Below, piece after piece: positions 1-64,000 of a stretch of 64,000 nucleotides of DNA. Position numbers and translations under genes: made by a program. Each line of letters starts with the position of its first letter. Within the stretch, counting starts at the first letter, position 1. The stretch is taken from assembly GCA_025812035.1 (NCBI GenBank), contig GCA_025812035.1_4719.1. One strand, given 5' to 3'. The notes under the pieces were generated by a model, which was given only the letters and a program-made list of their open reading frames with translations, made no database searches and was not told the DNA's origin. This stretch comes from a phage.

Positions 1-41
1 CGAAACGTCAACCGCTGCTATTACCGCTCTATTCTCCGCGT

Positions 42-1418
42 GTGCAGACGGAGTACTACGACGAGTATATTAACACAATTTTAGAGACTGTTCACGCTAT
101 TGTCTCGAATCGTCAGAAACCGTCAGAAGAGCAATTAGAGCAGTTTAATAAAGCCGCAATACAAACAGCCGCTGAGCAGGAATACCGCCCGAATGGTCAA
201 GCTCACGATCGAGCGCTGGAACGTAAGGGCAGTCAGTGGACCAACGTACCCGTAGACTCATCCGGCGTTGGTCGCGTTATTCCCGGCATTCCACAACCGA
301 ACCATATTCCTGATGATGTTGAAGCACCACTGACAGGAACGGACGCGATCTATTTCGCTATCCGTAATACGAAATCAGGTGCACCTGCGGTAATGCCGTT
401 ATGGCACAGCGGTATTAAGCTACAATTCAATCCACCGTCGAATGAACGTGTTGCGATTATGCATGAGCGTATTGCGCGCGATAAAATCCTGGGTGGGCGT
501 GATAGTGCGGGGTTCCTGTTTTCGGCAACGTCGATTATCACCATGAAGCATGCGATCGAATTAGCATTAGAATGCTGTTACATGGCCAACGTGCCGAATC
601 TGGACATTCAACGCCTGAAGGACATTATTCCGGTTACCGATGTTCCAGCGTTACTGTTAAACGTGTTGGTAACCATGTATCCGTACGGTTATCCTTACGT
701 ACAAACCTGTTATCAGAATCCAGAAACATGCGATTATCGTGTTGAAGATATCGTAAGCTTTGCGAAGCTTTATCAAGTTGACAACAGCGCAATTACCAAA
801 CGTATGCGACAGATCATGACCGAAGGTCCGGTCATGACAGATGAACTTTTGCGTGAGTATGCGAACGAGTTAGGTGAAACCAACTCCCGTACGCTGGATC
901 TGTCCGACAACGGTTCTGTTATCATCGAACTTGAAGTACCGAAGATCTCACGACAAATCGCCATGGGTGAACGCTGGTTAAGCGATACACTGGAAGATCT
1001 ACGTGATATTCTGTCACGTCCGTCAATGACCGAAGAAGAGCGCGATCGTGTTATTCGTGAACGTCAGTTCTATAGCTGGATGCGCCAGTATGACGCGTGG
1101 ATCAAATCGATGCATGTGTCGGTAAACGGTACCATGCGTCGTGTAAGTGATGCGGATACGGCAACGGTATTAGCACAGCTTTCACGTGACAGCGACCTTC
1201 GTGAGCGCTATATTGACGGACTGATGCAATTCATCGGTGATTCAACCATTGCGCTTGCGGCAATGCCTGCCTGGAAATGTCCGAAATGCAATGCTGATAC
1301 CGCCGATAATCTACGCGACCAGAAATACTACGACCTGATTGCTTTGGATGTACCCCAGCTTTTTTTTACCCTAAACTCCGTCCAATCTCTGCGGGAGGGG
1401 ATGGACGCGGTATTCTAA
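42..1418 (+). CDS. hypothetical protein, possibly 5' truncated at window edge
   Basis: 458-codon ORF from GTG at 42; frame stays open back to nt 3, so the true start may lie upstream of the window; C-terminal CPKC Cys pair; no family recognised. Confidence 0.5.
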   Translation: MQTEYYDEYINTILETVHAIVSNRQKPSEEQLEQFNKAAIQTAAEQEYRPNGQAHDRALERKGSQWTNVPVDSSGVGRVIPGIPQPNHIPDDVEAPLTGTDAIYFAIRNTKSGAPAVMPLWHSGIKLQFNPPSNERVAIMHERIARDKILGGRDSAGFLFSATSIITMKHAIELALECCYMANVPNLDIQRLKDIIPVTDVPALLLNVLVTMYPYGYPYVQTCYQNPETCDYRVEDIVSFAKLYQVDNSAITKRMRQIMTEGPVMTDELLREYANELGETNSRTLDLSDNGSVIIELEVPKISRQIAMGERWLSDTLEDLRDILSRPSMTEEERDRVIRERQFYSWMRQYDAWIKSMHVSVNGTMRRVSDADTATVLAQLSRDSDLRERYIDGLMQFIGDSTIALAAMPAWKCPKCNADTADNLRDQKYYDLIALDVPQLFFTLNSVQSLREGMDAVF

Positions 1419-1510
1419 TCGATCCGCGATATGGGTTACATGGCGGGCAACTTGTTCGTGACGATGAAAAAATCTGGCAGCTACTGTTAGCGCGTAAAGG
1501 CGACGGCGGC

Positions 1511-1840
1511 ATGAAGCTGAACATCGAAATGGGTATTGCGTACGATACCATGTTCGGTTTGTATGACCGCGTTAACGACTGGACACCGTTGAAATGGGTT
1601 GCCCAGCATCCTGCTGAAGACCCATGGGACAGATTAGGGATTAAACCCTTAATCGAGGATTACGTACGATTCGGTATTAAAGAGTTCATGTCGCTCGACG
1701 CATTTTTAAAAGCACCGTATCCTTATGCGCAAACGGTACTCAAGATCGCACAAGACGAGCTGCGGAAACGCAGTGCTGTATTGGACGACGATGAGGACAA
1801 GTTACGACGAGAAGAAGAACGTTTACGAAACGGAAGATAA
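1511..1840 (+). CDS. hypothetical protein
   Basis: 109-codon ORF, co-directional with flanking plus-strand genes; acidic C-terminus; no motif recognised. Confidence 0.4.
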   Translation: MKLNIEMGIAYDTMFGLYDRVNDWTPLKWVAQHPAEDPWDRLGIKPLIEDYVRFGIKEFMSLDAFLKAPYPYAQTVLKIAQDELRKRSAVLDDDEDKLRREEERLRNGR

Positions 1841-1841
1841 A

Positions 1842-2351
1842 ATGGCGAGATTTACCAGTTTGATTGGGTTGGACATTTGGGAGACACCTGCTGACGTTAG
1901 GGTTATTCCCGTTAACACTGTCGGTGTGATGGGACGTGGTCTTGCGAAGCAGGCAGCCGAGCGTGTGCCCGGTCTTCTTGAAGCGTACCGTAAGCACTGC
2001 TCTGATGGATTTAAGGTGGGCGAAGTCGTATCGTATCAGCACGGCGAGAACGATCAGCTCACCTACGTACTGTTTCCATCGAAATCGGATTGGCGTGAAA
2101 AAACACGACGCGAGTATATCGTTAGCGGCTTACTGGCGTTAAAGGCGTGGTTATTGGAGCTTCAGTTCGAAAGAGATGGCTTCTCATACCGGAGTCCGGC
2201 TGAACCGTTGATCGTAGCGATTCCTCCTGTTGGTTCTGGTTGCGGTAATATCGGTTACGGGCAATCCGAAACAATCCAGCCTCAATGGGTACGCGCACAA
2301 ATCAAACAGTATCTTGCCACCGTACCGAACGTTCATTTCTACTTGTTCTAA
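1842..2351 (+). CDS. macro-domain-like protein (putative ADP-ribose binding/hydrolase)
   Basis: ATG at 1842 preceded by GGAAG and placed 1 nt after the upstream stop; motif VIPVNTVGVMGRGLAKQ resembles the N-x-x-G-x-M-G-x-G-x-A core of OARD1/TARG1-type macro domains; ORF-track start 1725 rejected because it overlaps the upstream gene. Confidence 0.55.
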   Translation: MARFTSLIGLDIWETPADVRVIPVNTVGVMGRGLAKQAAERVPGLLEAYRKHCSDGFKVGEVVSYQHGENDQLTYVLFPSKSDWREKTRREYIVSGLLALKAWLLELQFERDGFSYRSPAEPLIVAIPPVGSGCGNIGYGQSETIQPQWVRAQIKQYLATVPNVHFYLF

Positions 2352-2367
2352 CGCAAAGGTAACATAA

Positions 2368-2399
2368 CCCTCCTCCAACCCGTAAGGGAAGGAGGAGGG
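2368..2399. terminator. GC-rich stem-loop (9-bp CCCTCCTCC/GGAGGAGGG stem, inner CCC-GTAA-GGG) between convergent genes; copy 1 of a 3-copy repeat
   Basis: perfect inverted repeat read directly; sits between the plus-strand gene ending at 2351 and the minus-strand gene ending at 2417; only a weak T-rich tail, so terminator role is inferred. Confidence 0.45.
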
Positions 2400-2416
2400 A
2401 ATATGCTGTTATGTTA

Positions 2417-2791
2417 TTAATGTTCGTTCCAAATGGCATCTTCCGGTGGGACGATAGGATCTTTCTTCGGCATTGACGGCACTTCATGACGATGCTTACG
2501 GAATTGCCTATCAATAACCTCACGAAGCCGGTACGCGTCAACCCACGTTGATTTATTGAATAACTCCAACGTCACGGTTAATCGCGTTCTTGACATTGAA
2601 TAGCTTTTCTTTGCAATCAAATCGGGATAATTCAGTTGAGCGAACCAGGCACGTATTTGCGCTTCGGTAAAAGCGATGCTGTAATAACTGAGTTTACCAT
2701 CATTAAAATCGTGCGCGTGGGTGTAACGTCCCGCATAACGCCAGACAAGATGCACATTCAGATCGATCCATGGTGGGGTGGTATCAGCCAT
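2417..2791 (-). CDS. hypothetical protein
   Basis: 124-codon ORF, first gene of the long minus-strand block; no motif recognised. Confidence 0.45.
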   Translation of the reverse strand: MADTTPPWIDLNVHLVWRYAGRYTHAHDFNDGKLSYYSIAFTEAQIRAWFAQLNYPDLIAKKSYSMSRTRLTVTLELFNKSTWVDAYRLREVIDRQFRKHRHEVPSMPKKDPIVPPEDAIWNEH

Positions 2792-2800
2792 GTGTTACCC

Positions 2801-3370
2801 TCAACGATTCTTCATCACTTTACCCAGGCTTTCGATATTATCCCAAAAGCGATTTTTACTTGGTGCGTCGCCAACGATAACCGACATCAAATCACGACGT
2901 TCGCGACTGATGATACCCTGCGATTTCCAGATCACCATCGTCCAACATGCAGCCAGAACGAACAGATGGTTAATACTCGGTTTGGTTTGTGCGATGAACG
3001 CAAGCCATGCCCAGATACCGGTGTATACTATCGTCACTAAAAAGAGAGAGATTGTTGCAACGACAACAACGAAGTTTTGGATGGCTGGCTGATTGGCATT
3101 ATCCTGAAAAGCGGTAAGATCGGGAAGATTACCTTCAACGGAACTCGTTTCATCGATTTCCAAGTCTTCGATTTCTTTTCGTGTGTCAGGAGCTAATCCA
3201 GCATCATCAAGATGCTTCTTTAACCGCTGAATACTTAATCGCTGACCAACAGGAATGCTGATGTTGTCGTAACTATTAAGCGCATCAACCAGGGAACGTC
3301 CGTCAACGAGAACCAAGCTCGCAGTACCCATCGTCTGCGGTTTTATTTTGTAAAGGTCTTTTACTTTCAT
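2801..3370 (-). CDS. hypothetical membrane protein
   Basis: 189 codons; long hydrophobic stretch FVVVVATISLFLVTIVYTGIWAWLAFIA consistent with transmembrane helices. Confidence 0.45.
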   Translation of the reverse strand: MKVKDLYKIKPQTMGTASLVLVDGRSLVDALNSYDNISIPVGQRLSIQRLKKHLDDAGLAPDTRKEIEDLEIDETSSVEGNLPDLTAFQDNANQPAIQNFVVVVATISLFLVTIVYTGIWAWLAFIAQTKPSINHLFVLAACWTMVIWKSQGIISRERRDLMSVIVGDAPSKNRFWDNIESLGKVMKNR

Positions 3371-3391
3371 GTAGACACCACCTCCAACGTG

Positions 3392-6004
3392 TTATGCGTC
3401 CGGCGTAAAATCAAAAGGAACGTCCGTACGAATGATATCATAGCGTTTTCCTAAGAAATAGAACTCCTCGGGGACCTGACCGGGAACAATACTATCGCCG
3501 ATGAACTGCGGATATGCCCAGATGTACTGAGTGAGTCCTTCGAACATATCCAGGTTATTTGCGTGGTTACCCATGATACGTTTCCAAAGTTCGCGTTTAT
3601 ACGGTGTTTTAACATCGAACCCATAAAGCGGTGCAAGATCCACACCAGGCACAAATCCCAGGTAGTAGTGGATCTGACTGACCGGGAAACCAAGCGTATC
3701 TCGCGGAATGGTGATCGCTTGCTCAGCCTTGGTGACATGCGTCTCAATAATCCAGTCGTAGCACTCCGAATAGAACCGATCGAATTTCTCTGGATTATAC
3801 CACGCTTTGGGAAGATTCAATTTCTCCGTAAAATCGTTCGACATGATCGTCGGCAAGAAAGGAAGTATGCCCGTCTTTATTTGCGTGTATTTTGATTTTA
3901 CGCGATTTACCAGATTCCAACAAGCATAACCGAGCTGATCGTTACAGAACTCAACGTACAGATCGTAATCCCCTCCCGATAATGGATTATTAATATCACC
4001 GATATCAGCTGCGTATTTGTTGGGGTATCGTGTATTAAATGCCAGTTTGGTTTGGTAATCGTAAATGCACGGTTTATTGTTCTTCGTGTTAATCCACCAC
4101 CATGGCTCACCTACCTGCACGCAAATGTCCTGGACATGAGGATAGATAATATCAGCAAATGCTGTTAACACATCCCCTAACCACGCCATCGCATGTTGGT
4201 TACATGGAGACAACAACCAAGACGGTGGCGTATATCCGGTTGCTGCTATGTTTCCTTCCCAATCCTGCTGCGCCCACTCGAATGGACACGCTGTACTCAT
4301 CAATTCGTAACTTAAACTGATGGTGACAGAGAAATGGTGTTTTGCGGCGTATGCAGCAAAGGCTTCATGCCATGCAATACAGGGTGGATTTAGTACATCT
4401 GTGGTGTTCACCAGTAACTTACCCGCACTTGGTGTCCAGACAGTATCGTAGAAATGCGACATTCCGACATAGTGCACTAATTCATCCTGATAACCCGCAT
4501 ACACCAGGTTTTCAAATACACGCTCTGGCGTGATGTTGTAATGGTCATCATAAGCGGTTATTGCACGAAGCTCATGCGGTGTGCAACGGTGACGATTAAC
4601 CGTCATTTCCTGGTACACCCCATCGATAGGAAGAATCTCGATGGTTAAACCAAGATCGATCGGCGTTTCCAGATAGGTCGTTTCTGTAGCACCTTCTTTA
4701 TAATGTCGAGAACTCATGCTGAACATCAACGATGTTACCGATTCAAGTTCGATGGGTTCGTCAGCATAGAACCCCGCCATCGCATCGTTGAAATCGATCG
4801 TCACGGTCGCACTCGTACCGTCTTTAGAAACGTCGGTTGCATATCGGGTTAATGAGATATACTGGCGACTATCGTCTTTGTGAACGACGGTTAAAACCGG
4901 TGGGTTTTCAGTATCAGCAAAATTACGCTGGTCGCCAGTAAACGTGATCTTCGCTTTAAAGATCAAACCGAATAACGACGTCATGGGGGCATACGCAACG
5001 CAACCATGATCCAGTGTATCCGTTGTTCGCCATTCTATCCCGACCAACCCGTTAGCGGTATGACATCGCATATACGCGTTAAGTACCATGTCTTCACTGA
5101 CAACCGCGAAGTTCTCTGTTGACTGACCGTTGATAATCCAATACATCGGTTGCCAAAGATTACGAGTACCTTTTGCATAGCGGTAGGTTGGCGCGCCTTT
5201 TGGGTTGCCGTTATTAAGATGGAATACAGCAGTACCTTGGTAGTGATCGTTCGTATTAATCGGAACGCTGTAAGCGTCACCGATATCCGTACGTTCGACC
5301 TTAGCGACTGTTGCGTTTTCAAACAGTCCACGTAGCGTAGGAAGACCAATATCTTCAGGCGCGTTTTCTCGACGAATCGCATCCGCGATGCGATGGGCTA
5401 AGGCGGGGTAAATGACTTCACCTTGTTGCAGGTTCGCAAGCCCTGCGAAACGATCGGGGTCGATGCCAGCAATCAATAACTCGACATCACCCTTCGTTCT
5501 ATCGTCGCGGAGGTATTTCAGTCCAGTAAGATCGAGATGTCGAATTAACGACAACAGATCGTACTTACGGTTTTCAACAGTCAGTTCGAGATCACCTGCC
5601 CAAACCAAACTTCCCTCATCCGCCGCTACTCTAACGGATTGTCGGCCTGTGGTAGATGTTGTTGTCGTTTTATTTAATTGCTCTTGTAGGAAGTCGGTTG
5701 CGAGGTCAAAGGCAACGCCGTAACGGTCAGCGACGGCTTGCATGATTTCACGTAACTGGGTATCTTCTTCAATGATAATCTTGACAGGTATTCCCAAGAA
5801 CGCTTTAGTGAGGTCCCGCTTAACCATCGAGACGAATACGGATTTGTAATACCGGCTTCCATCTTTCCCTTTAAAAAGAATGGAAGTTGTTTCGGGTGAC
5901 GATAGAACACGTGCAAATTCAACATCGTCGAATGTAAGAGAAAGTCCGTTTTTCTCGTTGGTTAATCTTAATATTTCATTTTGCGCGGTTTCATGTAACT
6001 TCAT
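3392..6004 (-). CDS. tail fibre/spike protein, member of shared-N-domain family
   Basis: 870 codons; N-terminal ~170 aa (NEILRLTNEKN...FDDVEF...YKSVFVSMVKRDLTKAFLGIPVKII...YGVAFDLATDFLQEQLNK) is homologous to the N-termini of ORFs at 12028-12555, 12712-14466 and 51773-53227; large unique C-terminal domain. Confidence 0.6.
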   Translation of the reverse strand: MKLHETAQNEILRLTNEKNGLSLTFDDVEFARVLSSPETTSILFKGKDGSRYYKSVFVSMVKRDLTKAFLGIPVKIIIEEDTQLREIMQAVADRYGVAFDLATDFLQEQLNKTTTTSTTGRQSVRVAADEGSLVWAGDLELTVENRKYDLLSLIRHLDLTGLKYLRDDRTKGDVELLIAGIDPDRFAGLANLQQGEVIYPALAHRIADAIRRENAPEDIGLPTLRGLFENATVAKVERTDIGDAYSVPINTNDHYQGTAVFHLNNGNPKGAPTYRYAKGTRNLWQPMYWIINGQSTENFAVVSEDMVLNAYMRCHTANGLVGIEWRTTDTLDHGCVAYAPMTSLFGLIFKAKITFTGDQRNFADTENPPVLTVVHKDDSRQYISLTRYATDVSKDGTSATVTIDFNDAMAGFYADEPIELESVTSLMFSMSSRHYKEGATETTYLETPIDLGLTIEILPIDGVYQEMTVNRHRCTPHELRAITAYDDHYNITPERVFENLVYAGYQDELVHYVGMSHFYDTVWTPSAGKLLVNTTDVLNPPCIAWHEAFAAYAAKHHFSVTISLSYELMSTACPFEWAQQDWEGNIAATGYTPPSWLLSPCNQHAMAWLGDVLTAFADIIYPHVQDICVQVGEPWWWINTKNNKPCIYDYQTKLAFNTRYPNKYAADIGDINNPLSGGDYDLYVEFCNDQLGYACWNLVNRVKSKYTQIKTGILPFLPTIMSNDFTEKLNLPKAWYNPEKFDRFYSECYDWIIETHVTKAEQAITIPRDTLGFPVSQIHYYLGFVPGVDLAPLYGFDVKTPYKRELWKRIMGNHANNLDMFEGLTQYIWAYPQFIGDSIVPGQVPEEFYFLGKRYDIIRTDVPFDFTPDA

Positions 6005-6026
6005 TGAAAACCTCAGCCTTTTAGAA

Positions 6027-6668
6027 TTAGATGTACTGCTTACCGCCCACGAAGGAAGTCAGCCAGTTCCCTGAAACAAGCTGCGATACCCAACCGGGTA
6101 CCGCTCTACCATTCTGGCTCATGATGTTACCACACCAACCAGGGAATCCGGGACGGATATAATAGAAAGTTAAATTGTAGAGATGGCAATTCCACACCGC
6201 AACGTTATGTTTACCAGAAACCGCTTTAAAGACAAACGCAACGGGTAAAGGCGACGATAGCAATTCGGTCACAGGGACGGCTGACCAATTCGCATTCGCG
6301 TTCCACGGTTGCCAGGTATGGCTACGCGAGTCGCAAAATACGTTACCGTTGTTACCGCGCCCACCCGCATTCCACCACAGCGACGGACTCATGTTCTTAA
6401 GTGAGGTAAATTGCTGCGGTGGAATATTAGGAATAATAACAGGGTTGGTACCTTGCCCATGTTTCTTTTCTTTTGCGTTCACATACCCGCTTATCGATTC
6501 GAGGTATTTGACACCAGGATAATTGTTCTGGACTTGTGTCGCAATATCACGAACATCAAACGTCCAGCAGATCATGGTGTTGTAGTAAGCATCGGTGTTG
6601 TCGTACCATGCGTTACCATCTTGTAAACGTGCGCCACTATTCGGTGTTTTATCTGTGTTTATAGCCAT
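6027..6668 (-). CDS. hypothetical protein, paralog sharing C-terminal domain with 6780-7496
   Basis: 213 codons; C-terminal RPGFPGWCGNIMSQNGRAVPGWVSQLVSGNWLTSFVGGKQY is near-identical to the C-terminus of the next gene. Confidence 0.5.
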   Translation of the reverse strand: MAINTDKTPNSGARLQDGNAWYDNTDAYYNTMICWTFDVRDIATQVQNNYPGVKYLESISGYVNAKEKKHGQGTNPVIIPNIPPQQFTSLKNMSPSLWWNAGGRGNNGNVFCDSRSHTWQPWNANANWSAVPVTELLSSPLPVAFVFKAVSGKHNVAVWNCHLYNLTFYYIRPGFPGWCGNIMSQNGRAVPGWVSQLVSGNWLTSFVGGKQYI

Positions 6669-6769
6669 GGTATTGTCCTATACGTTGACGGTTGAGATGT
6701 CGGATGCCGGATGTGTGTTGTCATCCGGTGGTACGTACAGAAACACCCACAGATAAAACAGTAGCTTCT

Positions 6770-6794
6770 CTAACTTCAATTAAATTGAAGTTAG
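6770..6794. repeat. perfect 12-bp inverted repeat with 1-nt spacer (CTAACTTCAATT-A-AATTGAAGTTAG) centred on the stop codon of gene 6780-7496
   Basis: read directly from sequence; AT-rich palindrome straddling a gene end. Confidence 0.4.
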
Positions 6795-7496
6795 ATATTG
6801 TTTACCTCCAACAAACGACGTTAACCAATTACCTGAAACAAGTTGCGATGCCCAGCCAGGCACTGCCCTACCGTTCTGGCTCATCACGTTACCTGCCCAT
6901 CCCGGAAAACCCGGCCGGAAAATATATACTTGAATATGTGTTAAAGCGTTATCATTACCACCGCCAACAGCAACGTTACGACTCCCAGATGACGGGAAAT
7001 ATTCTTTTAAGAACAGAGGATCGGTTGCTAATAAAGATGCGGGCCAAGGGTTCGCGGATGCATCAACATCGAATTCGGTCCATCGCCATTTACGTCCCGT
7101 GTCGAACCATGTCGATGTACCGCCTCCACGCACTGCAAGATTGCGTGCGTCGCGGGCATTGTAAATTGATTCGATGTTACGCCACCCACCTTTTGCGGCG
7201 TTTGCCGCATAGCAAATCGCATTACCACCATTCTTCTTTTCGTAAACAGTTCGTTTGATATGAACACGATCGATGAACGCTTCACCGTATTTGTTGACGA
7301 GCGTTTGTGCGATATCACGAAGATCGTGCATGTGAAAAGCGATGTCTTCGTTATGGAACCATGTTGTCGGGTTCCAGACGGTACCGTTTGGTTCGGCACA
7401 CATCGATCGGATATTGTTGCGTTGATTAACCGCGATAAAACCCATTGTATACCTCGTTCCTATTCTCAAAAAGGAAATTTCATACGATGACGCCAT
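6780..7496 (-). CDS. hypothetical protein, paralog sharing C-terminal domain with 6027-6668
   Basis: start revised to ATG at 7496 (MASSYEISF...), 5 nt downstream of the GGAGGAG arm of the hairpin at 7501-7530; the ORF-track start at 7532 lies inside that hairpin. Confidence 0.5.
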   Translation of the reverse strand: MASSYEISFLRIGTRYTMGFIAVNQRNNIRSMCAEPNGTVWNPTTWFHNEDIAFHMHDLRDIAQTLVNKYGEAFIDRVHIKRTVYEKKNGGNAICYAANAAKGGWRNIESIYNARDARNLAVRGGGTSTWFDTGRKWRWTEFDVDASANPWPASLLATDPLFLKEYFPSSGSRNVAVGGGNDNALTHIQVYIFRPGFPGWAGNVMSQNGRAVPGWASQLVSGNWLTSFVGGKQYLTSI

Positions 7497-7500
7497 AGCA

Positions 7501-7530
7501 GCTCCTCCTTCCCTTACGGGTTGGAGGAGC
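7501..7530 (-). promoter_or_regulatory. GC-rich stem-loop, repeat copy 2; its 3' arm GGAGGAG lies 5 nt upstream of the ATG at 7496
   Basis: 28-nt core identical to the 2368 and 41224 copies; in the transcript the hairpin 3' arm overlaps the Shine-Dalgarno position. Confidence 0.45.
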
Positions 7531-7538
7531 ATACTTAA

Positions 7539-8045
7539 TTACTCGCTGATAACCTCAACGGAATTGGGATCAGCGATCATCGCACGGTCAGTAGAACAAT
7601 TGAAGAAGACCATGCCGACACCATCGCCGTTCGAGTTCAGGGTTGAACTTACGTAAGACAGGGTTGGTTTATTCATGCGGTAGAAGCGTTCGCTGGTAGC
7701 GGTATTGAACCCCAGATCAACGTAGTCTTTCACCGTGGTATACAGCTGCGTGGATTCGAAGACGGTTACCGGAGAGTCAACGGTAAATTGACTACCTTCA
7801 TCCACAACCAGAACCTTATCGTTCCAGATTTCAGTGGTTGAAAACTTCGGTTTCCAATGTTCGAATTCCTGGGTTGCACCCCAGCAAGAATACACAGCAA
7901 GATTGCTGTTCTTCTCAACAGGTTTCAAACCCACCAGTTGTGTCAGGTCTTTATCCAGGTTCGGTAAGCCTTCCAGCGTAGCACACCCGCCCAGAGAAAG
8001 CACCATCAACATACCAAGAACGATCGCGCAAAGTTTCTTCATCAT
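7539..8045 (-). CDS. putative lipoprotein
   Basis: N-terminal MMKKLCAIVLGMLMVLSLGGC gives a signal peptide plus lipobox-like LGGC. Confidence 0.5.
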   Translation of the reverse strand: MMKKLCAIVLGMLMVLSLGGCATLEGLPNLDKDLTQLVGLKPVEKNSNLAVYSCWGATQEFEHWKPKFSTTEIWNDKVLVVDEGSQFTVDSPVTVFESTQLYTTVKDYVDLGFNTATSERFYRMNKPTLSYVSSTLNSNGDGVGMVFFNCSTDRAMIADPNSVEVISE

Positions 8046-8086
8046 CGGATTTCCTTATATGTTAACGGAAGTGATTTCCATAGTAA

Positions 8087-8503
8087 TTACATAGCAGCAG
8101 GAAATTCCGGCCAATCGATATTTGGTGCAGCATCGGTATCGACAGCCGTCACGGCATCGATGTAATCCAAAACAGCATTAAGTTGAGTCGTTTCTTCCGG
8201 AGTCAGTTTTCGCCCAGCCCGTAATTTTAACTGAATAAGATCGATGGAAGCCAGCGCTGAATCAATCTTTGATTGTTTTATCTGTTCTGCCTCGGCGACG
8301 AGATCTTCGTGCTGCCGCTCGGGTTCAGGAGGCGCGATAAACTCGCCATCCGAGTATAACCAACCTATTCCAGGTGACACAGTTACCGCATCGCTAATAC
8401 TAACCAACTGTTGATTGTCGGATATATTGAGCTCTGCCTCACCATCGTAAACGATCGTGTTTACTACTACCCCATTTTCAATAACAGCGTATGATGTACT
8501 CAT
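8087..8503 (-). CDS. tail fibre assembly chaperone (Tfa-like)
   Basis: start revised to ATG at 8503, overlapping the fibre gene stop (TAATG); C-terminal AVLDYIDAVTAVDTDAAPNIDWPEFP resembles the conserved tail of Tfa chaperones; lies immediately downstream of the fibre gene. Confidence 0.6.
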   Translation of the reverse strand: MSTSYAVIENGVVVNTIVYDGEAELNISDNQQLVSISDAVTVSPGIGWLYSDGEFIAPPEPERQHEDLVAEAEQIKQSKIDSALASIDLIQLKLRAGRKLTPEETTQLNAVLDYIDAVTAVDTDAAPNIDWPEFPAAM

Positions 8504-11500
8504 TACATAAACTCCTCGATGATGCAAATCCCATTAGCACCACGCCCACCAGGCTTAGCGCTTCCTGAGAAAGAGTTGTCGTAAGCACCACCACCACCCG
8601 AACCAGGCGCGAGGCCGTTGTGGGCGGTGCCAACACCGGCGCGACCGCCACCGCCCCAATATGACGCACCCCCACACCCACCGACAGTAATAGTACCGGC
8701 TTGTCCGTCGCCACCGTCTCCGCCCGGAATGCGTATATCCCCGGTATTAGGTACGCCCCCATAGCCACCACCAGTGTTTGTGATAGTTGTTTTTCCTGCG
8801 CCTTGCCCGCCGGGAGCGGTTAGCAGGGATGCAAATTTACTATCCCCACCCCCGTTTCCAGATGTTGCTCCAGAGCCGCCGGAACCACCAGAACCAATTA
8901 CAACAGAATAACTAGTAGCTGATATCGTTATAACCGAAATTACTGTTCCACCGGCCCCACCGCCAGCACCAAAAAACGTTTCACCGTTGGAAAAAGCCTG
9001 GCAACCACCGCCACCGCCTCCACCACCGGTTATTGTTACTCTAATCCGTTTTGTTCCTTGTGTTGGGGTGTACGTCCCTGACGATGTGAAAACACGCATG
9101 TTCAGTAAACGTCCGACATATCCGCTAGAATCGGCTAAACCAAGATCTTTAGCTGCTAACGTGATATTAGCTGTACCGTCAAACGGTTTACCGTTAATCG
9201 TGCGCGCAGTCTGCAACTTCGTCGCCGTTGCTGCGTTTCCTGATGTATTCTGGTTTCCCGCGGCGTTAACACCCGGCAGATTGATGTTCGCACTACCGTC
9301 GAAAGACACCCCACCAATGGTGCGAGCTGTTTTCAGTTTTGTCGCCGTGGCAGCATTACCGGTCGTGTCTTGGTTACCGGTGGTGTTTACCCCAGGCAGG
9401 TTGATATTTGCCGTTCCGTTAAATGAAACACCACCAATCGTCCTTGCCGTTTGCAACTTCGTTGCGGATGCCGCATTCCCCGTGGTGTTTTGGTTACCCG
9501 TTGCATTCACGCCCGGGATACTATCCTTAGATGTGTAGATCTGTGCCCATTCCGACCAGTTCGAATCGGTTGCATCACGACGTGAACGTAGGTAAGCTGG
9601 AGCGTGTGCGCCCGCGGTACCTGACCACCCAATAAAGATCTCGCCTTCACCGACCGATGAAGCGCCTTTAAGATGAATGACGTTACCATAAGCGGTAGGA
9701 TATCCGTTATTGTACGCTTCATACATCTGGATGCCCGCATTGCTGCCCTGAGCTGTGTTAGCTAAAGCCGTAACACGACCTTTGGAGGCGAGAGCGGTAA
9801 TACTGAAGCTAATGTCCTTAGTACCGTCAAAGGCGACCCCATTAATCTTCCGTGCTGTTTGGAGTTTCGTGGCAGTAGCCGCATTACCAGAGGTACTCTG
9901 ATTACCTGCTTTGTTCACGCCTGGTAAATCAATGTTGGCTGTTCCATCAAAGGACACGCCCCCTATGGTTCTCGCCGTCTGAAGTTTTGTTGCTGAGCCA
10001 GCGTTTCCGGAAGTGCTTTGATTACCTGCCGCGTTGACACCCGGTAGGTTAATGCTAGCAGAACCATCAAAAGAAACTCCACCTATCGTGATCGGTGTTT
10101 TCAATTTCGTGGCTGTCGCGGCGTTACCCGTCGTATTCTGATTACCGGCTGCATTGACGCCAGGTAATGCGATATCGGCCGTACCGTCGAACGCGACACC
10201 ACCGATTTTACGGGCGGTTTGTAGCTTGGTCGCTGTAGCCGCGTTACCGCTGGTATTTTGCGTGCCCGCTTTATTTACACCGGGAAGATCGATGTTGGCA
10301 GAACCATCGAATCTGACGCCACCTATCGTTCTTGCAGTAGCAAGTTTAGCTGCTGTGGCTGCATTATTGCCCACTTTTAGCCAATCATCCCATGGACCAT
10401 CCTGGCCGTTCCACGACGCCGTTAAACCACGTACGTAAATATTGCCTGTACGTACAGTGTACCGTTGCATCCCACCGAATTGTCCGGCTGGGAGTACTTC
10501 AAGGTAACCTGCGGCATTTGCTTCAGGGAAATTGTGGGCGGCGTCCGCGTTCGTCGCTATTGGTTTAGACCAAATACCCACAGACGCTTCAACCGGACCG
10601 TAGGTATTCAGATTTGCGTCAGCAGGGAGTGGTCCTCGGAAACGCAGTAATTGTATTGGCGTTAACCCCAACGTTCTTTGCATTCCCTCGACACTCGATT
10701 GCGATAAAAGTGCCCGAGCTGTCGACGTGATGGTCGCTAAAGCAACCTTGTCGACTCCAGTGAAATAAGGGAATTTGTTCGCTGATGTCGCTAAACCTGA
10801 AAAGGCGGTCAGTAATGCATTAAGGGGTTGCTTCCCAGCTAACGCTTTCGTTACTGTCGTTGAGAAATTAGGATCACTTCCTATAGCTCGAGCCAGCTTA
10901 TTAAGCGTATTTAGCGCATCTGGAGACGAGTCAATCAACGACGTGATCGCACGCATCACAAATTCCGTGTTGGCAATCTGTCGACTGCTATTGTTAATTG
11001 CTGCGGTGGGTGTTGTTGGAGTACCGGTGAATACAGGACTATTAAGATCCGCCTTGAGAGCAATGAGGCGTTTAAGTGCTTCGACATCGACTTTCAGGTT
11101 TTCCCACCCGATGAGAGAACCGTCTCCGTTGGTATGATAACGGTTATACCAGAAGTCGCCGTTAACACCCCAAAAGAATATACCTTTCTCTTCGTTTTGC
11201 GGGCCGGAACTATTTCGCGATGAGCCGATATATTTGATTTCAATAAGACCCTCAAACACGACTCCCGGGATTATTTTGTTGTCTCCAGCTGACTGTACTA
11301 CTTGATAAACTCCAGGCGTTGCTGCTCTAACCCATGTTAAGAATTCCGTTATTCCAGCGGTGCCACTGAAACGCTTAACGTCGGTAAGTATCGCCCCATA
11401 ACCGAACATACCCGGTAACGCAACTCGTCCGCCGGTACGGTCACGAATATTTGAGGCAACGACGGGCAGCTTTTTACGAACGCTGTTAACCGCCTTAGGT

Positions 11501-12021
11501 GTGGCTGCTTTTGTCTCGTCATCGCTATCGATGGCGTTGCTCAGGATGGTCAGTCCTCGCTTATCTATGGTTGCGTCGGGAAGAAACGCGTTATCCAACA
11601 CTTTAAGCTGTACAGCGCTCGTGTTACTAACAACGAGATACATCTGGCAGTTAAGAACGCTGCTTGCGCCTTCAGTAGGAACAGGCTTGTATCTTTCCGG
11701 TGCGCTGCAGACAGCGACCAGAACACCTCGATCGTCATACAAGCCGATTTCGCGTACCCAGAATCCACCTTGGTTTACAGGAATAATACCCTCAACAATA
11801 ATCCTGGTTGTGTCGTCTGCGTCAACGCGGATGTTAGAAACTTCCCCGCGATAAACTTCGTGTACAAGGGCTGTTTGACTAGCATCGGGAGTTGGTGTAG
11901 AGCCGTTACCGTCACCAACGGCAAAATGTGTAATTTTTAGTTTCTCGCCGTCCGGAAGTAGTGCGGCGGCGATACGTTCAGTACCTTTATCGGTAATGAC
12001 CGTTCTATATGTTGTACTCAT
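8503..12021 (-). CDS. long tail fibre protein (P2 gpH-like N-terminus, fibre repeats, Gly-rich tip)
   Basis: 1172 codons; N-terminus MSTTYRTVITDKGTERIAAALLPDGEKLKITHFAVGDGNG...ALVHEVYR matches the P2 H/lambda-type fibre N-domain; two arrays of a ~40-aa repeat (GNAATATKLQTARTIGGVSFDG.ANI.LPGVN); Gly-rich C-terminal region. Confidence 0.85.
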   Translation of the reverse strand: MSTTYRTVITDKGTERIAAALLPDGEKLKITHFAVGDGNGSTPTPDASQTALVHEVYRGEVSNIRVDADDTTRIIVEGIIPVNQGGFWVREIGLYDDRGVLVAVCSAPERYKPVPTEGASSVLNCQMYLVVSNTSAVQLKVLDNAFLPDATIDKRGLTILSNAIDSDDETKAATPKAVNSVRKKLPVVASNIRDRTGGRVALPGMFGYGAILTDVKRFSGTAGITEFLTWVRAATPGVYQVVQSAGDNKIIPGVVFEGLIEIKYIGSSRNSSGPQNEEKGIFFWGVNGDFWYNRYHTNGDGSLIGWENLKVDVEALKRLIALKADLNSPVFTGTPTTPTAAINNSSRQIANTEFVMRAITSLIDSSPDALNTLNKLARAIGSDPNFSTTVTKALAGKQPLNALLTAFSGLATSANKFPYFTGVDKVALATITSTARALLSQSSVEGMQRTLGLTPIQLLRFRGPLPADANLNTYGPVEASVGIWSKPIATNADAAHNFPEANAAGYLEVLPAGQFGGMQRYTVRTGNIYVRGLTASWNGQDGPWDDWLKVGNNAATAAKLATARTIGGVRFDGSANIDLPGVNKAGTQNTSGNAATATKLQTARKIGGVAFDGTADIALPGVNAAGNQNTTGNAATATKLKTPITIGGVSFDGSASINLPGVNAAGNQSTSGNAGSATKLQTARTIGGVSFDGTANIDLPGVNKAGNQSTSGNAATATKLQTARKINGVAFDGTKDISFSITALASKGRVTALANTAQGSNAGIQMYEAYNNGYPTAYGNVIHLKGASSVGEGEIFIGWSGTAGAHAPAYLRSRRDATDSNWSEWAQIYTSKDSIPGVNATGNQNTTGNAASATKLQTARTIGGVSFNGTANINLPGVNTTGNQDTTGNAATATKLKTARTIGGVSFDGSANINLPGVNAAGNQNTSGNAATATKLQTARTINGKPFDGTANITLAAKDLGLADSSGYVGRLLNMRVFTSSGTYTPTQGTKRIRVTITGGGGGGGGCQAFSNGETFFGAGGGAGGTVISVITISATSYSVVIGSGGSGGSGATSGNGGGDSKFASLLTAPGGQGAGKTTITNTGGGYGGVPNTGDIRIPGGDGGDGQAGTITVGGCGGASYWGGGGRAGVGTAHNGLAPGSGGGGAYDNSFSGSAKPGGRGANGICIIEEFM
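9157..9516 (-). repeat. in-frame tandem repeat array (3 units, ~120 bp each) inside the tail fibre gene
   Basis: protein residues ~836-955 repeat the motif PGVN..GNQ.T.GNAA.ATKL.TARTIGGVSF.G.ANI. Confidence 0.7.
9787..10371 (-). repeat. in-frame tandem repeat array (~5 units, ~120 bp each) inside the tail fibre gene
   Basis: protein residues ~551-745 carry the same ~40-aa fibre repeat. Confidence 0.7.
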
Positions 12022-12027
12022 GGCGTT

Positions 12028-12555
12028 TTATCCCGGGTAAATAGTGATGGTGTCACCAACGAGGGTTGTGGCACCAGAGTAAAGATACGCTGGTGATGCT
12101 TCACGTTGGTTAGTCACGGTAAGATTCATTTGCCCACGCCAAACCATGGAGGTATTCGCGATGGGAATCAAGATCTTCTTGGAAGTATCGTCACGAAAAT
12201 TAATGGTGGTAGCAAGGGTAGCTGAATCAAAATCAACGTCAGGTTCAAAGATGAACCCGTATTGATCTGAAATAGCTTGAATGACCGCTCTTATAGTTGT
12301 TGTTTCAACCGACTCCAAAACGATTTTTATCGGTATTCCTAGAAACGCTTTCGCGATATCACGTCGTGTGTAAGTAATAAAACTCTCACCACACCACCTT
12401 GTTCCTTCATTTGCTGTGACGATCACTTTTGCCCTGTTAGCACCAGAACTCCCATCCAGGGTTAAAGTGAGATCGGAGTTACTGAATACGCTACTGTTAC
12501 GTTGGTTTATCAACGCAATCAGTTCGTCCTTCCACGGCGGGTAAAGTGAACGCAT
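12028..12555 (-). CDS. fibre-family N-terminal domain protein (short paralog)
   Basis: start revised to ATG at 12555, preceded by GGAGGAGGG; 175 aa aligning only to the shared N-domain of the fibre paralogs (WKDELIALINQRN...YTRRDIAKAFLGIPIKIV...YGFIFEPDVDF). Confidence 0.5.
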   Translation of the reverse strand: MRSLYPPWKDELIALINQRNSSVFSNSDLTLTLDGSSGANRAKVIVTANEGTRWCGESFITYTRRDIAKAFLGIPIKIVLESVETTTIRAVIQAISDQYGFIFEPDVDFDSATLATTINFRDDTSKKILIPIANTSMVWRGQMNLTVTNQREASPAYLYSGATTLVGDTITIYPG

Positions 12556-12669
12556 AAGCGCACCCTCCTCCAACAATCAATTAAAATGCAAAACACCTCG
12601 AAACCAGAGTGCGATTCGAAGCAAGCGTAAACGGCCTGAACGACCGCATAAAATTCCGCGCATATTACC

Positions 12670-12699
12670 CCCTCTACCCCGACAAAGCGAGGTAGAGGG
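12670..12699 (-). promoter_or_regulatory. intergenic stem-loop (CCCTCTACC/GGTAGAGGG, 9 bp), followed in the transcript by AATATGCGCG
   Basis: perfect inverted repeat between gene 12712-14466 and gene 12028-12555. Confidence 0.4.
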
Positions 12700-12711
12700 A
12701 GAATAATACGA

Positions 12712-14466
12712 TTATGCTGCTACGTATCCAGGCCAACGTTCTCTTGGCCAGTTTGTTGCACCCTGTCCGACGGTGTCTTTACCAGAAATGACGTTACTTA
12801 CATCCCATCCACTCAGATCCTGATTGAATGCGGTGTTCTCGCGCATCATGAGATCGATCTTACGTAGTGAGTGGGTATTCCAACCAGATATGTCTTGGTT
12901 GAATGCTTTATTGTAGGCAAACATGTTAGACACGTTCTGTAATTTTGACGTGTTCCAACCACTGATGTCGCTATTGAACGACGTGCTTGAGAACATGCTG
13001 CTCGCATCAACAAGATTGTCGGTTTTCCAATTAACCACTTTATCGCCGTCAAATGCATTGCTGCTGCTGAACATAAAACTCATATTGCTAGCTTTGGACA
13101 CATCCCATTTATCTAACCCTTTACCGACGAACTCATTACATGCCGAGAACATCCAGCTCATATCGGTAACCCGACTCACGTTCCATTTGCTGAAGTCAAG
13201 GTTAAGTTTCTGACACCCTAAGAAGGTCTTATACATGTTGGTGATGCGACTAACATCCCACTCTTGGATGTTAGGGTCGTTAAGCGTCGTTAAGTAGTTG
13301 AACAATGTCGCTAACGACGTCCATTTCTCTGGAATCCGGTTTGGTACCGTACGAAGCGATGCAAGGTTGTTGGTTGACGGAGAGCAGAACATACCGTTAT
13401 CCCAATTTACGATTTCCGTAATTTTGGACCCTTTGATCGTCTGAGTGGTATTACCATCTTTCACTATACCCGTAGCAACGATGGTATATTCACCGGTGCC
13501 TGCATAATCGTGGGCGTAGGCACCGTTACTTGAGGTCTCCGTTACTTTATTCCCATCACCCCAATCGATATTAACTTTATCCCACCCACTTAGGTTGAAC
13601 TGTACTTTGCCTCCGGTAGCTTTTAGGATGTATTTACCTCCATTGTCGGTAAAATAGCAGACAACCATTGAACCGTACAGATTACCTATCCGCCAATCAT
13701 CCTTTTCTGTCACTGCGATTTGCGCTAAGCCACGCTGTACGAAGAGTACTGTGCGGTTCTCGTCAGTCTGTAATGTGGCTAATGCTTGGGCCTTATCGTC
13801 CTCGCTAATTTCATTAGCGCTCACTAAAACGCTTAACATTCTTTCGAAGTATTCGATGGGTAATTGACGTCCTACAGACTTATCAACCGACGGTTCAGCA
13901 AGATCGCCCAACGCTGCAGTGGTGGCCAGCATCAACGAACCCTTGGTCATATCTGTTTCTTGTAGGTAGTGCAGTCCTGTAATCTGGTACGCTTGAATAA
14001 TCGTAATCAGGTTCAGCGTATCGTTAACGACCTGTACTTGTAAATGTCCAGACCATACGTAGCTGCTTTCGGCAATTGGTAGTTCGACCGACTGGATACC
14101 TGATGTTTCAAAGGTGATCTTCTTGTTAAGATCGGTTTCCAGGAAATCAACAGCGAGGTCAAAATTTATACCGTACTTCTCAGCGATAGAATCCACGATG
14201 TTTCTGAAAGCAACGTCATTATTTACGATGAAACGTAATGGGATTCCTGCAAACGCTCTAGCAATGTCTCGACGAACATACGTGAGCGACTGCTCGAAGA
14301 AATAGGGGCTACCATCTCGCGGTTTAATGGTCACCTGACATACTTCGGGATATTCAGCTGGGATTAACGACACGAATTCAACATCGGATTCTTTCAATGA
14401 AAGCATATTCTTCCGGTTTACTAATGCCAGAAGATCGGCTTTCCAACCAGGATAAACTGTAGACAT
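12712..14466 (-). CDS. tail fibre-like protein with PKD-like segment and DUF285-type repeats
   Basis: start revised to ATG at 14466 (GGAGTG upstream; MSTVYPGWKADLLALVN aligns with paralog N-termini); IDWGDGNKVT...YAHDYAGTGEYTI is PKD-like; C-terminal repeats of type FNQDISGWNTS..M..MF are DUF285/BspA-like. Confidence 0.6.
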   Translation of the reverse strand: MSTVYPGWKADLLALVNRKNMLSLKESDVEFVSLIPAEYPEVCQVTIKPRDGSPYFFEQSLTYVRRDIARAFAGIPLRFIVNNDVAFRNIVDSIAEKYGINFDLAVDFLETDLNKKITFETSGIQSVELPIAESSYVWSGHLQVQVVNDTLNLITIIQAYQITGLHYLQETDMTKGSLMLATTAALGDLAEPSVDKSVGRQLPIEYFERMLSVLVSANEISEDDKAQALATLQTDENRTVLFVQRGLAQIAVTEKDDWRIGNLYGSMVVCYFTDNGGKYILKATGGKVQFNLSGWDKVNIDWGDGNKVTETSSNGAYAHDYAGTGEYTIVATGIVKDGNTTQTIKGSKITEIVNWDNGMFCSPSTNNLASLRTVPNRIPEKWTSLATLFNYLTTLNDPNIQEWDVSRITNMYKTFLGCQKLNLDFSKWNVSRVTDMSWMFSACNEFVGKGLDKWDVSKASNMSFMFSSSNAFDGDKVVNWKTDNLVDASSMFSSTSFNSDISGWNTSKLQNVSNMFAYNKAFNQDISGWNTHSLRKIDLMMRENTAFNQDLSGWDVSNVISGKDTVGQGATNWPRERWPGYVAA

Positions 14467-14618
14467 AAGCACTCCAATCATGGGGCGGTAACCGCACCCA
14501 ACGGTTAAATTGTCGATTATGGTCGTTGCTGATAAGACGACCATAACCAACGATGTTTAATATGTAGTATATTGATATCATGACGTTATGGGGATCTAAG
14601 TCATACCATGGAGACGGC

Positions 14619-14672
14619 GAAAAAAAAAAGAAAATAGGAAAACGGTGTTCATCCTTTTAGGGATGAACACCG
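14619..14672 (-). terminator. rho-independent terminator (12-bp stem, long U tract)
   Basis: inverted repeat CGGTGTTCATCC/GGATGAACACCG at 14643-14672, followed in minus sense by a T-rich run including ten consecutive T (plus-strand A10 at 14620-14629). Confidence 0.7.
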
Positions 14673-14691
14673 CGTACCATTTGTAAGACGA

Positions 14692-15300
14692 TTAACGAGG
14701 AATCAGATCGTTAAGCTCTTCTTCTTCGATAACAAAGAAGCTGTTCTGGTTGTCTAAATCTGATAACAGGACTTGCCCAACAGTGAAGCAAGTTCCACCC
14801 TTCTTAGGCATCCATACCGGCTCATTCGTTACCTTATCAGGATACCATTTGAAACGGTTGGTATCTAAGAAGAACGCAGCTTTGTTCTCCTTGTCGGTAG
14901 AACGATAGCTAACCAGCGCTGGCCACTCAATCCAGGTATTTGTACATGGTACATGTAAAGGATACCATGCGCGCCAGCGCTTACCAGGACGTTTCGGATC
15001 CTCCCAATATTCAGCGGTTAGCACGGCGTTCTTATATTGTTTCTGTACCAGCATCTCAAGAACAGATTCATTACCGATTGGTAAACGCACCAACTCTCTT
15101 TCGACGTGTGATGAATCTAAAGTCACTTCAGCCATATAAAGAGATTTAGGTAATCCAGCCTGTTTTGTGGGTGGTATTACGACACCGGTAACCAACGGTC
15201 TGCTCGGTTTACGTTTCTGTTCTTTCCGATGCGTGTAAAGGAATAACCCTACAGCTACGACAACAAGTATAATAAACAACACTATCTTAATCCAGCTCAT
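14692..15300 (-). CDS. hypothetical membrane-anchored protein
   Basis: 202 codons; N-terminal hydrophobic anchor IVLFIILVVVAVGLFLY. Confidence 0.45.
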   Translation of the reverse strand: MSWIKIVLFIILVVVAVGLFLYTHRKEQKRKPSRPLVTGVVIPPTKQAGLPKSLYMAEVTLDSSHVERELVRLPIGNESVLEMLVQKQYKNAVLTAEYWEDPKRPGKRWRAWYPLHVPCTNTWIEWPALVSYRSTDKENKAAFFLDTNRFKWYPDKVTNEPVWMPKKGGTCFTVGQVLLSDLDNQNSFFVIEEEELNDLIPR

Positions 15301-16046
15301 TCGTCAATATCTCCTTCTACAAACAGAGTCAATTTGATTTCAGGGTCATAGAACATGGTAATCACACCATCTTGCTCTACTGAACGTTGCGCTGTCCATA
15401 TTAACTGTTCATCCCGAATATCAAATTTATGCCGTTCGTCGCTGACCACAGCTTCCGCATCAACGTAATGGTAAACATCACCAAGAGGATTCTCAATCCA
15501 GCCACGCACCATCAAACGTTCTTTTTGTTTACGTGTGAAGAAGCGATACGGATCTTCGCACGTGCACCATACGTCTCCGCTCTCATTAACCAGCTCATCG
15601 TAAACTTTAGAAAGTTCGTCAGGCACAGGAATCAAAATGTTATCCTGATAGCTCGACCAGAAACGACGTACATCTTGGATTAAATCGTCGCCTTGCAGTT
15701 TAGTTACCGTGTTGCTATGGTCGATCTGAGCAGTATCTATATCAAGACGGGTAAACGGAAGAGCGTCTAGGTTTGCCGCCACGATCTCGATGTCGTCATG
15801 GTGAACATGAACCCACCCGTCAAACCATCGGTACCCGTCAGCTTGATATAACGTTGTATGATATCTGACAACATTGATGTCTTCGAACGAGTCCAATAAA
15901 GCTTTAGCTGCTAGAAGCGGCGAAAAGTTCTTTGATTGTCCTGGCTTACGTATTTCTTCTTTGATGAACAATTTACCAAGAATCGGATGTTCGATAACAA
16001 AACCACAGGAAAGCATGATGCTTCCTTGATAACGTGCTTCTTGCAT
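15297..16046 (-). CDS. hypothetical protein
   Basis: 249 codons; 4-nt overlap with the downstream gene suggests translational coupling. Confidence 0.45.
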   Translation of the reverse strand: MQEARYQGSIMLSCGFVIEHPILGKLFIKEEIRKPGQSKNFSPLLAAKALLDSFEDINVVRYHTTLYQADGYRWFDGWVHVHHDDIEIVAANLDALPFTRLDIDTAQIDHSNTVTKLQGDDLIQDVRRFWSSYQDNILIPVPDELSKVYDELVNESGDVWCTCEDPYRFFTRKQKERLMVRGWIENPLGDVYHYVDAEAVVSDERHKFDIRDEQLIWTAQRSVEQDGVITMFYDPEIKLTLFVEGDIDE

Positions 16047-16165
16047 TTTCTATTCCTCAAACAAAAGATTGTCTTTTAACGCGACATGATTACAAGTACA
16101 CAAGTTACTGAATTTCTGTAAAAGTTAATTTTCGTAAAATAAAAGAAAACGTGTCCGTGTTTCCT

Positions 16166-16202
16166 GGTTCTTCCCCTCCACAGCTTCAGGAAGAGAAGAA
16201 CC
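16166..16202 (-). terminator. imperfect 14-bp stem-loop followed by U-rich tract
   Basis: GGTTCTTCCCCTCC / GGAAGAGAAGAACC with two mismatches; minus-sense downstream GUUUUCUUUUAUUUUAC. Confidence 0.4.
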
Positions 16203-16222
16203 GTTTGCTAAGTTGTTATGTA

Positions 16223-16471
16223 TTAAAACGCATTGATTGGGTTGCTCAACGCTTTATCACGGATTTGAATCGCTGCCAGCATTGCTTTCTGGTACGAATC
16301 GTAAGCATCAACAGAAACCGTCAAATCAACCAATTTCTCTAATACGGATTCAGCCGCTTTTACGCGGACGCGGAACTTGGTGATTGCGTTATCTTTGTTA
16401 CGATAAACCGTGATATGGTGCAGCGGTTGAACTTTGGTTTTAACAGATTTAGTTGCTTTGATCGTTTTCAT
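16223..16471 (-). CDS. hypothetical protein
   Basis: 82-codon ORF. Confidence 0.4.
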   Translation of the reverse strand: MKTIKATKSVKTKVQPLHHITVYRNKDNAITKFRVRVKAAESVLEKLVDLTVSVDAYDSYQKAMLAAIQIRDKALSNPINAF

Positions 16472-16524
16472 GATGATTTCCTTCTTTATTAGGATGATTA
16501 CATTTAGTCAGTTTAACAGCATAA

Positions 16525-16551
16525 ACCCTTCCCGCGTAAGGCAGGAAGGGT
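16525..16551 (-). promoter_or_regulatory. intergenic stem-loop (ACCCTTCC/GGAAGGGT) followed in the transcript by TTATGCTGTTAAAC
   Basis: inverted repeat read directly; loop contains CGTAAGG, as in the 2368 family. Confidence 0.4.
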
Positions 16552-16564
16552 ATACGGATTTGTT

Positions 16565-17062
16565 TTACGCGTGTCGTCGTTTACCAAAGAAAATATGATT
16601 GTCTACCACGGTGATATTGGTAGCGTGTTTTTTGAAGTGTTTAGGGCGAAGATGTTTCGCGTTAAAGAATACGGCTCCTCGTGTTGGATCGGCTTTACGG
16701 TAAGCAACAATGTCGTTATTGCGCAATGTTGCGACCTCTCGTGCTATTGCTCTTGCTCGCTCAAAAGCAGCATGATCACGTATGACGATTCGTTGTTGTC
16801 TTGCCCAGGGGAATTGACCTCTTTGCAGTACGACGTCTCTGACGTTCGTAGGGAATCGGTAGTCCATAGATCGATTATGTATTAAAAACGCCACGGAGTA
16901 TTGCCCTCTTACAGATTCGCCCCTGGCTTCCATATACACAGCACATGCGACGATCTCTTTCCGGCAATCGATTCTAGGTCCTGCGTTCACCGATGCTTGA
17001 CTGAACGGTGCGATAAGCAACATAACAAGCCCTAAAACCAACGTGTGTAAAATACCTTTCAT
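16565..17062 (-). CDS. SleB-like cell wall hydrolase with signal peptide
   Basis: N-terminal signal MKGILHTLVLGLVMLLIAPFSQA; core CAVYMEARGESVRGQYSVAFLIHNR...FPTNVRDVVLQRGQFPW matches the Hydrolase_2/SleB pattern. Confidence 0.55.
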   Translation of the reverse strand: MKGILHTLVLGLVMLLIAPFSQASVNAGPRIDCRKEIVACAVYMEARGESVRGQYSVAFLIHNRSMDYRFPTNVRDVVLQRGQFPWARQQRIVIRDHAAFERARAIAREVATLRNNDIVAYRKADPTRGAVFFNAKHLRPKHFKKHATNITVVDNHIFFGKRRHA

Positions 17063-17315
17063 CTTAATAACCTCACGATAAGGTGCTGTCCACTGGCGTC
17101 ATGATAACGCATCCCGTCTATCGGGTTGTTCTATTCAGCGGGCAGCAGGTTAGCGTCAGATGTTTGCCCGACATCCACGACAGAAATAAATGGTACTGAA
17201 AATGCGGTCTCCTCTGGTTTGGCAATAAACATAACGTTGGATAACAGAACCCATTTTCCGCATCCAACGCGGTAAAGGCGTACATCGTTTGAATTCATAT
17301 AGTTTCTCAAAGATG

Positions 17316-17684
17316 TTAACCTCTACCGTCAAGCCATAAGTTGTACTTATCCCGAACGTATGGCTCACGATAAATACGTCGATAGACTTGATGTGGTATA
17401 AACTTGCAATGTACGAGTTCGTCGCTTAATTTCTGACGTCGTTCCATACCGTTGTGTATACGGCGTATCTCCCGGATATTAAAGGTTGTTTTATTCAAGA
17501 GAATAGACATAATGGCAGATCGATGATCTAGATCAAAGATTGACATCAGGCTTCGTATCTCACGTAAAACAACTTCTCTATCGACAAGGATGCGGTTATT
17601 GAACTTAAGATTCTCGGCGATACCCATAACCTTCACCTTCGACACGTCGACATGCCGGTAAAAATAAACACCAGCTTGTTGCAC
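17316..17684 (-). CDS. hypothetical protein
   Basis: 122-codon ORF; N-terminus overlaps the upstream gene, so the true start may be internal. Confidence 0.3.
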   Translation of the reverse strand: MQQAGVYFYRHVDVSKVKVMGIAENLKFNNRILVDREVVLREIRSLMSIFDLDHRSAIMSILLNKTTFNIREIRRIHNGMERRQKLSDELVHCKFIPHQVYRRIYREPYVRDKYNLWLDGRG

Positions 17685-17976
17685 TGAGGATCGTCATTGC
17701 GATGATATCTGCGACATCACTTAGTCGAGCACCAGCTTGCCACATGACGAGTATAAAAAGAACGTATGCGAATCCATACCAGACAAACCGTTTGATGTTA
17801 CGTGTCGACCAAGTACAAATATACAAAAGGGGAAGTTGTCCTATAACACTAACGATGTTTCGGATAACATAATAGGCGCGTTCCGTCGTTGCCTCGAAAT
17901 CGATGTTCGTTGCAGAAATCCCAATCAATATAAAAGTGATAAAGCAATAGATTTTTGCGTACGTTTTTAAACTCAT
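17605..17976 (-). CDS. hypothetical membrane protein (holin-like candidate)
   Basis: 123 codons with several hydrophobic helices; near the cell wall hydrolase gene. Confidence 0.4.
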   Translation of the reverse strand: MSLKTYAKIYCFITFILIGISATNIDFEATTERAYYVIRNIVSVIGQLPLLYICTWSTRNIKRFVWYGFAYVLFILVMWQAGARLSDVADIIAMTILSATSWCLFLPACRRVEGEGYGYRRES

Positions 17977-17991
17977 AACTTTTCCCGTTCG

Positions 17992-18225
17992 TTATTTGCG
18001 TTTCCCTATACTCCTCAACAATGTGACGATAACGAATACCGCTGTCATCAAGAAGAGGAACCATAACCCTACGTTAATTCGGGCGGCGGGTTCATCTACC
18101 ATGAAGAACATCGTTCCACAAAACCCAATAACCATCCAGGTTAAGACCATCCCTGTTAATCCCCGTAGTAGCATATGCCCCATCATGAACTCCTTCTTAC
18201 TTTTTCTGATAAAGCGACGATTCAA
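17992..18225 (-). CDS. small membrane protein
   Basis: 77 codons, two hydrophobic helices. Confidence 0.4.
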   Translation of the reverse strand: MNRRFIRKSKKEFMMGHMLLRGLTGMVLTWMVIGFCGTMFFMVDEPAARINVGLWFLFLMTAVFVIVTLLRSIGKRK

Positions 18226-18359
18226 GTTTTAGAAACATCGCTAACGCGAATGCGATTATTATCGCACGTATCCACATACCTCCTTGACAACTGTTGTACA
18301 ACATAAAGACCAGAGCGATGCCGCCCATATGCAGGCGGCACTTATCGAACAGTGTGGGT

Positions 18360-18587
18360 TTATACATAGGAAATTAATCGTTGAATGATTTTTACTTTGC
18401 CTTTACCTGGGCCTTTCTTGCGACGATTCAACAGACGGATACGGTTTCCAATTACGGAATCGCCATCATAATCAGCACGTAACTGTGGTGGGAGAGCAAG
18501 ATGTTCGCGATTGACACCCGGGTTGTTATAAAAACGATTGAAACTTAAAAGATGGTTAGTTGGAATCATTGTATTGTCCTTATTCAA
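18360..18587 (-). CDS. small basic protein with KKGPGKGK motif
   Basis: 75 codons; ...NRIRLLNRRKKGPGKGKVK...; motif shared with ORFs at 36428-36631 and 36854-37000. Confidence 0.4.
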   Translation of the reverse strand: MNKDNTMIPTNHLLSFNRFYNNPGVNREHLALPPQLRADYDGDSVIGNRIRLLNRRKKGPGKGKVKIIQRLISYV

Positions 18588-18944
18588 TTATTTACCCAGA
18601 TAGAGATATTCAGCGCCCTGAACAACGCCGGTTGTTGGATCAACCAGTACGCGAACCCGTGCGTAGGTCTTGAAAGAGGGATTGAAAACTTCGAAGTCAG
18701 CCACTTTCAATTTCACGCTAGGGTTGATAGGGTTCTTAACACCCGGAAGTTCTTTCGGTAACCCGAAATCGACTCCATCTTCTTCAAGGTCTGCTGGCGT
18801 CATGTTCTCCATGGCCATGTAGACCGCTTTTGCTTTATCGTAAACTTCTGGGCTATCCAGCAACCCAGCCTGTGCTGAACCGACAACACCACCGAACAGA
18901 ATAGCAACAGCAACAAACAATTTCGCTAACGTTTTCATGATCAT
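18588..18944 (-). CDS. secreted hypothetical protein
   Basis: signal-peptide-like N-terminus MIMKTLAKLFVAVAILFGGVVGSAQA. Confidence 0.5.
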   Translation of the reverse strand: MIMKTLAKLFVAVAILFGGVVGSAQAGLLDSPEVYDKAKAVYMAMENMTPADLEEDGVDFGLPKELPGVKNPINPSVKLKVADFEVFNPSFKTYARVRVLVDPTTGVVQGAEYLYLGK

Positions 18945-18973
18945 CTCCTTAAGAGTAAATGGTACAATACTTA

Positions 18974-19396
18974 TTAACGTACGGCAGCAACGCTACCAGC
19001 ACATGCCTGAATATCATCTGTATTTACGATGATGGTTTCGTTAAACGCACGAATACGTGCACGACGTGCTTCTTTAAGGCTAGCAATTGCGTTAGCAGCT
19101 TGATCTGTATTCGCAAGGCTAATAACCGGGATCAAACGCATATCGGGACTGCAGATATTCAATGCTTGGTACACACGTCCGTTAATTCCTACGGTATCAG
19201 ACATCGGATAGTGCGCACGACATTGAAATTGACCCATGACAACAAGCGAACGATCTGAGATACCAATCTGATAACGACCATCTTCACTGTAGGCGTAGCA
19301 GTTTTGACCACGAGCCATCCAGTTAGCTTGTGCTTGTGTGCTAACAAAAGCCAGGGTGGTGACGATAGCAAATACGATATTTTTGAACAGTTTCAT
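18974..19396 (-). CDS. secreted hypothetical protein
   Basis: signal-peptide-like N-terminus MKLFKNIVFAIVTTLAFVSTQAQA. Confidence 0.5.
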   Translation of the reverse strand: MKLFKNIVFAIVTTLAFVSTQAQANWMARGQNCYAYSEDGRYQIGISDRSLVVMGQFQCRAHYPMSDTVGINGRVYQALNICSPDMRLIPVISLANTDQAANAIASLKEARRARIRAFNETIIVNTDDIQACAGSVAAVR

Positions 19397-19453
19397 GATA
19401 GAGATCCTTATTGAAATAAAATCGGTATAAAGCCCCCCATTAGGGGGACCTGA

Positions 19454-19771
19454 TTAGTTTGCACGTAAGAAATGACCCAGAACCGTTACGATTGGGAACA
19501 GTCCTGTGACGGTATTATCACCCGAAAACATCATGTTTGAGCCGTTAACGGTGATGAAGCGGATGTCGGTTGCGGACCCATCAATAGCGACAAAACGCAT
19601 TGAGTTCGGTGGAAGATCCTCAACAACATCCTCGAGGTATTCGCGATTTTCAAAGGCTTCTTTAACACGACGCATGAAACGAATCAAGGTTCCTTCCGCG
19701 TCGGCTTCCAAATGACCTAAGATATCGCGATTGTTGCGAATAGCGAATACAGCCATTTTAAACATACACAT
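19454..19771 (-). CDS. hypothetical protein
   Basis: 105-codon ORF with AAGAGGA upstream. Confidence 0.45.
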   Translation of the reverse strand: MCMFKMAVFAIRNNRDILGHLEADAEGTLIRFMRRVKEAFENREYLEDVVEDLPPNSMRFVAIDGSATDIRFITVNGSNMMFSGDNTVTGLFPIVTVLGHFLRAN

Positions 19772-19835
19772 CTTGACATCCTCTTATATTGGATTGATTG
19801 CTAATAATTCAAGGTGAAGCTAATTACTGCATTGC

Positions 19836-19872
19836 TTCACCTAGGTAATATAGCCGTGAAAATTAATGCATT
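19836..19872. promoter_or_regulatory. 37-nt conserved intergenic element, copy A
   Basis: TTCACCTAGGTAATATAGCCGTGAAAATTAATGCATT; shares an exact 17-mer GTAATATAGCCGTGAAA and flanking TCAC/TGCATT with the element at 49420-49456. Confidence 0.4.
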
Positions 19873-19879
19873 AATCCAT

Positions 19880-20833
19880 TCACGCCTTTGCTATATAGGG
19901 TTGGATCTCATTGATACGTTTAACCACAACCTCAGGGAAAAGTTTGAGTATTTCATCGGGTGGTATTGCACCTTCTGTCCAACGATAGCGTTCAACCTTC
20001 TCGATGCGTGGACTCCCTCCGACGTCAGCGATACGAAAGATACAGGCAATGCCTAAATCAAAACACACGCTGTAAATATCTTCCGTGCCTCCTTTATCAG
20101 CAAGTATTTTCGCAAAATGTTCGTTATCAGGAAGAATGGCTAAATTACGTATACGCCAAACATTATTACCCATTTCTTCAAGGATTGGGTATGTTAAAGT
20201 GTGTCCGTGTCGTGTTAACCATCGATGATTTTCGAGGTAGAAGTCCTTATCCCCTGGCCGGTAACCCAATATCACTCTGGTGTAGAAGAGATTGGGCATG
20301 TCGAGCAGTTCTTGAATCGTTGGACCGGTATACTCCCAGAGACAGATTTGTTTGCGGTCTATATCGTAATCTGTGACGTTACTCACCTCCCAACTTATCG
20401 TAAGTTCGTCAACAACATGCCAACCGAAAGTGTGTTCGCAGCCAAGCAGATTAACAATCGCTGATATCTCATGCTTGTCAAATACCCCCAAATTACATGG
20501 TGGCTGCATCGTACGTAATGGTTCCCACAACACACTGTAATCATAAAGCAAATGGCGACATAAACTTTTTGTTAAGGGTGTATGTTCAGTAAACAGTGGA
20601 AGAATCACCGTATCTAACAGTGGACGTAATGGATGGTTGTCAGGCGGTAGAGGAGAAACCAGACGACCTCCTTCTTTAGGGTAATCAAGACCAAACCCGT
20701 AACGCTCCGAAATGAGTGCGATCAGCACTTTTGCTACGCGATTACGTAGCATGCGATGGATATCATCACTGTAACTGAATTTCGGTTTATTTCCGCAAAC
20801 GAAGGTGAAGTATCTAGGTGATAACTTAACCAT
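19880..20833 (-). CDS. hypothetical protein
   Basis: start revised to ATG at 20833 (AAGGAAAA upstream), which removes a 62-nt overlap; 317 aa, no motif recognised. Confidence 0.45.
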   Translation of the reverse strand: MVKLSPRYFTFVCGNKPKFSYSDDIHRMLRNRVAKVLIALISERYGFGLDYPKEGGRLVSPLPPDNHPLRPLLDTVILPLFTEHTPLTKSLCRHLLYDYSVLWEPLRTMQPPCNLGVFDKHEISAIVNLLGCEHTFGWHVVDELTISWEVSNVTDYDIDRKQICLWEYTGPTIQELLDMPNLFYTRVILGYRPGDKDFYLENHRWLTRHGHTLTYPILEEMGNNVWRIRNLAILPDNEHFAKILADKGGTEDIYSVCFDLGIACIFRIADVGGSPRIEKVERYRWTEGAIPPDEILKLFPEVVVKRINEIQPYIAKA

Positions 20834-20843
20834 AATCTTTTCC

Positions 20844-21290
20844 TTAATCCAAATAGTACGTGATGGATAGGTCTTTTCCATTGAATACAATATCCGTACA
20901 GTCATGGATCGTCGGTAATACCATTTTGGCGGCTACCGGAACATACGCCTGCAACTCCATGAAGTTATCCATACGGAATGCACGACGCACCATCAACGGT
21001 GTTAGTGTAAATGTTACGCTGACGTTACCGCTTGGAGTCAAGTGCATTATCGCATGCCCATGATCGCACCAACAATGGTTTTCGATCCATCCAGTGTAAA
21101 TCAGAATATTTTTATCCTCGTCGTAATAAGCAATGCCAGTCTGCTTTAAACGGCTGGTAAATCGAGAGGCTTGCTCATAGCCTGCACGCAACATTCGAGC
21201 AACCAGGCGAGTGTTGTTAGCGATTCGATTCTGTTCGTTGGTTTTTGTGGTTTTGAAAAGTTCGATACGTTCTGCTTTTGTAATTTGCAT
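20844..21290 (-). CDS. hypothetical protein
   Basis: 148-codon ORF. Confidence 0.45.
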   Translation of the reverse strand: MQITKAERIELFKTTKTNEQNRIANNTRLVARMLRAGYEQASRFTSRLKQTGIAYYDEDKNILIYTGWIENHCWCDHGHAIMHLTPSGNVSVTFTLTPLMVRRAFRMDNFMELQAYVPVAAKMVLPTIHDCTDIVFNGKDLSITYYLD

Positions 21291-21295
21291 GATTA

Positions 21296-21709
21296 CTAAC
21301 CTAATGAATTGCGTTTAAATAATTGGATGTATGGGGTACCAAATAAAGGACTGTATGAATGTATTCGGTTCTCCTCTGATTCGTAATACTCGATAGGCCA
21401 CGATATTGGTTTAGGTAAGCGATCTAACGCTTGCAACACGGCGAGTTTAACGCTATTACTTTCGATCGGATACGGAAGTACCGTTGACGAACAGAACACA
21501 TGTGTTCGATGCAAATAAATGAGATGCTGCTGTAGCTTAGACAAACGCCTACGCTTGATTAAGAAACCAGTTACGTGGCAATCGGAGTGATCGTAGTGAT
21601 AACGTGCGCTATCGAAATAAACCTGTTCTCCTCTAACAATGAGATACTTTATCGCTTGCATGAAAGAGTAACGGCGTAATTCTCCATTAGCCAACATGAC
21701 ACGAATCAT
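21296..21709 (-). CDS. hypothetical protein
   Basis: 137-codon ORF. Confidence 0.4.
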   Translation of the reverse strand: MIRVMLANGELRRYSFMQAIKYLIVRGEQVYFDSARYHYDHSDCHVTGFLIKRRRLSKLQQHLIYLHRTHVFCSSTVLPYPIESNSVKLAVLQALDRLPKPISWPIEYYESEENRIHSYSPLFGTPYIQLFKRNSLG

Positions 21710-22308
21710 TACTTAGGCTCCAGAATCGGTCCGAACAACCAGAAAGTCAGACGCTGGTAGATCTGTTCGATGACTGCGGATTCTGTTTGCTCTTCTAGTG
21801 ATTTCCCTTTTTTATGCTGTATTTCTGGCGGGATGTCGCCAGTGTAAACATACCCTGTTGAGAAGTCCCATGCTAGCCGTTTACCGAAAGTGGGTAAGAA
21901 CACCTCTTCGAATCGGAACGCTTTCGAATTCCAATGAAGCAGCTGATCGGATTCAACATGTAAAGCTTTGTTACGTTTGCTTGGCATGTTTCCGAAGTAC
22001 TGAACGATAGCTGATTTCATAACCCGGTCTGCGAAGTCTTTGGCTTCGGCCTCATCGAGGGGAGGCAGGCGATGCGATAGATTCAGCTTGCGTTGTTCAA
22101 CATCAATCTTACGCATCGCTTTAATCAAATCACTAGGAACGATTTTACCCTTATGTCCTTCCTGTCGGTGTATGAAACACCCCTGGAATAACACGCAAAG
22201 TTCTTGAGGTGCGGTACTTTCCATTCGTCCGTAAGCAACGATCACCGAACGGCGACGGTCGATAACTTCGCGGATAAACCGCGGCTCAGTAATACTCACC
22301 ACTGTCAT
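21709..22308 (-). CDS. hypothetical protein
   Basis: 199-codon ORF. Confidence 0.45.
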   Translation of the reverse strand: MTVVSITEPRFIREVIDRRRSVIVAYGRMESTAPQELCVLFQGCFIHRQEGHKGKIVPSDLIKAMRKIDVEQRKLNLSHRLPPLDEAEAKDFADRVMKSAIVQYFGNMPSKRNKALHVESDQLLHWNSKAFRFEEVFLPTFGKRLAWDFSTGYVYTGDIPPEIQHKKGKSLEEQTESAVIEQIYQRLTFWLFGPILEPK

Positions 22309-22352
22309 TTAAAGCCCTCTTTATCTTTTTCCATTTCTCTTTACATAACCAC

Positions 22353-23039
22353 TTAAGACGTTGCCATCTTATCTTCCAGAGACTTCTTCGGTAAACCATG
22401 GATAACTCCTTTCGGGGTTAAGAACACACAGTCTGGATTCTGCGTTCGCGAACGGTCGTCTGGAGTGTTCAACGAGAACAACAACGCAGAAATACCTTTT
22501 GTCCGGTTTAACGTCGCTACGATCACGTCAAGCTGTCGTAGTGCATCCGATACCGTTCGATGAGGAACGATTCGTGACTGTTTGAAGCTGGCTAACCGCC
22601 AAGTCTCGAACAAACAACGTAGTTTAAACACGTCGGACGGAACAGCAGTAGATCCCTGTTCGATAACCTCAACCCGATCAGCTTCAGGGTAACCTACAGC
22701 AACCGCACTAAAGTGTCTTACCCCGTTATGAAAATCATCGATAGATGCTTCAGCGTATTTACATACCGTGCCAGAAACGACCATCACTTTTGCTAAACCG
22801 CGATAGTTGATCGTCAGCGGAATACGAAATACACGTAAAGCATGTTCCGGATTTAATGAGACGTCGTTAACCTTTGTTGCGGTCAGCTTACCACGCTCGT
22901 AACGTGCGGTGAACGGCAGACCGTCATAAACGGGATTGATCACAACGCCCCCTGGGGAGGCGTTAGCATTGAGATGGGTGTTAAGCCAATCGGATACTTC
23001 CTGTCTACTAGTTACGATTAACATAAAACGATCCTCCAT
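22353..23039 (-). CDS. hypothetical protein
   Basis: start revised to ATG at 23039 (AAAGGA upstream) to avoid overlap with the methyltransferase gene. Confidence 0.45.
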   Translation of the reverse strand: MEDRFMLIVTSRQEVSDWLNTHLNANASPGGVVINPVYDGLPFTARYERGKLTATKVNDVSLNPEHALRVFRIPLTINYRGLAKVMVVSGTVCKYAEASIDDFHNGVRHFSAVAVGYPEADRVEVIEQGSTAVPSDVFKLRCLFETWRLASFKQSRIVPHRTVSDALRQLDVIVATLNRTKGISALLFSLNTPDDRSRTQNPDCVFLTPKGVIHGLPKKSLEDKMATS

Positions 23040-23049
23040 TTCTTTTCCT

Positions 23050-23700
23050 TTATTCATGACGAGTATCTTCCAAATCATCCCTTTGTTTTGTAAATTCTGA
23101 TTGCTTGCGATAAACCGTCCATGAGTCGTATATGCCGTGAAAGTTCAGATGACGTGCGTTTAAGTTAACGGTGAATTCCTCCACGTTAACGAAATCTGAA
23201 CGAAGCATCAGATGAAAGTTATCGTCCCCGGTGCAGCCGCCGTATCCTTCGCCCTGATAGACCAAAAGCTGATGTGGTTGAATACGCGAGGCAACCAACG
23301 CAGCTTGTGGTTCGCAGTAAGGCGGCCACGACAGTAAAATAACATCGTACTGTGAAAGATCGATGTTCGTGTAGTCGACCTGCTGAATGTCCTCGATAAA
23401 CGGGTGGGGATGTAATTCCGTATCGTAAGCGGTAATGTCCTCAACACCAAGTTTACGCAGGACGTAAGTCAGGTAACCTGTCCCACAACCCAGGTCAGCG
23501 ACACGTCTACCGTAACAGATGTTCGCCAACTGGAGTGCTGTATCCATAGTTAACAACGACCATCCAACGTGCTGGGTATATTCTTCACGTACATCCCACT
23601 GTTGGCGGTACGTCATGGGTTCTATGATATCCGCAAGCCGTGGATACGGCAACGGCATTTTGGTTTCGCCTTGCGTGAGTAATGCAATAACGTCGTTCAT
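23050..23700 (-). CDS. putative SAM-dependent methyltransferase
   Basis: motif I VADLGCGTGYLT and a downstream LLSWPPY (PPY-type motif IV, as in amino-methyltransferases); substrate not determinable. Confidence 0.5.
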   Translation of the reverse strand: MNDVIALLTQGETKMPLPYPRLADIIEPMTYRQQWDVREEYTQHVGWSLLTMDTALQLANICYGRRVADLGCGTGYLTYVLRKLGVEDITAYDTELHPHPFIEDIQQVDYTNIDLSQYDVILLSWPPYCEPQAALVASRIQPHQLLVYQGEGYGGCTGDDNFHLMLRSDFVNVEEFTVNLNARHLNFHGIYDSWTVYRKQSEFTKQRDDLEDTRHE

Positions 23701-23716
23701 TTTATTTCCTTTTTAT

Positions 23717-23744
23717 CGGCATAAGCCCTCCCATAACGGGAGGG
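23717..23744 (-). promoter_or_regulatory. stem-loop (CCCTCCC-loop-GGGAGGG) followed by CTTATGCCG box
   Basis: hairpin 23726-23744 plus box 23717-23725 in minus sense, between the stop of gene 23750-24178 and the start of the methyltransferase gene. Confidence 0.45.
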
Positions 23745-23749
23745 TACGA

Positions 23750-24178
23750 TTATTCATTTTCAATAACTTTAAGATTCGGTGTACCGAGTGTTTTCTTCAC
23801 GAGTGCCTCGGCAACGCGTTTCTCGATGAAATCGGTTGCATTGCTTCCGTCTATCGTACGCATATCACCACGGAAGTTATTGAAGACCATAAACAAGTCG
23901 CAACCATCAATGGGTATCGCAAGGTCGTAGCTGACTTGCGATGCTGTGAAGTGGACACCAACGACAACAGCGGGGACGAATTCAACGGCGGTGTTATCTC
24001 CTTCTTCTCCAGTTCCGAACGGAAGCTCAACACGATCGCCGATAGAAAATTGCGCAACATCACCGATGATACGAGTTAACGCTGCTCGTTGCATGTCGGC
24101 GATGGTTTCCTTATTTGCATCGCATGGTAAATCTAAGACTTCTTCCAGCGTGAGGAATTTACGATCGAACCAACTCAT
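23750..24178 (-). CDS. hypothetical protein
   Basis: 142-codon ORF. Confidence 0.4.
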   Translation of the reverse strand: MSWFDRKFLTLEEVLDLPCDANKETIADMQRAALTRIIGDVAQFSIGDRVELPFGTGEEGDNTAVEFVPAVVVGVHFTASQVSYDLAIPIDGCDLFMVFNNFRGDMRTIDGSNATDFIEKRVAEALVKKTLGTPNLKVIENE

Positions 24179-24179
24179 G

Positions 24180-24719
24180 TTAAGCTCCTTTCTGTTTTGT
24201 TTTGATTGATGATGTTAACCAGGACGATCTTACAGTGAAACCCTCAGACTCATAGAACGCCTGGGCTTCGTCGTTATCAGCACGAACATCCAGACCGATA
24301 GAATGCCCACCGCATCGGTAAGCGATGTTACGTGCTTCATTCATCAAGGCGTGGCCGATACCACGTCCACGGTATTCTGGTTTTACAACAATCGATGTAA
24401 CGTCATGAATGCCCATATGGCTCTCTGTATTCACTTCCAAGAGACCTACTGGTATCGAAGCGACGGCGTCGATCATAACGACCAACTTTGCGGTGTCCGG
24501 TAAACGCTTTTCTAATTCTAAGGCATCGTATTCACGTTTTAAGTCAGGGATATTCTCGAACATAAACGTGGTGGCCCACGCCTCTGATTCTACATCGTCG
24601 AGAATACGATACAGTTCACGAATCTGTTGTTTATGTGGATAAAGGTGTGGGTCAGCGGCCGTTGAGGCGATAACGCAATAGAACGGTCGTTCATTAATAA
24701 CTACTGTTTTGATGCTCAT
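24180..24719 (-). CDS. GNAT family N-acetyltransferase
   Basis: motif A VVKPEYRGRGIGHALMNEA and C-terminal ...AQAFYESEGF; start overlaps the stop of the upstream HTH gene by 4 nt. Confidence 0.65.
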   Translation of the reverse strand: MSIKTVVINERPFYCVIASTAADPHLYPHKQQIRELYRILDDVESEAWATTFMFENIPDLKREYDALELEKRLPDTAKLVVMIDAVASIPVGLLEVNTESHMGIHDVTSIVVKPEYRGRGIGHALMNEARNIAYRCGGHSIGLDVRADNDEAQAFYESEGFTVRSSWLTSSIKTKQKGA

Positions 24720-25222
24720 GCTAAAATTCCCTCATTACCTAACAGTCGATTACAGTGACGTCGGTACATTTGACAAAGTGTTGTGATTTGATAAAGTTTG
24801 TTATAGCGTATCTCGATACGTTTTTGCACCTCTTTCCATGGAAGTTTATCGTATTGTCGGTAACGATGAATTTCATTTAACATACGAAGACGAGTAGGAT
24901 CGGTATTCTTTATTGTCGTGAGCTTCACGCGTTGGTATCCGCGCTGTAGTCCCGATTCCGAATACGTGACACCAAACTCATCCTGAATGATAGTGATGAT
25001 CTCCCGCCATCGGCGCTTCTCACCGTCACGTAAGTGCACAACCCGTGCCAGAATGTCGTTCCGATTACGATGACTCAGTTTAATATTAAGCATCGAAGCG
25101 ATCGCGCTAATTGCTCTCTGACTCCGTCCTAATGCTTCACCGATTTCTTTTGATGTCATGACGCCAGCGTTTCGGCGTATGAATGCGATTTCGGTTGTTG
25201 TGTATTCTTTACCTGCTGCCAT
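24716..25222 (-). CDS. Myb/SANT-like HTH repeat protein (array member 6)
   Basis: repeats with pattern W/Y-x2-[ED]-E-x-x-x-[LI]...IA..L.RS..AI; paralogous to the five upstream genes; alternative start at 25159 possible. Confidence 0.5.
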   Translation of the reverse strand: MAAGKEYTTTEIAFIRRNAGVMTSKEIGEALGRSQRAISAIASMLNIKLSHRNRNDILARVVHLRDGEKRRWREIITIIQDEFGVTYSESGLQRGYQRVKLTTIKNTDPTRLRMLNEIHRYRQYDKLPWKEVQKRIEIRYNKLYQITTLCQMYRRHCNRLLGNEGILA

Positions 25223-25692
25223 TTCTTACCACGTGTGTTATAATAGTAACGCTGACAAAGATGTGTGTGATGATACTCCCGCTTGAACTCAACACTGATG
25301 ATGCGAGCAACTTCTCTCCAGTTAACCCCTTCACGTCGAAGTGCTGTGATGCGGTCTGAAATTTTGCACCATTCGCCAGGATCGTATCGTCGTAGCTTAT
25401 GACGTCGTATCACAGAGGCGACGCTTGCTTTCGAGCGGCCAAGGTGATTCGCCATTTGTTTAACCGAGTATCTGTGGATATTGCTACGGATATAGGAAAG
25501 CTCATCGTCAGTATACGTGGCGTTGGTTCTCGGCGAAGGGAACAACACGTACAACTTATTCTTAATCGCGCTTTCTGTACGTTGAAATACAGTAACCAGA
25601 TCACTAATCGGTGGTCTGGGTATCTGATATGCGTAATTCTCGAGGCGTGTGAGTTCCTCATCTGTCCAGCGACGGTACTTGCGCATGGGCAA
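25156..25692 (-). CDS. Myb/SANT-like HTH repeat protein (array member 5)
   Basis: three repeats (RWTDEELTRLENYAY...; TYTDDELSYIRSNIHRYSVKQMANHLGRSKASVASVI; third repeat ...CQRYYY). Confidence 0.5.
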   Translation of the reverse strand: MPMRKYRRWTDEELTRLENYAYQIPRPPISDLVTVFQRTESAIKNKLYVLFPSPRTNATYTDDELSYIRSNIHRYSVKQMANHLGRSKASVASVIRRHKLRRYDPGEWCKISDRITALRREGVNWREVARIISVEFKREYHHTHLCQRYYYNTRGKKWQQVKNTQQPKSHSYAETLAS

Positions 25693-26161
25693 CTCCTTTG
25701 TTTTTCATGTAGTAGCACCAACGTTGATACAACGCATGTTTATTCGTTGTAATCCCAAATTTAACAACAACGTCGTACGTAATAACATTCCAATTTTGGG
25801 TAACGTTAAGTCGTTCCGCGATAAACGCGATGATCGCTTCCCGTTCTTGCTTGGTTAATGCACGACGAATTCCATTAAGCCGTATAAACTGACGAACTGA
25901 GTCATACGAACGGTTTAAATCGTACGCGATCTCACGCAACGATTTTTGTTTGATTACGGACTTAATATACGCACGTTCTTCTTCCGTATATGGTCGATGC
26001 TTTTGGCGTTGGCGTATTCCCAAACGCCCCAGACACGCGTCGATGCTGGCGTGTGTTCGTCCTGTCCGTTGTGCAATTTCATCAATCGTCAGCGACGTGT
26101 TCAAGTACAGATGTGTAACATCTTTTAACTCATCGTTACGCCACGGCCGAGGTTGTCCCAT
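25658..26161 (-). CDS. Myb/SANT-like HTH repeat protein (array member 4)
   Basis: three repeats (PWRNDELKDVTHLY...; PYTEEERAYIKSVIKQKSLREIAYDLNRSYDSVRQFI; ...YQRWCYY). Confidence 0.5.
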   Translation of the reverse strand: MGQPRPWRNDELKDVTHLYLNTSLTIDEIAQRTGRTHASIDACLGRLGIRQRQKHRPYTEEERAYIKSVIKQKSLREIAYDLNRSYDSVRQFIRLNGIRRALTKQEREAIIAFIAERLNVTQNWNVITYDVVVKFGITTNKHALYQRWCYYMKNKGVAHAQVPSLDR

Positions 26162-26639
26162 CGTGTATCCCTCTTTTCTTTCTATGATGCCACCAACGCT
26201 GATAAACAGCTTGCTTCGTCCGTGTTATGCCAAAATGCGCATTAACCCGTTCAGCAATGTGGTACCAATCCTGCGTTTCTTCTAACAATGCATCAACGAA
26301 GGCTATGAAGATCTTAGTATCATCCTCGCTTAACCGCTTGAAGCCATGGCGGTGTGCTATTGTTCGAATACTGTTTGGATCTCTGTTTAAATCGCGTGCA
26401 AGCTGTTTGTAACTTTTGTGCTTACAGTGTAGCCTGATATGTTCCAATTCATCGACGCTGAAACGTTTATGTGGTTTACGGCGTTCGACGTTTAAGTACC
26501 TCAACCTCGATTCGATTGCACCGTACGTCGTTTCCATGATTTCCGCGATTTCACGGATTTTTAATTTCGGACGACGGTCGTACAATTTCAGCAACTGTTC
26601 GTCGTACTGACGATTCCATCGTCGTATAGGTGGTTTCAC
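26136..26639 (-). CDS. Myb/SANT-like HTH repeat protein (array member 3)
   Basis: three repeats (RWNRQYDEQLLKLY...; FSVDELEHIRLHCKHKSYKQLARDLNRDPNSIRTI; ...YQRWWHH); GTG start. Confidence 0.5.
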   Translation of the reverse strand: MKPPIRRWNRQYDEQLLKLYDRRPKLKIREIAEIMETTYGAIESRLRYLNVERRKPHKRFSVDELEHIRLHCKHKSYKQLARDLNRDPNSIRTIAHRHGFKRLSEDDTKIFIAFVDALLEETQDWYHIAERVNAHFGITRTKQAVYQRWWHHRKKRGIHDGTTSAVA

Positions 26640-26652
26640 AACTAAGATTCTC

Positions 26653-27120
26653 CTATTCTACGCGTCTTAATGCCTGAGTGTAGTAAAGAGCATGAACTCC
26701 GCTTAACGTGTAATGGGTGTTAAATTCGTTATTGATGATATTCCGTATTCTCTCCCAGGTTTTCTTCTCTTTTCTAAGAGTGTGTATTCGATGATAAATC
26801 ATCTCTCTACGTTGCGCCTTGCATGCAACGATGCCGTAACGGTAGCAGAGTTTAGCGATCGCGTCCACGCTACGATTGAACATTACGGCGGCTTCTTTTA
26901 CGCTGTGTGTTTTAAGATAATCGGCTAACATTACCCGTTCTTCGAAACAACAATAGCGGTGACGTGACATGAGTTTCCAGCGCTTGCGATTGCGGTTAAT
27001 TCGACCTTGAACCGAACCTTCCGTTCGGCCAAGCCGTACCGCAATCTCTTGCATCGGGATACCGTTTCGATAGAGGGTAATCAACAACGCATCTTCTTCG
27101 GGTGTCCAGTCCTTGACCAT
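26653..27120 (-). CDS. Myb/SANT-like HTH repeat protein (array member 2)
   Basis: WTPEEDALLITLYRNGIPMQEIAVRLGRTEGSVQGRI is a close match to the SANT/Myb pattern, followed by two further repeats. Confidence 0.55.
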   Translation of the reverse strand: MVKDWTPEEDALLITLYRNGIPMQEIAVRLGRTEGSVQGRINRNRKRWKLMSRHRYCCFEERVMLADYLKTHSVKEAAVMFNRSVDAIAKLCYRYGIVACKAQRREMIYHRIHTLRKEKKTWERIRNIINNEFNTHYTLSGVHALYYTQALRRVE

Positions 27121-27132
27121 AATGCCACCCCA

Positions 27133-29820
<2,688 letters not shown>

Positions 29821-29840
29821 AAAATTGTCAAAACGTACAT

Positions 29841-29875
29841 CGGCATAACGCCCGTGCCCGCCCGCAATGGGAGGG
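29841..29875 (-). promoter_or_regulatory. stem-loop (CCCUCCC/GGGCGGG with one G-U pair) followed 7 nt later by GTTATGCCG box
   Basis: read directly; intergenic between gene 29901-30533 and gene 29509-29820. Confidence 0.35.
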
Positions 29876-29900
29876 ACACAGGCAATACGCTTTTATTTCC

Positions 29901-30533
29901 TCAGGACTTCACGACGCATTCGACTTCGTCGTTCATATAGGCTTCGTATAAAGACAGCACTTCCTTCATTTTAATTTCAGGTAACGCAACGGAACGAATC
30001 GCTTTTAGGATATTGCGTGTTTGATGGTGTTTAACCTTCGCCTCGCGTAGTTTACAGAATTGACGGATACAGGTATTAACCTTGCCACCGTCTGCACGTT
30101 CGAGGGCGACATGCAGTTTCAGGTCCAGTAATACTTCCGTGAGTTCCTGGGTGGCAGGATCGTTACGAATAAGCCGCACGGTACGTTCATCCGGGTTCAG
30201 CATCGTGAGAAACTGAAGCTTGACCTGTTCAGGTACGGGTTTCGTGTTCATCATGATGGCGTCAAACTGTTCTTTAACATCCAACTCATTGAACACATAA
30301 CGTTCGATATGTACGACGTGTGCTTTTCCTGATTCACCGTAAACCGCCATCGCGCGATAATCATCAAACAACACGACATACATCAGATCTTGTTCCGGTC
30401 CGATGGTACCATCCATGAGTTTCGGCGCGTGCTTCTTAAAGAAGCCATAGCGAACAGCCTCATCCGGCATGAGCGTCCACGCTTTAACGGGTTGCTTTAC
30501 GAGTTCCATGTAACACCTCATCAAGATTATCAC
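29901..30533 (-). CDS. hypothetical protein
   Basis: 210-codon ORF; start may be internal (M9) given overlap with the upstream ORF. Confidence 0.45.
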   Translation of the reverse strand: MIILMRCYMELVKQPVKAWTLMPDEAVRYGFFKKHAPKLMDGTIGPEQDLMYVVLFDDYRAMAVYGESGKAHVVHIERYVFNELDVKEQFDAIMMNTKPVPEQVKLQFLTMLNPDERTVRLIRNDPATQELTEVLLDLKLHVALERADGGKVNTCIRQFCKLREAKVKHHQTRNILKAIRSVALPEIKMKEVLSLYEAYMNDEVECVVKS

Positions 30534-30804
30534 TTACACCTGGCGGTACTACGATACCGGTGCGAATCACAGCAGCAACTTCCTGCATGCCTTTACCCTT
30601 CAACGCATATGTTTCATGTACCACATTACGTCGAGTCGTTAATCCAACAAATTTACATACCACCATGTTGTTTTCTGAAAGGTAAGCGGTATCAAGTTCA
30701 CCATGCAACAATTCTTTTTCTTTGGTATCGATACCTAATAATGCAATTTGATAAGCCGAAAGTTTCCAATAACGCATGTTATCACCCAAACTGTTAAGAA
30801 GCAT
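30484..30804 (-). CDS. hypothetical protein
   Basis: 106-codon ORF; overlaps neighbours at both ends, so boundaries are uncertain. Confidence 0.35.
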   Translation of the reverse strand: MLLNSLGDNMRYWKLSAYQIALLGIDTKEKELLHGELDTAYLSENNMVVCKFVGLTTRRNVVHETYALKGKGMQEVAAVIRTGIVVPPGVSDNLDEVLHGTRKATR

Positions 30805-31210
30805 CCTGTTTAATGTTGATGACTATTTCCGTTCGAACCGGGTTGGTCAGCACAGCTCGCATGCGTTCAAGCATCGCTAAGTTATCCGTAACCACCACAT
30901 CGGCGTAACACAGTGGATGACTTTCGAACGCTTCGGTGTCGCTTACTAACAGAACACCCATCACATTTACGTATTGCGGTATACGACCACGAATGCGCTG
31001 CCACAGGTCATGAGTAAGGTCTTCGCTTTCTAATGCAACCACGACGACAGGACTGATATTTACCGGGAAACGCGGATGTACCGTACGACGAAATGTTATC
31101 CAGTTTTCGATGTGGGATAACGCAAGTTCAAGGGAACAACATTTTGGAGAAATCTGTATGTTTATTTGTTGAATCAATGAAAGGGGGTTTTGTACAGTCG
31201 CTTCAGCCAT
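30794..31210 (-). CDS. hypothetical protein
   Basis: 138-codon ORF. Confidence 0.4.
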   Translation of the reverse strand: MAEATVQNPLSLIQQINIQISPKCCSLELALSHIENWITFRRTVHPRFPVNISPVVVVALESEDLTHDLWQRIRGRIPQYVNVMGVLLVSDTEAFESHPLCYADVVVTDNLAMLERMRAVLTNPVRTEIVINIKQDAS

Positions 31211-32188
31211 TTACTTTTTCCTGAAAATCAATGTCGGTAAACCGTTCCTTACGGCATAGTACAACACTAAGAGGTTAATCTTACCAGCGGATACCGTAAG
31301 CATCTTACGACGACGTGGTAAACTAACCGGTACGGTCGACGCCATCGTCGCACTGTTCTTAAACGTTTGGGAATAACGTCGCAGCGATGCTTCACCTAAC
31401 AACGGAAGGAAAAGATCCTCGGTAAGAACATCATCGCAGATATACGTGATCGCAAGTAACGATGGATTCCACTCGTTCAGGAACTCGAAAATCTCGTTTG
31501 CGATACCCAACGCATTATTAGGAAGCGGAACCTCACGAACGTATTTCTGATTGCCTTTATCCAACAGGATTCTCGACATACAGTAATCGTGGATAATACC
31601 CGCAACGTCATCGGCTGTTTCTGCTGACTGCATCAACGCTTGTGCTTCTTCCCAGGCCAGTTGACGTTTTGTTTCGTAATAGGTTGGTTTCAATACCGCG
31701 TAGAAATCGTGGATCAAACGACCAACGTCCCCACGAGTTTTTGCTGCCAGCGCGATGGCGTATGCTTTCTTCTCCGCATCCGTTAAGATCTGATTACGCC
31801 AGAGCACATATTCGTCTAACAGCTCGGTGTATTTAGCCGTCCATTCAGAGGAAAGATAATAACCGATACTATCAATCAACTCGTGTGTTAAAACACCCAG
31901 ATTCTCGCGTCGTGGATCGGCCGACGGCTCGTAGACGAAAGGTAGCTTCGGTTTTTCAAAACCACCGGCTACAATGGTATCTGAAAAAGCGTTAGCAAAA
32001 ACACCCATCGGTTTCCACGACGTAAGGAGATCCTGATACAGCATCGGATGGACGTTATTAATCGCTGTGAATTTATCATCGAAAAGACTCACGCTTGGAT
32101 GTTCGGCATTCGCAAGCTCAAAATAAATTCTTTCGAGCAATGCCTTTACCGCATCGCGTGTCTTATCAATCGGGCCAACAGAAGCCAT
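31211..32188 (-). CDS. hypothetical protein
   Basis: 325-codon ORF; no motif recognised. Confidence 0.45.
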   Translation of the reverse strand: MASVGPIDKTRDAVKALLERIYFELANAEHPSVSLFDDKFTAINNVHPMLYQDLLTSWKPMGVFANAFSDTIVAGGFEKPKLPFVYEPSADPRRENLGVLTHELIDSIGYYLSSEWTAKYTELLDEYVLWRNQILTDAEKKAYAIALAAKTRGDVGRLIHDFYAVLKPTYYETKRQLAWEEAQALMQSAETADDVAGIIHDYCMSRILLDKGNQKYVREVPLPNNALGIANEIFEFLNEWNPSLLAITYICDDVLTEDLFLPLLGEASLRRYSQTFKNSATMASTVPVSLPRRRKMLTVSAGKINLLVLYYAVRNGLPTLIFRKK

Positions 32189-32202
32189 TTAAATTATCCT
32201 CG

Positions 32203-32469
32203 TTAAAAAGTACCCATGACGGATAGGGCAACATGGTCTTTGTTCGCACGTGCTTGTATCGACATATCGAGACCGTTTTTCTTAATATGCCAACGTGCTA
32301 CCAGTTCCGGCTGGTCAACAGAATACAGCCCTTCTCGATGTTGATTCAACCATTTAGCAATCGGATGCAATTTATCAGGATTAACCACACCCAATTCCAA
32401 GCCACCCGGGGTTAATGGTTTAGAATAAAAGTCAAGTGCGTTCCGTAAAAAGTCATCCTCGATACTCAT
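32203..32469 (-). CDS. hypothetical protein
   Basis: 88-codon ORF. Confidence 0.4.
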   Translation of the reverse strand: MSIEDDFLRNALDFYSKPLTPGGLELGVVNPDKLHPIAKWLNQHREGLYSVDQPELVARWHIKKNGLDMSIQARANKDHVALSVMGTF

Positions 32470-32582
32470 CGTAGCATACCTACCATGCCAATTATGGCAA
32501 ACAGTATACCAACAGCGCTATATGCAAGCAGTGCTTTAGCAACCCAAGATTTTATTTCAGCACACTCTTCATGGTTCACCAT
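32466..32582 (-). CDS. small membrane protein (38 aa), not in the ORF track
   Basis: ATG at 32582 preceded by GAGGTG; encodes MVNHEECAEIKSWVAKALLAYSAVGILFAIIGMVGMLR with one hydrophobic helix; stop TGA overlaps the ATG of the downstream gene (ATGA). Confidence 0.35.
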   Translation of the reverse strand: MVNHEECAEIKSWVAKALLAYSAVGILFAIIGMVGMLR

Positions 32583-32658
32583 TTTTTTCACCTCGTTTGG
32601 TTATTGTCTGATCTCATACCTTTACCTAAGCGTACCCCGCCATTAAGACGGGGGCTTA

Positions 32659-33033
32659 TCACCAGAGACGATTACCTTCCTCATCCCACCACGCGATTGC
32701 TTGCGTCGACTCAAATGAGTTAGGACGTAATACCATACCCTTACGGTCAACGATTAACCGCAATTCGGTACCGAACCATTCAATCGAGATAAACAAACCT
32801 TGACGAATGATTGCTTGATAACCTGATAGCCGGTCAAAGAGTCGTTGAAAGAGTTCATCGTGTTCGCACGACGTTAACGCTTCTGAATAACGTTGCATCG
32901 ATCTTGCATCAGTAGGTAAACGTGTTTTACAGTTCCACCACGACACAGCGTACATCAATGCGGCGTTACGCAACCGTAACGATTGAACCGGCGTTAGTTG
33001 CCGTCCTTCAACATCATCGATAATGACATACAT
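32659..33033 (-). CDS. hypothetical protein
   Basis: 124-codon ORF. Confidence 0.45.
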   Translation of the reverse strand: MYVIIDDVEGRQLTPVQSLRLRNAALMYAVSWWNCKTRLPTDARSMQRYSEALTSCEHDELFQRLFDRLSGYQAIIRQGLFISIEWFGTELRLIVDRKGMVLRPNSFESTQAIAWWDEEGNRLW

Positions 33034-33039
33034 TGCGTC

Positions 33040-33228
33040 TTATTCCGCGTTTGTTTCCTTAACATGGACACATTCCGCATCGATAGTCACACCGGTAGAA
33101 CGATTGGTCTCGTTGGTATAATCGAATCCGCTGTTGAACAACATTGCGAACGTGTTATTATCCATACGAGCAAAGGTCTCCGCAATACGATCGGGATGAA
33201 AATCGGTGCGGTTGATGGTCGATTTCAC
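33040..33228 (-). CDS. hypothetical small protein
   Basis: 62 codons from GTG with AGGAG 8 nt upstream; fills an otherwise empty gap. Confidence 0.3.
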   Translation of the reverse strand: MKSTINRTDFHPDRIAETFARMDNNTFAMLFNSGFDYTNETNRSTGVTIDAECVHVKETNAE

Positions 33229-33267
33229 AAAAAACTCCTGTAAACAATTTAATTATTGGTATTAAGA

Positions 33268-33753
33268 TTAAAGCAGGATCTGCGGACAGCAGCATGATTC
33301 GTAACCACCTTCATGCGGTAACGTATTGCTGGTGTCAGGCCAGACAAGCTGAATACCTGCAACTTTCTTACCGTATCGGGCGGCAGCAGCTATCGCATAC
33401 ACTTCATTGAAGGATTCAATATCCTCAATTTCGCGTACGTCGAGACGCAACGTTTCGCCCGTACCCTTCAAAGTCAGATTGCCATCGAACGCGCCTAACG
33501 GGATGGTCTTTGCTTTCACCATGAAGTTACCCAGCTTGTTGATTGCTGAACCGAGGGCTGGGCAGTAACCGGATACGAAGATTTCCGGCATCCCATGTTC
33601 GGTTAGACCAACAGTATACATAAAGCCAGGCTCGTCGCTTCCCTCATCAGGAGCGACACTGATAATAGCCCACTGCTTTTTCTCGATATATTCTTCGACA
33701 AAATCGTCCAGTTTTGAAAAATTGTTTTCATTAAGTTTAACTGTGTTACTCAT
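33268..33753 (-). CDS. hypothetical protein
   Basis: 161-codon ORF; C-terminal CCCP. Confidence 0.45.
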   Translation of the reverse strand: MSNTVKLNENNFSKLDDFVEEYIEKKQWAIISVAPDEGSDEPGFMYTVGLTEHGMPEIFVSGYCPALGSAINKLGNFMVKAKTIPLGAFDGNLTLKGTGETLRLDVREIEDIESFNEVYAIAAAARYGKKVAGIQLVWPDTSNTLPHEGGYESCCCPQILL

Positions 33754-34027
33754 GTTCTTTATCCTTTAATGCGTTTTCTAACCAGCGGACATAACTTTCA
33801 CGATAAACATGAATATGTCTTTTACCGTCGCGAAAGTTAGGGTCAATAAGATGAATCGCAGCGTGGGTTGAGGCAGCCGCATGCTGCAAATGTTTTCGTG
33901 TTAATCGTCCACGTTTTACCCAGCGTTGAATATACCGCGCATCTGCTGCGAGACAGGTACGTTCATCGATGAAAGGTACCAATACCTGAACGATACTACC
34001 GTAATACACCATCGAACTGTTGAACAT
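33746..34027 (-). CDS. hypothetical protein
   Basis: 93-codon ORF. Confidence 0.4.
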   Translation of the reverse strand: MFNSSMVYYGSIVQVLVPFIDERTCLAADARYIQRWVKRGRLTRKHLQHAAASTHAAIHLIDPNFRDGKRHIHVYRESYVRWLENALKDKEHE

Positions 34028-34057
34028 CTGCGTCTCCGTGCAAATGGATGAAGCTGA

Positions 34058-34363
34058 TTAGTGAAGAATTACCGTTTGCATCCGTCTCTCGTATTCGGAT
34101 TGCAACTCGTCATAACGACGATTAACTCTTTCAATAGCATCGTCTATATCTTCGAGGGAGAAGTCTTTTGTTCTTCCGCGTGACGATTCTAGTCGATATA
34201 TAAAAGCATCGCGCATACCTTCAGCGGCGGCAAGTTCACACATCGCGTGATGCTTATCTTCATGGAATATGATGACTGGCTTATCGTATTCACTTGCAGT
34301 AAAGTAGTTACGAATTTCAGCCAATCGTTCCTCTGAGATTGTTACACTGATATTTTCGCTCAT
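34058..34363 (-). CDS. hypothetical protein
   Basis: 101-codon ORF. Confidence 0.4.
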   Translation of the reverse strand: MSENISVTISEERLAEIRNYFTASEYDKPVIIFHEDKHHAMCELAAAEGMRDAFIYRLESSRGRTKDFSLEDIDDAIERVNRRYDELQSEYERRMQTVILH

Positions 34364-34375
34364 CTTGTATCCCTC

Positions 34376-34708
34376 TTAAAGTTTTAACGTATTGACGCCG
34401 CTTATAAAGGCGTTGATTTCATTGTCGATGTTACCAGTTTGTTCGATAATCTTCTCCACCATCAATCTTGGTTTGTTGTAAGCGATACTTACAGCATCAG
34501 GGCCATTTCCATACATGCTCGCGACGTAAATTCGAAGTTCTTTTAAACGATCAAGTAACAACTGTGTGATATCCAGAACTTCTTCTGTGGCGGTCCGTGT
34601 GTTGCTTTCGCGTAACTTGTGCTCTAACAGCGATGTCGCGGCATCGAGCATGGATGTGTATTTACGATAGTTATAAATATCAATTATAGCTGTCTGATTC
34701 ATATACAC
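34376..34708 (-). CDS. hypothetical protein
   Basis: 110-codon ORF. Confidence 0.4.
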   Translation of the reverse strand: MYMNQTAIIDIYNYRKYTSMLDAATSLLEHKLRESNTRTATEEVLDITQLLLDRLKELRIYVASMYGNGPDAVSIAYNKPRLMVEKIIEQTGNIDNEINAFISGVNTLKL

Positions 34709-34713
34709 GTTAT

Positions 34714-35082
34714 TTATTTATCGGGGTCTGGAAAATAGTAAAATCGCCAATGCAAAATAGAAATCGCATTTCTTATTTGATTCGCACGAACACAGCGTCC
34801 GAGAAAGGATTTGTAGCAAGAATCGCAATCCATAAACAACTCGTGGCTCGATTTCATCAAAACCACGATGTCTCTTATATACGAATTGCAGTACTCGATA
34901 AACGGATCTGTATCGTACGTATATTTCCTCGCACTACCTATCCCCAACTCTCTATTTAACTCACGACAATTTATCATGAGCTTCACATAACGGATAAGCC
35001 GAACGAAGTCACGTAAATTACGATTAAACCAATATCGATACCAAAATGACTGTATGCCCCAAACAGTTCTATTTAACTTCAT
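34714..35082 (-). CDS. hypothetical protein
   Basis: 122-codon ORF. Confidence 0.4.
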   Translation of the reverse strand: MKLNRTVWGIQSFWYRYWFNRNLRDFVRLIRYVKLMINCRELNRELGIGSARKYTYDTDPFIEYCNSYIRDIVVLMKSSHELFMDCDSCYKSFLGRCVRANQIRNAISILHWRFYYFPDPDK

Positions 35083-35710
35083 TGATACCCTCTATTAGTT
35101 GTACGGCAACTTCTCTTTCGGTGTTATAAAAGAACTTGCGATGGAACTGAACAAGAAGTTTTTCGAATTTACATTGAACGATCTTTTTACGTTCGATGTG
35201 ACCCAGGGAGAGCAAAGCACCCATGCAACGTACTGCTTGTTCGAGAACTTGTTTCGCGGTATCGTGATCGTCAGGCAACGGTAAATCTTCCTCATCATCT
35301 TTAGCGATAAGGCGTCTGATGATGTTATCAATACGTATCTCATCACCGTTAATAAAAGCCCCCTTCTCCCAGTCATCGAATCGTTGATGGATTCGACGTT
35401 GTAAGTTGGCCCTGTCTTCCATTAACTCTTTCAACTGGTTTTCTAAGTTGAATACGGTACGGCGATCTGTTTCAGTGAATCTTTCCGACTCTTTGTACCA
35501 CCAATCATTACGTGCCAGTAAATCATTGACACGCGATACCATCCGACGACATTCACCAACAAGTCCATCACCATTCGGTAGCTCTGTACCGAAATAGCAT
35601 TTGTATTTATAACGCATAACACGGATTAAATGTTTTGCTAGAAAACCTTGTTTTTCCAGTTTCTTCTTCAGTTGCGTGTATTTCTCTTCTTTTGTTTCCA
35701 TTAATTCCAT
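35069..35710 (-). CDS. hypothetical protein
   Basis: 213-codon ORF, charged and helix-rich. Confidence 0.45.
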   Translation of the reverse strand: MELMETKEEKYTQLKKKLEKQGFLAKHLIRVMRYKYKCYFGTELPNGDGLVGECRRMVSRVNDLLARNDWWYKESERFTETDRRTVFNLENQLKELMEDRANLQRRIHQRFDDWEKGAFINGDEIRIDNIIRRLIAKDDEEDLPLPDDHDTAKQVLEQAVRCMGALLSLGHIERKKIVQCKFEKLLVQFHRKFFYNTEREVAVQLIEGINEVK

Positions 35711-36099
35711 GATGTTGTACCTCGTTCAGCAATCAGGAGGGTCGTGGTTGTGCTTTTCACTAATCTATTAAAGTCTTGATATATCCGCCTGAGGGATGAT
35801 TTCAAATCGCAATAACGACTGAAATAAGCCTTCAGGTCATCTTTTGTCACCGTCTCCGTATTTATTTTCGTAGAAACACCGAGATCGATAAACTCTTTTC
35901 TTAATTGGGATAATTCGTCAAGAAGTCGATGATGGCTTAGATAAATAATAGATTTATCGGATAATAACTCGCCGGTTATCCGGCTCTGGCGTTCATCGAG
36001 ATATTGGAGCCGCCATTCAATTCGCTTGCGTAATTTATCAAGTAAATCAACAAAAGCGGTATAGCTGTTAACGGCTAGGTTAACTTGACTCGCTATCAT
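35701..36099 (-). CDS. hypothetical protein
   Basis: 132-codon ORF. Confidence 0.4.
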   Translation of the reverse strand: MIASQVNLAVNSYTAFVDLLDKLRKRIEWRLQYLDERQSRITGELLSDKSIIYLSHHRLLDELSQLRKEFIDLGVSTKINTETVTKDDLKAYFSRYCDLKSSLRRIYQDFNRLVKSTTTTLLIAERGTTSWN

Positions 36100-36446
36100 T
36101 CCACATTCTCCGTTATATGCTTTAAACTGTTACGTATACTTCTCAATCGATGGTTAAATCCGGAACGATAACATTTCCGTTCAAACCGTGCCGCTCGCGA
36201 TTTATTCGCCTGATGAAGCTGTTCGTTCACCTGCGACGCTATACGTAAACGCTCTAATAAAGACCTCAGCCGAACGACAACCAACGGCTGTTCTTTCACC
36301 TTCTCTAGTTTGAGTAAATTGTCAACACGAAACTTTATTTCGATAATCTGATTCCTGTTTTTGCGGTACTGATGAATATACCAACATCGACGAAAATAGG
36401 CGATGCTAAACATAGGGTAGGTCCTTTTCAACGCCACCTCCAACAA
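36096..36446 (-). CDS. hypothetical protein
   Basis: 116-codon ORF, basic. Confidence 0.4.
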   Translation of the reverse strand: MLEVALKRTYPMFSIAYFRRCWYIHQYRKNRNQIIEIKFRVDNLLKLEKVKEQPLVVVRLRSLLERLRIASQVNEQLHQANKSRAARFERKCYRSGFNHRLRSIRNSLKHITENVE

Positions 36447-36631
36447 TAAAACGGATTAGGTGCTTTATGGTATTTATAAATACCCACTTTCTTCCGTCTG
36501 CCTTTACCCGGTCCTCGTTTAATACGTTTGTTATAAACACGACCCAAATATCGAGTGACGATAGATCGGGATAAATACATCGGATCGATATAATCCAGAG
36601 TACCCGCTTCTGTTTCTTCGAGACATTGCAT
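36428..36631 (-). CDS. small basic protein with KRGPGKGRRKK motif
   Basis: 67 codons; shares the basic Gly-Pro-Gly-Lys-Gly motif with ORFs at 18360-18587 and 36854-37000. Confidence 0.35.
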   Translation of the reverse strand: MQCLEETEAGTLDYIDPMYLSRSIVTRYLGRVYNKRIKRGPGKGRRKKVGIYKYHKAPNPFYCWRWR

Positions 36632-36657
36632 ACGTAACTCCTCTTTCCTCTAAGAAG

Positions 36658-36864
36658 TCAATCCAGCATAAGCCATGGCATCGCTTTCGCGATAGAATCC
36701 ACCGCAGCATTTGCTATCCTTCGTTCAGTCATTGGCACCACGTGCGCAACGAACCGTTTCCCTTTATTGCAACCTTTCTTGTGTTTTCCTTTGACTAAAC
36801 GAACACCGATCATGTCGTTGATAACATGATTTAGTATGTAGCGCTGTAGAGAATTAATCATCAC
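36658..36864 (-). CDS. hypothetical protein
   Basis: 68-codon ORF with GTG start. Confidence 0.35.
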   Translation of the reverse strand: MMINSLQRYILNHVINDMIGVRLVKGKHKKGCNKGKRFVAHVVPMTERRIANAAVDSIAKAMPWLMLD

Positions 36865-37000
36865 TTTTACTCCAGGCAGAGAAGACCCTCGGTTTTAGTT
36901 CTATCTGTCCGCATATCCAGGTGTATCTCCATTTACCTTTACGAGGACCTTTCTTATTTTTAACGCCTATCAGAATACGATAGGGATATGACCAAGTCAT
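36854..37000 (-). CDS. small basic protein (48 aa) with KKGPRKGK motif, not in the ORF track
   Basis: ATG at 37000 preceded by AAGGGGGG; encodes MTWSYPYRILIGVKNKKGPRKGKWRY... Confidence 0.3.
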   Translation of the reverse strand: MTWSYPYRILIGVKNKKGPRKGKWRYTWICGQIELKPRVFSAWSKSDD

Positions 37001-37012
37001 TCTAAACCCCCC

Positions 37013-37306
37013 TTAATGCAGCCGCTTCTCGAAGTCAGTTTTAAGAAGCACCACTCTTTCATCGATGGTATCCAACGCTTTCAGTAATGATTTACGCTGT
37101 TCCTTTGTAAGCATCTCCGTCTTAAGACGCTTGTTAATTGTTACTTTAAGCTGCACCGCTAGAGTCTGAACAAGCACGCTATCAGCTTCTATCTCGTAAC
37201 TATTTTCTGGCGGTGATAGCACCTCGCTAACGCCAGCGAGATAACAACCTATAACGGTCATTCGTCTATCCATTGCTTCCAGCAACTCAGAACTTACTTC
37301 ATCCAC
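37013..37306 (-). CDS. hypothetical protein
   Basis: 97 codons; GTG start with GGAGGG upstream. Confidence 0.4.
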   Translation of the reverse strand: MDEVSSELLEAMDRRMTVIGCYLAGVSEVLSPPENSYEIEADSVLVQTLAVQLKVTINKRLKTEMLTKEQRKSLLKALDTIDERVVLLKTDFEKRLH

Positions 37307-37344
37307 GATAACCCTCCGCGAGTTTCTCTATTTCGTTCTGTGTT

Positions 37345-37366
37345 GCGGGTGGATACACCCACCCGC
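37345..37366 (-). promoter_or_regulatory. intergenic 8-bp stem-loop (GCGGGTGG/CCACCCGC) just downstream of thyA
   Basis: perfect inverted repeat read directly; no U tract. Confidence 0.3.
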
Positions 37367-37375
37367 ATCGTTAAT

Positions 37376-38395
37376 TTACACCGCCACCTTAGCCTTGATA
37401 GCCGGATGCGATTGATATCCAACGAACACAAAGTCTTCGTAACGGTAATCCGTAATACTTTCCGGTTTACGTACGATCGTTAGCTTCGGTAATGGATACG
37501 GCTCACGACTGAGCTGCTCTTTAACCTGTTCGAAGTGGTTGTGATAGATGTGACAATCTCCACCAGTCCACACGAACTCACCGACGTCCATATTCAGCTG
37601 TTGGGCAAGCATATGCGTTAACAACGAATATGAGGCGATGTTAAAGCTCCAACCCAAGAGCGTGTCGCACGAACGCTGATAAAGCTGACAGGATAAAGCA
37701 CGTGTTGGTACGTTATGTGTGTTCAACCAAAGTTCTATTTCACTACGTCGTACATCATCCATAACCCACTGGGTTCTTAGTACGTCGTTGCGTCGGACAT
37801 AATCAACGCGTTCATCGATCGTGAGTTCGTGGGTATAGAACTGATAGAAACTGTGGCACGGGGCGAGGTGCATGTCGTCTAAATCGCCTACGTTCCACGC
37901 GCTAACGATGATCCGTCGAGAATCAGGATCTTCTTTAAGCTGACGCATCACGTTTGCAATCTGATCGTGATGTTTAACATACACGAGGTGTTTTAGCATA
38001 CCGTCGTTAAGAATACCACAATACTCGTAACCGCGTTGCATCAACTCGCGAGTACGTTCTGTATCGTGCGGAACAACCACTTTGTAGTCAATCCATTCCC
38101 GCCATTGGCTACCGTAAATCGGTCCTAGATTCCCTTCTTCGTCAGCCCACTCATTCCAAATACGAACACCGTTATCTTGAAGATAAGCAACGTTTGTATC
38201 ACCATTAAGAAACCAGAGCAGTTCGTGGATAACGCTCTTAAGGTGAATCTTCTTAGTGGTTACCAGCGGGAATCCTTTCTTCAAGTCAAAACGCATTTGA
38301 CGTCCGAATACCGAACGGGTACCAGTACCTGTGCGGTCGGCTTTATCGCGACCATTATCCATGATGTCTTGCAAAAGGTCCAAATACTGTTTCAT
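37376..38395 (-). CDS. thyA: thymidylate synthase with two large insertions
   Basis: strong collinear match to ThyA: [40 protein letters not shown], catalytic [31 protein letters not shown]; 339 aa versus ~264 for typical ThyA, owing to two inserted segments. Confidence 0.9.
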
Positions 38396-38604
38396 TTTAA
38401 TCCTCTAAGTGTTTTAACTAGTTCCTGTAATTTGTAATGATATTTAGAATCGCTTAACGTGTAGCAGCAACCACGTAACACGTTATACGCGAAATCAGCT
38501 TGTAAACCACGAACCTTCGGATCCGATGATAGGTTCAATGACGCATCATCAAAAATCCACGCTTCAATGTTCCTCTTAGATTCCTTCGTTAACATCGTTC
38601 TCAC
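38392..38604 (-). CDS. hypothetical protein
   Basis: 70 codons; 4-nt overlap with thyA start. Confidence 0.4.
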
Positions 38605-38666
38605 CTCGTAGTAAAAGTAAATAGGATTTGTCGAGACGCCCTAATTACTTACAACGTAGGTTCTCC

Positions 38667-39551
38667 TCAATAACGGCCGTAGCGTTCCTCGAGCCGTTCT
38701 GGTTTTCTCAGAAGGCTATCTTTAAGCGGTACGACGTCGATATCAACACTCTCTGAGTAATAGCCGTTAGAACTACCATACCAACGGATGACAACACAGC
38801 CCTTCGCAGTGCGGATATGGTAGAATGTCCATTGTGTACGTTCGCTATAATAGCCGTAGTCATCGGTTCTTTCCTCGGTTCTTTCTTCAGCACTGAGTAT
38901 CTTTTCACCGATGATATCGTTAATATCGCCCTCAATGTCTTCAAGATACACCTCTTCGCAGCAATCCTGCTGATGACAGAATTCGACAACGTTTCCATCG
39001 CCGCGATAGAAAAGAAGGGCGATACCGTTTCGTAATTGCTCGCTCGTTACATCAGACACGCAATGCAAACTTTTATCGTCGGTTATCACCAAGACATTGT
39101 TGATTACATGCCCGGCAAGCGCTCCAATCTTATTTACCGTAACAATCGGACGAACCGGTTCAGATTGAACGATAGGAATACGGACACAACCAATTAAGGC
39201 CATCCGTCCTTTCGTTGGTCTAACCGCAAGATAAGGTGATTTTCTTGGGTGGTTATGTAGTCGTATTTCTACTTCGTTGAATTTAATCCCGTATGAACAC
39301 AGAAAATAATTGAATAGTTTACGGAATTCCTCGGTTGCTTCTTGCAACGTGATGTTATTTACTGTGAGTTTATGTCCCCTAAACACCCGGGTTAAATCGA
39401 TAACATCCAGTGTTTTGAAATATATTTCCGTAAGGGGATGACCCGTGTATTCCAGGCAAGTAATTGTTCTTTGAACCACGATTTTAGGCGGTGCGCCTTT
39501 AAAACGTTTCAGGTATTTAACGCGATAACGGGTATGATCTGACGTTAACAT
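38667..39551 (-). CDS. hypothetical protein
   Basis: start revised to ATG at 39551 (AGGAGAGGAG 7 nt upstream); the ORF-track N-terminus at 39552-39650 coincides with a hairpin+TTTATGCCG element and is more likely 5' UTR. Confidence 0.5.
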   Translation of the reverse strand: MLTSDHTRYRVKYLKRFKGAPPKIVVQRTITCLEYTGHPLTEIYFKTLDVIDLTRVFRGHKLTVNNITLQEATEEFRKLFNYFLCSYGIKFNEVEIRLHNHPRKSPYLAVRPTKGRMALIGCVRIPIVQSEPVRPIVTVNKIGALAGHVINNVLVITDDKSLHCVSDVTSEQLRNGIALLFYRGDGNVVEFCHQQDCCEEVYLEDIEGDINDIIGEKILSAEERTEERTDDYGYYSERTQWTFYHIRTAKGCVVIRWYGSSNGYYSESVDIDVVPLKDSLLRKPERLEERYGRY

Positions 39552-39616
39552 TTTAATCTCCTCTCCTGGCTTCAGAGAATTCTCAAAATCCGTTAGTTTT
39601 GATAGACGGGATAAGA

Positions 39617-39646
39617 CGGCATAAAAGCCTCCCGTATTGGGAGGCT
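39617..39646 (-). promoter_or_regulatory. stem-loop (AGCCTCCC/GGGAGGCT, 8 bp) followed by TTTATGCCG box
   Basis: hairpin 39626-39646 and box 39617-39625 in minus sense, about 65 nt upstream of the revised start at 39551. Confidence 0.45.
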
Positions 39647-39658
39647 CCATTAATCGGC

Positions 39659-40207
39659 TTATTTCACAAGGACAGCGAATTCGAGAACGTAAATAGCTTC
39701 ATCGTCCATCGGATTTGTCGTGGTATAACCAACGAAGCAATAACCCATAAGCGAGATAAACTCGCTAAGTTTATCGATGACTGATGCCTCGATACGATCG
39801 TCAACAGACAGACGACATTTACGGGTTATGCTACATCCGCGAGGAACGCCAGATAATACGGATAGGAAATGCACGATCCGGTTATTGGTTGTGAACTGTG
39901 CATAATCGTCGTAGTGTTTAAGGTCTTTCATCGTAACCTCTACCGCCACACGGCGATCGGGTGCTACGTATTCAGAGTACGCATACGATGCGATCGTACG
40001 ACGATCTTCAGTTAGGTAAGTATTCCCATCAGGATGATAGCTTTCGATTGTTCCGTCTTCATAGGTGATGGTTACAACAGGTGCGCCGTATTCGTCGCGA
40101 CCGAAATCAACTTTACATTTGTCCGAAAGCGGTAGAACCGTACAAGGCTTTGCATTGTTCTCATCAGGGAGATCGTAACCACTCATCATTTTCAAGAACA
40201 TAGACAT
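39659..40207 (-). CDS. hypothetical protein (tandem paralog A)
   Basis: 182 codons; N-terminus MSMFLKMMSGYDLPDENNAKPCT parallels MSVIVKVMANCDTSDRNNAKPFT of the next gene. Confidence 0.45.
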   Translation of the reverse strand: MSMFLKMMSGYDLPDENNAKPCTVLPLSDKCKVDFGRDEYGAPVVTITYEDGTIESYHPDGNTYLTEDRRTIASYAYSEYVAPDRRVAVEVTMKDLKHYDDYAQFTTNNRIVHFLSVLSGVPRGCSITRKCRLSVDDRIEASVIDKLSEFISLMGYCFVGYTTTNPMDDEAIYVLEFAVLVK

Positions 40208-40237
40208 AATAGAACCTCATGATAATAGATAATAGAA

Positions 40238-40283
40238 ATGATAGATAGTACAACAAATTGAGGGGGTATTATCCCACCCCCTC
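40238..40283 (-). terminator. stem-loop (GAGGGGGT/ACCCCCTC) with downstream U-rich tract
   Basis: hairpin 40260-40283; minus-sense downstream AAUUUGUUGUACUAUCUAUCAUUUCUAUU. Confidence 0.45.
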
Positions 40284-40293
40284 GTAGGGATTG

Positions 40294-40827
40294 CTACTTA
40301 ACGATCGCGATGATTTTGCCGCCCGCACCGGCGTAATATGCCGTTAACTTACCAGTAAACAACTCTTGTAAAAGACGATTTACGTGACTAACAAAGTTAG
40401 GATTGTCTGATTTTACAAAATCGATGTTTCGCGTTTGTTTTATATCACGATCGATTAAGCGTATTTCCAACAACGCACAAATAAGGCGATCGTCGAGTTT
40501 ACCACTCGTATCCAGCACTTCCCCATACTTCGTAGCACGGACGTCCGCATACATACGGTCAACATCATCCTTCCCAAAACCACAGGAATAGGCGTACGTT
40601 GCGATGGTATTACCATTGTCCATCACGTAAACGTTACCGCCTGGGTAATCGATAAATCGTTGATCCTTATCACCATGAGCGACGAACTCCAGTGTCGGTC
40701 TACCCATCGAATCACGGTTGAATTCAATTGTGGTCAAGCGATCTGGTACCACATGCAACGTAAACGGTTTTGCGTTGTTACGATCGCTAGTATCGCAGTT
40801 AGCCATTACTTTTACAATAACACTCAT
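40294..40827 (-). CDS. hypothetical protein (tandem paralog B)
   Basis: 177 codons; paralogous to 39659-40207. Confidence 0.45.
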   Translation of the reverse strand: MSVIVKVMANCDTSDRNNAKPFTLHVVPDRLTTIEFNRDSMGRPTLEFVAHGDKDQRFIDYPGGNVYVMDNGNTIATYAYSCGFGKDDVDRMYADVRATKYGEVLDTSGKLDDRLICALLEIRLIDRDIKQTRNIDFVKSDNPNFVSHVNRLLQELFTGKLTAYYAGAGGKIIAIVK

Positions 40828-40901
40828 GTTTTATTCCTTAGTAGTCCTAGTAGTAGTATTGAGGAATTTCACCTCATTAGATAGTCTATTTTGGTAATGT
40901 T

Positions 40902-41201
40902 TTACTGAAACAAGACATTAAATTCGACGAGATACCCATCGGATCTATCACCACGATATCTGTTGCAGAAAACACCGAATTTCATCAAGAACTCACATAA
41001 CTCTTCGGCTTTGTATAGCGGAATACGATTTTCGTCGAGCAGAGGGCACTTATGGCTAACCCGCTCCGACGAATCAACGCAACACAAATAAAGAAGGAAT
41101 CGAACAATAGCTCGGTTCTTAGTGAAGCTCTCGAATTCACCTGCGGTTCTGAACTCATCGAGGAGCTTTGTCGTTTTCTTCAATCGTTCACGATCAAGCA
41201 T
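40902..41201 (-). CDS. hypothetical protein
   Basis: 99-codon ORF. Confidence 0.4.
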   Translation of the reverse strand: MLDRERLKKTTKLLDEFRTAGEFESFTKNRAIVRFLLYLCCVDSSERVSHKCPLLDENRIPLYKAEELCEFLMKFGVFCNRYRGDRSDGYLVEFNVLFQ

Positions 41202-41223
41202 GTTAACCTCAATACGAACATAA

Positions 41224-41255
41224 CCCTCCTCCTTCCCTTACGGGTTGGAGGAGGG
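41224..41255. repeat. GC-rich stem-loop, repeat copy 3 (32/32 identical to the reverse complement of copy 1)
   Basis: CCCTCCTCCTTCCCTTACGGGTTGGAGGAGGG on the plus strand; intergenic between two minus-strand genes. Confidence 0.5.
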
Positions 41256-41264
41256 GATATGCTG

Positions 41265-41579
41265 TTATTCTGTTTTCGGTGTTGAACCGTTCTTCTTGAA
41301 GTCGGATTCGTATTTCACGTTAGAATCGAGAACCTCACGAACGGTTTTATCCGTACAACCACGAGCGATGTATGCATTAAGATCGTCACGTAATTTACGC
41401 ATCGTTGTTTTATCCGCATCAGAAACATCTGACTTGGTAAGACGGAATGCGATTGCGTCGCGAATCTTATTCAGCATTGCTGGGTTATTACGCTGTTCTG
41501 TAAATACCGCTTTGATGAATTTATCGCTATCTTTCGAAGCGATGGCGGCATCAAGAATCTCAATATGCTTTTCAGACAT
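41265..41579 (-). CDS. hypothetical protein
   Basis: 104-codon ORF, Lys/Asp-rich. Confidence 0.4.
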   Translation of the reverse strand: MSEKHIEILDAAIASKDSDKFIKAVFTEQRNNPAMLNKIRDAIAFRLTKSDVSDADKTTMRKLRDDLNAYIARGCTDKTVREVLDSNVKYESDFKKNGSTPKTE

Positions 41580-41630
41580 CTTCTTTCCTTTATTAAACGA
41601 TCATCGTCATATTCATTGCGCGTGACGTCA

Positions 41631-42860
41631 TCACTTCAGAAGCTTAGACGCCGCCATGCTACGTGCCTTCGCAACGTCATACGCATCCATGATCGCGTCG
41701 CCGATAGCGGTATGACGAATCAACGGAATACCCATGTCTGGATACTCTTTGGTGCCTAAGATGGATACTGGTTTGTCTTGATACGCGGCAAGCATCGAAC
41801 GGATATCCTGAACCTGGTTATACCGACAAACTGGCTTAAAGCCTGCTTTACGGAACCAATGCTCTAATTGAGGCCAATCTGTTTCACCGCGAGCAAGATA
41901 ATAGAAGGTATCTTTACCGTAGTATTCGGTCATCTCATCACGGATATTGTTAACAAATGCATTTACTGTAGCAATGGCTTCTTTATAGTCCATCACTCCG
42001 TCATGCTGAAAACAATAGTCGCGCGCTTCCTTCGGTGCTTTGGTTTGCCACCATTCTACCGTGGACTTACTAATATCACCGCCATCAGCGATTTGACCGT
42101 AAACGTCAGGGAAGATATCTATACGTGGGCCGTTAATAACAGATTCTGGATTAGCCAGATCGAAGAACAAGATGCCGATTTCCAGCAATACCCCGTTCTT
42201 TTCTAGACTGAGATTCTCCACATCCAGGCAAAACGCAGGTTTCTCTACCGCTGAAAAATCAAAATATTCTTCGAGACGCGGCGTTGGTTCGGCGGCGAAA
42301 AACGTCTCATGAATGAACTGGGCGAATGTCTTATTCATTGCTACTAAGTCAATGCCCAATTTACTTAGCAGAGGTATAATCGCGTGGTCATTCTGCTGTA
42401 TCACCACCCACTCTCGGCTTTTGATAGAACGACCAATTGAGTAAAAGAGATGAACGATGTCTAACGGTTTGTACGGAGCCTCAAAAGTTGTTCCCTGGAA
42501 CGACTCAGCCAGCGCCTTATGCGTTTCTTCACGATGATTCATCAGTTGGAGAATAGCGCGGCGCAGATAATACCGTAATGTTATCTCGTGAAGGTGTGAT
42601 ATATCTTCCTGAAATAACGTCATGAAACCGTGGTATGTATAATGCTCGCCTCTTTTAATTTCGTCGAAGAGTTCTTTGTTCCCCTTTATTTCTTCTGGTG
42701 TTACCTGTTTGATTTGATCGTGGATAATGTTGAGCAGGTCACTGCCGTGTACCTTAAACAGTTTTTCAACGCTAAAATCGGGTAATGTCGCAATTGCTGC
42801 GTACATTAATGTTTCTGCGGGATTAAGTTCTTTATTGTCAATTGTGATGGTTAAAGCCAT
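41631..42860 (-). CDS. protein with C-terminal DEDDh-type 3'-5' exonuclease-like domain
   Basis: start revised to ATG at 42860 (GAGGT upstream); candidate Exo I FCLDVENLSL and Exo III HTAIGDAIMDAYDV motifs; N-terminal ~200 aa unassigned. Confidence 0.5.
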   Translation of the reverse strand: MALTITIDNKELNPAETLMYAAIATLPDFSVEKLFKVHGSDLLNIIHDQIKQVTPEEIKGNKELFDEIKRGEHYTYHGFMTLFQEDISHLHEITLRYYLRRAILQLMNHREETHKALAESFQGTTFEAPYKPLDIVHLFYSIGRSIKSREWVVIQQNDHAIIPLLSKLGIDLVAMNKTFAQFIHETFFAAEPTPRLEEYFDFSAVEKPAFCLDVENLSLEKNGVLLEIGILFFDLANPESVINGPRIDIFPDVYGQIADGGDISKSTVEWWQTKAPKEARDYCFQHDGVMDYKEAIATVNAFVNNIRDEMTEYYGKDTFYYLARGETDWPQLEHWFRKAGFKPVCRYNQVQDIRSMLAAYQDKPVSILGTKEYPDMGIPLIRHTAIGDAIMDAYDVAKARSMAASKLLK

Positions 42861-42885
42861 TTTATTATACCTCATCGAAATCAAA

Positions 42886-43227
42886 TTAGTTAAATTCAGG
42901 TTTATCAGCAGCCAGACCAAGTCCAGCCAGTATTACGTAATCATACCAAGCTTTTACTTTCGCTTTCGCATCATCTAAACTATCTGCGTTGATGTGCGGA
43001 AACTCATCGTTGACTGGGAAAGGTAAATCGCAGTCGTAGCTTGTATAGTCTTTCCAACCTTTCCATTCGATAGTTAGAGGACCAAAAACGGTCTCAGCAA
43101 CAACATGGTTATAGCGACAGTTTTCACATGGCGGGTGCTCTTCCGACCAAACAAGCTCATGTCGCGCTAAAAGTTGTTGTACGACCGATAATGGTTGCTC
43201 TTCATTAAGTTCGATACTGTCTATCAA
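42886..43227 (-). CDS. hypothetical protein
   Basis: 113-codon ORF. Confidence 0.4.
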   Translation of the reverse strand: MIDSIELNEEQPLSVVQQLLARHELVWSEEHPPCENCRYNHVVAETVFGPLTIEWKGWKDYTSYDCDLPFPVNDEFPHINADSLDDAKAKVKAWYDYVILAGLGLAADKPEFN

Positions 43228-43820
43228 CGTATACCCTCCTTTTCTTTATCGTAATTACTACAAATATTGACAAACGCAGTATTATCAGACAGCATGCTGA
43301 CCATCTGACGGATTGCGGCCAACGGTTCAAGTTTAGGATTGATTGATTCACCGGTCAACGCGCTTATTGCCCGTGTGATCTCAACCAAATCGACGTTCGG
43401 GTCGTTATCATCAATAATGAGCAGACTCTTCGCTGGTTTCTGACGACGTTTGATGATTAACAAATACGTGATGAGATTCTCACGCCAAGCGTCAGAATCC
43501 AGATTGCGTATTACGGTTAACGCACGACGCTCTTCCGCCCATGATGGTTTCTCACGGATAACAGGCATGTAAGATAATTGCTCAGCAAGCCCTTTCAAGC
43601 TGACGCGGTTGGTGCCACCAGGATGCTCACTAATCCGCAGCATCTCGGTTAACAGACGGACATATGCGGCTGTTGTAGAAACACCCCGCAGCGGCAGGAA
43701 CAAATTATGTCCCGGAACCCCATCGTGACTCAGCGGTGCGATATACGCCATGAATCGCCGAATATCATCGTCGGTCTGTTCTCCAGCAACGAACTTAAAC
43801 GCTTCACGTAAAACGCTCAC
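43224..43820 (-). CDS. hypothetical protein
   Basis: 198-codon ORF. Confidence 0.45.
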   Translation of the reverse strand: MSVLREAFKFVAGEQTDDDIRRFMAYIAPLSHDGVPGHNLFLPLRGVSTTAAYVRLLTEMLRISEHPGGTNRVSLKGLAEQLSYMPVIREKPSWAEERRALTVIRNLDSDAWRENLITYLLIIKRRQKPAKSLLIIDDNDPNVDLVEITRAISALTGESINPKLEPLAAIRQMVSMLSDNTAFVNICSNYDKEKEGIR

Positions 43821-44106
43821 TATGAAGTCTCCTTAATGTTTCTTGCATACGTAGTCTCTTCGGCAGATATAGACGTTTGTATAGATCAACTAACAGATAA
43901 CGCATAACGGAAGCAACCACCAGGTATTCACCTTCGGCTTCCGAATAGCGTATCATGTTAATTGGGTAATTCAAATAAGAATAAGAAAAGAGATCATCGT
44001 TGGTGAGGCGATGATCTTCAAGATACTGGCGAAACAATTCTGCTAAGGCATCGTACTCCATTCCGTAGTAACACAACGATACCTGTCTTACCGACAGTCG
44101 TTTCAT
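43804..44106 (-). CDS. hypothetical protein
   Basis: 100-codon ORF. Confidence 0.4.
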   Translation of the reverse strand: MKRLSVRQVSLCYYGMEYDALAELFRQYLEDHRLTNDDLFSYSYLNYPINMIRYSEAEGEYLVVASVMRYLLVDLYKRLYLPKRLRMQETLRRLHSERFT

Positions 44107-44945
44107 GCTGGGTTACCTTTTAGTTTTTCACGTATCATGTCAACAACGCGTGAGGGATCAGAAATAACATTGGTGATAAGATGATCGATAGGCAGGTCGA
44201 GAACGATTTTCTCCAGCTGGAAAGTCGTATCGTTACAGCGCACACCGTAGAACATTCCTTCTTTAAACACAACCTCGTATGAAATGGGGAGCTGGTTGAT
44301 GATGGTGTTGGCATAGTCACCCAACCACATCGACCCTGCCATCAGATGCACACAAATCAAATGGCTCATACGCACATCCTTGTTCTTCTTGTTAGCATCT
44401 CCGGTTTTCGACATGGTGACCAGAAGCTCACCGATCTTACTCAACAAACCGTCATATACCCCAAAGAACTTAATCAGTTGTTGGGCACCTAACGATATAA
44501 ATGTTTCTCGTGGTAAAACACAACACACCTGCGGTAACGTTCCAACCCCATAAACGCAACTGTGTGGTGATAATGGAAGCAAATCAGCAACCGCATCCTT
44601 GATGTTGTTATACTCAACGATATCGTTGAACGGTGAAAGACCTTTCGTAACCGGTTTATCAATCGCTACATCGAACTCCGCGAACGTCCATGCTGCTTTA
44701 CGAGGTTCCCCTTTCTGGTATGGTGGAGCCAGTACAGCAACAACACGAAGCCGGTATTCGTTGGTATCGCGTAGCTTAAGTTGAATGCCTTCACCGTCGC
44801 CTTTGCGCACGAGCGTGTAGCGGCTTGCGCAACCGTCGCAGACCACCGTTGGTTCATGTTGGCCGTATGCGGCAAGCATCGGTTTACTAAGATCTTTATC
44901 GCAACGACTGCAGCGATGATCCTGTTCCTGGTAACTGATTTTCAC
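44103..44945 (-). CDS. hypothetical protein with N-terminal Cys4 zinc-ribbon-like motif
   Basis: start revised to GTG at 44945 (AAGGGAG upstream), which removes a 98-nt overlap; CSRCDKD...CDGCASRY. Confidence 0.45.
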   Translation of the reverse strand: MKISYQEQDHRCSRCDKDLSKPMLAAYGQHEPTVVCDGCASRYTLVRKGDGEGIQLKLRDTNEYRLRVVAVLAPPYQKGEPRKAAWTFAEFDVAIDKPVTKGLSPFNDIVEYNNIKDAVADLLPLSPHSCVYGVGTLPQVCCVLPRETFISLGAQQLIKFFGVYDGLLSKIGELLVTMSKTGDANKKNKDVRMSHLICVHLMAGSMWLGDYANTIINQLPISYEVVFKEGMFYGVRCNDTTFQLEKIVLDLPIDHLITNVISDPSRVVDMIREKLKGNPA

Positions 44946-44961
44946 ACCGAGACTCCCTTTA

Positions 44962-45918
44962 TTAATGCAATACGCGATCTGCTGGAATTGTCGAAGCGTT
45001 GCTGGCAGACAGATCCGTCGCTTTACGATCAGGACTGAATCGACGAGCGTTCTCTTCATGATAGTTGACGGGGTTATCCTGTTTTAACAGTTCCATTGCT
45101 TCATCAAACGCCAACTCACGAAATCCTCTTGGATAGAGGAACAGAGGCTCATCAACATCCAGCCCTTTAACAAACCCATGCGACAGCCAGACACTACCAT
45201 CAGCACTGTAGAGAACCGGCTCAACATCGTAATCCAAAACGTATTGATACCAGTAATTAAACAGTTGGGCGATCCACCGATTACGTAATAAGTAATCGAT
45301 CACAATCGCACTACGCACGCTATGACACCAGCCGATCTTACCATCAACTTTCTGCAACAACGTACCGTCGTTTGCTTGATGAATAACCGCATTAAATAAC
45401 CACGCAAGATCGGTTGCGAAAAGCGCCGCTTCTTGAATATCGTTAATGTAGCGCACGGGTATCGTCAGATGGGTGCGGTAATGCGCCATCGCCTCTTCGT
45501 AGTTGTCTCCATCGATGCAGAGAATACCGTTTGGCGATAGATGTCCTTGATTCAACGACTGGTTGATGTAAAGATCGGTAATCTCGTTAATATGTTCGAC
45601 GGTACCCAAGGTTAACTCGGACATAAAACGACCGATATCAACAGACATTGATGTACCGGAAACAAACGGATTAGCCGGGTGAGTTGTATTCGAGAAAATA
45701 ATTGACCAAACCGCTTCGTGTTTTTCATCCGACGGGACGAACGAAATATGCCGTTCTGCGCTATCGTCATCAACAGCTACCTTTACTGTTTTCAAACAGC
45801 TGGTACAAACATAGCACGTGTTCGGCAGTGGCATATCCGAAAACATATCGTAACGAATTGATGCGAGAGAAATATCATATCCACAATGGGGGCATGTGTT
45901 ATCGATAAGCGTTTTCAT
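44962..45918 (-). CDS. hypothetical protein with N-terminal zinc-ribbon-like motif
   Basis: 318 codons; CPHCGYD...CYVCTSC. Confidence 0.45.
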   Translation of the reverse strand: MKTLIDNTCPHCGYDISLASIRYDMFSDMPLPNTCYVCTSCLKTVKVAVDDDSAERHISFVPSDEKHEAVWSIIFSNTTHPANPFVSGTSMSVDIGRFMSELTLGTVEHINEITDLYINQSLNQGHLSPNGILCIDGDNYEEAMAHYRTHLTIPVRYINDIQEAALFATDLAWLFNAVIHQANDGTLLQKVDGKIGWCHSVRSAIVIDYLLRNRWIAQLFNYWYQYVLDYDVEPVLYSADGSVWLSHGFVKGLDVDEPLFLYPRGFRELAFDEAMELLKQDNPVNYHEENARRFSPDRKATDLSASNASTIPADRVLH

Positions 45919-46184
45919 TGTTGAATTCCTTTTGATAAAAATAACTGGATATCGGTAAGCTGGTCTTCAGGAACATCATCGGCGGCAGTTAGAACCTTAG
46001 GGCCGTGTTCGCTGAGGTAAGCTTCCTGTTGAAGATGATAAAGTCGATTGGCTTCTTGGAACTCACTGTCCGTCATGTAAACCAACTTAAACTTCGAGCG
46101 TTTATTCGGATTATATTTCTTATTACGTTTCTTTGGTTTCTTCGCCATAATAGCCTCGTGAAGGTGGATGGGTTTACCATCCAC
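45915..46184 (-). CDS. hypothetical protein
   Basis: 89 codons, basic N-terminus. Confidence 0.4.
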   Translation of the reverse strand: MDGKPIHLHEAIMAKKPKKRNKKYNPNKRSKFKLVYMTDSEFQEANRLYHLQQEAYLSEHGPKVLTAADDVPEDQLTDIQLFLSKGIQQ

Positions 46185-46195
46185 CTTCCTCCATG

Positions 46196-46717
46196 TTAAA
46201 GTGCGTTCATCTCTTCAGGTGTACGTACAGTACGAGTGCTGGGATCGACCATTGCTGGCACGCCTGCCGGACATTTACGGACATCGATTCGCATCTCCGG
46301 TTCAATCGGACGAACGCGATAGGTTTTGCCGTCGTCGGTTAACACCGAAATCGTCAACGCCTGGTTCAGCTCATTAACGAAATTCACTAAACGCTGTTGT
46401 CCACCCTTCGTCCAGAAGTTAAGATCGGTTTCACCGTTGAAATAACTGATTCCTTCAGCTGTTCCAATCGTGATTTTAACGATGCCTGGATAATCACGAA
46501 GAAGGGGTGCTTGATAGCCTTCGTCTTCCGTATCCAATTTTACCCATGCGCCTCCTGTGGATAAGCAGTTAACTTCCAGGGCGGTTGGCGCACTAACTTC
46601 TGCTGATGACCAGGTATACATCGTGCCTAGTTTAGCGTGTCCGGTTTCCAGTTCGCTGTAATCCCAAGCATGTGCTGATGCTGTAATAAAGAAAGCCGCA
46701 AGAAATAACTTTTTCAT
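46196..46717 (-). CDS. secreted hypothetical protein
   Basis: signal-peptide-like MKKLFLAAFFITASAHA. Confidence 0.5.
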   Translation of the reverse strand: MKKLFLAAFFITASAHAWDYSELETGHAKLGTMYTWSSAEVSAPTALEVNCLSTGGAWVKLDTEDEGYQAPLLRDYPGIVKITIGTAEGISYFNGETDLNFWTKGGQQRLVNFVNELNQALTISVLTDDGKTYRVRPIEPEMRIDVRKCPAGVPAMVDPSTRTVRTPEEMNAL

Positions 46718-46772
46718 TCTTTTCTATTCCTATTAAAAGTGACCGATTTCTGTGGTCAGGATTGCTAATAAA

Positions 46773-47234
46773 TTAATTCCGGTTTTGTTTCCGTATCGCA
46801 CGGTTACGTTTACGTTCTTGGTCCTTGACTGTACCAAGAAACTGCTTTAATTCTGACGGTTTGATCGTGCCCTCGCGCACCACACCGTTTTGTTCGATAT
46901 GGTACGACCAATAACCAACTTCAGCCGTTAAGGTTAACGTTGTCGGCTGTTCATCGGGTAACGATCGGGGTGAGAAAATAAAGAGTAATTCAAAAGGTGT
47001 TTCTCGGCTGATGATAGGACGGATACTAACATCAAGACCCTCCCATCGCTGAGGTTTAAATATTCCTCCAGCAGCAATGATTGTCTCCGAGCGTTGATCT
47101 ACAAGCTCGGCTAATTCACGATCATCGTTGAAATAAATATCGTGAAGAATATCTGTGTCGATAAAAAACCCGCGTTCCAAATCGTGACGAACAATGGAAT
47201 TCTTCATTCTGCTGCCTTTGTTGTTTGTTTTCAT
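46773..47234 (-). CDS. hypothetical protein
   Basis: 153-codon ORF. Confidence 0.4.
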   Translation of the reverse strand: MKTNNKGSRMKNSIVRHDLERGFFIDTDILHDIYFNDDRELAELVDQRSETIIAAGGIFKPQRWEGLDVSIRPIISRETPFELLFIFSPRSLPDEQPTTLTLTAEVGYWSYHIEQNGVVREGTIKPSELKQFLGTVKDQERKRNRAIRKQNRN

Positions 47235-47283
47235 GTCCTATACGAACACGAAAAACCGTTAATTTTTACCATAACCACGTGCG

Positions 47284-47559
47284 TTAAAATTCCACACCAC
47301 GACCTGTCATCGACGAAGGAACCGCGCGATAATAGAAGTAGATGTAATGGTCACGATGGCTAAAATAGTTTTTGCAAGCATAGAACTCTCCGGATCCAAT
47401 GAATGATTTAATACGTGTAACTTGAGGGTGTCGTGCGATTAACGCCTGTATGACGATTTCCATTTGGTGTGCACTCAAACCAGGTCGAGCTGCAACATGA
47501 TAATGAAGCTCCCTAAGAAATCGTTTCCAGGGGTCGGATTGGGTCGATGATCGAGACAT
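47284..47559 (-). CDS. hypothetical protein
   Basis: 91 codons with AAGGAGA upstream. Confidence 0.4.
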   Translation of the reverse strand: MSRSSTQSDPWKRFLRELHYHVAARPGLSAHQMEIVIQALIARHPQVTRIKSFIGSGEFYACKNYFSHRDHYIYFYYRAVPSSMTGRGVEF

Positions 47560-47588
47560 CTTTATCTCCTTAACGGTTGCTGGTAACG

Positions 47589-47615
47589 CGGCATAAACCC
47601 TCCCCGAAGGGAGGG
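47589..47615 (-). promoter_or_regulatory. stem-loop (CCCUCCC-UUCG-GGGAGGG) followed directly by TTTATGCCG box
   Basis: hairpin 47598-47615 with a UUCG tetraloop in minus sense, box 47589-47597; between the phosphatase gene and the next gene. Confidence 0.45.
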
Positions 47616-47625
47616 TGATTAACGA

Positions 47626-48183
47626 TTACTCCATCCATACTTCTTCGTCGTAATGATTTTCTATCGCATTACGCCAAAAACGCACGGTGTCTAAACTAAT
47701 CGGTGCATAAAAGTGCTGGTCGACGCCTACATTAAGTCCGTTGGCTTTCGCTAACATACAGCGATGAATATGTCCGAATAGATTGAAGTAGCCTGGGTTT
47801 CTTTCGCTGGGTTTATGGCAGAGCCAGTAGGATTCGTCATTGCTGATTGGCAACACCAACGGATGTTCATAAACCGCAGCAAACCCCATACCGAGCAGTT
47901 TATCACGCCAAGCTTCGAAGCTTAACCCTGTTGCTCTGCATGCGTCTTCGTCCCAATTCCCCAACACCAATTGAACCTGGATATCAGAACGAATGGCTTC
48001 CACGAACTCAAACTTACCCCAATCACCCAAATGCCATAAGACACTGTTCTTTGGAAGATTGTTGATGGCTTTCAGCATATGCTGGTTCATATCAGCGACG
48101 CTTGCAAACGGGCGACGTGAATACTTCCAGGTACGCTCGCTATCAAAATGGGTATCCGACGTAAAGAAGATGGGTGGGGTCAT
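47626..48183 (-). CDS. calcineurin-like metallophosphoesterase (Ser/Thr phosphatase-like)
   Basis: motifs FTSDTHFD, LGDW, GNWD and GHIH in the order typical of the metallophosphatase fold. Confidence 0.65.
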   Translation of the reverse strand: MTPPIFFTSDTHFDSERTWKYSRRPFASVADMNQHMLKAINNLPKNSVLWHLGDWGKFEFVEAIRSDIQVQLVLGNWDEDACRATGLSFEAWRDKLLGMGFAAVYEHPLVLPISNDESYWLCHKPSERNPGYFNLFGHIHRCMLAKANGLNVGVDQHFYAPISLDTVRFWRNAIENHYDEEVWME

Positions 48184-48662
48184 TGATCTAATTGCTCCAG
48201 AAACGCACGTCCCGATTTACTTGCTCGTAAATGTTGTTCTGCGGAAGTAAGCAATACGTCAGTTGGTGTATATGCGACGCTACCTTTCCACTCCGTTTTC
48301 AACTTACCCTTTTCGATACTGAACTGAATCAGTTGTTGGGTGCCGAAGTTAAGCGTGTTCGTCGCGGCACTAAATACACCGCCCATCATGCTGTAACCAA
48401 AGACTTTCGCATCTTCTGCGTAAAAGTCATTGTCAATCAATTTGCTCTGAAGCTCAAGTTGGTCGGACGGCAGCAGCCCACCATCAAAGATACTTAAAAT
48501 ACCCGCCAGGCGATAGAGACTCACCTTTCCTGAAACACCTACCACGTAGTTGCCGTACTGTGTTTCCTCCAGTTTGCCAACAACGGTGCGATCGTCGGAG
48601 GTTTTCATCGAAACCTCGATACCGTCCTCAACTTCCGTTAACGTTAAATCAACAATACTCAT
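48180..48662 (-). CDS. hypothetical protein
   Basis: 160 codons; 4-nt overlap with the phosphatase start. Confidence 0.4.
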   Translation of the reverse strand: MSIVDLTLTEVEDGIEVSMKTSDDRTVVGKLEETQYGNYVVGVSGKVSLYRLAGILSIFDGGLLPSDQLELQSKLIDNDFYAEDAKVFGYSMMGGVFSAATNTLNFGTQQLIQFSIEKGKLKTEWKGSVAYTPTDVLLTSAEQHLRASKSGRAFLEQLDQ

Positions 48663-48685
48663 TTATTACTCTCCGCGTTCTCGTT

Positions 48686-49372
48686 TTAACACATGATTTC
48701 GCCATGTTTCTTTTCAACATACATATAAACGTCATCCAAATAAGCGATGAGTTTATCACGATTCGCACAAAGCGATTTAATCATTGCAATCTCTCTCATG
48801 TAAAGCTGCTTACCTAATGCCGGATAAGTAATCCAAGCATAGCCGTCAGGGGCAAATTTAGAAATAAGATAATCAGCAGTTTCCTGCAAGGCGAACTCTT
48901 TGCTCATCTGACCGTAACGATGCTCGATTGCACGGATACCAAAACGTTCGCTGTCAAGACGACCCATATCCGCCAAACGAAGAACCTGTGAAGCAACCGA
49001 GCTGCGAGGACCGGAATAGGAGGCGCGATGTTCAGCAATAAGCACGCGTATCTCCTCGATGTCTTCCGGTGTGAAAATATCTTGCTCGTTACGAAGCAAA
49101 ATAACTGACGCACGAATACCACCGATAAGGTGGTGGTATGTTCTGTTTTCGTGGCAAGCAATATCATGCATAAAAGCAGCGGTTAATAAACGACGACGTT
49201 CCGTGGGTCTAATGATACCAACCACGTCAGCAAGTTCATTTGCCAGTTCGACAACCGCGAGTACATGCTCTTCTTGATGCGCAAGATCATTCTTACGAAT
49301 ATTTTCAATTACTTCGGCGCGTGTTTCCTGAGTTAAGAACTTTAAACAATCCAACGAATATAAAGATTTCAT
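48686..49372 (-). CDS. HD-domain phosphohydrolase-like protein
   Basis: HQEEH...AAFMHDIA pattern (H...HD) consistent with the HD superfamily. Confidence 0.55.
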   Translation of the reverse strand: MKSLYSLDCLKFLTQETRAEVIENIRKNDLAHQEEHVLAVVELANELADVVGIIRPTERRRLLTAAFMHDIACHENRTYHHLIGGIRASVILLRNEQDIFTPEDIEEIRVLIAEHRASYSGPRSSVASQVLRLADMGRLDSERFGIRAIEHRYGQMSKEFALQETADYLISKFAPDGYAWITYPALGKQLYMREIAMIKSLCANRDKLIAYLDDVYMYVEKKHGEIMC

Positions 49373-49419
49373 CGTACGTACCTCTTTGAATCGGTAAATA
49401 TATTAATAAATATTGTTTA

Positions 49420-49456
49420 CTCACGTAAGTAATATAGCCGTGAAAGGATTTGCATT
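49420..49456. promoter_or_regulatory. 37-nt conserved intergenic element, copy B, in the divergent region
   Basis: CTCACGTAAGTAATATAGCCGTGAAAGGATTTGCATT; exact 17-mer shared with 19845-19861. Confidence 0.4.
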
Positions 49457-49526
49457 GGTCCGTTTCGATGACCATCGTATTTTATGGATTGTCGAATGAC
49501 GTCATTTTTAAAGGGACATCCCCGGC

Positions 49527-49560
49527 CTCCTCCCCGGGAAAGGTGCGGGGAGGAGTTTTT
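49527..49560 (+). terminator. plus-strand stem-loop (10-bp CTCCTCCCCG/CGGGGAGGAG) followed by TTTTT, ~30 nt upstream of the helicase start
   Basis: read directly; location upstream of a gene makes attenuator or 5'-UTR structure an alternative. Confidence 0.4.
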
Positions 49561-49589
49561 ACATACTTTCTATTAATTCGAGCGCGATT

Positions 49590-51671
49590 ATGTTGGATAG
49601 AATAAATCGTCTAATGAACCGAATAGCGGTTAAAAATCAGAGTAACAACACCGTGCATATCGGGGGTATCGATGCCTGGCGTCTTTCAGATGACATTCAG
49701 AGAATATGGGGTACCTCCCGATTTATGAAACATATGTTTCGTAATTTCTCTTCCAGTGGACTCAGTCTTCACAACTTTTACCTTCCCGATTTCGTTTATA
49801 TTCTTGAAACGATCATCGAGGCAAAGAATACCCGCAGTAACAAACGCATGCTGAAACACCTTATCGAGGTGCTGCTGCAGGAAACATGGCTGCAAAATAC
49901 CACAATCGAGCAACCTGCAATCCTCGATAAAGCGCGCATGAAGAAAATGATGACGCTTTCTTTGTTCGATTATCAAGATGAGTTTATCGACATCTATAAC
50001 CGTAACGTACCTAAATATCGACTGAAAGGATACGTGTGTGCGATGGGTGCCGGTGCCGGTAAAACTATTACCGCCTTGGCCTTAAGTGCCGCCATGAACG
50101 TCGACGTGTTTGTGGTGTGTTGTCCTAAAAATACGATGCGTTCAGCATGGCAATCCGATGTAAACAAAGCCATCGTTGACCCTGCAACAGAAACCGCGTT
50201 CTGGTCAGATACCATGCCACCATCACAACTACAGAAAAGCGATAAGTACTATTTCCTGCATTACGAATCGATGGGCTTATTAAACGATGTAATGATCAAA
50301 CATAAACGTACAGCGAAACGCGTTCTTATTGTTGTTGACGAAAGCCATAACTTCAACGACAAGAACAGTCAACGTTCCCAACGATTGGTTGATCTTGTAC
50401 AGACGATGCGTCAGACCATGAATGCGGATGTGCATGTCTTGTTTATGTCGGGTACGCCTGTTAAGCAGATGGGTTCTGAGATGATCCCGTGTTTAGGTTG
50501 TATTGACCCGATGTTCCAAGGACAGGTGGTCGATAGCTTCAAATCAATTTACGGTTTAACCAGCAGCCGTGCTAACGATATCCTCAGACATCGTCTTGGG
50601 TTCATGATGCACGTTGTACCTAAAGAAGCTTATCGTAAAACCCGCCCGGAAGTTCAGGACGTTTACGTGAAACTTCCTAACGGTAGCGATTATACCATCT
50701 CGAGTATCCGTGACGATATGGCGATATTTGTACGCGATCGGGCTAAGTATTACAAGGATAACTGGGGGCATTACCGAAAGATCTTTGATGACGCCTTGGA
50801 TTATTACCGTAAAACTATCCGTACTGATGGAGAACGTAGAGAGCTGTCTCGATATGAATCGATTGTCGCTCGTTTCCAGAAAGGTTACGATCCTGTCAGA
50901 GACAAAGAAGATGCGATGTTCTGCAACGCGTTTGAAAAACGTTCCATCATGCCGGTTCTTCCTTCCGATTTAAGGATCGCTTTCAAAGACGCCAAGAGCG
51001 TCATCAAGTACGTTGGGTTGAAAATTCAGGGTGAAGCGTTAGCTCGTGTTCTAGGTGCTGCCCGCATTCGGTGTCATGTCGACATGGTGGAGTACATTGA
51101 CTTCGAAGGGTACATCAACAACGCTGAAGCCAAGGTGTTGATCTTCACGTCGTATGTTCAGGTGGTTGAACGTGTCGACACCATGCTTCGCGATGCTGGT
51201 TTCTTACCTGAACCGATTTACGGGAAGACTAACAAGAACATCAACCAGATACTTGCTCGTTTACGTGACGATCCTGACAGCGGTCCCGCTATCGCAACAT
51301 TTGATAGTTTGGCTGAAGGGGTTCCAATGCTGATGTGTAATGTGGGCCTTTTCCTGAACAACCCATGGCGTTCGTCTGATGAAATTCAGGCCATCAGCCG
51401 TCTCGATCGTGTAGGGCAAACGCAACCTGTTCGGATTTATCGTTTCATGTTAGACACAGGAAGTGAGGGTAACGTTTCTACACGTAGTCATGAGATCATG
51501 GAGTTAAGTCGACAGCTTGTTGAAGAAATCACTGGCGTCAAATACGTAGTGAACAAGCAAGATGATGTTAACTTGCAAGAAACGTTAGCGATGGAAGGAT
51601 ACGATCAATACGTTACCGTAAACCCTAAGGAATACGATATTAAACCGCGGTCTGTGTTCTTGGAATGGTGA
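49590..51671 (+). CDS. SNF2-family helicase
   Basis: Walker A MGAGAGKT, motif II VVDESHNF, motif III FMSGTPVKQ, motif VI QAISRLDRVGQTQPVRIYRF. Confidence 0.8.
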   Translation: MLDRINRLMNRIAVKNQSNNTVHIGGIDAWRLSDDIQRIWGTSRFMKHMFRNFSSSGLSLHNFYLPDFVYILETIIEAKNTRSNKRMLKHLIEVLLQETWLQNTTIEQPAILDKARMKKMMTLSLFDYQDEFIDIYNRNVPKYRLKGYVCAMGAGAGKTITALALSAAMNVDVFVVCCPKNTMRSAWQSDVNKAIVDPATETAFWSDTMPPSQLQKSDKYYFLHYESMGLLNDVMIKHKRTAKRVLIVVDESHNFNDKNSQRSQRLVDLVQTMRQTMNADVHVLFMSGTPVKQMGSEMIPCLGCIDPMFQGQVVDSFKSIYGLTSSRANDILRHRLGFMMHVVPKEAYRKTRPEVQDVYVKLPNGSDYTISSIRDDMAIFVRDRAKYYKDNWGHYRKIFDDALDYYRKTIRTDGERRELSRYESIVARFQKGYDPVRDKEDAMFCNAFEKRSIMPVLPSDLRIAFKDAKSVIKYVGLKIQGEALARVLGAARIRCHVDMVEYIDFEGYINNAEAKVLIFTSYVQVVERVDTMLRDAGFLPEPIYGKTNKNINQILARLRDDPDSGPAIATFDSLAEGVPMLMCNVGLFLNNPWRSSDEIQAISRLDRVGQTQPVRIYRFMLDTGSEGNVSTRSHEIMELSRQLVEEITGVKYVVNKQDDVNLQETLAMEGYDQYVTVNPKEYDIKPRSVFLEW

Positions 51672-51772
51672 TTAAGAAGCTCTGCCTGATGTCAGGCAGA
51701 GCTTTATGCTGCGTTTACTGCAAAATCGTATGACGTATATACGTCGTAATGATTAAAAATAGGGCAGAACAC

Positions 51773-53227
51773 ATGAAACTCAAACAAAGCTGGAAAAACG
51801 AACTCCTTGCATTAGTAAACAGCAAAAACAGTTTACAACTGACATTAGACGACGTAAAATTTGAACTAACCGAACCGGTAAGCGAAGTGCCTGGAACGGT
51901 CGTTGTTACGATCAAACCGAACGATAATAGTCGCTACTTTAACGAGCAGTCTCTGACCTACGTCCGTCGAGACATTGCTAAAAACTTCACCGGGATTCCG
52001 TTACGGGTTATCGTTAAAAAAGATACCGCCGTAAGGGATATCATCAGTACGATTGCTAAACGTTACGGACTGGTATTTGATACCACTGTCGACTTCCTCG
52101 AATCAGAACTGAATAAGCAAATTACTTTCGCAGACACCGGTATTAAAGACGTTACGGTTCCGGTTGCCAATACGTCTTATGTTTGGGCCGGTAATCTTCA
52201 GTTCAATATCGCTAACGATACGTTAAGCTTGATTACTATCATCAAGAAAACCGATCTTACGAATCTGGTTTATCTGGATGGTGTTGAAGCTGACACATCG
52301 GGGTCGTTACTGTTAGCAACCGCAGCACTTGTTAACGAACACGTAAATGAACCGATGGTTGAAAACGAAGATATCGTTAATGAATTCATTAACGTTCTTA
52401 ATGCTCTAGCCAAATATGGTGACATAACCGGCGATGAATTAGATGCCGCCTTACAAGCGTACGATGAAGCAGAAAACAGGAATAAAACCACGGTAATAAC
52501 TCTTGGTGATATCGAGTGCGTTGCAACCGAAAAAGACGATTGGGAAATTGGACATTTACGCGGTCGGATGGTTCTCGCGCTCAAATCCGATAAACAACCG
52601 GAGCTCGATAACACGTTCAGGTTGTTTACGAATGGTGGTGATGTATCGCTAACGTTAAACACAATGAAAGATATAAGTATCGATTGGGGTGATGGGAATA
52701 AAGTAACGTTGGATGCCGAAGAAAGATACGCGCACCACACATATGCCGACAATAACCAATACCAAATCGAAATTGTGTCTCGTACGGACCCAGATGTGCT
52801 GCGACCAAATTATATTTCTGGGAGTGAGATAACCGAAGTAATTCACTGGGCTACTACTTCAACAATAGCTCTGAATTTTGTTGGATGCGATAATTTAGCG
52901 ACTGTTCCAGATGAGATCCCAACTTCGTGGACAACGTTGGACAGCATGTTTGAAAGTTGTACGAATTTGAATGATCCGTCTATCTCTAACTGGAATACAA
53001 GTAACATCACATCAATGAATGGTATGTTCGGCGGATGCACTAAATTTAACCAACCTTTAGCTGCCTGGGATGTCAGCTCGGTAACTGACATTGGTGGTAT
53101 GTTTGTCGGGTGTAGCAGTTTTAACCAAGATTTAAGTGGATGGCGATTACCGTCTGGAGTAAACCACCGCGATTACGATAGTGGTGCTTTCTCGTGGCAG
53201 ACGGAACATAAACCGACGTTCAAGTAA
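51773..53227 (+). CDS. tail fibre-like protein (shared N-domain, PKD-like segment, DUF285-type repeats)
   Basis: start revised to ATG at 51773 (MKLKQSWKNELLALVN aligns with paralog N-termini); IDWGDGNKVT...YAHHTY; C-terminal ...FNQPLAAWDVSSVTDIGGMF...FNQDLSGW. Confidence 0.55.
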   Translation: MKLKQSWKNELLALVNSKNSLQLTLDDVKFELTEPVSEVPGTVVVTIKPNDNSRYFNEQSLTYVRRDIAKNFTGIPLRVIVKKDTAVRDIISTIAKRYGLVFDTTVDFLESELNKQITFADTGIKDVTVPVANTSYVWAGNLQFNIANDTLSLITIIKKTDLTNLVYLDGVEADTSGSLLLATAALVNEHVNEPMVENEDIVNEFINVLNALAKYGDITGDELDAALQAYDEAENRNKTTVITLGDIECVATEKDDWEIGHLRGRMVLALKSDKQPELDNTFRLFTNGGDVSLTLNTMKDISIDWGDGNKVTLDAEERYAHHTYADNNQYQIEIVSRTDPDVLRPNYISGSEITEVIHWATTSTIALNFVGCDNLATVPDEIPTSWTTLDSMFESCTNLNDPSISNWNTSNITSMNGMFGGCTKFNQPLAAWDVSSVTDIGGMFVGCSSFNQDLSGWRLPSGVNHRDYDSGAFSWQTEHKPTFK

Positions 53228-53247
53228 AAAAAAAATAGTTAGCATAT

Positions 53248-53280
53248 CTTCCTCCCCGCCCATAACGGGCGGGGAGGAAG
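53248..53280. terminator. bidirectional terminator candidate (14-bp stem CTTCCTCCCCGCCC/GGGCGGGGAGGAAG) between convergent genes
   Basis: perfect inverted repeat; preceded by A10 on the plus strand (U tract for the minus strand) and followed by GTTTATGCGC. Confidence 0.55.
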
Positions 53281-53297
53281 GTTTATGCGCTTATGAC

Positions 53298-53636
53298 TTA
53301 GAACCAGAGTTCTTTCATGAAGTAGGCTTCCATATCGTAGATAAGCCACTCATCAGGGATTTCTAAAGGATCGTCTTCGGTTAAGGTCAGCATGTGCAGG
53401 GCGAACGCACGCTTAATATCTTCCAGCAGCTTATCGTCACCGTAATCTTCGGGTAGTTTATTATCAACCAACTGGGTTTGTTTATAAACATCACGGAACG
53501 CTTCAGGACTATGTTTGTCCATTGGGAATTGTTCGGCAGCCTGGACCATCGATAACGTCCAGCTCACAACGTTGTAACGTTCGTCGTTAATTCCACTGAA
53601 CTTATCATCGATTAAACAAATTTGTTGTACGTTCAT
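53298..53636 (-). CDS. hypothetical protein
   Basis: 112-codon ORF, acidic. Confidence 0.4.
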   Translation of the reverse strand: MNVQQICLIDDKFSGINDERYNVVSWTLSMVQAAEQFPMDKHSPEAFRDVYKQTQLVDNKLPEDYGDDKLLEDIKRAFALHMLTLTEDDPLEIPDEWLIYDMEAYFMKELWF

Positions 53637-54598
53637 TCAATTTCTCCATTCTTATCTTGGTCGCAGTCGCATTCTTCGTTGTTCTTCTTACTTAAACGTA
53701 AGACACCGAGTGCAGCATGCTTGAGTTCTTGCAAGGCGCTTTTCAGCTGACCTTCTTCGTCGAAATCAAAATACTTCTCGTTGTAGCTTAATGCTGGAAT
53801 CATATTTACGAGAGGTTCGATGGCAGGCATCAGCATTTCAATGACGACCTTAGGGTCAACAAAACGTTCAAACCCTTCAGGAAGTTTACTTGCCACAACC
53901 TTATCGTTCTTGATGTAGAATTTGTTCTTGAACAAATCGTCAAGAATAGCGTTTTCTTCATCCGTGCGTTCCGCATAAGGACGATCGATCATCTGAACGA
54001 AAACACCATTCAATGTTTCAGGTACAGATGGATTTTCACGAATCGAAACCCCACCAGGAATCTCAATATCGATCTTCGCCCACTCAACTACCTGATGGTC
54101 TCGCGTGTAGATAACATCTACTTCCCACGCCAGACCGTCAGGACTTTCTACGGTGTAACGTGTTTTCGCTTGACCTTCCGGAGCCATACGCTCAATGGCA
54201 TCAAACATCTCGACCGGAATTTCTACTTCGCTTTCCGTCGCGTCACCTGGACCGCGATACACCTTCGTGGTCATGATGTATTTCGGTTCTTCGTTACCGA
54301 TCTGTATCGCACGTGCGCGCACCTGACCTTTCACACCACCAACGGCTGTGTTATCGAACAACCATTGATGTTGCACCATATGTTCAATTTTCGATGCTAC
54401 TTGACGAAGACGTTCAACGCCATCTTCGGCCAGTTTGCCAAAGAAGACCAGCTCACGTTCCTGCTGTGTCTCACCACTTAACATCATTAAATTGGCGATT
54501 TGTTTCACGCCTCTTACTTTTGACATACATGCTCCGGTTATAAGGGTCTGTTTCCAGACCCCTCGTTGATTTTTGATTTCACCAAACGCTATCGTCAC
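53633..54598 (-). CDS. hypothetical protein
   Basis: 321 codons; 4-nt overlaps with the genes on both sides suggest an operon with the helicase. Confidence 0.45.
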   Translation of the reverse strand: MTIAFGEIKNQRGVWKQTLITGACMSKVRGVKQIANLMMLSGETQQERELVFFGKLAEDGVERLRQVASKIEHMVQHQWLFDNTAVGGVKGQVRARAIQIGNEEPKYIMTTKVYRGPGDATESEVEIPVEMFDAIERMAPEGQAKTRYTVESPDGLAWEVDVIYTRDHQVVEWAKIDIEIPGGVSIRENPSVPETLNGVFVQMIDRPYAERTDEENAILDDLFKNKFYIKNDKVVASKLPEGFERFVDPKVVIEMLMPAIEPLVNMIPALSYNEKYFDFDEEGQLKSALQELKHAALGVLRLSKKNNEECDCDQDKNGEIE

Positions 54599-56856
54599 AA
54601 TTCGAAATCTTCATCGATAACGCGCTGTGTGAGCACCTTGTCACTGAAGAACTCTACTTTGCGCTGATGGTATTTACGGTGCGCTTCGATAGAGGTACAC
54701 ACCAGATACCAGAACGTTGGCGTCATTCCTTCAAACTTCCCTTTCAGCTGACGCAGTCGCCCCAACACCTGAATGTTACCGGTTCGTGATCCCATCGCTA
54801 ACGTCATGAACGCCATCACCAAATCAGGGAGGTCGATACCTGTCCCCGCCGATTTCACGGTTGTAACGCTGATATCGTTATCCAACAAGACCATGAAATC
54901 TTCTTCAGCGGTATAAGGACCGATCTCTAACTCGGGAATACGTTCACTGAGATAGTGCGACAATGACTTACACATATCAACGGTTGCACAATACACCAGC
55001 ATCTTCATACCTTCCTGATACTGGTTCATGAAACCTTTGATGATAACCGTATAGATAAAGTTGAAATACGCGAGTTTGAGTTGCTTATTCTTCATGATAG
55101 ACTGTTCGAATATCGTGTGTGAATAAGAACCCCCAAAGCCTTTGTATCTGATTTTATCTGTACTACGTAGTCGATACGTCACGGCATTTACCGCAATGTA
55201 TTTCTTGTATTCGCCTTTTGCGAAACGCGCTTCTTTCGGATACATCAAATACAACATCCGCTCGATGAACGGATCATCGGATACCGCTGTTGCCGACAGA
55301 TAAATGATTTCCGGAATATTGGCGTAACACTTGACTTTAAACAAGAAATGCAAGGCTTCGTGACATTCGTCGTGAATCAGTAGACCTATACCCGTCTTTT
55401 CCCAAAACTCAGCGGGATGGAAGGCGTATGGCGCAACGCAGTTATTCTTCTCGTAGTCCGCAATATAACGTTGGAACATGTTCAAGGAGAATAACGCGAT
55501 TTTGAAATCCAGCTCGCCTTGTTCCACCAACGTCTGGAATTCCAGCATGCTGTAACGAGGAATGTCGGGATGCGGTGGATCCTCCTTAGCGTTCCCGCGT
55601 ATCTCAATAACGTCCCCTGGTTCCATTCCGAAGAAGTTCAGCAATGAGCTTCGCCAACCTGGCATATACCGTGGAGAGAGTATGATGCCTGTGCGTACAC
55701 CACGTCGAAACACGATTTCCTGTGACATCGCGGTGTTGTGTGTGACGATGTGGTCTTTAATGACATAAAGGCTTTCGTCATTATCCACCGTGATGCAACG
55801 TGCTTTCGCTTTAACTGTCGGTACGATGCTATCAATCGCTAAACCAGGAAGCCTGTTAACAGGGAGATCGTCTGGAATCTCAACGTCGTCAGGAATAAGC
55901 TTAAGTAAATCGGAATGATAAATTAATGTCTCCATCGTGTAACTATCGATGGGGCATTTATACGCAATTCCTCCTAACTGATACGCCAACTCCCAAACCT
56001 TGGTTGTTATCTGTGAATCAACGGTTCTGACCGCAAGGTGAGCCTGTCCGTTTTCGATTCGCAACTCACAACGACCTTTGACCACCACCTTAAATTCTTC
56101 GAGACCTACGAGTTCTTTCGGTTCGTAAAGTCGGATTCTTATCGGACGGGGTCTGGCAGGTTTATCGTAAAGACATTCCATGATTTCGTCTGTGCTGAGA
56201 ACCTTATCGGGGTCAGTACAACGCCAGAGATGATCGCCACAAGCTTCAACCATTCTACCGTCCTCAAAGAAGATAGCATAAAGCTGAATATTGTCATGAT
56301 CGAAGATCGCTGTAACGTTGGTCGGTAGCCCATTCGCACCAATAACCCGATCCCCTACTTGAAGCTCACCAATCGGCTTCCAACCACCTGGAACCTTTAC
56401 AGGCGTATGAAGCGCTAGCGCTTTGCCACTGCCTGTTTGAGCGGTGTTTAGGCTCATTCTGAAGGGGGTATCCTTACCCCCGTTCATGTACTCCAGCCAT
56501 TCTTGCTGATCTTCTCGCCACGGAAACTTCCATTTCTTTACGAACTCCACTTCCTTACCGGGTACCGGATCATGGTAAACGATCTCCAGCCACTCTTTTC
56601 GGATTCCTCGGGAAAAGATAAAATCCAAAAACGATTTCAACTGTTCGCGGAGTAAGTATACCTCGCTATAATCGCTTCTCGCTGCGGCATACGTGTTTAT
56701 GGTATCGGTAACCATTCTCCGTGTACGAGGGTCACGTCGTTTCCTCAGATGCAAACAACGGTCTCGAAGGTAATGGCCGATAAGATGGGCAAATCGAAGT
56801 CCGTATCCGCTCAGCTTCATGCCATGCGAGAAGACGTCGATACGAGCTAACTTCAT
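54595..56856 (-). CDS. DExH-box helicase interrupted by an intein
   Basis: Walker A AQTGSGK...T split by an insertion; motif II LIHDECHE; SAT; motif V/VI VKSAGTGIDLPD and QVLGRLRQ. Confidence 0.7.
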   Translation of the reverse strand: MKLARIDVFSHGMKLSGYGLRFAHLIGHYLRDRCLHLRKRRDPRTRRMVTDTINTYAAARSDYSEVYLLREQLKSFLDFIFSRGIRKEWLEIVYHDPVPGKEVEFVKKWKFPWREDQQEWLEYMNGGKDTPFRMSLNTAQTGSGKALALHTPVKVPGGWKPIGELQVGDRVIGANGLPTNVTAIFDHDNIQLYAIFFEDGRMVEACGDHLWRCTDPDKVLSTDEIMECLYDKPARPRPIRIRLYEPKELVGLEEFKVVVKGRCELRIENGQAHLAVRTVDSQITTKVWELAYQLGGIAYKCPIDSYTMETLIYHSDLLKLIPDDVEIPDDLPVNRLPGLAIDSIVPTVKAKARCITVDNDESLYVIKDHIVTHNTAMSQEIVFRRGVRTGIILSPRYMPGWRSSLLNFFGMEPGDVIEIRGNAKEDPPHPDIPRYSMLEFQTLVEQGELDFKIALFSLNMFQRYIADYEKNNCVAPYAFHPAEFWEKTGIGLLIHDECHEALHFLFKVKCYANIPEIIYLSATAVSDDPFIERMLYLMYPKEARFAKGEYKKYIAVNAVTYRLRSTDKIRYKGFGGSYSHTIFEQSIMKNKQLKLAYFNFIYTVIIKGFMNQYQEGMKMLVYCATVDMCKSLSHYLSERIPELEIGPYTAEEDFMVLLDNDISVTTVKSAGTGIDLPDLVMAFMTLAMGSRTGNIQVLGRLRQLKGKFEGMTPTFWYLVCTSIEAHRKYHQRKVEFFSDKVLTQRVIDEDFEL
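55735..56421 (-). other. intein (~229 aa) inserted in the helicase P-loop
   Basis: N-terminal block ALALHTPVKVPGGWKPIGELQVGDRVIG resembles intein block A but begins with Ala; C-terminal block ...SLYVIKDHIVTHN followed by Thr; removing it restores GSGKT. Confidence 0.55.
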
Positions 56857-58859
56857 AACGTGAATACATCCTCTGGTTTAGGTTCTTTACGCGGTAAAAG
56901 CATGTAGTCGATCGGATGATCCGGCTTCATGGTTGGGATATAACTGTTCGGGTTTTGGAACGCATCCAGCTGCTCTTGGTGGGCGAACTTCATACTCAAG
57001 GAGCGCATGTTCATGTTCTTCTTGAAGGTACTGAAGTATCGTGTTGTTCCCTGTTTCGGCATGCGATAATCTTTCGTGTGTGGCGAACGAATCATGCTAG
57101 CGTAGAGAATAACATCGAGATGCGAGAGGTTCATTCGCAGACGCTGGGCACATAGACGATGCCAATAATACAGCACGTTTGCAACTTCTTCCGGCGTTGC
57201 TTCGTCTTCCGAAAGGAATCCAGCACTGAAAGAACCTTTCCCGAATTTGAATTCACGTTCGATTTCTTTTGCGTATTCCATCATGTTTTTGTGGATTAAC
57301 GGCATCTGGAATAACGTACGTGAATTGTCCCAATGTTTCAAGTCGAAAATCACAATCCCATCGGACGTCACTTCCCAGCTATGGCGTTTGAGATAACGGA
57401 TAAACGCTTTACTCGGCACAACGGGACGCCCACAGAAATCGAAATTGACTTTGAGCTTACGATAGCTTTCATCTTTCCTGTCGTAAATCTCCATATCACA
57501 AAGCGTCATGTTAAACAAACGCTGCGGTATCAGCGAACTGATTTCTTCCGCTTCTGCTACGTCGTACAACATGTTGGCAAGACCTAACTTCATCTTAATC
57601 AACACATGTTTACCTTTCAGCTCACGTGCGAGTTTGATGTCGTTCATGTTCTGGCTGTAGCGAAGGATATGTTGATATTCCGGCGGGATCGGTGCTGTGG
57701 ATACCGTCGACGAACCATCGTGGTGTTTGGTAGAAAGAATGTTCTGTGTTACCTGTTGCGAACAGGTACGCGCTGCACCATCGCCAACATTATCGGTTAA
57801 TGCGAAGTTATGGCTTAATTCACCATAACACGTCGTGCACACCCCGGCTGGATCGGGATGATGGCAATAGTTAACGGAGCGCATACGCACTGTCGTGCCG
57901 ATTAATTCTTTCATATGCGGCTGTATCGCTACCAATGAACCGTCGTCGCGAATAATGAATCGACCGTGGAATCCACGTAGGTCGGTCTCATCACGGATTG
58001 GCATCGGGATGGTCTCTTTACTACCACAATCACCAGGATGGAGTCGTTGTACAACCGCTGTCGCTATCTGAAGTTCACGACCGAAATACTCAGACTTTTT
58101 AATCTGCTCTTTGTTGAACAGCAACGATTTCGCTGCAGAACGGCTTTCTTTCAAGCTGTCGGGAAGAGAGATCAAACCGGCTGCGTATGACCGCATTACC
58201 GGGTCACGGAATATCTCGGAGTTAATATCAGTTAAGAATCCACGCATTCCGATACATTGCAACACCTGCCCGATCGAAACGTGTTCGGTTCTTACCGCAC
58301 GTGCGATAGGGTTAGCATGCAACGTTTTATCGGTGCTTAACACCTTCGTCAGTTTCTTGTATGCGCTTTCGATGCCTTCGCGGGTAGGCTCCGCTTCAGC
58401 GATGATTTTCTTAACTTCAGGGTGTACGGTAATCTGATAAAAATCGTCCGCGCAAATAGTTGTTACGTATTCCTCCAACGCATACGTAAAGAAGTTATAT
58501 ACGTTATTAAACATATCGAACAGTGCTTTCCAGAGAACCTCGCGATTCTCTTGCGGATAAGCATACATGCACTGACGATATGCGGCGCTTTGCAACGCAA
58601 CCGATGAACCAGCGGTAAACTTGCGTTTATCGACCAGGTTCTCTTTTGTCAACGGTGTCTCAGGGTACATGCGATGCACAGACCAATGCATGTAGCTAAA
58701 GAAAATGCGTCGCGCACGCAGTTCATGAACACCATCATCCATCTCGATATACACGCGGTCATTAGGCTGTGCCCACTCGAACACCTCATCAACAGGCCAA
58801 TGCATAAGCTCGCGTGCCCGCACACGGCGTTTCGTGCCGGTCATCTGTGTTGTAGTCAT
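56853..58859 (-). CDS. hypothetical large protein (668 aa), co-operonic with the helicase
   Basis: 4-nt overlap with the helicase start; Cys/His cluster CHHPDPAGVCTTC; no family recognised. Confidence 0.5.
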   Translation of the reverse strand: MTTTQMTGTKRRVRARELMHWPVDEVFEWAQPNDRVYIEMDDGVHELRARRIFFSYMHWSVHRMYPETPLTKENLVDKRKFTAGSSVALQSAAYRQCMYAYPQENREVLWKALFDMFNNVYNFFTYALEEYVTTICADDFYQITVHPEVKKIIAEAEPTREGIESAYKKLTKVLSTDKTLHANPIARAVRTEHVSIGQVLQCIGMRGFLTDINSEIFRDPVMRSYAAGLISLPDSLKESRSAAKSLLFNKEQIKKSEYFGRELQIATAVVQRLHPGDCGSKETIPMPIRDETDLRGFHGRFIIRDDGSLVAIQPHMKELIGTTVRMRSVNYCHHPDPAGVCTTCYGELSHNFALTDNVGDGAARTCSQQVTQNILSTKHHDGSSTVSTAPIPPEYQHILRYSQNMNDIKLARELKGKHVLIKMKLGLANMLYDVAEAEEISSLIPQRLFNMTLCDMEIYDRKDESYRKLKVNFDFCGRPVVPSKAFIRYLKRHSWEVTSDGIVIFDLKHWDNSRTLFQMPLIHKNMMEYAKEIEREFKFGKGSFSAGFLSEDEATPEEVANVLYYWHRLCAQRLRMNLSHLDVILYASMIRSPHTKDYRMPKQGTTRYFSTFKKNMNMRSLSMKFAHQEQLDAFQNPNSYIPTMKPDHPIDYMLLPRKEPKPEDVFTL

Positions 58860-58885
58860 TATCGCTTTCCGATTTAAATGGTTTT

Positions 58886-58913
58886 ATCATACGGTTTACC
58901 AATTCCGTTGGAA
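58886..58913 (-). promoter_or_regulatory. candidate sigma70-like promoter for the 58859 operon
   Basis: minus-strand TTCCAA, 16-nt spacer, TATGAT about 30 nt upstream of the start; weak -35. Confidence 0.25.
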
Positions 58914-59004
58914 TTTACTATCGCTGTGATAGCATTGGGAATCCCTTCCCTTAGGTTATGTAGGTGTTAATATATCTCCACTACTGACGTAAAGGTCAGC
59001 AGCA

Positions 59005-59490
59005 TTATCCAGCTTTCTGTTGTAAAGCGTATGGATCCATAGCGTCCGACATATCAGCAAAAACGGTGAGAATAAACCCCTTTATCTGTCTCACTTCAGT
59101 GACACGAAATCCTTTATCGTTACGATATACGTTTTCCTCACCAACTAACTTTGGCCGAATAGCATAAACCCCATCAACAAACGGGAATGTCGAATACGGA
59201 TAAACACCAATACGAATGATGTTTGGGTGATCGCCTAGAAGGTCACGTCCGAACTTATCGACTCGACCATAGATCGTTCCATCCGTACCTTCCACTTCAA
59301 TGAGGTTATTTCGAATATCCTGAAATAGCTGCTCTAACGTGTCAGCGGGGTACGTGTATGCGATACCTAACGCAGGATCCTCGATCGTTTTGACACTGAA
59401 TCCGTTAAGCCAAACAATCCGTTCATCTGCCCATGTATCTTTATATATTGTTAATCCATCGCCGTATATGTTGGCGCGTGCTATCTCCAT
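59005..59490 (-). CDS. hypothetical protein
   Basis: 161-codon ORF. Confidence 0.45.
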   Translation of the reverse strand: MEIARANIYGDGLTIYKDTWADERIVWLNGFSVKTIEDPALGIAYTYPADTLEQLFQDIRNNLIEVEGTDGTIYGRVDKFGRDLLGDHPNIIRIGVYPYSTFPFVDGVYAIRPKLVGEENVYRNDKGFRVTEVRQIKGFILTVFADMSDAMDPYALQQKAG

Positions 59491-59580
59491 AATCTCATTT
59501 CCTCTTCTACGTTAGGATAGATGACATGTTGGATATATGTTGCCTTTGCATATATTGCTTTATTTCCGTCAGAAATAACG

Positions 59581-59633
59581 GAAAAATAAACAACAACATA
59601 AAACCCTCCCACCTCCACGCGGGAGAGGGAGGG
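59581..59633 (-). terminator. stem-loop with bulge (CCCUCCC...GGGAGGG) followed by UUUUAUGUUGUUGUUUAUUUUUC
   Basis: hairpin 59604-59633 plus U-rich run in minus sense downstream of gene 59652-60014. Confidence 0.5.
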
Positions 59634-59651
59634 CGATTGGTTAATCTTTCG

Positions 59652-60014
59652 TTACTCTATACTGTCTTCTTCTGTATCTTCCTCTTCGGAACCATCGAAC
59701 GTTTTCTGCACTACCGTGGTATCCCAGTTAGCGGCGTAATCGGCCATCGCCTCACGTAACGCTTCTTCACCAGCATCACCAGCCAGGTCAAGTATGACCA
59801 ACCCTTGTGCGACGTTTTGAGCAACGGTATCAATAACGGTAGCATCTTCTTCGAAACTACGTACCGGCTCAATGGTGCCTACGTCAACAGCATAGTTCGT
59901 GGTTGCTGTAAGCACTGCGACTTGTAACGCATTGCTATCCTCATCGTGCAGTGCTGCTTCAATACCGATCGGACGGGCCAGTTCTTGCAGTGTCAATTTG
60001 CGAATTAAGTTCAT
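59652..60014 (-). CDS. hypothetical acidic protein
   Basis: 120-codon ORF, C-terminal acidic tail. Confidence 0.4.
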   Translation of the reverse strand: MNLIRKLTLQELARPIGIEAALHDEDSNALQVAVLTATTNYAVDVGTIEPVRSFEEDATVIDTVAQNVAQGLVILDLAGDAGEEALREAMADYAANWDTTVVQKTFDGSEEEDTEEDSIE

Positions 60015-60037
60015 TATGTCTTTTCCTCAGGTGAATG

Positions 60038-60388
60038 TTAGCAATCGTTTAAAACTTTTTCAATACGGTGGTTGACGAGTTCATTGAACGACTCTTCAAC
60101 TTGTTCGATAATTTCATCAACATCGATATCCAATTGTTGGGGTTGAATAACGTGCTCTTTCATGGTTTCTAGCCAGTATTCGGCTTTAACCATAACGTTA
60201 GCTACTTGTTCGACCTGGCTGCGTATGTCGATGATCTGGCAGTCTGGATTTTTAATGTCGATGATGTGTCCGTGATGACTGATAAAACCGAGCTTATTCG
60301 ATGCCTTTACCGCATCGCGGGCAAGTTCTTGCAAGATTAAATTATTTACGTAGTTCACTGCTACGGAACGATTTTCTTTATCACTCAT
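60038..60388 (-). CDS. hypothetical protein
   Basis: 116-codon ORF. Confidence 0.4.
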   Translation of the reverse strand: MSDKENRSVAVNYVNNLILQELARDAVKASNKLGFISHHGHIIDIKNPDCQIIDIRSQVEQVANVMVKAEYWLETMKEHVIQPQQLDIDVDEIIEQVEESFNELVNHRIEKVLNDC

Positions 60389-60467
60389 ACCAGGGATCCT
60401 CTTTTAAGTGGTCACATTCTAGTGTTAAGCAGTTAAAATAAACCGTCCCTTTAATCAGCATAAACAT

Positions 60468-60496
60468 CCTCCTCCCACCACATGGGCAGGAGGAGG
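60468..60496 (-). promoter_or_regulatory. stem-loop (CCTCCTCC/GGAGGAGG) followed in the transcript by GAUGUUUAUGCUG
   Basis: perfect 8-bp inverted repeat with 13-nt loop, intergenic. Confidence 0.4.
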
Positions 60497-60507
60497 CGTA
60501 ATATACA

Positions 60508-60921
60508 TCAGAAAGGTGTGCGGTTTTTATATTCGAATAGTGTCTGAAGGACGCATCGCGCTAGCGAGTTTTGTAATTCGATACGTCCTTGTTCTCCGAA
60601 CAGATCCAACACCATCATCCCTTTTGCTGTTTTCTCTGCCACTTCTTCACAAATCTGTAAATTGTACATGTCGTCATTACCGAGTTCCTTTCGACCGATC
60701 GAACTGACATGCATCAACTCACCTTTACTATCGCGAACATCGGAGAATGCATCATAGACCGCATCGATGTTCGCAGAACGCGTCAAACCCTCCGCTTCAC
60801 GCCATTCTCGGTATGTATCATCAAGCGTTTGTTCCTCGCTCGAGGTCGTTGATTCACCGTTAGTAGTTGGACGAATCAAATTGGGTGTTATCATTGCTAT
60901 TACGCTATCGTAATGCTCCAT
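60508..60921 (-). CDS. hypothetical protein
   Basis: 137-codon ORF. Confidence 0.4.
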   Translation of the reverse strand: MEHYDSVIAMITPNLIRPTTNGESTTSSEEQTLDDTYREWREAEGLTRSANIDAVYDAFSDVRDSKGELMHVSSIGRKELGNDDMYNLQICEEVAEKTAKGMMVLDLFGEQGRIELQNSLARCVLQTLFEYKNRTPF

Positions 60922-60932
60922 CGTTTACCTCG

Positions 60933-63101
60933 TTAGCTTTCACAGTCATCTGCGTCGATGATTTGTCCGCCAGCAACGTTCAGTTGATGATACAGAATCC
61001 TCAACGCACGGTTACCGCCAATGGGATACTTCTCGAAGTTGGTCGCAATAGGAATCGCTGATGGCTTATCGGTCGCATAGATACTCTCAGTGATGCTATC
61101 CACCTGTTTTGGATTGTTCGCATAGTCCATAAAGACGCTCGCGAACCATCCGCCAGCAAAGGCGGTAACTTCACGATGTTCAGATTCACCGCAGTAACGA
61201 GTCGGTTGCTCTTTACCAGGAGAACTGTATTTATCGCTATTACTGAGTTTCGACGGTAACCCATGTGCTTGAAGTTTAGGGATACCCACCGCCGACCAAT
61301 CGTTCGCCGTTTTCTCCAACATCATGATGTACGTGTCGCCGATCGCAATAGCGTTCTTGGTTGTCCGCCACTGCCCAGAACGCCCACGGTACCGTACAGG
61401 ACCTTTCTTCAACGGGAACTCACGAATCAGATTCTCCATACGTTCTGAACCTGCTGCGATACTGTCTGTCGGGATATAAACCTCCGTACCATGGCGTTGT
61501 ACGTACCGTAAATGATCCCATTTATCCTCATCCGTGATACAGTGTTTCTCAACAACCTGTTCCACGAATTCAGGACTGACGATATAGTAGTAACGCATCA
61601 ATGTGTTCCATGCTGTCTCCAGATCACCGGCATCCATCACCGGTTTCAGCTCACGCATGATCTGGTCACCAACACCGTTGATGTATGGCGCATTAACACG
61701 ACTTAAGCTCATCCTTTTGATTACTGTACTATCGTCGAACATGAAGTCCGCAACATTGCCCCATTGGTCAACCGGCATCTCATCGTCTTCCATGATGTCG
61801 GTTACGACGAATTTATCGCCAGCCATCCCAGTGAATTTAAACCCGATGCCCGGAACAACGTCGTACGTGTATGTGATAGTCACACGCCAATCATCAAGAT
61901 TCTCTTTACGATAATCGCGGGTCGGCAACACATGACGTAGCTGTCCGTTAGGGTTGCGGATATCAATACCGTGTTCAGCATCAGCCAGGTTCAACCACCA
62001 CATCACGGTTTGATGATGGCGTATTGGTGTACCGACACGTTCACGTTCGTACTTACGAACAGCATCCTGAATCCGGGTGTAAAGCAAACCGATCGCGTTC
62101 TCGTATTTCAGGAATTGACGATACGGAGGACGCATCTTCTCTTCCATCATAATCGCACGCTCGCGGGCTTGACGTCCAGAACGACGGTGTCGATCGCTGA
62201 CAACATCAATATCCGTTACACGCGCATTCGGTTCGGCGTAAGTGAGATCATCGTAAACATAATCCACACGCTGAAGATTGCATGTCATCATGTCAACAAC
62301 GCTGAGAATAGGATCTATTTCACGTGTTGCTGCAAGTAACCCATCTTTACGAATACGCTCACCGTTCTCGGGTATCGCTTGATATACCTCGTCATCACCG
62401 TAGAGATTGATTGGGTATCGCGATTTACCTGATGTAATTGTTCGCTTCTCAATACCGGTACTGGTGAAATGCTTCAATACACCACGACGGGCAACACCAC
62501 CATCTTCAATACACTGGTAGAAGCTACCGAAACACACCTTGCAATCGCGACCGTAACCCCACTCGCGTGTTTCTTGATTGATCGCTGGGCTTTCCATCAA
62601 ACGAGAATATCGCGGTACGATCTGGCCTCGACGAAGGGAATGGAACAAATTGGTTGGTCGAAAACGGAAACCGTACTGCTGATGCATGATGTGATGCTCA
62701 GGCACTTCAAGCAATCGTAGTTCATGGCGGTTACCATCCTCTTGGTTTTCATACAGCACGTAATGCATCGTGTTTGTTTTGATGCTGTTTGCTGTATGCC
62801 CCGGCTGAAAACGTGGGATGATATCTATGATGCGAGATTCAACTGGAAACTCTACTGACCACGTGTTCTGTCCGTACTGGTATTCGATCCCCGTCGTCAG
62901 TCTGGACGGCTTCGCATCCTTGATAACTAAGGCTTGACTAAGGTGACCGCCAAACATCGCAGCACGCTGCGCTGAGTTATAATGCAATAGCCCGTTAAGT
63001 CCAGTCCCTACACCAGTATACTCCTGTTTAATGGGGATGATTTTACCTTCAGCGATTGCCTGCTTCACAGATTCATAAAGAGGTTTTTCTTTATAATGCA
63101 T
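60933..63101 (-). CDS. hypothetical large protein (722 aa)
   Basis: start revised to ATG at 63101 (AGGAAG upstream; MHYKEKPLYES...), which removes overlap with the divergent plus-strand gene; no family recognised. Confidence 0.5.
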   Translation of the reverse strand: MHYKEKPLYESVKQAIAEGKIIPIKQEYTGVGTGLNGLLHYNSAQRAAMFGGHLSQALVIKDAKPSRLTTGIEYQYGQNTWSVEFPVESRIIDIIPRFQPGHTANSIKTNTMHYVLYENQEDGNRHELRLLEVPEHHIMHQQYGFRFRPTNLFHSLRRGQIVPRYSRLMESPAINQETREWGYGRDCKVCFGSFYQCIEDGGVARRGVLKHFTSTGIEKRTITSGKSRYPINLYGDDEVYQAIPENGERIRKDGLLAATREIDPILSVVDMMTCNLQRVDYVYDDLTYAEPNARVTDIDVVSDRHRRSGRQARERAIMMEEKMRPPYRQFLKYENAIGLLYTRIQDAVRKYERERVGTPIRHHQTVMWWLNLADAEHGIDIRNPNGQLRHVLPTRDYRKENLDDWRVTITYTYDVVPGIGFKFTGMAGDKFVVTDIMEDDEMPVDQWGNVADFMFDDSTVIKRMSLSRVNAPYINGVGDQIMRELKPVMDAGDLETAWNTLMRYYYIVSPEFVEQVVEKHCITDEDKWDHLRYVQRHGTEVYIPTDSIAAGSERMENLIREFPLKKGPVRYRGRSGQWRTTKNAIAIGDTYIMMLEKTANDWSAVGIPKLQAHGLPSKLSNSDKYSSPGKEQPTRYCGESEHREVTAFAGGWFASVFMDYANNPKQVDSITESIYATDKPSAIPIATNFEKYPIGGNRALRILYHQLNVAGGQIIDADDCES

Positions 63102-63132
63102 AGGACTTCCTATTATCGAATTGAGGTACGTT

Positions 63133-63486
63133 ATGTCTAACACGCCCCTGAACGACTTCCTTAAGACAAACCCCGATGACCTCATCCACGATCTTGATTT
63201 CAGGAACGTTGTTGAGATGCATCTGGAATATTTCAAAAATGCCGGACTGGTCTCTACAATAGACATACCACCCGAACGCGCCTACGAATTCGATGGTAAC
63301 TTTTATGGATTGTGTCGTGTTCTGCTTGGCGAGGGCAGTGAAACAATGCACTGGATCACCATGAGACTCAGTGGTTATCGTGACCCTACGGAATACACCG
63401 CCGATGTTCTAACCATGAAGATTGTCGATGCAAGCGCAATCAACACACTAAAACAGCAATATCGTACAATCCACTACAGCGCTTAA
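63133..63486 (+). CDS. hypothetical protein (isolated plus-strand gene)
   Basis: ATG at 63133 with GAGGT upstream (ORF track begins at an in-frame TTG at 63121); 117 aa. Confidence 0.4.
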   Translation: MSNTPLNDFLKTNPDDLIHDLDFRNVVEMHLEYFKNAGLVSTIDIPPERAYEFDGNFYGLCRVLLGEGSETMHWITMRLSGYRDPTEYTADVLTMKIVDASAINTLKQQYRTIHYSA

Positions 63487-63490
63487 GATA

Positions 63491-63531
63491 ACCCTCCCGC
63501 GACGTTAAGCGTAGGGAGGGTATTTATGCCG
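63491..63531 (+). terminator. stem-loop (ACCCTCCC/GGGAGGGT) followed by ATTTATGCCG, at the 3' end of the plus-strand gene
   Basis: hairpin 63491-63521 plus box 63522-63531; no plus-strand gene downstream, so a 3'-end role is favoured here. Confidence 0.5.
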
Positions 63532-63550
63532 TCGTCTATGGTTTAACGCA

Positions 63551-64000
63551 TCAGAAACGATTTACGGTACGTCCTGTCCACGCATTCAAGATGCTGTTAC
63601 GTTCCATCTCAGCGCGACGACGTAAACCGTTTGGCGTCTGCGGTGCTGGCGGCATCCCCCATCCAGCAGGCTGCATACCCATACCTGGCCAAGCGGCATT
63701 ATTGAACGTCGTACCGTTGCGTTCTGCGACACGGCTCATCAACGCATCAAATGCGCTATTCCCTGCCGGTTGGTTACCGCCACTTTCCCATTGATTAGGT
63801 TGAACCGGAGCGGTTTTACCTAACAGGTTATCGATCACATTGCCCGTTGCACCAGGACGCGACTGCATGCCTTCATGTGCGGCTGCTGATGGGTTTGGCT
63901 TAACCGTCGGCTGTGGACGACTGTTCAGCGTTACACCCATGTTGTATTTCGCTGGCGGAATCTGACCACGATGTTGGTTAATCGGTTCAAAATCCTCGAC
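63551..64000 (-). CDS. Gly/Pro/Gln-rich hypothetical protein, probably 5' truncated at window edge
   Basis: ORF-track start at 63940, but the frame stays open to nt 64000 with no stop, so the gene may begin beyond the window. Confidence 0.4.
   Translation of the reverse strand, partial: VEDFEPINQHRGQIPPAKYNMGVTLNSRPQPTVKPNPSAAAHEGMQSRPGATGNVIDNLLGKTAPVQPNQWESGGNQPAGNSAFDALMSRVAERNGTTFNNAAWPGMGMQPAGWGMPPAPQTPNGLRRRAEMERNSILNAWTGRTVNRF

Follow-up and report, generated by a model that had tools for sequence, protein, structure and literature searches.

The gene at positions 51773-53227 (plus strand) of the window, that is, of the whole 64,000-nucleotide stretch of phage DNA analyzed here, most likely encodes an exchangeable host-adhesion module. 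With a probability of roughly 0.6, we read its product as a late virion protein of the type of gp161 of phage Goslar, in which a constant half docks and a ligand-binding leucine-rich repeat (LRR) half is exchanged as a cassette. Residues 1-183 would dock on other DUF7941 subunits and/or on the peripheral baseplate, which would place the protein in a Goslar-type "DUF7941 filament cloud," and residues 184-484 would form the ligand-binding end, with a host cell-surface structure as the most likely target. The variable half would be exchanged among Goslar-like phages by homologous recombination, through two crossovers, the first within the conserved junction (...GSLLLAT...) and the second at the terminator hairpin that lies downstream. 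Host-surface binding by the LRR end, incorporation through the N-terminal module, and late expression are all three points that we infer. The protein family was already described in a 2026 preprint (10.64898/2026.04.21.720040), so that only the allele of the window is new here.

The open reading frame (ORF) is present on the plus strand as an earlier note on this DNA had given it, with 484 aa, and a start at the alternative ATG at 51749 finds support neither in the paralogs nor in the Goslar annotation. Its product consists, in this order, of a DUF7941 N-terminal module, a helical spacer, a beta-sandwich, and a DUF285/PARCEL LRR domain. The constant module (residues 1-183, 51773-52321) comprises the DUF7941 N-terminal globular domain and a conserved linker (DLTNLVYLDG...SLLLAT), followed by the helical spacer (residues 184-235, 52322-52477), for which the model has helices at residues 179-187, 202-214, and 220-232, by the beta-sandwich region (residues 236-366, 52478-52870), and by the LRR domain (residues 367-484, 52871-53224). 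Locus and domain order are the same in the positional ortholog, Goslar gp161 (YP_009820846.1), which has 483 aa and in which DUF7941 and DUF285 also score above threshold. A protein identical to the product studied here is found in an NCBI record from an Escherichia coli assembly; the DNA of the window matches none of the complete E. coli genomes in RefSeq.

With respect to the locus, the phage to which the window belongs is related to Goslar, a nucleus-forming jumbo phage of E. coli (~91% nucleotide identity), and the two are collinear over the interval compared, ~91-157 kb of the Goslar genome, which assigns the gene to a chimallivirus, as is expected of members of the DUF7941 family. The co-oriented upstream neighbor is an SNF2-type helicase gene (49590-51671, plus strand; 97.5% identical to Goslar gp160), and the gene order is kept as HD, SNF2 helicase (+), DUF7941-DUF285 (+), 112 aa (-), 297 aa (-), and helicase (-). 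All five of the Goslar-like genomes whose gene order was compared with the window (Goslar, L008, L009, L010, and L012) have a gene at this site. The earlier note had described a tail fiber gene displaced into the helicase locus, possibly moron-like, and had proposed a comparison with related phages, the outcome of which speaks against displacement. A classical tail fiber or receptor-binding protein (RBP) gene inserted beside the helicase would agree with the distance of ~37 kb from the fiber cluster, the opposite strand, the bracketing hairpins and A10 run, and a distal part that has no nucleotide match in Goslar, but it is largely refuted by the synteny and we regard it as highly improbable. 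Besides the identical position in 5/5 genomes, Klebsiella phage Eowyn carries a DUF7941 ORF two genes past the SNF2 helicase and in the same orientation, and in the phiKZ-like phage PA7 the helicase is followed on its own strand by two "virion structural protein" genes. Conservation is 91-100% over the first 183 codons and over the two flanks, and GC content is unremarkable (0.424 in the N-terminal part and 0.428 in the cassette versus 0.455 in the window and 0.451 in the helicase gene). The gene is a fixed part of a small unit of virion-protein genes on the plus strand, beside the packaged SNF2 helicase, and the tempting misreading of it as a misplaced fiber gene is thereby corrected. PA7 gp165/166 were also considered as hidden DUF7941 proteins and were rejected, with no Pfam match and an hhalign probability of 0.6%. 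The label "tail fiber" was itself loose: the classical fiber is the ORF at 8503-12021 (Phage_tail_fib, Phage_fiber_2, Gly_rich_2), no tail fiber or tailspike Pfam domain was found in the 51773 product, which is a further point against an inserted fiber gene, and DUF7941 proteins have been proposed to be subunits not of trimeric fibers but of filaments that are assembled head to tail and have their anchor at the peripheral baseplate (10.64898/2026.04.21.720040).

The paralog family of four ORFs that share an N-terminal module and differ in their C-terminal parts is borne out, since all four match Pfam DUF7941 (PF25613), with scores of 91.8, 79.0, 64.1, and 142.2 bits against a gathering threshold of 27 bits. 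The 51773 product (91.8 bits, E 6.6e-26) aligns with residues 4-187 to positions 5-193 of the 276 in the profile, the N-domain and linker part alone being matched. Pairwise BLASTP among the four gives 30-42% identity over ~150-180 aa (E 1e-21 to 1e-38), and an HMM built from their N-domains recovers exactly those four among the 322 six-frame ORFs of the window. The other three members all lie on the minus strand. One of them, full length with 584 aa (12712-14466), has the DUF7941 N-module, a beta-sandwich, and eight PARCEL repeats, and occupies the slot of Goslar gp92 and gp93; the phage of the window has two DUF7941-LRR proteins, whereas Goslar has one. The 175-aa paralog (12028-12555) is a DUF7941 N-domain only and is the ortholog of Goslar gp91 (83% identity), and the 870-aa paralog (3392-6004), the ortholog of Goslar gp86 (96% identity), has a complete DUF7941 together with NCTSP_N and TIM-barrel_NCTSP. 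The linker motif L-x-x-L-x-Y of the 51773 product is common to Goslar gp22, gp31, gp33, and gp34. The proposal of a baseplate-attachment function for the shared module holds up as plausible, because the only significant PDB match to its predicted fold is phiKZ gp127 (PDB 9xqd chain 0), a protein of the outer peripheral baseplate. Unlike the 51773 product, gp127 has no LRR end, and the two show no sequence match: a profile search of PDB sequences found no link to a solved structure, with a spurious transketolase match (E 0.32) as its sole return.

Since the Goslar ortholog was detected in virions, the 51773 product is very probably a virion protein too, which takes away the ground for refutation named in the earlier note, namely, absence of this product from virions. 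Gp161 is listed among the ten DUF7941 proteins of Goslar and was measured by LFQ-MS at ~111 copies per virion (range, 74-174), with ~10 copies for the SNF2 helicase gp160; the preparation also held nuclear-shell and PhuZ material (10.64898/2026.04.21.720040). Gp161 is only ~40% identical to the 51773 product in the distal part. As to the arrangement on the particle, purified Goslar gp22 forms filaments in which, by prediction, the linker region of one protomer docks onto the protomer that follows (10.64898/2026.04.21.720040). DUF7941 density is unresolved in the Goslar baseplate map, and the authors themselves term their filament-cloud model speculative (10.64898/2026.04.21.720040). A monomeric or low-copy spike sitting directly on the peripheral baseplate in the manner of phiKZ gp127, with no DUF7941 filaments, is another arrangement to be considered. 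The sole experimentally resolved DUF7941 domain is the gp127 N-terminal domain, modeled beside the outermost baseplate dimer, and the filament model is built on AlphaFold predictions and negative-stain images of one paralog (10.64898/2026.04.21.720040), both of which favor such a spike. Yet the ~110 gp161 copies per virion exceed the plausible baseplate sites, and the linker motif that is also found in gp22, which forms filaments, is conserved, so that we judge a direct spike to be distinctly unlikely.

In the distal part, the W-x-x-G-D-G ... H-x-Y motif is present (ISIDWGDGNKVTLDAEERYAHHTY), and D-W-G-D-G, which lies in the beta-sandwich region, is invariant in 61 homologs together with the following Tyr. 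The PKD-like segment that had been noticed from the sequence is present as a motif, and as a PKD domain it scores below the Pfam thresholds (PF00801/PF18911; PKD_4 at 14.9-15.8 bits, E 0.015-0.028, cut-off 27; PKD in the paralog at 15.7 bits, cut-off 23.5). By structure, the region has a generic beta-sandwich fold. The region is PKD-like by motif only, and the assignment to PKD is not established.

The assignment of the C-terminal repeats to DUF285/BspA-like LRRs, on the other hand, is confirmed both by sequence profiles and by fold. DUF285 (PF03382; gathering threshold, 25 bits) is found at residues 387-465 of the 51773 product with 89.4 bits (E 1.8e-25) and in the 12712 product with 152.1 bits (E 7e-45), and the NCBIfam "PARCEL repeat" TIGR02167, a 26-residue repeat with a cut-off of 30 bits, scores 51.7 bits in the former (two matched stretches) and 52.6 bits in the latter. 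Reading the sequences gives four and eight repeats, respectively, and the length gap of 100 aa corresponds to four repeats. The 51773 domain contains one degenerate and three canonical repeats of ~25 aa each plus a C-terminal cap, and is modeled as an LRR solenoid with pLDDT >95. Within the repeats, the residues that build the scaffold (W, F, C, N, M) are near-invariant, with the remaining positions variable. PARCEL repeats are defined by palindromic coding, the antisense strand encoding a similar repeat (PMC2996958); in a single crude test, this property was not seen in the 51773 gene, the antisense ORF at 52843-53091 (82 aa), which overlaps the repeats, having no Pfam match at E<=1. Related LRRs occur in bacterial BspA-like/DUF285/PARCEL surface proteins (Bacteroides ovatus BACOVA_04585, PDB 4fs7; Mycoplasma PARCEL lipoproteins), from which the 51773 product differs in having only four repeats, no signal peptide or lipobox, and a fusion to a phage virion anchor. 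Contrary to what had been thought, DUF285 is no rarity in large enterobacterial phages; it is present in Citrobacter phage Tr1, Edwardsiella phage pEt-SU, Erwinia phage AH04, Pantoea phage Survivor, Klebsiella phage N1M2, and Serratia phages.

The two halves of the protein differ sharply in conservation. Across 55 orthologs, residues 1-183 are 89-100% identical and residues 184-484 are 37-100% identical; relative to Goslar gp161, identity is ~95% over residues 1-180 and then 23-53%, the distal 300 residues being ~40% identical and giving no blastn match. Contig L008 matches the window with 100% nucleotide identity up to ~52320, with ~45% from there to ~53245, and with 93-100% beyond, which delimits a variable cassette at 52320-53245. 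Outside this cassette, the contig is near-identical to the window. N- and C-terminal parts are uncoupled across orthologs, as in P0005 (N-terminal part, 99.5%; C-terminal part, 41%). Against the closest allele, residues 1-235 have a dN of 0 and a dS of 0.02, and residues 236-484 have a dN of 0.10 and a dS of 0.18, giving a cassette dN/dS of ~0.5, which does not exceed 1. When the cassette alone was searched against 5.8 billion proteins, no donor above ~40% identity came up outside the Goslar-like phages; an external donor was rejected on this ground, and the result also counts against an inserted foreign gene. Judged from these sequence comparisons, the distal two thirds appear to recombine, with only the C-terminal 300 codons acting as a cassette, and the suggestion that the gene was recombinationally acquired accordingly survives for those codons but not, given the synteny, for the entire gene. 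The lineage of the window allele is rare, with 3 of the 56 gp161-type sequences (Goslar gp161 and 55 database clusters), and lies equally far from the common gp161 alleles and from the paralog at the other locus. The allele catalogue comprises at least six lineages at 70% identity or less. Goslar-like phages have been sequenced almost wholly as contigs in enterobacterial assemblies and once as an isolate (10.1101/2024.12.31.630880), and there is no simple correspondence between a C-terminal allele and the genus of the assembly that it was found in; assemblies of E. coli, Salmonella, Shigella, and Enterobacter all contain Goslar-type alleles.

In the modular RBPs of tailed phages, a conserved anchor is combined with an exchangeable distal domain. 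The 51773 product resembles them in its sharp identity break at a conserved junction, in the uncoupling of its two parts, and in the second breakpoint at the 3' end, and differs from them in having no sign of a trimeric fiber or spike, an anchor that is a predicted polymerizing DUF7941 module, and an LRR instead of a beta-helix or knob. A virion protein whose LRR end binds something other than a receptor, such as environmental glycans or mucus, a host cytoplasmic target after injection, or another phage protein, as a structural cap or regulator of the filaments, would explain the hypervariability as escape from a host defense sensor and not as receptor adaptation. Several observations fit this: the gene adjoins that of a virion-packaged helicase away from the fiber cluster, ~110 copies per virion are far more than six-fold baseplate sites need, the genus of the assembly does not predict the allele, and DUF285 has no known function in PHROGs. 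They are set against the fold of the N-module, which is that of a protein on the outside of the phiKZ baseplate, and against the pairing of a conserved anchor and a distal cassette that is swapped, the classical signature of an RBP. Moreover, cellular DUF285 proteins are annotated as surface proteins, often joined to PKD or secretion-sorting domains, and DUF285 genes of other phages adjoin tail or baseplate genes, with a Big_2+DUF285 gene next to a "tail assembly protein" in Tr1 and a DUF285 module between a "virion structural protein" and a "baseplate assembly protein" in pEt-SU. We therefore hold a non-receptor target to be unlikely and keep to the reading of an exchangeable host-adhesion module.

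More tentatively, and with considerable doubt, DUF7941-PARCEL proteins may constitute a distinct class of RBPs, namely, non-trimeric LRR adhesins carried in ~100 copies on long head-to-tail DUF7941 filaments, with cassettes that set host range. If so, cassettes would be swapped at a conserved junction between Goslar-like phages as well as between the paralogous gp161 and gp92/93 loci, and they, not the classical fiber, would set the host range among E. coli, Shigella, Salmonella, and Enterobacter. Were the cassette a host-range determinant, the junction at ~52320 and the terminator boundary at ~53245 would offer a ready swap point for engineering, and the allele catalogue and the complement of two such proteins would become usable.

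The surroundings of the gene are as the earlier note gave them, with the SNF2 helicase on the 5' side, hairpins, an A10 run, and a convergent gene on the 3' side. A scan for sigma-70 promoters and intrinsic terminators gave no signal above the shuffled expectation; it missed both hairpins, neither of which has a T-tract. The first, with a 12-bp stem (51677-51704, plus strand; to 51709 with the TATGC that follows), lies between the helicase stop codon and the start of the 51773 gene, and the Goslar annotation has a putative terminator at the corresponding site, a separation of the two genes that was counted against our explanation. The A10 run (53226-53235, plus strand) overlaps the stop codon TAA (53225-53227). 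The second hairpin (53248-53280), GC-rich with a 14-bp stem, lies between the 51773 gene and its convergent, minus-strand neighbor, where the variable cassette has its 3' edge, and because it is followed by GTTTATGC on the plus strand and by ATATGC on the minus strand, it looks like a bidirectional terminator.

The 484-aa product of ORF 51773 (51773-53227, plus strand) has an N-terminal domain of ~150-180 aa in common with those of three minus-strand ORFs, 3392-6004 (870 aa), 12028-12555 (175 aa) and 12712-14466 (584 aa), and the four-ORF paralog family claimed in the earlier note is real: all four match Pfam DUF7941 (PF25613) with scores far over threshold, their N-domains are 30-42% identical in pairwise BLASTP (E 1e-21 to 1e-38), and an HMM built from these domains recovers exactly those four when run on the window's 322 six-frame ORFs. 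As full-length paralogs, ORFs 51773 and 12712 share 42% identity over 463 aa, and the DUF285 assignment made for them holds on profile checking, with DUF285 repeats at the end of both (Pfam E 2e-25 and 7e-45, respectively) that NCBIfam names 'PARCEL' (TIGR02167, above cut-off); as counted from the sequence, there are four repeats in ORF 51773 and eight in ORF 12712. By all sequence and fold criteria tested, the ORF 51773 product belongs to DUF7941 plus DUF285/PARCEL.

At about 91% nucleotide identity, the window runs collinear with Escherichia phage vB_EcoM_Goslar, a jumbo phage of the nucleus-forming type (Goslarvirus) that a preprint of April 2026 places in the Chimalliviridae (10.64898/2026.04.21.720040). 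The NCBI record of a protein identical to the ORF 51773 product stems from an E. coli assembly (238.6-kb contig), in line with Goslar-like phages being known almost solely as contigs within enterobacterial assemblies (10.1101/2024.12.31.630880). The preprint lists ten Goslar DUF7941 proteins (gp22, 23, 31, 33, 34, 86, 91, 92, 93 and 161), reports that purified gp22 forms filaments, fits a phiKZ gp126-gp127 heterodimer to the density of that phage's outer peripheral baseplate, and proposes that hosts are recognised by a 'DUF7941 fibre cloud' bearing carbohydrate-binding, hydrolase and LRR domains (10.64898/2026.04.21.720040), a filament-cloud model that is still speculative. The copy numbers per virion that it estimates by label-free MS (Table S4 of 10.64898/2026.04.21.720040) are about 111 (range 74-174) for gp161, the positional ortholog of ORF 51773, about 10.6 for the SNF2 helicase gp160, and about 4.9, 4.8, 4.5 and 1.2 for gp92, gp93, gp86 and gp91. 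The ortholog is thus detected in particles, which makes virion presence of the ORF 51773 product very probable, and the supposedly displaced copy outnumbers the fibre-cluster DUF7941 proteins gp86, gp91, gp92 and gp93.

With respect to the locus, we observe the same gene order in Goslar and four more Goslar-like contigs, one from a Shigella sonnei assembly: HD phosphohydrolase (-), SNF2 helicase (+), DUF7941-DUF285 (+), 112 aa (-), 297 aa (-) and SF2 helicase (-). Klebsiella phage Eowyn, a more remote relative, has a DUF7941 ORF of 172 aa on the strand of its SNF2 helicase and two genes past it, and in the phiKZ-like PA7 two 'virion structural protein' genes come after the helicase. The placement of a DUF7941 gene beside the SNF2 helicase therefore reaches beyond the genus, which adds to the preprint, and this synteny indicates that helicase and downstream gene(s) form a small co-oriented virion-protein unit. 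The site is no replication locus invaded by a stray fibre gene. The earlier description of ORF 51773 as displaced or moron-like is not supported, given its identical position in five Goslar-like genomes and its ordinary GC content, and neither classical-fibre nor moron status is demonstrated for the gene.

The claimed flanking elements are all found, namely an upstream hairpin (51677-51704), an A10 run (53226-53235) and a 14-bp-stem hairpin (53248-53280) ahead of the convergent gene. We also observe a recurrent GC-rich hairpin followed immediately by (T)TATGC, without a T-tract, a type of site overlooked by a generic terminator scan; it occurs on the minus strand at 16525-16551, 23726-23744, 39624-39648, 47597-47616 and 59604-59627, as well as in the upstream (+) and downstream (both strands) hairpins of ORF 51773. 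The Goslar equivalents are annotated as putative terminators, and TATG also forms the core of phiKZ late promoters, where its G is +1 (PMC4666361). The element may thus act as a terminator peculiar to chimalliviruses, as a pair of terminator and promoter, or in both ways.

The gene position is fixed, and the distal two thirds of ORF 51773 are exchanged as a cassette with defined breakpoints. Identity to gp161 is about 95% over residues 1-180 and 23-53% thereafter, and across 55 ortholog clusters the N part (residues 1-183) is 89-100% and the C part (residues 184-484) 37-100% identical, the two being uncoupled (homologue P0005, N 99.5%, C 41%). In the Goslar-like contig L008, whose flanks are 96-99% identical to the window, nucleotide identity stays at 100% as far as about 52320, drops to about 45% until about 53245 and recovers to 93-100% once the terminator hairpin is reached. 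N-domains split cleanly by locus (95% versus 56%), and the C part of the window's lineage is equally distant from the common gp161 alleles (40%) and the 584-aa paralog (38%). Clustering of 56 gp161-type sequences at 70% identity yields several lineages, with that of the window comprising 3 of the 56, and alleles are not partitioned according to the genus of their source assembly. With only the cassette as query, no donor outside Goslar-like phages exceeded about 40% identity. Compared to the closest allele, in contig L012, residues 1-235 show dN 0 and dS 0.02 versus 0.10 and 0.18 for residues 236-484, a contrast in substitution rates that points to a second breakpoint, an internal one, and to sequence that was either imported or is evolving fast. 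The kind, a DUF7941-LRR virion protein, was described in 2026, and the window copy is a new, rare allele; what is added to the preprint is the pattern across the population, in which the anchor is constant and the cassette is swapped at exact breakpoints, features that are useful but expected for a host-recognition protein. Two further homologues, P0066 and P0076, consist of DUF7941 only (276 aa) and match the first 57% of the ORF 51773 product at 73-74% identity; they may be gp161-type genes truncated to N-module and spacer, with beta-sandwich and LRR missing, or artefacts of assembly.

The AlphaFold2 model (64 homologs as input, mean pLDDT 84.8) shows the two-part architecture and both folds, with an alpha/beta N-domain (residues about 1-150), a low-confidence linker (about 160-180), three helices (179-232), a beta-rich region (239-360) and a solenoid with pLDDT above 95 (361-484). 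The PKD-like segment of the earlier note stands as a motif, D-W-G-D-G being invariant among homologs, and is not established as a PKD domain, the sole Pfam match being PKD_4, whose 15 bits lie below the cut-off of 27; we call the segment, which is less clear, a beta-sandwich with a PKD-like motif. The linker (DLTNLVYLDG...SLLLAT) aligns to NLGNLTYVDEG...ARLLTY of filament-forming Goslar gp22 and to matching segments of gp31, gp33 and gp34. Disorder in the monomer, together with conservation among the paralogs, would fit the docking role predicted for this segment in the preprint.

Residues 1-183 would insert the product into DUF7941 assemblies at the baseplate periphery, the DUF7941 N-domain having been located on the phiKZ peripheral baseplate (10.64898/2026.04.21.720040), residues 184-484 would project an LRR binding surface recognising a host envelope structure, and recombination at the conserved junction and the terminator hairpin could alter specificity. 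A supporting context is that DUF285 modules adjoin tail or baseplate genes in unrelated large phages: a Big_2+DUF285 protein comes after a 'tail assembly protein' in Citrobacter phage Tr1, and Edwardsiella phage pEt-SU encodes a BspA-like protein of 1699 aa, flanked by a virion protein on one side and a baseplate protein on the other. To our knowledge, DUF285 domains have yet to be matched to a ligand.

A second LRR paralog, also an addition to the preprint, is found where window 12723-14596 faces Goslar 103564-108078: the 584-aa ORF 12712-14466 takes the place of two DUF7941 proteins, the 1198-aa gp92 ('tail protein') and the 276-aa gp93, so that the window phage has two LRR-ended DUF7941 proteins and Goslar one. 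The 584-aa type is carried by about 50 database clusters, and at least two alternatives thus circulate for this slot. ORFs 6027-6668 (-) and 6780-7532 (-) are tandem paralogs with a common C-terminal motif, GFPGW.GN.MSQNGRAVPGW.SQLVSGNWLTSFVGGKQY, and no Pfam matches, where Goslar has the single gene gp87; apart from weak similarity to gp87, nothing in Goslar matches window 6720-7442. The classical tail-fibre gene 8503-12021 (-) encodes 1172 aa (Phage_tail_fib N-domain, fibre repeats, Gly-rich C-domain) versus 1324 aa for gp90, and its internal ~120-nt repeats cross-match Goslar at 65-85% in many registers, indicating a shaft that varies in repeat number. In the metagenome contig L011 (ERZ27298684 k141_12685), a distant DUF7941+DUF285 relative of 477 aa (4199-5632, 27% identity) lies in the fibre-cluster region, with gp94/95-like genes on one side and a Macro-domain gene on the other; a classical long fibre gene seems to be missing from this contig, suggestive of a host-recognition cluster that is reduced in a further lineage of chimalliviruses.

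Among other differences from Goslar, a 327-aa ORF (38667-39650, -) lies within a segment without Goslar counterpart (38666-39562), and a second small alignment gap spans 35699-36093. In addition, the SF2 helicase ORF 54595-56856 (-) encodes 753 aa versus 524 aa for gp164, with a 229-aa insert (55735-56421) right after the Walker-A 'GSGK' that starts ALALHTPV and ends IVTHN|T, is present in L008, L009, L010 and L012 and absent from Goslar, gives weak Hint matches only in Pfam (E 0.09-0.19), and looks like an intein with Ala at position 1.

Follow-up and report, generated by a model that had tools for sequence, protein, structure and literature searches.

Class 3 inteins and P-loop insertion

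Inteins of class 3 have no Cys, Ser or Thr at residue 1 and carry Ser or Thr, rarely Cys, at position +1 (Tori et al. 2010). They share the so-called WCT triplet, i.e. a Trp at position 12 of block B, a Cys at position 4 of block F and a Thr at position 5 of block G, and their block F Cys is the obligate nucleophile, which forms a branched thioester intermediate at block F. The class was first defined in gp51 of mycobacteriophage Bethlehem, a protein whose annotation at the time was DnaB-like helicase and which a later paper calls a recombination directionality factor; the mechanism of its intein (MP-Be) has been established biochemically and passes through two branched intermediates, the block F Cys being obligate. 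Like the one described here, this founding intein has the WCT triplet and Thr+1 and lacks a nucleophile at its N-terminus (the inteins of Dra Snf2 and MP-Catera gp206 are also close). It differs in its length (341 versus 229 aa), in its full LAGLIDADG endonuclease and in its first residue (Pro1 versus Ala1), and both its host protein and its phage lineage are unrelated to those considered here. The DnaB-1 inteins of M. chimaera (MchDnaB-1; 6rix/6riy) and M. smegmatis (DnaBi1 or MsmDnaB-1; 6bs8) are mini-inteins of 139-146 aa, in which an unstructured linker replaces the endonuclease, and their host is the bacterial RecA-fold replicative helicase DnaB, whereas the present intein contains a folded half-LAGLIDADG remnant and resides in a phage SF2/DExH helicase.

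Insertion between the Walker A Lys and the following Thr or Ser (GK/T or GK/S; here and below, a slash within a sequence marks a splice junction or insertion point) has been called the 'classic' insertion of P-loop inteins, and it is also seen in the mycobacteriophage terminase intein TerL1-a and other ATPase inteins. The host proteins of these classic P-loop inteins differ from the present one, and many of the inteins belong to class 1. A 345-aa intein with the class 3 signature occupies the same GK/T site in gp251 of Erwinia phage Rebecca, a helicase of the same family that is syntenic with ours (downstream of RNA polymerase beta); the close relatives of Rebecca (Ea35-70, Desertfox and Mortimer) are uninterrupted, and the distribution of inteins at this site is sporadic. 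Many metagenomic proteins of the pattern xQTGxGK/A...VTHN/T are likewise orthologous helicases with full-length P-loop inteins. The full-length relatives keep both LAGLIDADG motifs (LGxxLGDGG and LLQGLxDTDGT) and are therefore presumably still able to home, in contrast to the intein described here, which is without the first half-domain and both motifs.

An interrupted Walker A motif in a jumbo phage helicase

The locus lies in a 64,000-nucleotide stretch of phage DNA (hereafter the window) that is about 90% identical to the E. coli jumbo phage Goslar. The interrupted gene (Table 1) is the orthologue of Goslar gp164, a 'DNA helicase', and the RNA polymerase beta-subunit gene lies upstream (56853-58859), its stop overlapping the helicase start by 4 nt. 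Its spliced sequence, used as the query, matches the phrog_16 DNA helicase profile (E 1e-26), its DECH motif confirms the 'DExH' label, and the helicase is conserved across phiKZ-like jumbo phages (291 records). The exact 753-aa protein and at least five others of its 158-member cluster (90% identity) carry no annotation beyond 'hypothetical protein' in the E. coli and Salmonella assemblies where they are deposited; a search of complete E. coli genomes gave no match.

Table 1. Positions of the helicase gene, its intein and the associated features in the window
Feature	Position	Strand	Basis or remark
Precursor gene, SF2/DExH helicase with intein, 753 aa	54595-56856	-	ORF list
N-extein, aa 1-145, ends AQTGSGK	56422-56856	-	Translation; alignment to Goslar gp164
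First seven Walker A residues AQTGSGK, aa 139-145	56422-56442	-	Translation
C-extein, 379 aa + stop	54595-55734	-	Translation; alignment to Goslar gp164
Helicase motif II DECH, in C-extein	55360-55371	-	Translation
Thr+1, C-extein nucleophile, also Walker A Thr (GK-T)	55732-55734	-	Translation; Goslar GSGKT uninterrupted
Predicted class 3 intein, 229 aa (Ala1 to Asn229), precursor aa 146-374, 687 nt	55735-56421	-	
N-terminal splicing lobe of Hint fold, aa 1-76, blocks A and B	56194-56421	-	HMMER alignment; AF2 strands
Ala1, codon GCG	56419-56421	-	
Block B core CGDHLW: His64 (B:10), Trp66 (B:12, 'W' of WCT)	56224-56241	-	
Central insert, intein aa 77-190, LAGLIDADG-type half-domain remnant	55852-56193	-	
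C-terminal splicing lobe of Hint fold, aa 191-229, blocks F and G	55735-55851	-	
Cys209 (F:4), predicted initiating nucleophile (codon)	55795-55797	-	
Thr227-His228-Asn229, block G	55735-55743	-	
Perfect 14-bp palindrome AAGCGCTAGCGCTT across N-terminal splice junction	56410-56423		3 nt of Lys codon + 11 nt of intein

A sequence-only reading had proposed that the Walker A motif of this helicase is split, as AQTGSGK, 229 residues and then Thr, by an intein with a non-canonical Ala1, and the ORF and its translation place the split there to the base. The insert starts ALALHTPVKVPGGWKPIGELQVGDRVIG and finishes SLYVIKDHIVTHN, with Thr next. Goslar gp164 (524 aa), which matches the joined flanks at 97% identity, lacks exactly the residues of the insert and runs uninterrupted through the site (AGTGSGK/TAMSQ; in DNA, GGGTCTGGTAAA/ACAGCCATGTCG), as do most of the 291 orthologous helicase records. 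Alignment with intein-free helicases, the check suggested by the earlier reading, hence revealed the opposite of a segment conserved among the homologues, and there is next to no probability that the insert, rather than being an intein, is a structural domain specific to this helicase lineage: no evidence supporting such a domain was found, the Goslar alignment and the uninterrupted orthologues refute it, and homologues of the segment sit in unrelated hosts (DnaB, terminase, primase and dCTP deaminase). The intein is also matched by PHROG profiles for terminase, primase and DnaC-like proteins, because such P-loop inteins are included in them.

Pfam Hint models reached only E ~0.1 with the intein, below threshold, and being uninformative alone they left the question to be decided by a PDB sequence search and a fold search. 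The former returned MchDnaB-1 (E 3e-12) and MsmDnaB-1 (E 1e-11), both of which likewise begin ALAL and finish THN. In the HMMER alignment, the N-terminal lobe corresponds to residues 1-69 of MchDnaB-1; the WCT triplet of the insert (Trp66, Cys209 and Thr227) aligns with Trp67, Cys124 and Thr143, His64 with His65, and Asn229 with Asn145. The insert thus displays what is general to inteins (the Hint fold, the block B His, and His-Asn followed by Thr+1) as well as the complete class 3 signature, with a non-nucleophile at residue 1 (Ala1), His64, the WCT triplet, His228, Asn229 and Thr+1. The combination of Ala1, a block B Trp and a Cys in the C-terminal block, in which the sequence-only reading had recognised an alternative first step, is this published 'WCT' signature. 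The insert does not fit class 2 (KlbA type), where Ala1 goes with no WCT triplet and with direct attack by Cys+1. Taken together, the insert is very probably a class 3 intein, its splicing itself being predicted; it adds to a well-described family and leaves the understanding of inteins unchanged. A six-frame phmmer search of the window with the two splicing lobes of the intein as queries detected no second intein. Two antisense ORFs within the intein (56038-56328 and 55562-55768, both on the plus strand) were taken as non-coding in view of the overwhelming support that homology gives to the minus-strand frame.

Conservation and the proposed splicing mechanism

An exhaustive representative search recovered 9,612 relatives of the intein at E<=1e-3 (a word-indexed protein search gave only 2 matches, owing to k-mer prefiltering and database size). 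Of the 173 inteins extracted from the best 150 of these proteins, 102 start with Ala; Thr or Ser stands at +1 in 166, 'GK' precedes 111, and 134 have VTHN as their last residues. His64, Trp66, Cys209, Thr227, His228, Asn229 and Thr+1 are invariant both in 14 near-identical alleles and in 24-25 homologues (aligned at 23-93% identity). Residue 1, by contrast, varies and is seldom a nucleophile; it is Ala in 13 of the 14 alleles and Cys in the remaining one (P0158), and residues 1-5 as a whole (ALALH) are hypervariable among the alleles. All 14 are 229 aa long and unchanged over the last 31 residues (199-229), and the intein is kept in the 158-member cluster. Against the orthologous intein of a metagenome contig (L002), dN/dS is ~0.09 for the intein and 0.14 for its central domain, values that come from a single sequence pair with small counts. 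The intein is under purifying selection.

By homology to the inteins of MP-Be DnaB, Dra Snf2 and mycobacterial DnaB-1, which have been dissected experimentally, splicing may be pictured as follows. The gene would be translated into the 753-aa precursor, in which the P-loop intein is expected to disrupt ATP binding and hydrolysis. The usual first acyl shift would be impossible from Ala1; the thiol of Cys209 would attack the Lys145-Ala1 bond, helped by His64 and Trp66 in block B and by Thr227 in block G, to give a thioester-branched intermediate. Cyclisation of Asn229 would then free the intein, and an O-to-N shift would create a normal Lys-Thr bond, so that the AQTGSGKT loop of the resulting 524-aa helicase is intact.

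Could the insert nonetheless be a splicing-dead relic, derived from an intein but no longer excised, so that the helicase is inactive or functions with a domain that it never sheds? Decay of the endonuclease part is clear (see below), splicing can fail in engineered WCT grafts, and there is a natural non-splicing class 3-like intein on record, Arth_1007. The latter, however, is a pseudogene without the block F Cys, which the window intein has. Moreover, the catalytic residues are all intact and the C-terminus is unchanged among the alleles, the low dN/dS speaks against decay, and a permanent 229-aa insert at GK/T should abolish ATP binding by a helicase whose conservation in phiKZ-like phages would make a non-splicing P-loop insert costly. 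A relic is thus very unlikely.

A different possibility, compatible with a splicing class 3 intein and in effect a refinement of it, is that splicing is conditional, the intein being kept as a post-translational switch of the helicase, for instance a redox switch acting through Cys209. The closest characterised relative, Msm DnaB-1, also sits in a P-loop and is reversibly inhibited by H2O2 via a disulfide in which its block F catalytic Cys takes part; besides Cys209, the window intein contains five cysteines (Cys62, 68, 84, 118 and 155), and at the position of Cys62, two residues ahead of His64, most homologues also have Cys (consensus 'CxEHLW'); and retention throughout the cluster at low dN/dS would be in keeping with a useful function. 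Then again, Goslar works without the intein, so that any switch must be dispensable, the partner cysteine of Msm DnaB-1 (Cys48) has been described as non-conserved, and purifying selection is expected for any intein in an important gene, as it must go on splicing. By analogy with Msm DnaB-1, regulated splicing may be entertained, though it is unlikely.

A vestigial LAGLIDADG half-domain

Finding no LAGLIDADG or HNH motif in the insert, the sequence-only reading had suggested a mini-intein. The absence of both motifs stands, but the label does not: true minis within this family have 138-154 aa and a splicing domain only takes up ~130-150 aa, whereas ~110 extra residues of the 229 fold confidently as a vestigial LAGLIDADG half-domain. 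AlphaFold, given an input alignment of only 25 sequences, together with a fold search predicted with high confidence that aa ~77-190 form a helix-strand-strand-helix-strand-strand array, which follows the alpha-beta-beta-alpha-beta-beta(-alpha) order of one such half-domain. Relative to the 345-aa inteins, the first half-domain is deleted. The 'LxxxLGG' helix (VWELAYQLGGIAY) is retained in the central insert, and no LAGLIDADG helices with a catalytic Asp or Glu were found there; where the second motif of the 345-aa relatives (LLDTDGT) has its catalytic Asp, the insert has Lys115 (VVVKGRC), and the variants of other relatives at this position (HG, YG) are non-acidic as well. Given the deletion of a half-domain and the loss of both motif and catalytic Asp, the intein is probably unable to home alone, and its spread would probably proceed by vertical inheritance or general recombination.

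Is it conceivable that the single half-domain dimerises in the manner of I-CreI and still cuts intein-free alleles such as that of Goslar? The high-confidence fold and the purifying selection would suit such an activity, as would the presence/absence polymorphism on near-identical extein backgrounds and the raised synonymous divergence from Goslar beside the insertion site; over ~440 nt of the C-extein next to this site, the window is 73-87% identical to Goslar, against 91-96% deeper in the gene. Besides the missing motif and the Lys-Gly at the catalytic position, two observations run counter to it. Pockets of similar divergence from Goslar occur elsewhere in the region, and in the P0155 allele, a type present in E. 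coli O157 contigs such as EKC0517721.1, the intein sits in a Goslar-type extein (C-extein 99.7% identical to Goslar), which at the protein level shows that the intein can occur without divergent flanks. A mobile intein is therefore highly improbable. On the same two grounds, a co-conversion tract was rejected as proof of recent homing, and the elevated flank divergence is a hint of homing, nothing more.

What, then, might the remnant be for? The dN/dS of the central domain is unlike that of a purely decaying remnant, and a structural or some other role for the domain is possible. The transcription factor WhiA has a degenerate LAGLIDADG domain, and by analogy the remnant could be an exapted module, e.g. 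one that binds DNA or dimerises like the WhiA domain, perhaps alongside a redox-sensitive Cys209. The constant length of 229 aa, the central-domain dN/dS and the existence of ~230-aa inteins with a similar remnant at unrelated insertion sites all fit exaptation. This reading, in which the module would couple maturation of the helicase to a signal within the phage nucleus, is improbable; if true, it would make the intein a conditional switch, domesticated in a model lineage of nucleus-forming phages.

The junction palindrome

The 12-bp palindrome to which the sequence-only reading had drawn attention at the N-terminal junction is real (AGCGCTAGCGCT, 56411-56422), being the core of the perfect 14-mer in Table 1, yet it is probably incidental to the intein. 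It does not stand out in the window, which holds nine perfect 14-bp palindromes and 30 of 12 bp, where a first-order Markov model predicts 4.6 +/- 1.8 and 18.5 +/- 4.3, respectively. The L002 intein lacks it (its junction reads AAA/GCGGTCCGGCTT), and alleles starting AIPLN, AVRLT or CLEIS are unable to encode it. A homing-site mimic and a regulatory hairpin were both rejected on account of its absence from L002, the alleles that cannot encode it and the roughly nine such palindromes in the window.

Implications for Goslar-like phages

The proteins of the cluster can now be annotated as the intein-containing helicase of Goslar-like jumbo phages. Goslar itself, a laboratory model for nucleus-forming phages, is intein-free, while close relatives carry the intein, one of them on a Goslar-type extein. 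Such natural, near-isogenic intein-plus and intein-minus pairs suit questions about the P-loop class 3 intein: what does it cost or bring in fitness, how fast does it splice, and is its splicing conditional? In addition, the series of alleles, with fixed catalytic residues, hypervariable residues 1-5 and one Cys1, represents a small natural mutagenesis set from which to learn which N-terminal junctions class 3 chemistry tolerates.

Helicase insert: intein or structural domain?

Translation of the helicase gene places the insert exactly where a sequence-only reading had put it and recovers both the CGDHLW motif and the later Cys to which that reading had pointed.

Coordinates of the helicase precursor, its insert and associated motifs
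Feature	Position	Strand	Remarks
Helicase precursor ORF	54595-56856	-	753 aa (ORF list)
AQTGSGK	aa 139-145 of 753-aa ORF	-	translation
Insert	55735-56421	-	687 nt, 229 aa, residues 146-374; starts ALALHTPVKVPGGWKPIGELQVGDRVIG, ends SLYVIKDHIVTHN
Thr	residue 375	-	right after insert; translation
CGDHLW	56224-56241	-	within insert
Later Cys of insert	55795-55797	-	present
DECH helicase motif II	55360-55371	-	present

Is this segment an intein or a structural domain of the enzyme? Comparison with Escherichia phage vB_EcoM_Goslar, a check of the kind that the sequence-only reading had proposed, supports the former: the helicase gene is ~90% identical to its DNA, with just 68% aligned, in two pieces, and Goslar gp164 ('DNA helicase', 524 aa), which follows the RNA polymerase beta-subunit gene in a matching gene order, matches the joined flanks at 97.1% identity and lacks residues 146-374 to the residue, its P-loop running uninterrupted (...AGTGSGK/TAMSQEI...; slashes mark junctions). 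In the window, a gene for a 668-aa fragment of a phage multisubunit RNA polymerase beta subunit (56853-58859, minus strand; phrog_3015, E 5e-170) sits directly upstream of the helicase; the 4-nt overlap between its stop and the start of the helicase points to translational coupling, and this synteny recurs in Goslar and Erwinia phage Rebecca.

The enzyme is a conserved SF2 helicase of phiKZ-like jumbo phages (291 phage records), uninterrupted in PhiKZ, 201phi2-1, Ea35-70 and most others of these records. Rebecca gp251 carries a 345-aa insert at the same point (TLQTGKGK/ATTLDT...FIVTHN/TFCG) that is missing from its close relatives Ea35-70, Desertfox and Mortimer, and several Klebsiella/Serratia and Aeromonas jumbo phages have ~197-203 aa that look like an intein immediately before the C-extein match. 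Such sporadic occupancy of one helicase site is typical of mobile inteins. The extein around the intein of one allele, P0155, is of Goslar type, with the P-loop AGTGSGK and 99.7% identity to Goslar over the C-extein; the intein is therefore both present and absent on essentially the same background.

Differences from Goslar, mostly synonymous, cluster within ~20 nt upstream and ~400-440 nt downstream of the site (56422-56442 and 55295-55734, respectively): identity is 73-87% per 100 nt beside it, 91-96% further into the gene and 98-100% in the far N-extein, nearly all P-loop codons differ at the third base, and the flanks of L002, a metagenome contig with an orthologous intein, are shared with the window. 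The pattern is like that of a tract co-converted from a diverged donor, but this is no more than a hint: pockets of equal divergence lie elsewhere in the window (53995, 59595), and P0155 argues against a strict link between intein and flank.

Assignment to class 3

Among all PDB sequences, the best phmmer matches are the DnaB-1 inteins of M. chimaera (6rix/6riy, E 3e-12) and M. smegmatis (6bs8, E 1e-11), followed by the phage gp41-1 intein; the two DnaB-1 inteins are structurally characterised class 3 members and, like the window intein, start with ALAL and end with THN. Class 3 inteins lack an N-terminal Cys, Ser or Thr, carry Trp at block B:12, Cys at F:4 and Thr at G:5 (the WCT triplet), and are usually followed by Ser or Thr at +1. 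In the HMMER alignment with the M. chimaera intein (MchDnaB-1), His64/Trp66 correspond to His65/Trp67, Cys209 to Cys124 and Thr227-His228-Asn229 to Thr143-His-Asn145; together with the absence from Goslar gp164, this supports the earlier proposal of an intein with Ala1 and an alternative first step. Invariant columns across 24 homologues (MAFFT, 23-93% identity) are D24, D54, H64, W66, G150, C209, L218, T227, H228 and N229. The WCT triplet and Thr+1 rule out class 2 (KlbA type), which has Ala1 and Cys+1 but no WCT. The literature calls GK/T the 'classic' P-loop intein site, and the first class 3 intein to be characterised came from a phage protein that was at the time annotated as a DnaB-like helicase; the window intein thus sits squarely inside a known family, and phages have been proposed as the source of the class as a whole.

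Scanning 1.84 billion representative proteins exhaustively with HMMER returned 9,612 relatives at E<=1e-3. The best 150 of these, many with two to four inteins per protein, yielded 173 inteins, in which the first residue is Ala in 102, Pro in 20 and Cys or Ser in 14, +1 is Thr in 129 and Ser in 37, 'GK' precedes 111, and VTHN ends 134; in length they fall into minis of ~140 aa, a 180-300-aa group and a main mode at ~320-376 aa. The multiple inteins of many metagenomic relatives (e.g. P0004, P0005, P0011, P0017, P0018, P0030) are of class 3 type, some of them nested or directly adjoining: one in P0004 that ends ...VTHN abuts the next, starting CTTEDTPV, and in P0017 and P0018 they lie one residue-block apart around 'SGTGK'. 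A 204-aa homologue (ALALDT...ITTHN/S) after 'EGK' of a dCTP deaminase-like protein, P0002, shows that the same lineage also occurs outside helicases and terminases.

A probably decayed central domain

The sequence-only reading had seen no endonuclease motif and envisaged a mini-intein; the first part stands, but the second does not, 229 aa being ~85 aa above true minis. Aligned with ~345-aa inteins at the same helicase site, the window intein wholly lacks the first half-domain (motif LGxxLGDGG) and also the second LAGLIDADG helix motif (LLQGLxDTDGT), where it reads VVVKGRC with Lys115 for the catalytic Asp; it retains the strands after this position as well as the 'LxRSLGG' helix (VWELAYQLGGIAY), which holds the invariant Gly150. 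We conclude from this alignment that the central part is a putative vestige of a single LAGLIDADG half-domain that almost certainly has no nuclease activity.

Alleles, selection and the junction palindrome

An identical 753-aa protein is deposited at NCBI (EKA1377573.1, 'hypothetical protein [Escherichia coli]', 238,607-bp contig); it belongs to a 158-member cluster at 90% identity, drawn from E. coli/Salmonella assemblies and metagenomes, in which no record examined carries an intein annotation. The window belongs to a Goslar-like jumbo phage (~90% nt identity to Goslar NC_048170) and was assembled from the data set of an E. coli isolate. Assemblies of Salmonella (Typhimurium, Kentucky, Panama) and E. 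coli O157 carry sister alleles on contigs of ~240 kb, and complete RefSeq E. coli genomes gave no match; phages of the Goslar type therefore seem to be carried along when enterobacterial isolates are sequenced.

Against L002 the intein shows 90.5% DNA identity, and 43 codons differ synonymously, 15 non-synonymously; dN/dS (Nei-Gojobori) is 0.09 overall, 0.08 in the N lobe, 0.14 in the central domain and 0 in the C lobe, with 0.08 and 0.02 in the N- and C-exteins. Comparison of cluster members P0003 and P0153-P0166 gave 14 alleles, each 229 aa and otherwise 85-99% identical, in all of which His64, Trp66, Cys209, Thr227, His228, Asn229, Thr+1 and the C-terminal 31 residues are constant. Residues 1-5 (56407-56421) are the most variable stretch (ALALH, AIPLN, AVRLT, AIPLT, CLEIS), and P0158, from a Salmonella Panama assembly, has Cys1 in place of Ala1 with the full WCT set kept. 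Such variability may mean that the class 3 N-terminus is under relaxed constraint, or that intein variants have recombined with one another.

The 12-bp palindrome reported earlier, AGCGCTAGCGCT at 56411-56422, is confirmed, as the core of a perfect 14-mer (56410-56423) that straddles the Lys145/Ala1 junction. It is not kept in L002 (AAA/GCGGTCCGGCTT), cannot be encoded by those of the 14 alleles that differ at residues 2-5, and has no such symmetry at the Goslar intein-free site (GGTAAA/ACAGCC); the window holds nine perfect 14-bp palindromes versus about 4.6 expected. It is treated here as a by-product of the K-A-L-A-L codons. Another of this length, GACGTATATACGTC (51732-51745), lies 3 nt before the ATG of a gene for a 492-aa BspA-like leucine-rich-repeat protein (51749-53227), in a short intergenic gap whose Goslar counterpart carries an annotated terminator.

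Proposed splicing and significance

Since the catalytic residues are intact, selection is purifying and the host gene is important, the intein would be expected to splice. By homology, in a precursor whose split P-loop presumably leaves it ATPase-dead, Cys209 would attack the Lys145-Ala1 peptide bond to form the block F thioester branch, the N-extein would pass to the Thr+1 hydroxyl, Asn229 cyclisation would free the intein, and an O-to-N shift would yield a 524-aa helicase with AQTGSGKT restored. The element is a previously unannotated class 3 intein at the classic P-loop site, its endonuclease decayed. It introduces no new principle and is of modest interest; it is valuable for annotation and for the natural pairs, with and without the intein, that it provides in a model nucleus-forming phage lineage.

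Follow-up and report, generated by a model that had tools for sequence, protein, structure and literature searches.

The non-virion multisubunit RNA polymerase (nvRNAP), which jumbo phages of the Goslar/phiKZ type produce once infection has begun, is central to the life cycle of nucleus-forming phages because it provides rifampicin-resistant, host-independent transcription in the phage nucleus, as established for phiKZ, RAY and Goslar. The phiKZ enzyme, known from cryo-EM (7OGP) and from biochemistry, includes gp74 and gp71-73, the latter from a β gene that is interrupted (gp71, gp72, gp73). In the published core-genome table of nucleus-forming phages, β, β′ and a helicase are core genes cg15–cg17; Goslar gp171 is equated there with phiKZ gp071/073 and RAY gp248, and Goslar gp165 with phiKZ gp074 and RAY gp249. 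Both Goslar proteins (gp165, YP_009820850; gp171, YP_009820856) appear in RefSeq as 'RNA polymerase beta subunit', and GFP fusions of the RAY orthologues are seen together with the DNA inside the phage nucleus.

The DNA analysed here (the window: 64,000 nucleotides of phage contig GCA_025812035.1_4719.1, assembly GCA_025812035.1) has Escherichia phage Goslar as a close relative, at ~93% nucleotide identity. A preliminary description had singled out two large proteins, of 668 and 722 aa, as unassigned. Judged from their sequences, these are very probably (probability about 0.97) the C-terminal halves of the split nvRNAP β′ and β subunits of a jumbo phage that resembles Goslar and forms a nucleus (Chimalliviridae), so that two of the enzyme's five subunits would be encoded here. 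Sequence homology, the conservation of key residues, synteny and purifying selection are the grounds for the assignment; what is proposed below for assembly, timing, localisation and activity draws on the phiKZ, RAY and Goslar literature. The genes concerned are:

54595..56856, minus strand: SF2 DNA helicase gene (core gene cg17), with orthologues gp164 in Goslar and gp75 in phiKZ
56853..58859, minus strand: putative nvRNAP β′ C-terminal-half gene (668 aa), orthologue of Goslar gp165, phiKZ gp74 and RAY gp249
59005..60921, minus strand: four short ORFs of 161, 120, 116 and 137 aa that separate the β gene from the β′ gene, equivalents of Goslar gp166-170
60933..63101, minus strand: putative nvRNAP β C-terminal-half gene (722 aa), orthologue of Goslar gp171, phiKZ gp71-73 and RAY gp248
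63133..63486, plus strand: small conserved gene, the equivalent of Goslar gp172 and core gene cg14 (PHROG 3455, E=1e-20)

Homology and conserved residues of the two proteins

Both minus-strand ORFs are real, the longer one given its ATG at 63101. They are not chance ORFs, since purifying selection relative to Goslar is strong on each. The 668-aa protein is 99.4% identical in amino acids to Goslar gp165, with 111 synonymous and 4 non-synonymous codon differences, and the 722-aa protein 99.7% identical to gp171 (114 synonymous, 2 non-synonymous). The Goslar proteins have the same lengths and the same neighbours, and at ~94% nucleotide identity the change is almost all synonymous.

The ORF ending at 60933 extends mechanically to 63266 (777 aa). 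The start at 63101 is favoured by a Shine-Dalgarno sequence (AGGAAGtcctATG), the Goslar annotation, the onset of phiKZ homology and the real opposite-strand gene that the extension would overlap. That gene, the gp172 equivalent, is divergent from the βC gene and lies 31 nt from its start codon. The 165-nt upstream extension holds 3 differences from Goslar, too few to give the synonymous/non-synonymous test any power.

Profile searches and a sequence search against solved structures place both proteins in families labelled RNA polymerase, along almost their whole length. For the 668-aa protein, PHROG 3015 matches at E=4.7e-170 (profile positions 3-652 of 653), the solved phiKZ chain 7OGP_D (PHIKZ074) at E=1.3e-86 over aa 11-654 of 668, and phiKZ gp74 by BLASTP at 300 bits (E=1e-96). 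For the 722-aa protein, PHROG 3295 matches at E=8e-181 (profile positions 10-693 of 698) and 7OGP chain C (phiKZ gp71-73) at E=1.6e-85 over its full length; the aligned span of E. coli β is residues about 700 to 1342. Confident profile matches to a well-known family, which the preliminary description had named as the outcome that would refute it, were found at PHROG E=1e-170 to 1e-181. The label 'unassigned' was wrong: the 99%-identical Goslar orthologues already carry an RNA polymerase subunit annotation and a core-gene listing (cg15/cg16).

It is worth noting that Pfam alone misses such jumbo-phage polymerase subunits, which PHROGs and a search against solved structures catch at once. The Pfam scan returned no β′ match, and its sole relevant match, RNA_pol_Rpb2_6 (PF00562), scored 16.0 bits, below its gathering cutoff of 23.4; matches to TRIP4 and DUF2794 were discarded as noise. 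Taken by itself, the Pfam scan would wrongly have backed the 'unassigned' label.

At the level of residues, the following elements were located, all on the minus strand:

58053..58166: bridge-helix region of the 668-aa protein, aa about 232-269, matching L242-Y279 of phiKZ gp74 and, in E. coli, the bridge helix of β′
58026..58028: Cys278, zinc-site ligand 1, equivalent to phiKZ C288 and E. coli C814 (invariant alignment column)
57828..57866: CHHPDPAGVCTTC, aa 332-344, with Cys332, Cys341 and Cys344 as zinc ligands 2-4
57723..57794: first trigger helix and trigger-loop His, aa 356-379; H379 is equivalent to phiKZ H388 and E. coli β′ H936
61812..61838: double-psi β-barrel active-site motif FK422-FTGMAGD-K430 of the 722-aa protein (phiKZ K386/K394; E. 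coli GDKMAGRHGNKG)
61179..61190: GESE motif with E639 and E641, the counterpart of GEME in E. coli β (invariant columns in 6 phages and E. coli)

The bridge-helix region, whose boundaries in gp74 are published (PMC8287921), aligns with gp74 ungapped at a constant offset of 10, and E. coli β′ shares its K244, Y258 and R261. In the trigger region, G359, A362, A363, T371, T377 and H379 are invariant with both phiKZ and E. coli. A Cys4 zinc-binding domain is present: C278, C332, C341 and C344 occupy alignment columns in which phiKZ and E. coli have Cys as well, the last three corresponding to C341, C350 and C353 of phiKZ (published gp74 ligands: C288, C341, C350, C353) and to C888, C895 and C898 of E. 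coli, with an invariant YG directly after them. The 'Cys/His cluster' noticed earlier, CHHPDPAGVCTTC, is thus present and holds three of the four Cys of the β′ zinc site (motif CX8CX2CYG), but its two His are not conserved, phiKZ having CNHPD and E. coli CDTD at their positions.

In the 722-aa protein, K422, G428, K430 and V432 are invariant across the orthologues of six divergent phages and E. coli β. Phe431 stands in place of Gly after the active-site Lys, giving GDKF against G[NDG]KG in all other sequences sampled. These alignments with phiKZ and E. coli contradict the earlier view that signature motifs of RNA polymerase are missing from the two proteins, since both carry them; the accompanying guesses, of a core replication or transcription function and of strongly diverged versions of known enzymes, pointed to the right area, the proteins being diverged halves of the RNA polymerase subunits β′ and β.

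Gene order and neighbouring genes

Synteny with annotated relatives, proposed earlier as a check, gives the same answer. The gene order in the window matches Goslar gp176-gp164 and phiKZ gp67-gp75 (a block of ChmC, σ-like gp68, gp69, gp70, βC, β′C and SF2 helicase); the order of σ-like subunit, β, β′ and helicase is common to the window's lineage and phiKZ, whose gp68 has a homologue in Goslar gp175 (E=1e-33). Describing the two proteins as flanking the helicase operon was inexact: the helicase is downstream of both genes and on the strand that carries them.

The stop of the 668-aa gene does overlap the helicase ATG by 4 nt (56853-56856), and the two genes are translationally coupled; in phiKZ the start of gp75 likewise overlaps the end of gp74. 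The intein reported in this helicase is equally real:

55735..56421, minus strand: 229-aa intein in the helicase Walker A motif (GSGK|ALALHTP…IVTHN|T), an exact insertion relative to Goslar and phiKZ, both of which lack it

Its N-terminus resembles the solved Ala1 DnaB inteins 6RIX/6BS8 (E=3e-12 to 1e-11), and phages EL and Rebecca have related inteins in the same helicase.

The polymerase genes are adjacent in phiKZ, whereas in the window four to five small, unannotated genes lie between them. A PHROG scan of these small ORFs gave no matches; two are weak paralogues, and strong hairpins lie on either side of the set. Counts from a σ70-promoter and terminator scan were not above those of shuffled sequence, and a σ70 consensus has no bearing on polymerases of phages in any case; two long intergenic hairpins were the only notable items in that scan. 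It is conceivable, if rather unlikely, that the Goslar lineage has modified its nvRNAP module, with lineage-specific small genes as polymerase-associated regulators and GDKF altering catalytic or inhibitor properties.

Alternative readings and the proposed enzyme

Chimalliviruses encode two paralogous split polymerases, and the two proteins could in principle belong to the virion-packaged enzyme (vRNAP), injected with the DNA for early-gene transcription. In keeping with such a role, part of the 668-aa protein matches the phiKZ virion subunit gp80 in its zinc region, and PHROG 2962 is also matched (E=3e-10); the gp80 match, however, is short and weak at 31 bits, against ~300 bits for the full-length matches to the non-virion gp74 and gp71-73. 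Each protein has one matching place per phage genome (tested at E<=1e-5 for the 668-aa protein), and the genes belong to the conserved block of nvRNAP genes, beside a gp68-like σ factor and ChmC, while the vRNAP genes are elsewhere in the core-genome table (cg20, cg50, cg56, cg57). Virion mass spectrometry in Goslar assigns the vRNAP to other genes (gp78 and others); the gene numbers given for the vRNAP subunits differ between two papers, neither of which counts gp165 or gp171 among them. A virion role is therefore very unlikely.

Less probable still is that the proteins are nvRNAP homologues which have become catalytically degenerate or been repurposed, for example as structural or regulatory pseudo-subunits. 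Phe431, replacing an otherwise invariant Gly beside the active-site Lys, is the one feature in its favour, but all the catalytic-core residues tested are conserved, each gene is single-copy in each phage genome, purifying selection relative to Goslar is very strong, and both are core genes of every nucleus-forming phage. A third reading, in which the proteins are novel enzymes or belong to a different polymerase class (DNA polymerase, primase) from which they have strongly diverged, can be set aside: Pfam gave nothing above threshold and the neighbours are helicases and other DNA-metabolism genes, but whole-length matches to solved RNA polymerase chains (E ~1e-86), the conservation of RNA-polymerase-specific residues and the lack of a comparable score for any other family in the Pfam and PHROG scans refute it.

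The function proposed for the two proteins as nvRNAP subunits is carried over from phiKZ at ~30% identity. The β′ C-terminal half would contribute the bridge helix, trigger loop and Cys4 zinc domain, and the β C-terminal half one of the two active-site double-psi β-barrels, with two conserved lysines, together with the flap and the regions close to the clamp. On the phiKZ model, the partners would be a β′N subunit with the DxDGD Mg-binding motif (Goslar gp188), a βN subunit (gp039) and a σ-like fifth subunit (gp175), the Goslar numbers being those of the published core-genome table. All of the window's other large ORFs were scanned and no partner polymerase subunit was found among them; they encode tail fibre and virion proteins, a ligase, a thymidylate synthase and an exonuclease. 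The β′N, βN and σ-like subunits would thus be encoded outside the window, their presence in the same genome being assumed from Goslar. The assembled enzyme would be made from early transcripts, would transcribe the phage's middle and late genes within its nucleus and, as in phiKZ, would probably act without α or ω subunits.

Comparison with known polymerases

The identity of both subunits is already known from relatives and no new question is opened by it. The value of the result lies mainly in annotation: the labels should read nvRNAP β′ (C-terminal half) and nvRNAP β (C-terminal half).

Beyond Goslar, the solved phiKZ nvRNAP shows full-length homology at ~30% identity, with the zinc site, bridge helix and trigger loop in common as well as the β-barrel lysines and the order of the genes; differences are the window's Phe431, where phiKZ has Gly after the second Lys, and its continuous β gene, which lacks the intron that interrupts the gene in phiKZ and PhiPA3. 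Erwinia phage RAY, with a different host, has the same core genes cg15 and cg16 at ~30% identity to the window, as gp248 (nvRNAP β subunit 2) and gp249 (nvRNAP β′ subunit 2). Much more distant is the nvRNAP of Bacillus phage AR9 (7S00 chains C and D), where β and β′ are also split and the C-terminal halves are homologous (E=4e-17 and 1.3e-13), the match covering the conserved core only; AR9 is a uracil-DNA phage that forms no nucleus, and its fifth subunit differs in promoter recognition. Bacterial β and β′ show marginal similarity (E ~1e-2 to 1e-4), yet RpoB and RpoC share the catalytic core: β′ C814/888/895/898, the bridge helix, the trigger-loop His, and β GDK…GNKG and GEME. Unlike bacterial RNA polymerase, the window proteins lack the SI3 insertion, and whereas bacterial β and β′ are single polypeptides of 1342 or 1407 aa, each phage subunit is split in two. 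The two proteins would function as β and β′ do without being RpoB and RpoC of the canonical kind, corresponding to their C-terminal halves only.

Two constrained genes in a Goslar-like phage

Both proteins left unassigned in the preliminary description sit in the following arrangement (first three entries from the ORF list):

56853-58859, minus strand: 668-aa ORF
60933-63101, minus strand: 722-aa ORF, with its ATG at 63101
54595-56856, minus strand: helicase ORF (753 aa), downstream of the 668-aa ORF
63133-63486, plus strand: conserved small gene, orthologue of Goslar gp172 and core gene cg14 of nucleus-forming phages (PHROG 3455, E=1e-20)

As first described, the stop of the 668-aa ORF overlaps the start of the helicase ORF by 4 nt. 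The ORF ending at 60933 would encode 777 aa from its first ATG (63266), or 722 aa if translation begins at a later ATG, at 63101. We prefer the latter because it is served by a Shine-Dalgarno sequence (AGGAAGtcctATG), matches the annotated start of Goslar gp171, immediately precedes the onset of phiKZ homology, and avoids a 55-codon extension (63101 to 63266) that would lie antisense across the conserved gene at 63133-63486. Within that extension, a synonymous versus non-synonymous comparison with Goslar is underpowered, with 3 differences only. Just 31 nt (63102-63132) separate the start codons of the divergent 722-aa and small genes; promoters, if there are any, must either be highly compact or reside in the flanking coding regions.

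When 56853-63266 was queried by megablast against a phage collection, the sole match was Escherichia phage vB_EcoM_Goslar, a nucleus-forming jumbo phage of 237 kb, with 96% of the query aligned at 93% identity. With Goslar the only match, and at ~93% nucleotide identity over this region, the window probably belongs to a distinct Goslar-like phage. Goslar gp165 shares 99.4% amino acid identity with the 668-aa protein and gp171 shares 99.7% with the 722-aa protein, and RefSeq labels both "RNA polymerase beta subunit". Nucleotide differences are nearly all synonymous (111 synonymous vs 4 non-synonymous codons for the 668-aa gene; 114 vs 2 for the 722-aa gene), a pattern which identifies both ORFs as real genes under strong constraint.

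C-terminal halves of β′ and β

Judged by their alignments, the two proteins are the C-terminal halves of the β′ (668 aa) and β (722 aa) subunits of a split RNA polymerase, with catalytic-core residues intact. A Pfam scan of the 668-aa protein gave no useful match; against PHROGs it matched family 3015, "RNA polymerase beta subunit", across the entire profile (E=4.7e-170). Among sequences of solved structures, its best match was PHIKZ074, chain D of the phiKZ non-virion polymerase 7OGP (E=1.3e-86, aa 11-654), followed by AR9 chain 7S00_D (E=1.3e-13) and, at marginal E, many bacterial β′ chains over β′ residues ~730-950. PhiKZ gp74 is the β′-like subunit, with a bridge helix (L242-Y279), a trigger helix (T365-V383) and a zinc domain formed by C288, C341, C350 and C353 (PMC8287921). 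These cysteines correspond to C278, C332, C341 and C344 of the 668-aa protein in both alignment A1 and the BLASTP alignment, and in A1 to E. coli β′ C814/C888/C895/C898. No gaps interrupt the alignment of the bridge-helix segment, where K244, Y258 and R261 are invariant; so are G359, A362, A363, T371, T377 and H379 (E. coli H936) of the trigger loop. The Cys/His cluster previously noticed, CHHPDPAGVCTTC, is present at aa 332-344 (nt 57828-57866, minus strand) and, as C332, C341 and C344 match the phiKZ and E. coli ligands, constitutes three-quarters of the universal β′ zinc site. Its fourth ligand, C278, lies 54 residues upstream; the two histidines are not conserved, their positions reading CNHPD in phiKZ and CDTD in E. 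coli.

The 722-aa protein matched PHROG 3295 (E=8e-181), 7OGP chain C (phiKZ gp71-73; E=1.6e-85), AR9 7S00_C (E=4e-17) and E. coli β residues 1063-1241 (E=0.005); its sole Pfam match, Rpb2_6, scored 16.0 bits, below the 23.4-bit threshold. Its alignment with E. coli β takes in the C-terminal half of that subunit, from ~residue 700 to 1342. In an alignment with E. coli β and orthologues from phages Xoo-sp14 (Xanthomonas), Special G (Erwinia), EL (Pseudomonas), VP4B (Vibrio) and RSF1 (Ralstonia), K422, G428, K430, V432, P443, G448, R463, E639 and E641 are invariant. K422 and K430 correspond to phiKZ K386 and K394, the β-barrel lysines stressed in the structure paper (PMC8287921). The only peculiarity is Phe431, giving GDKF vs GDKG/GGKG/GNKG, with glycine in every other sampled sequence.

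The earlier impression that neither protein carries RNA polymerase signature motifs thus gives way to conserved catalytic cores, and secure matches to established families (PHROG 3015 and 3295; 7OGP chains D and C), the very outcome which that description named as refuting it, assign both; the suggestion of a core replication or transcription function was right as to area, and to that extent the interpretation stands.

Other genes and elements in the window

55735-56421, minus strand: intein within the helicase ORF
59005-60921, minus strand: four small ORFs (161, 120, 116 and 137 aa) between the β and β′ genes, equivalents of Goslar gp166-170
60468-60496, minus (coding) strand: long GC-rich hairpin, 12-bp stem, in a gap between small ORFs
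59604-59627, minus (coding) strand: long GC-rich hairpin, 9-bp stem, then TTTTAT, in a gap between small ORFs
3392-6004 (minus), 12712-14550 (minus) and 51749-53227 (plus): proteins with a common N-terminal domain (PHROG 1037 / 2935)
8503-12021, minus strand: 1172-aa protein
27446-29512: NAD-dependent DNA ligase
37376-38395: thymidylate synthase
41631-42920: exonuclease
49590-51671: SNF2-type helicase

The helicase intein already proposed is confirmed as a 229-aa insertion in Walker A (GSGK/ALALHTP…IVTHN/TAMSQ), absent from Goslar gp164 and phiKZ gp75. Its first residue is Ala, rather than Cys or Ser, and it ends in THN followed by Thr. A Trp (GDHLW), a Cys (RCITVDN) and a Thr (VTHN) make up the 'WCT' pattern, which characterises class 3 inteins. 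Detection of the intein by Pfam Hint models is marginal (E ~0.1); its N-terminus matches the solved mycobacterial DnaB inteins 6RIX and 6BS8 (E ~1e-11 to 3e-12), whose chains likewise start ALAL. Related inteins occupy the same helicase gene in Pseudomonas phage EL and Erwinia phage Rebecca.

A PHROG scan of the four small ORFs found no family match. The 120-aa and 137-aa proteins resemble each other weakly at the C-terminus (34% across 32 aa; E=2.5e-5 with four sequences in the database), and the 120-aa and 116-aa proteins have the N-terminal motif L(T/I)LQELAR in common. The two hairpins may be terminators or RNA-processing sites parting the string of genes from β to β′ into separate transcripts; the terminator-like count of the region is not above that of shuffled sequence.

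Elsewhere, three otherwise different large proteins have in common an N-terminal domain of ~180 aa matching PHROG 1037 and 2935 ('virion structural protein'), which looks like an attachment module with differing distal domains; Goslar's annotation calls the protein at 51749-53227 a BspA-family leucine-rich-repeat surface protein. The 1172-aa protein contains multiple repeated stretches, matches many tail-fibre PHROG families very strongly, and probably determines host range.

The non-virion enzyme and its phiKZ counterpart

Chimalliviruses encode two paralogous split polymerases. The 668-aa protein aligns with phiKZ gp74 over its full length at 300 bits (BLASTP), vs 31 bits and the zinc region alone for the phiKZ virion β′-like subunit gp80; tblastn found one matching place per phage genome, which in phiKZ is gp74. 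The orthologue in Erwinia phage RAY is labelled "nvRNAP beta' subunit 2", and GFP-fused RAY gp248 and gp249 co-localised with DNA inside the phage nucleus. Mass spectrometry of Goslar virions assigned the five virion polymerase subunits to a different set of genes, gp78 plus four others; the preprint reporting this and the core-genome paper (PMC10299810) number some Goslar genes differently, and neither names gp165 or gp171 as a virion subunit.

By analogy with phiKZ biochemistry and structure, the two C-terminal halves would join β′N, bearing the DFDGD Mg site, βN and a σ-like subunit in a five-subunit enzyme lacking α and ω, which would be made early and act inside the phage nucleus, transcribing middle and late genes. 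A scan of the window's other large ORFs found no polymerase subunit among them, which places the partners outside it; in Goslar these include gp188 (phiKZ gp55, β′N) and gp039 (phiKZ gp123, βN) (PMC10299810).

There is nothing new in either gene: orthologues are annotated and tabulated in the literature, and the phiKZ counterparts are structurally characterised. The genes of this block are core genes cg10-cg17 of nucleus-forming phages (Table S3, Prichard et al. 2023, PMC10299810), where cg15 unites Goslar gp171, phiKZ gp071/gp073 and RAY gp248, cg16 unites Goslar gp165, phiKZ gp074 and RAY gp249, and the helicase is cg17. In phiKZ the genes run gp67 (ChmC), gp68 (σ-like fifth subunit), gp69, gp70, gp71-73, gp74 and gp75 (helicase); in Goslar and the window they run gp176 (ChmC), gp175 (homologue of phiKZ gp68, E=1e-33), gp174, gp173, gp172 on the opposite strand, gp171, five small genes, gp165 and gp164 (helicase). 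In phiKZ, too, the helicase start overlaps the end of the β′ gene, whereas its β and β′ genes are adjacent and those of the window are separated by small ORFs; and the β C-half gene, in two pieces split by an insertion in phiKZ and PhiPA3, is continuous in the window.
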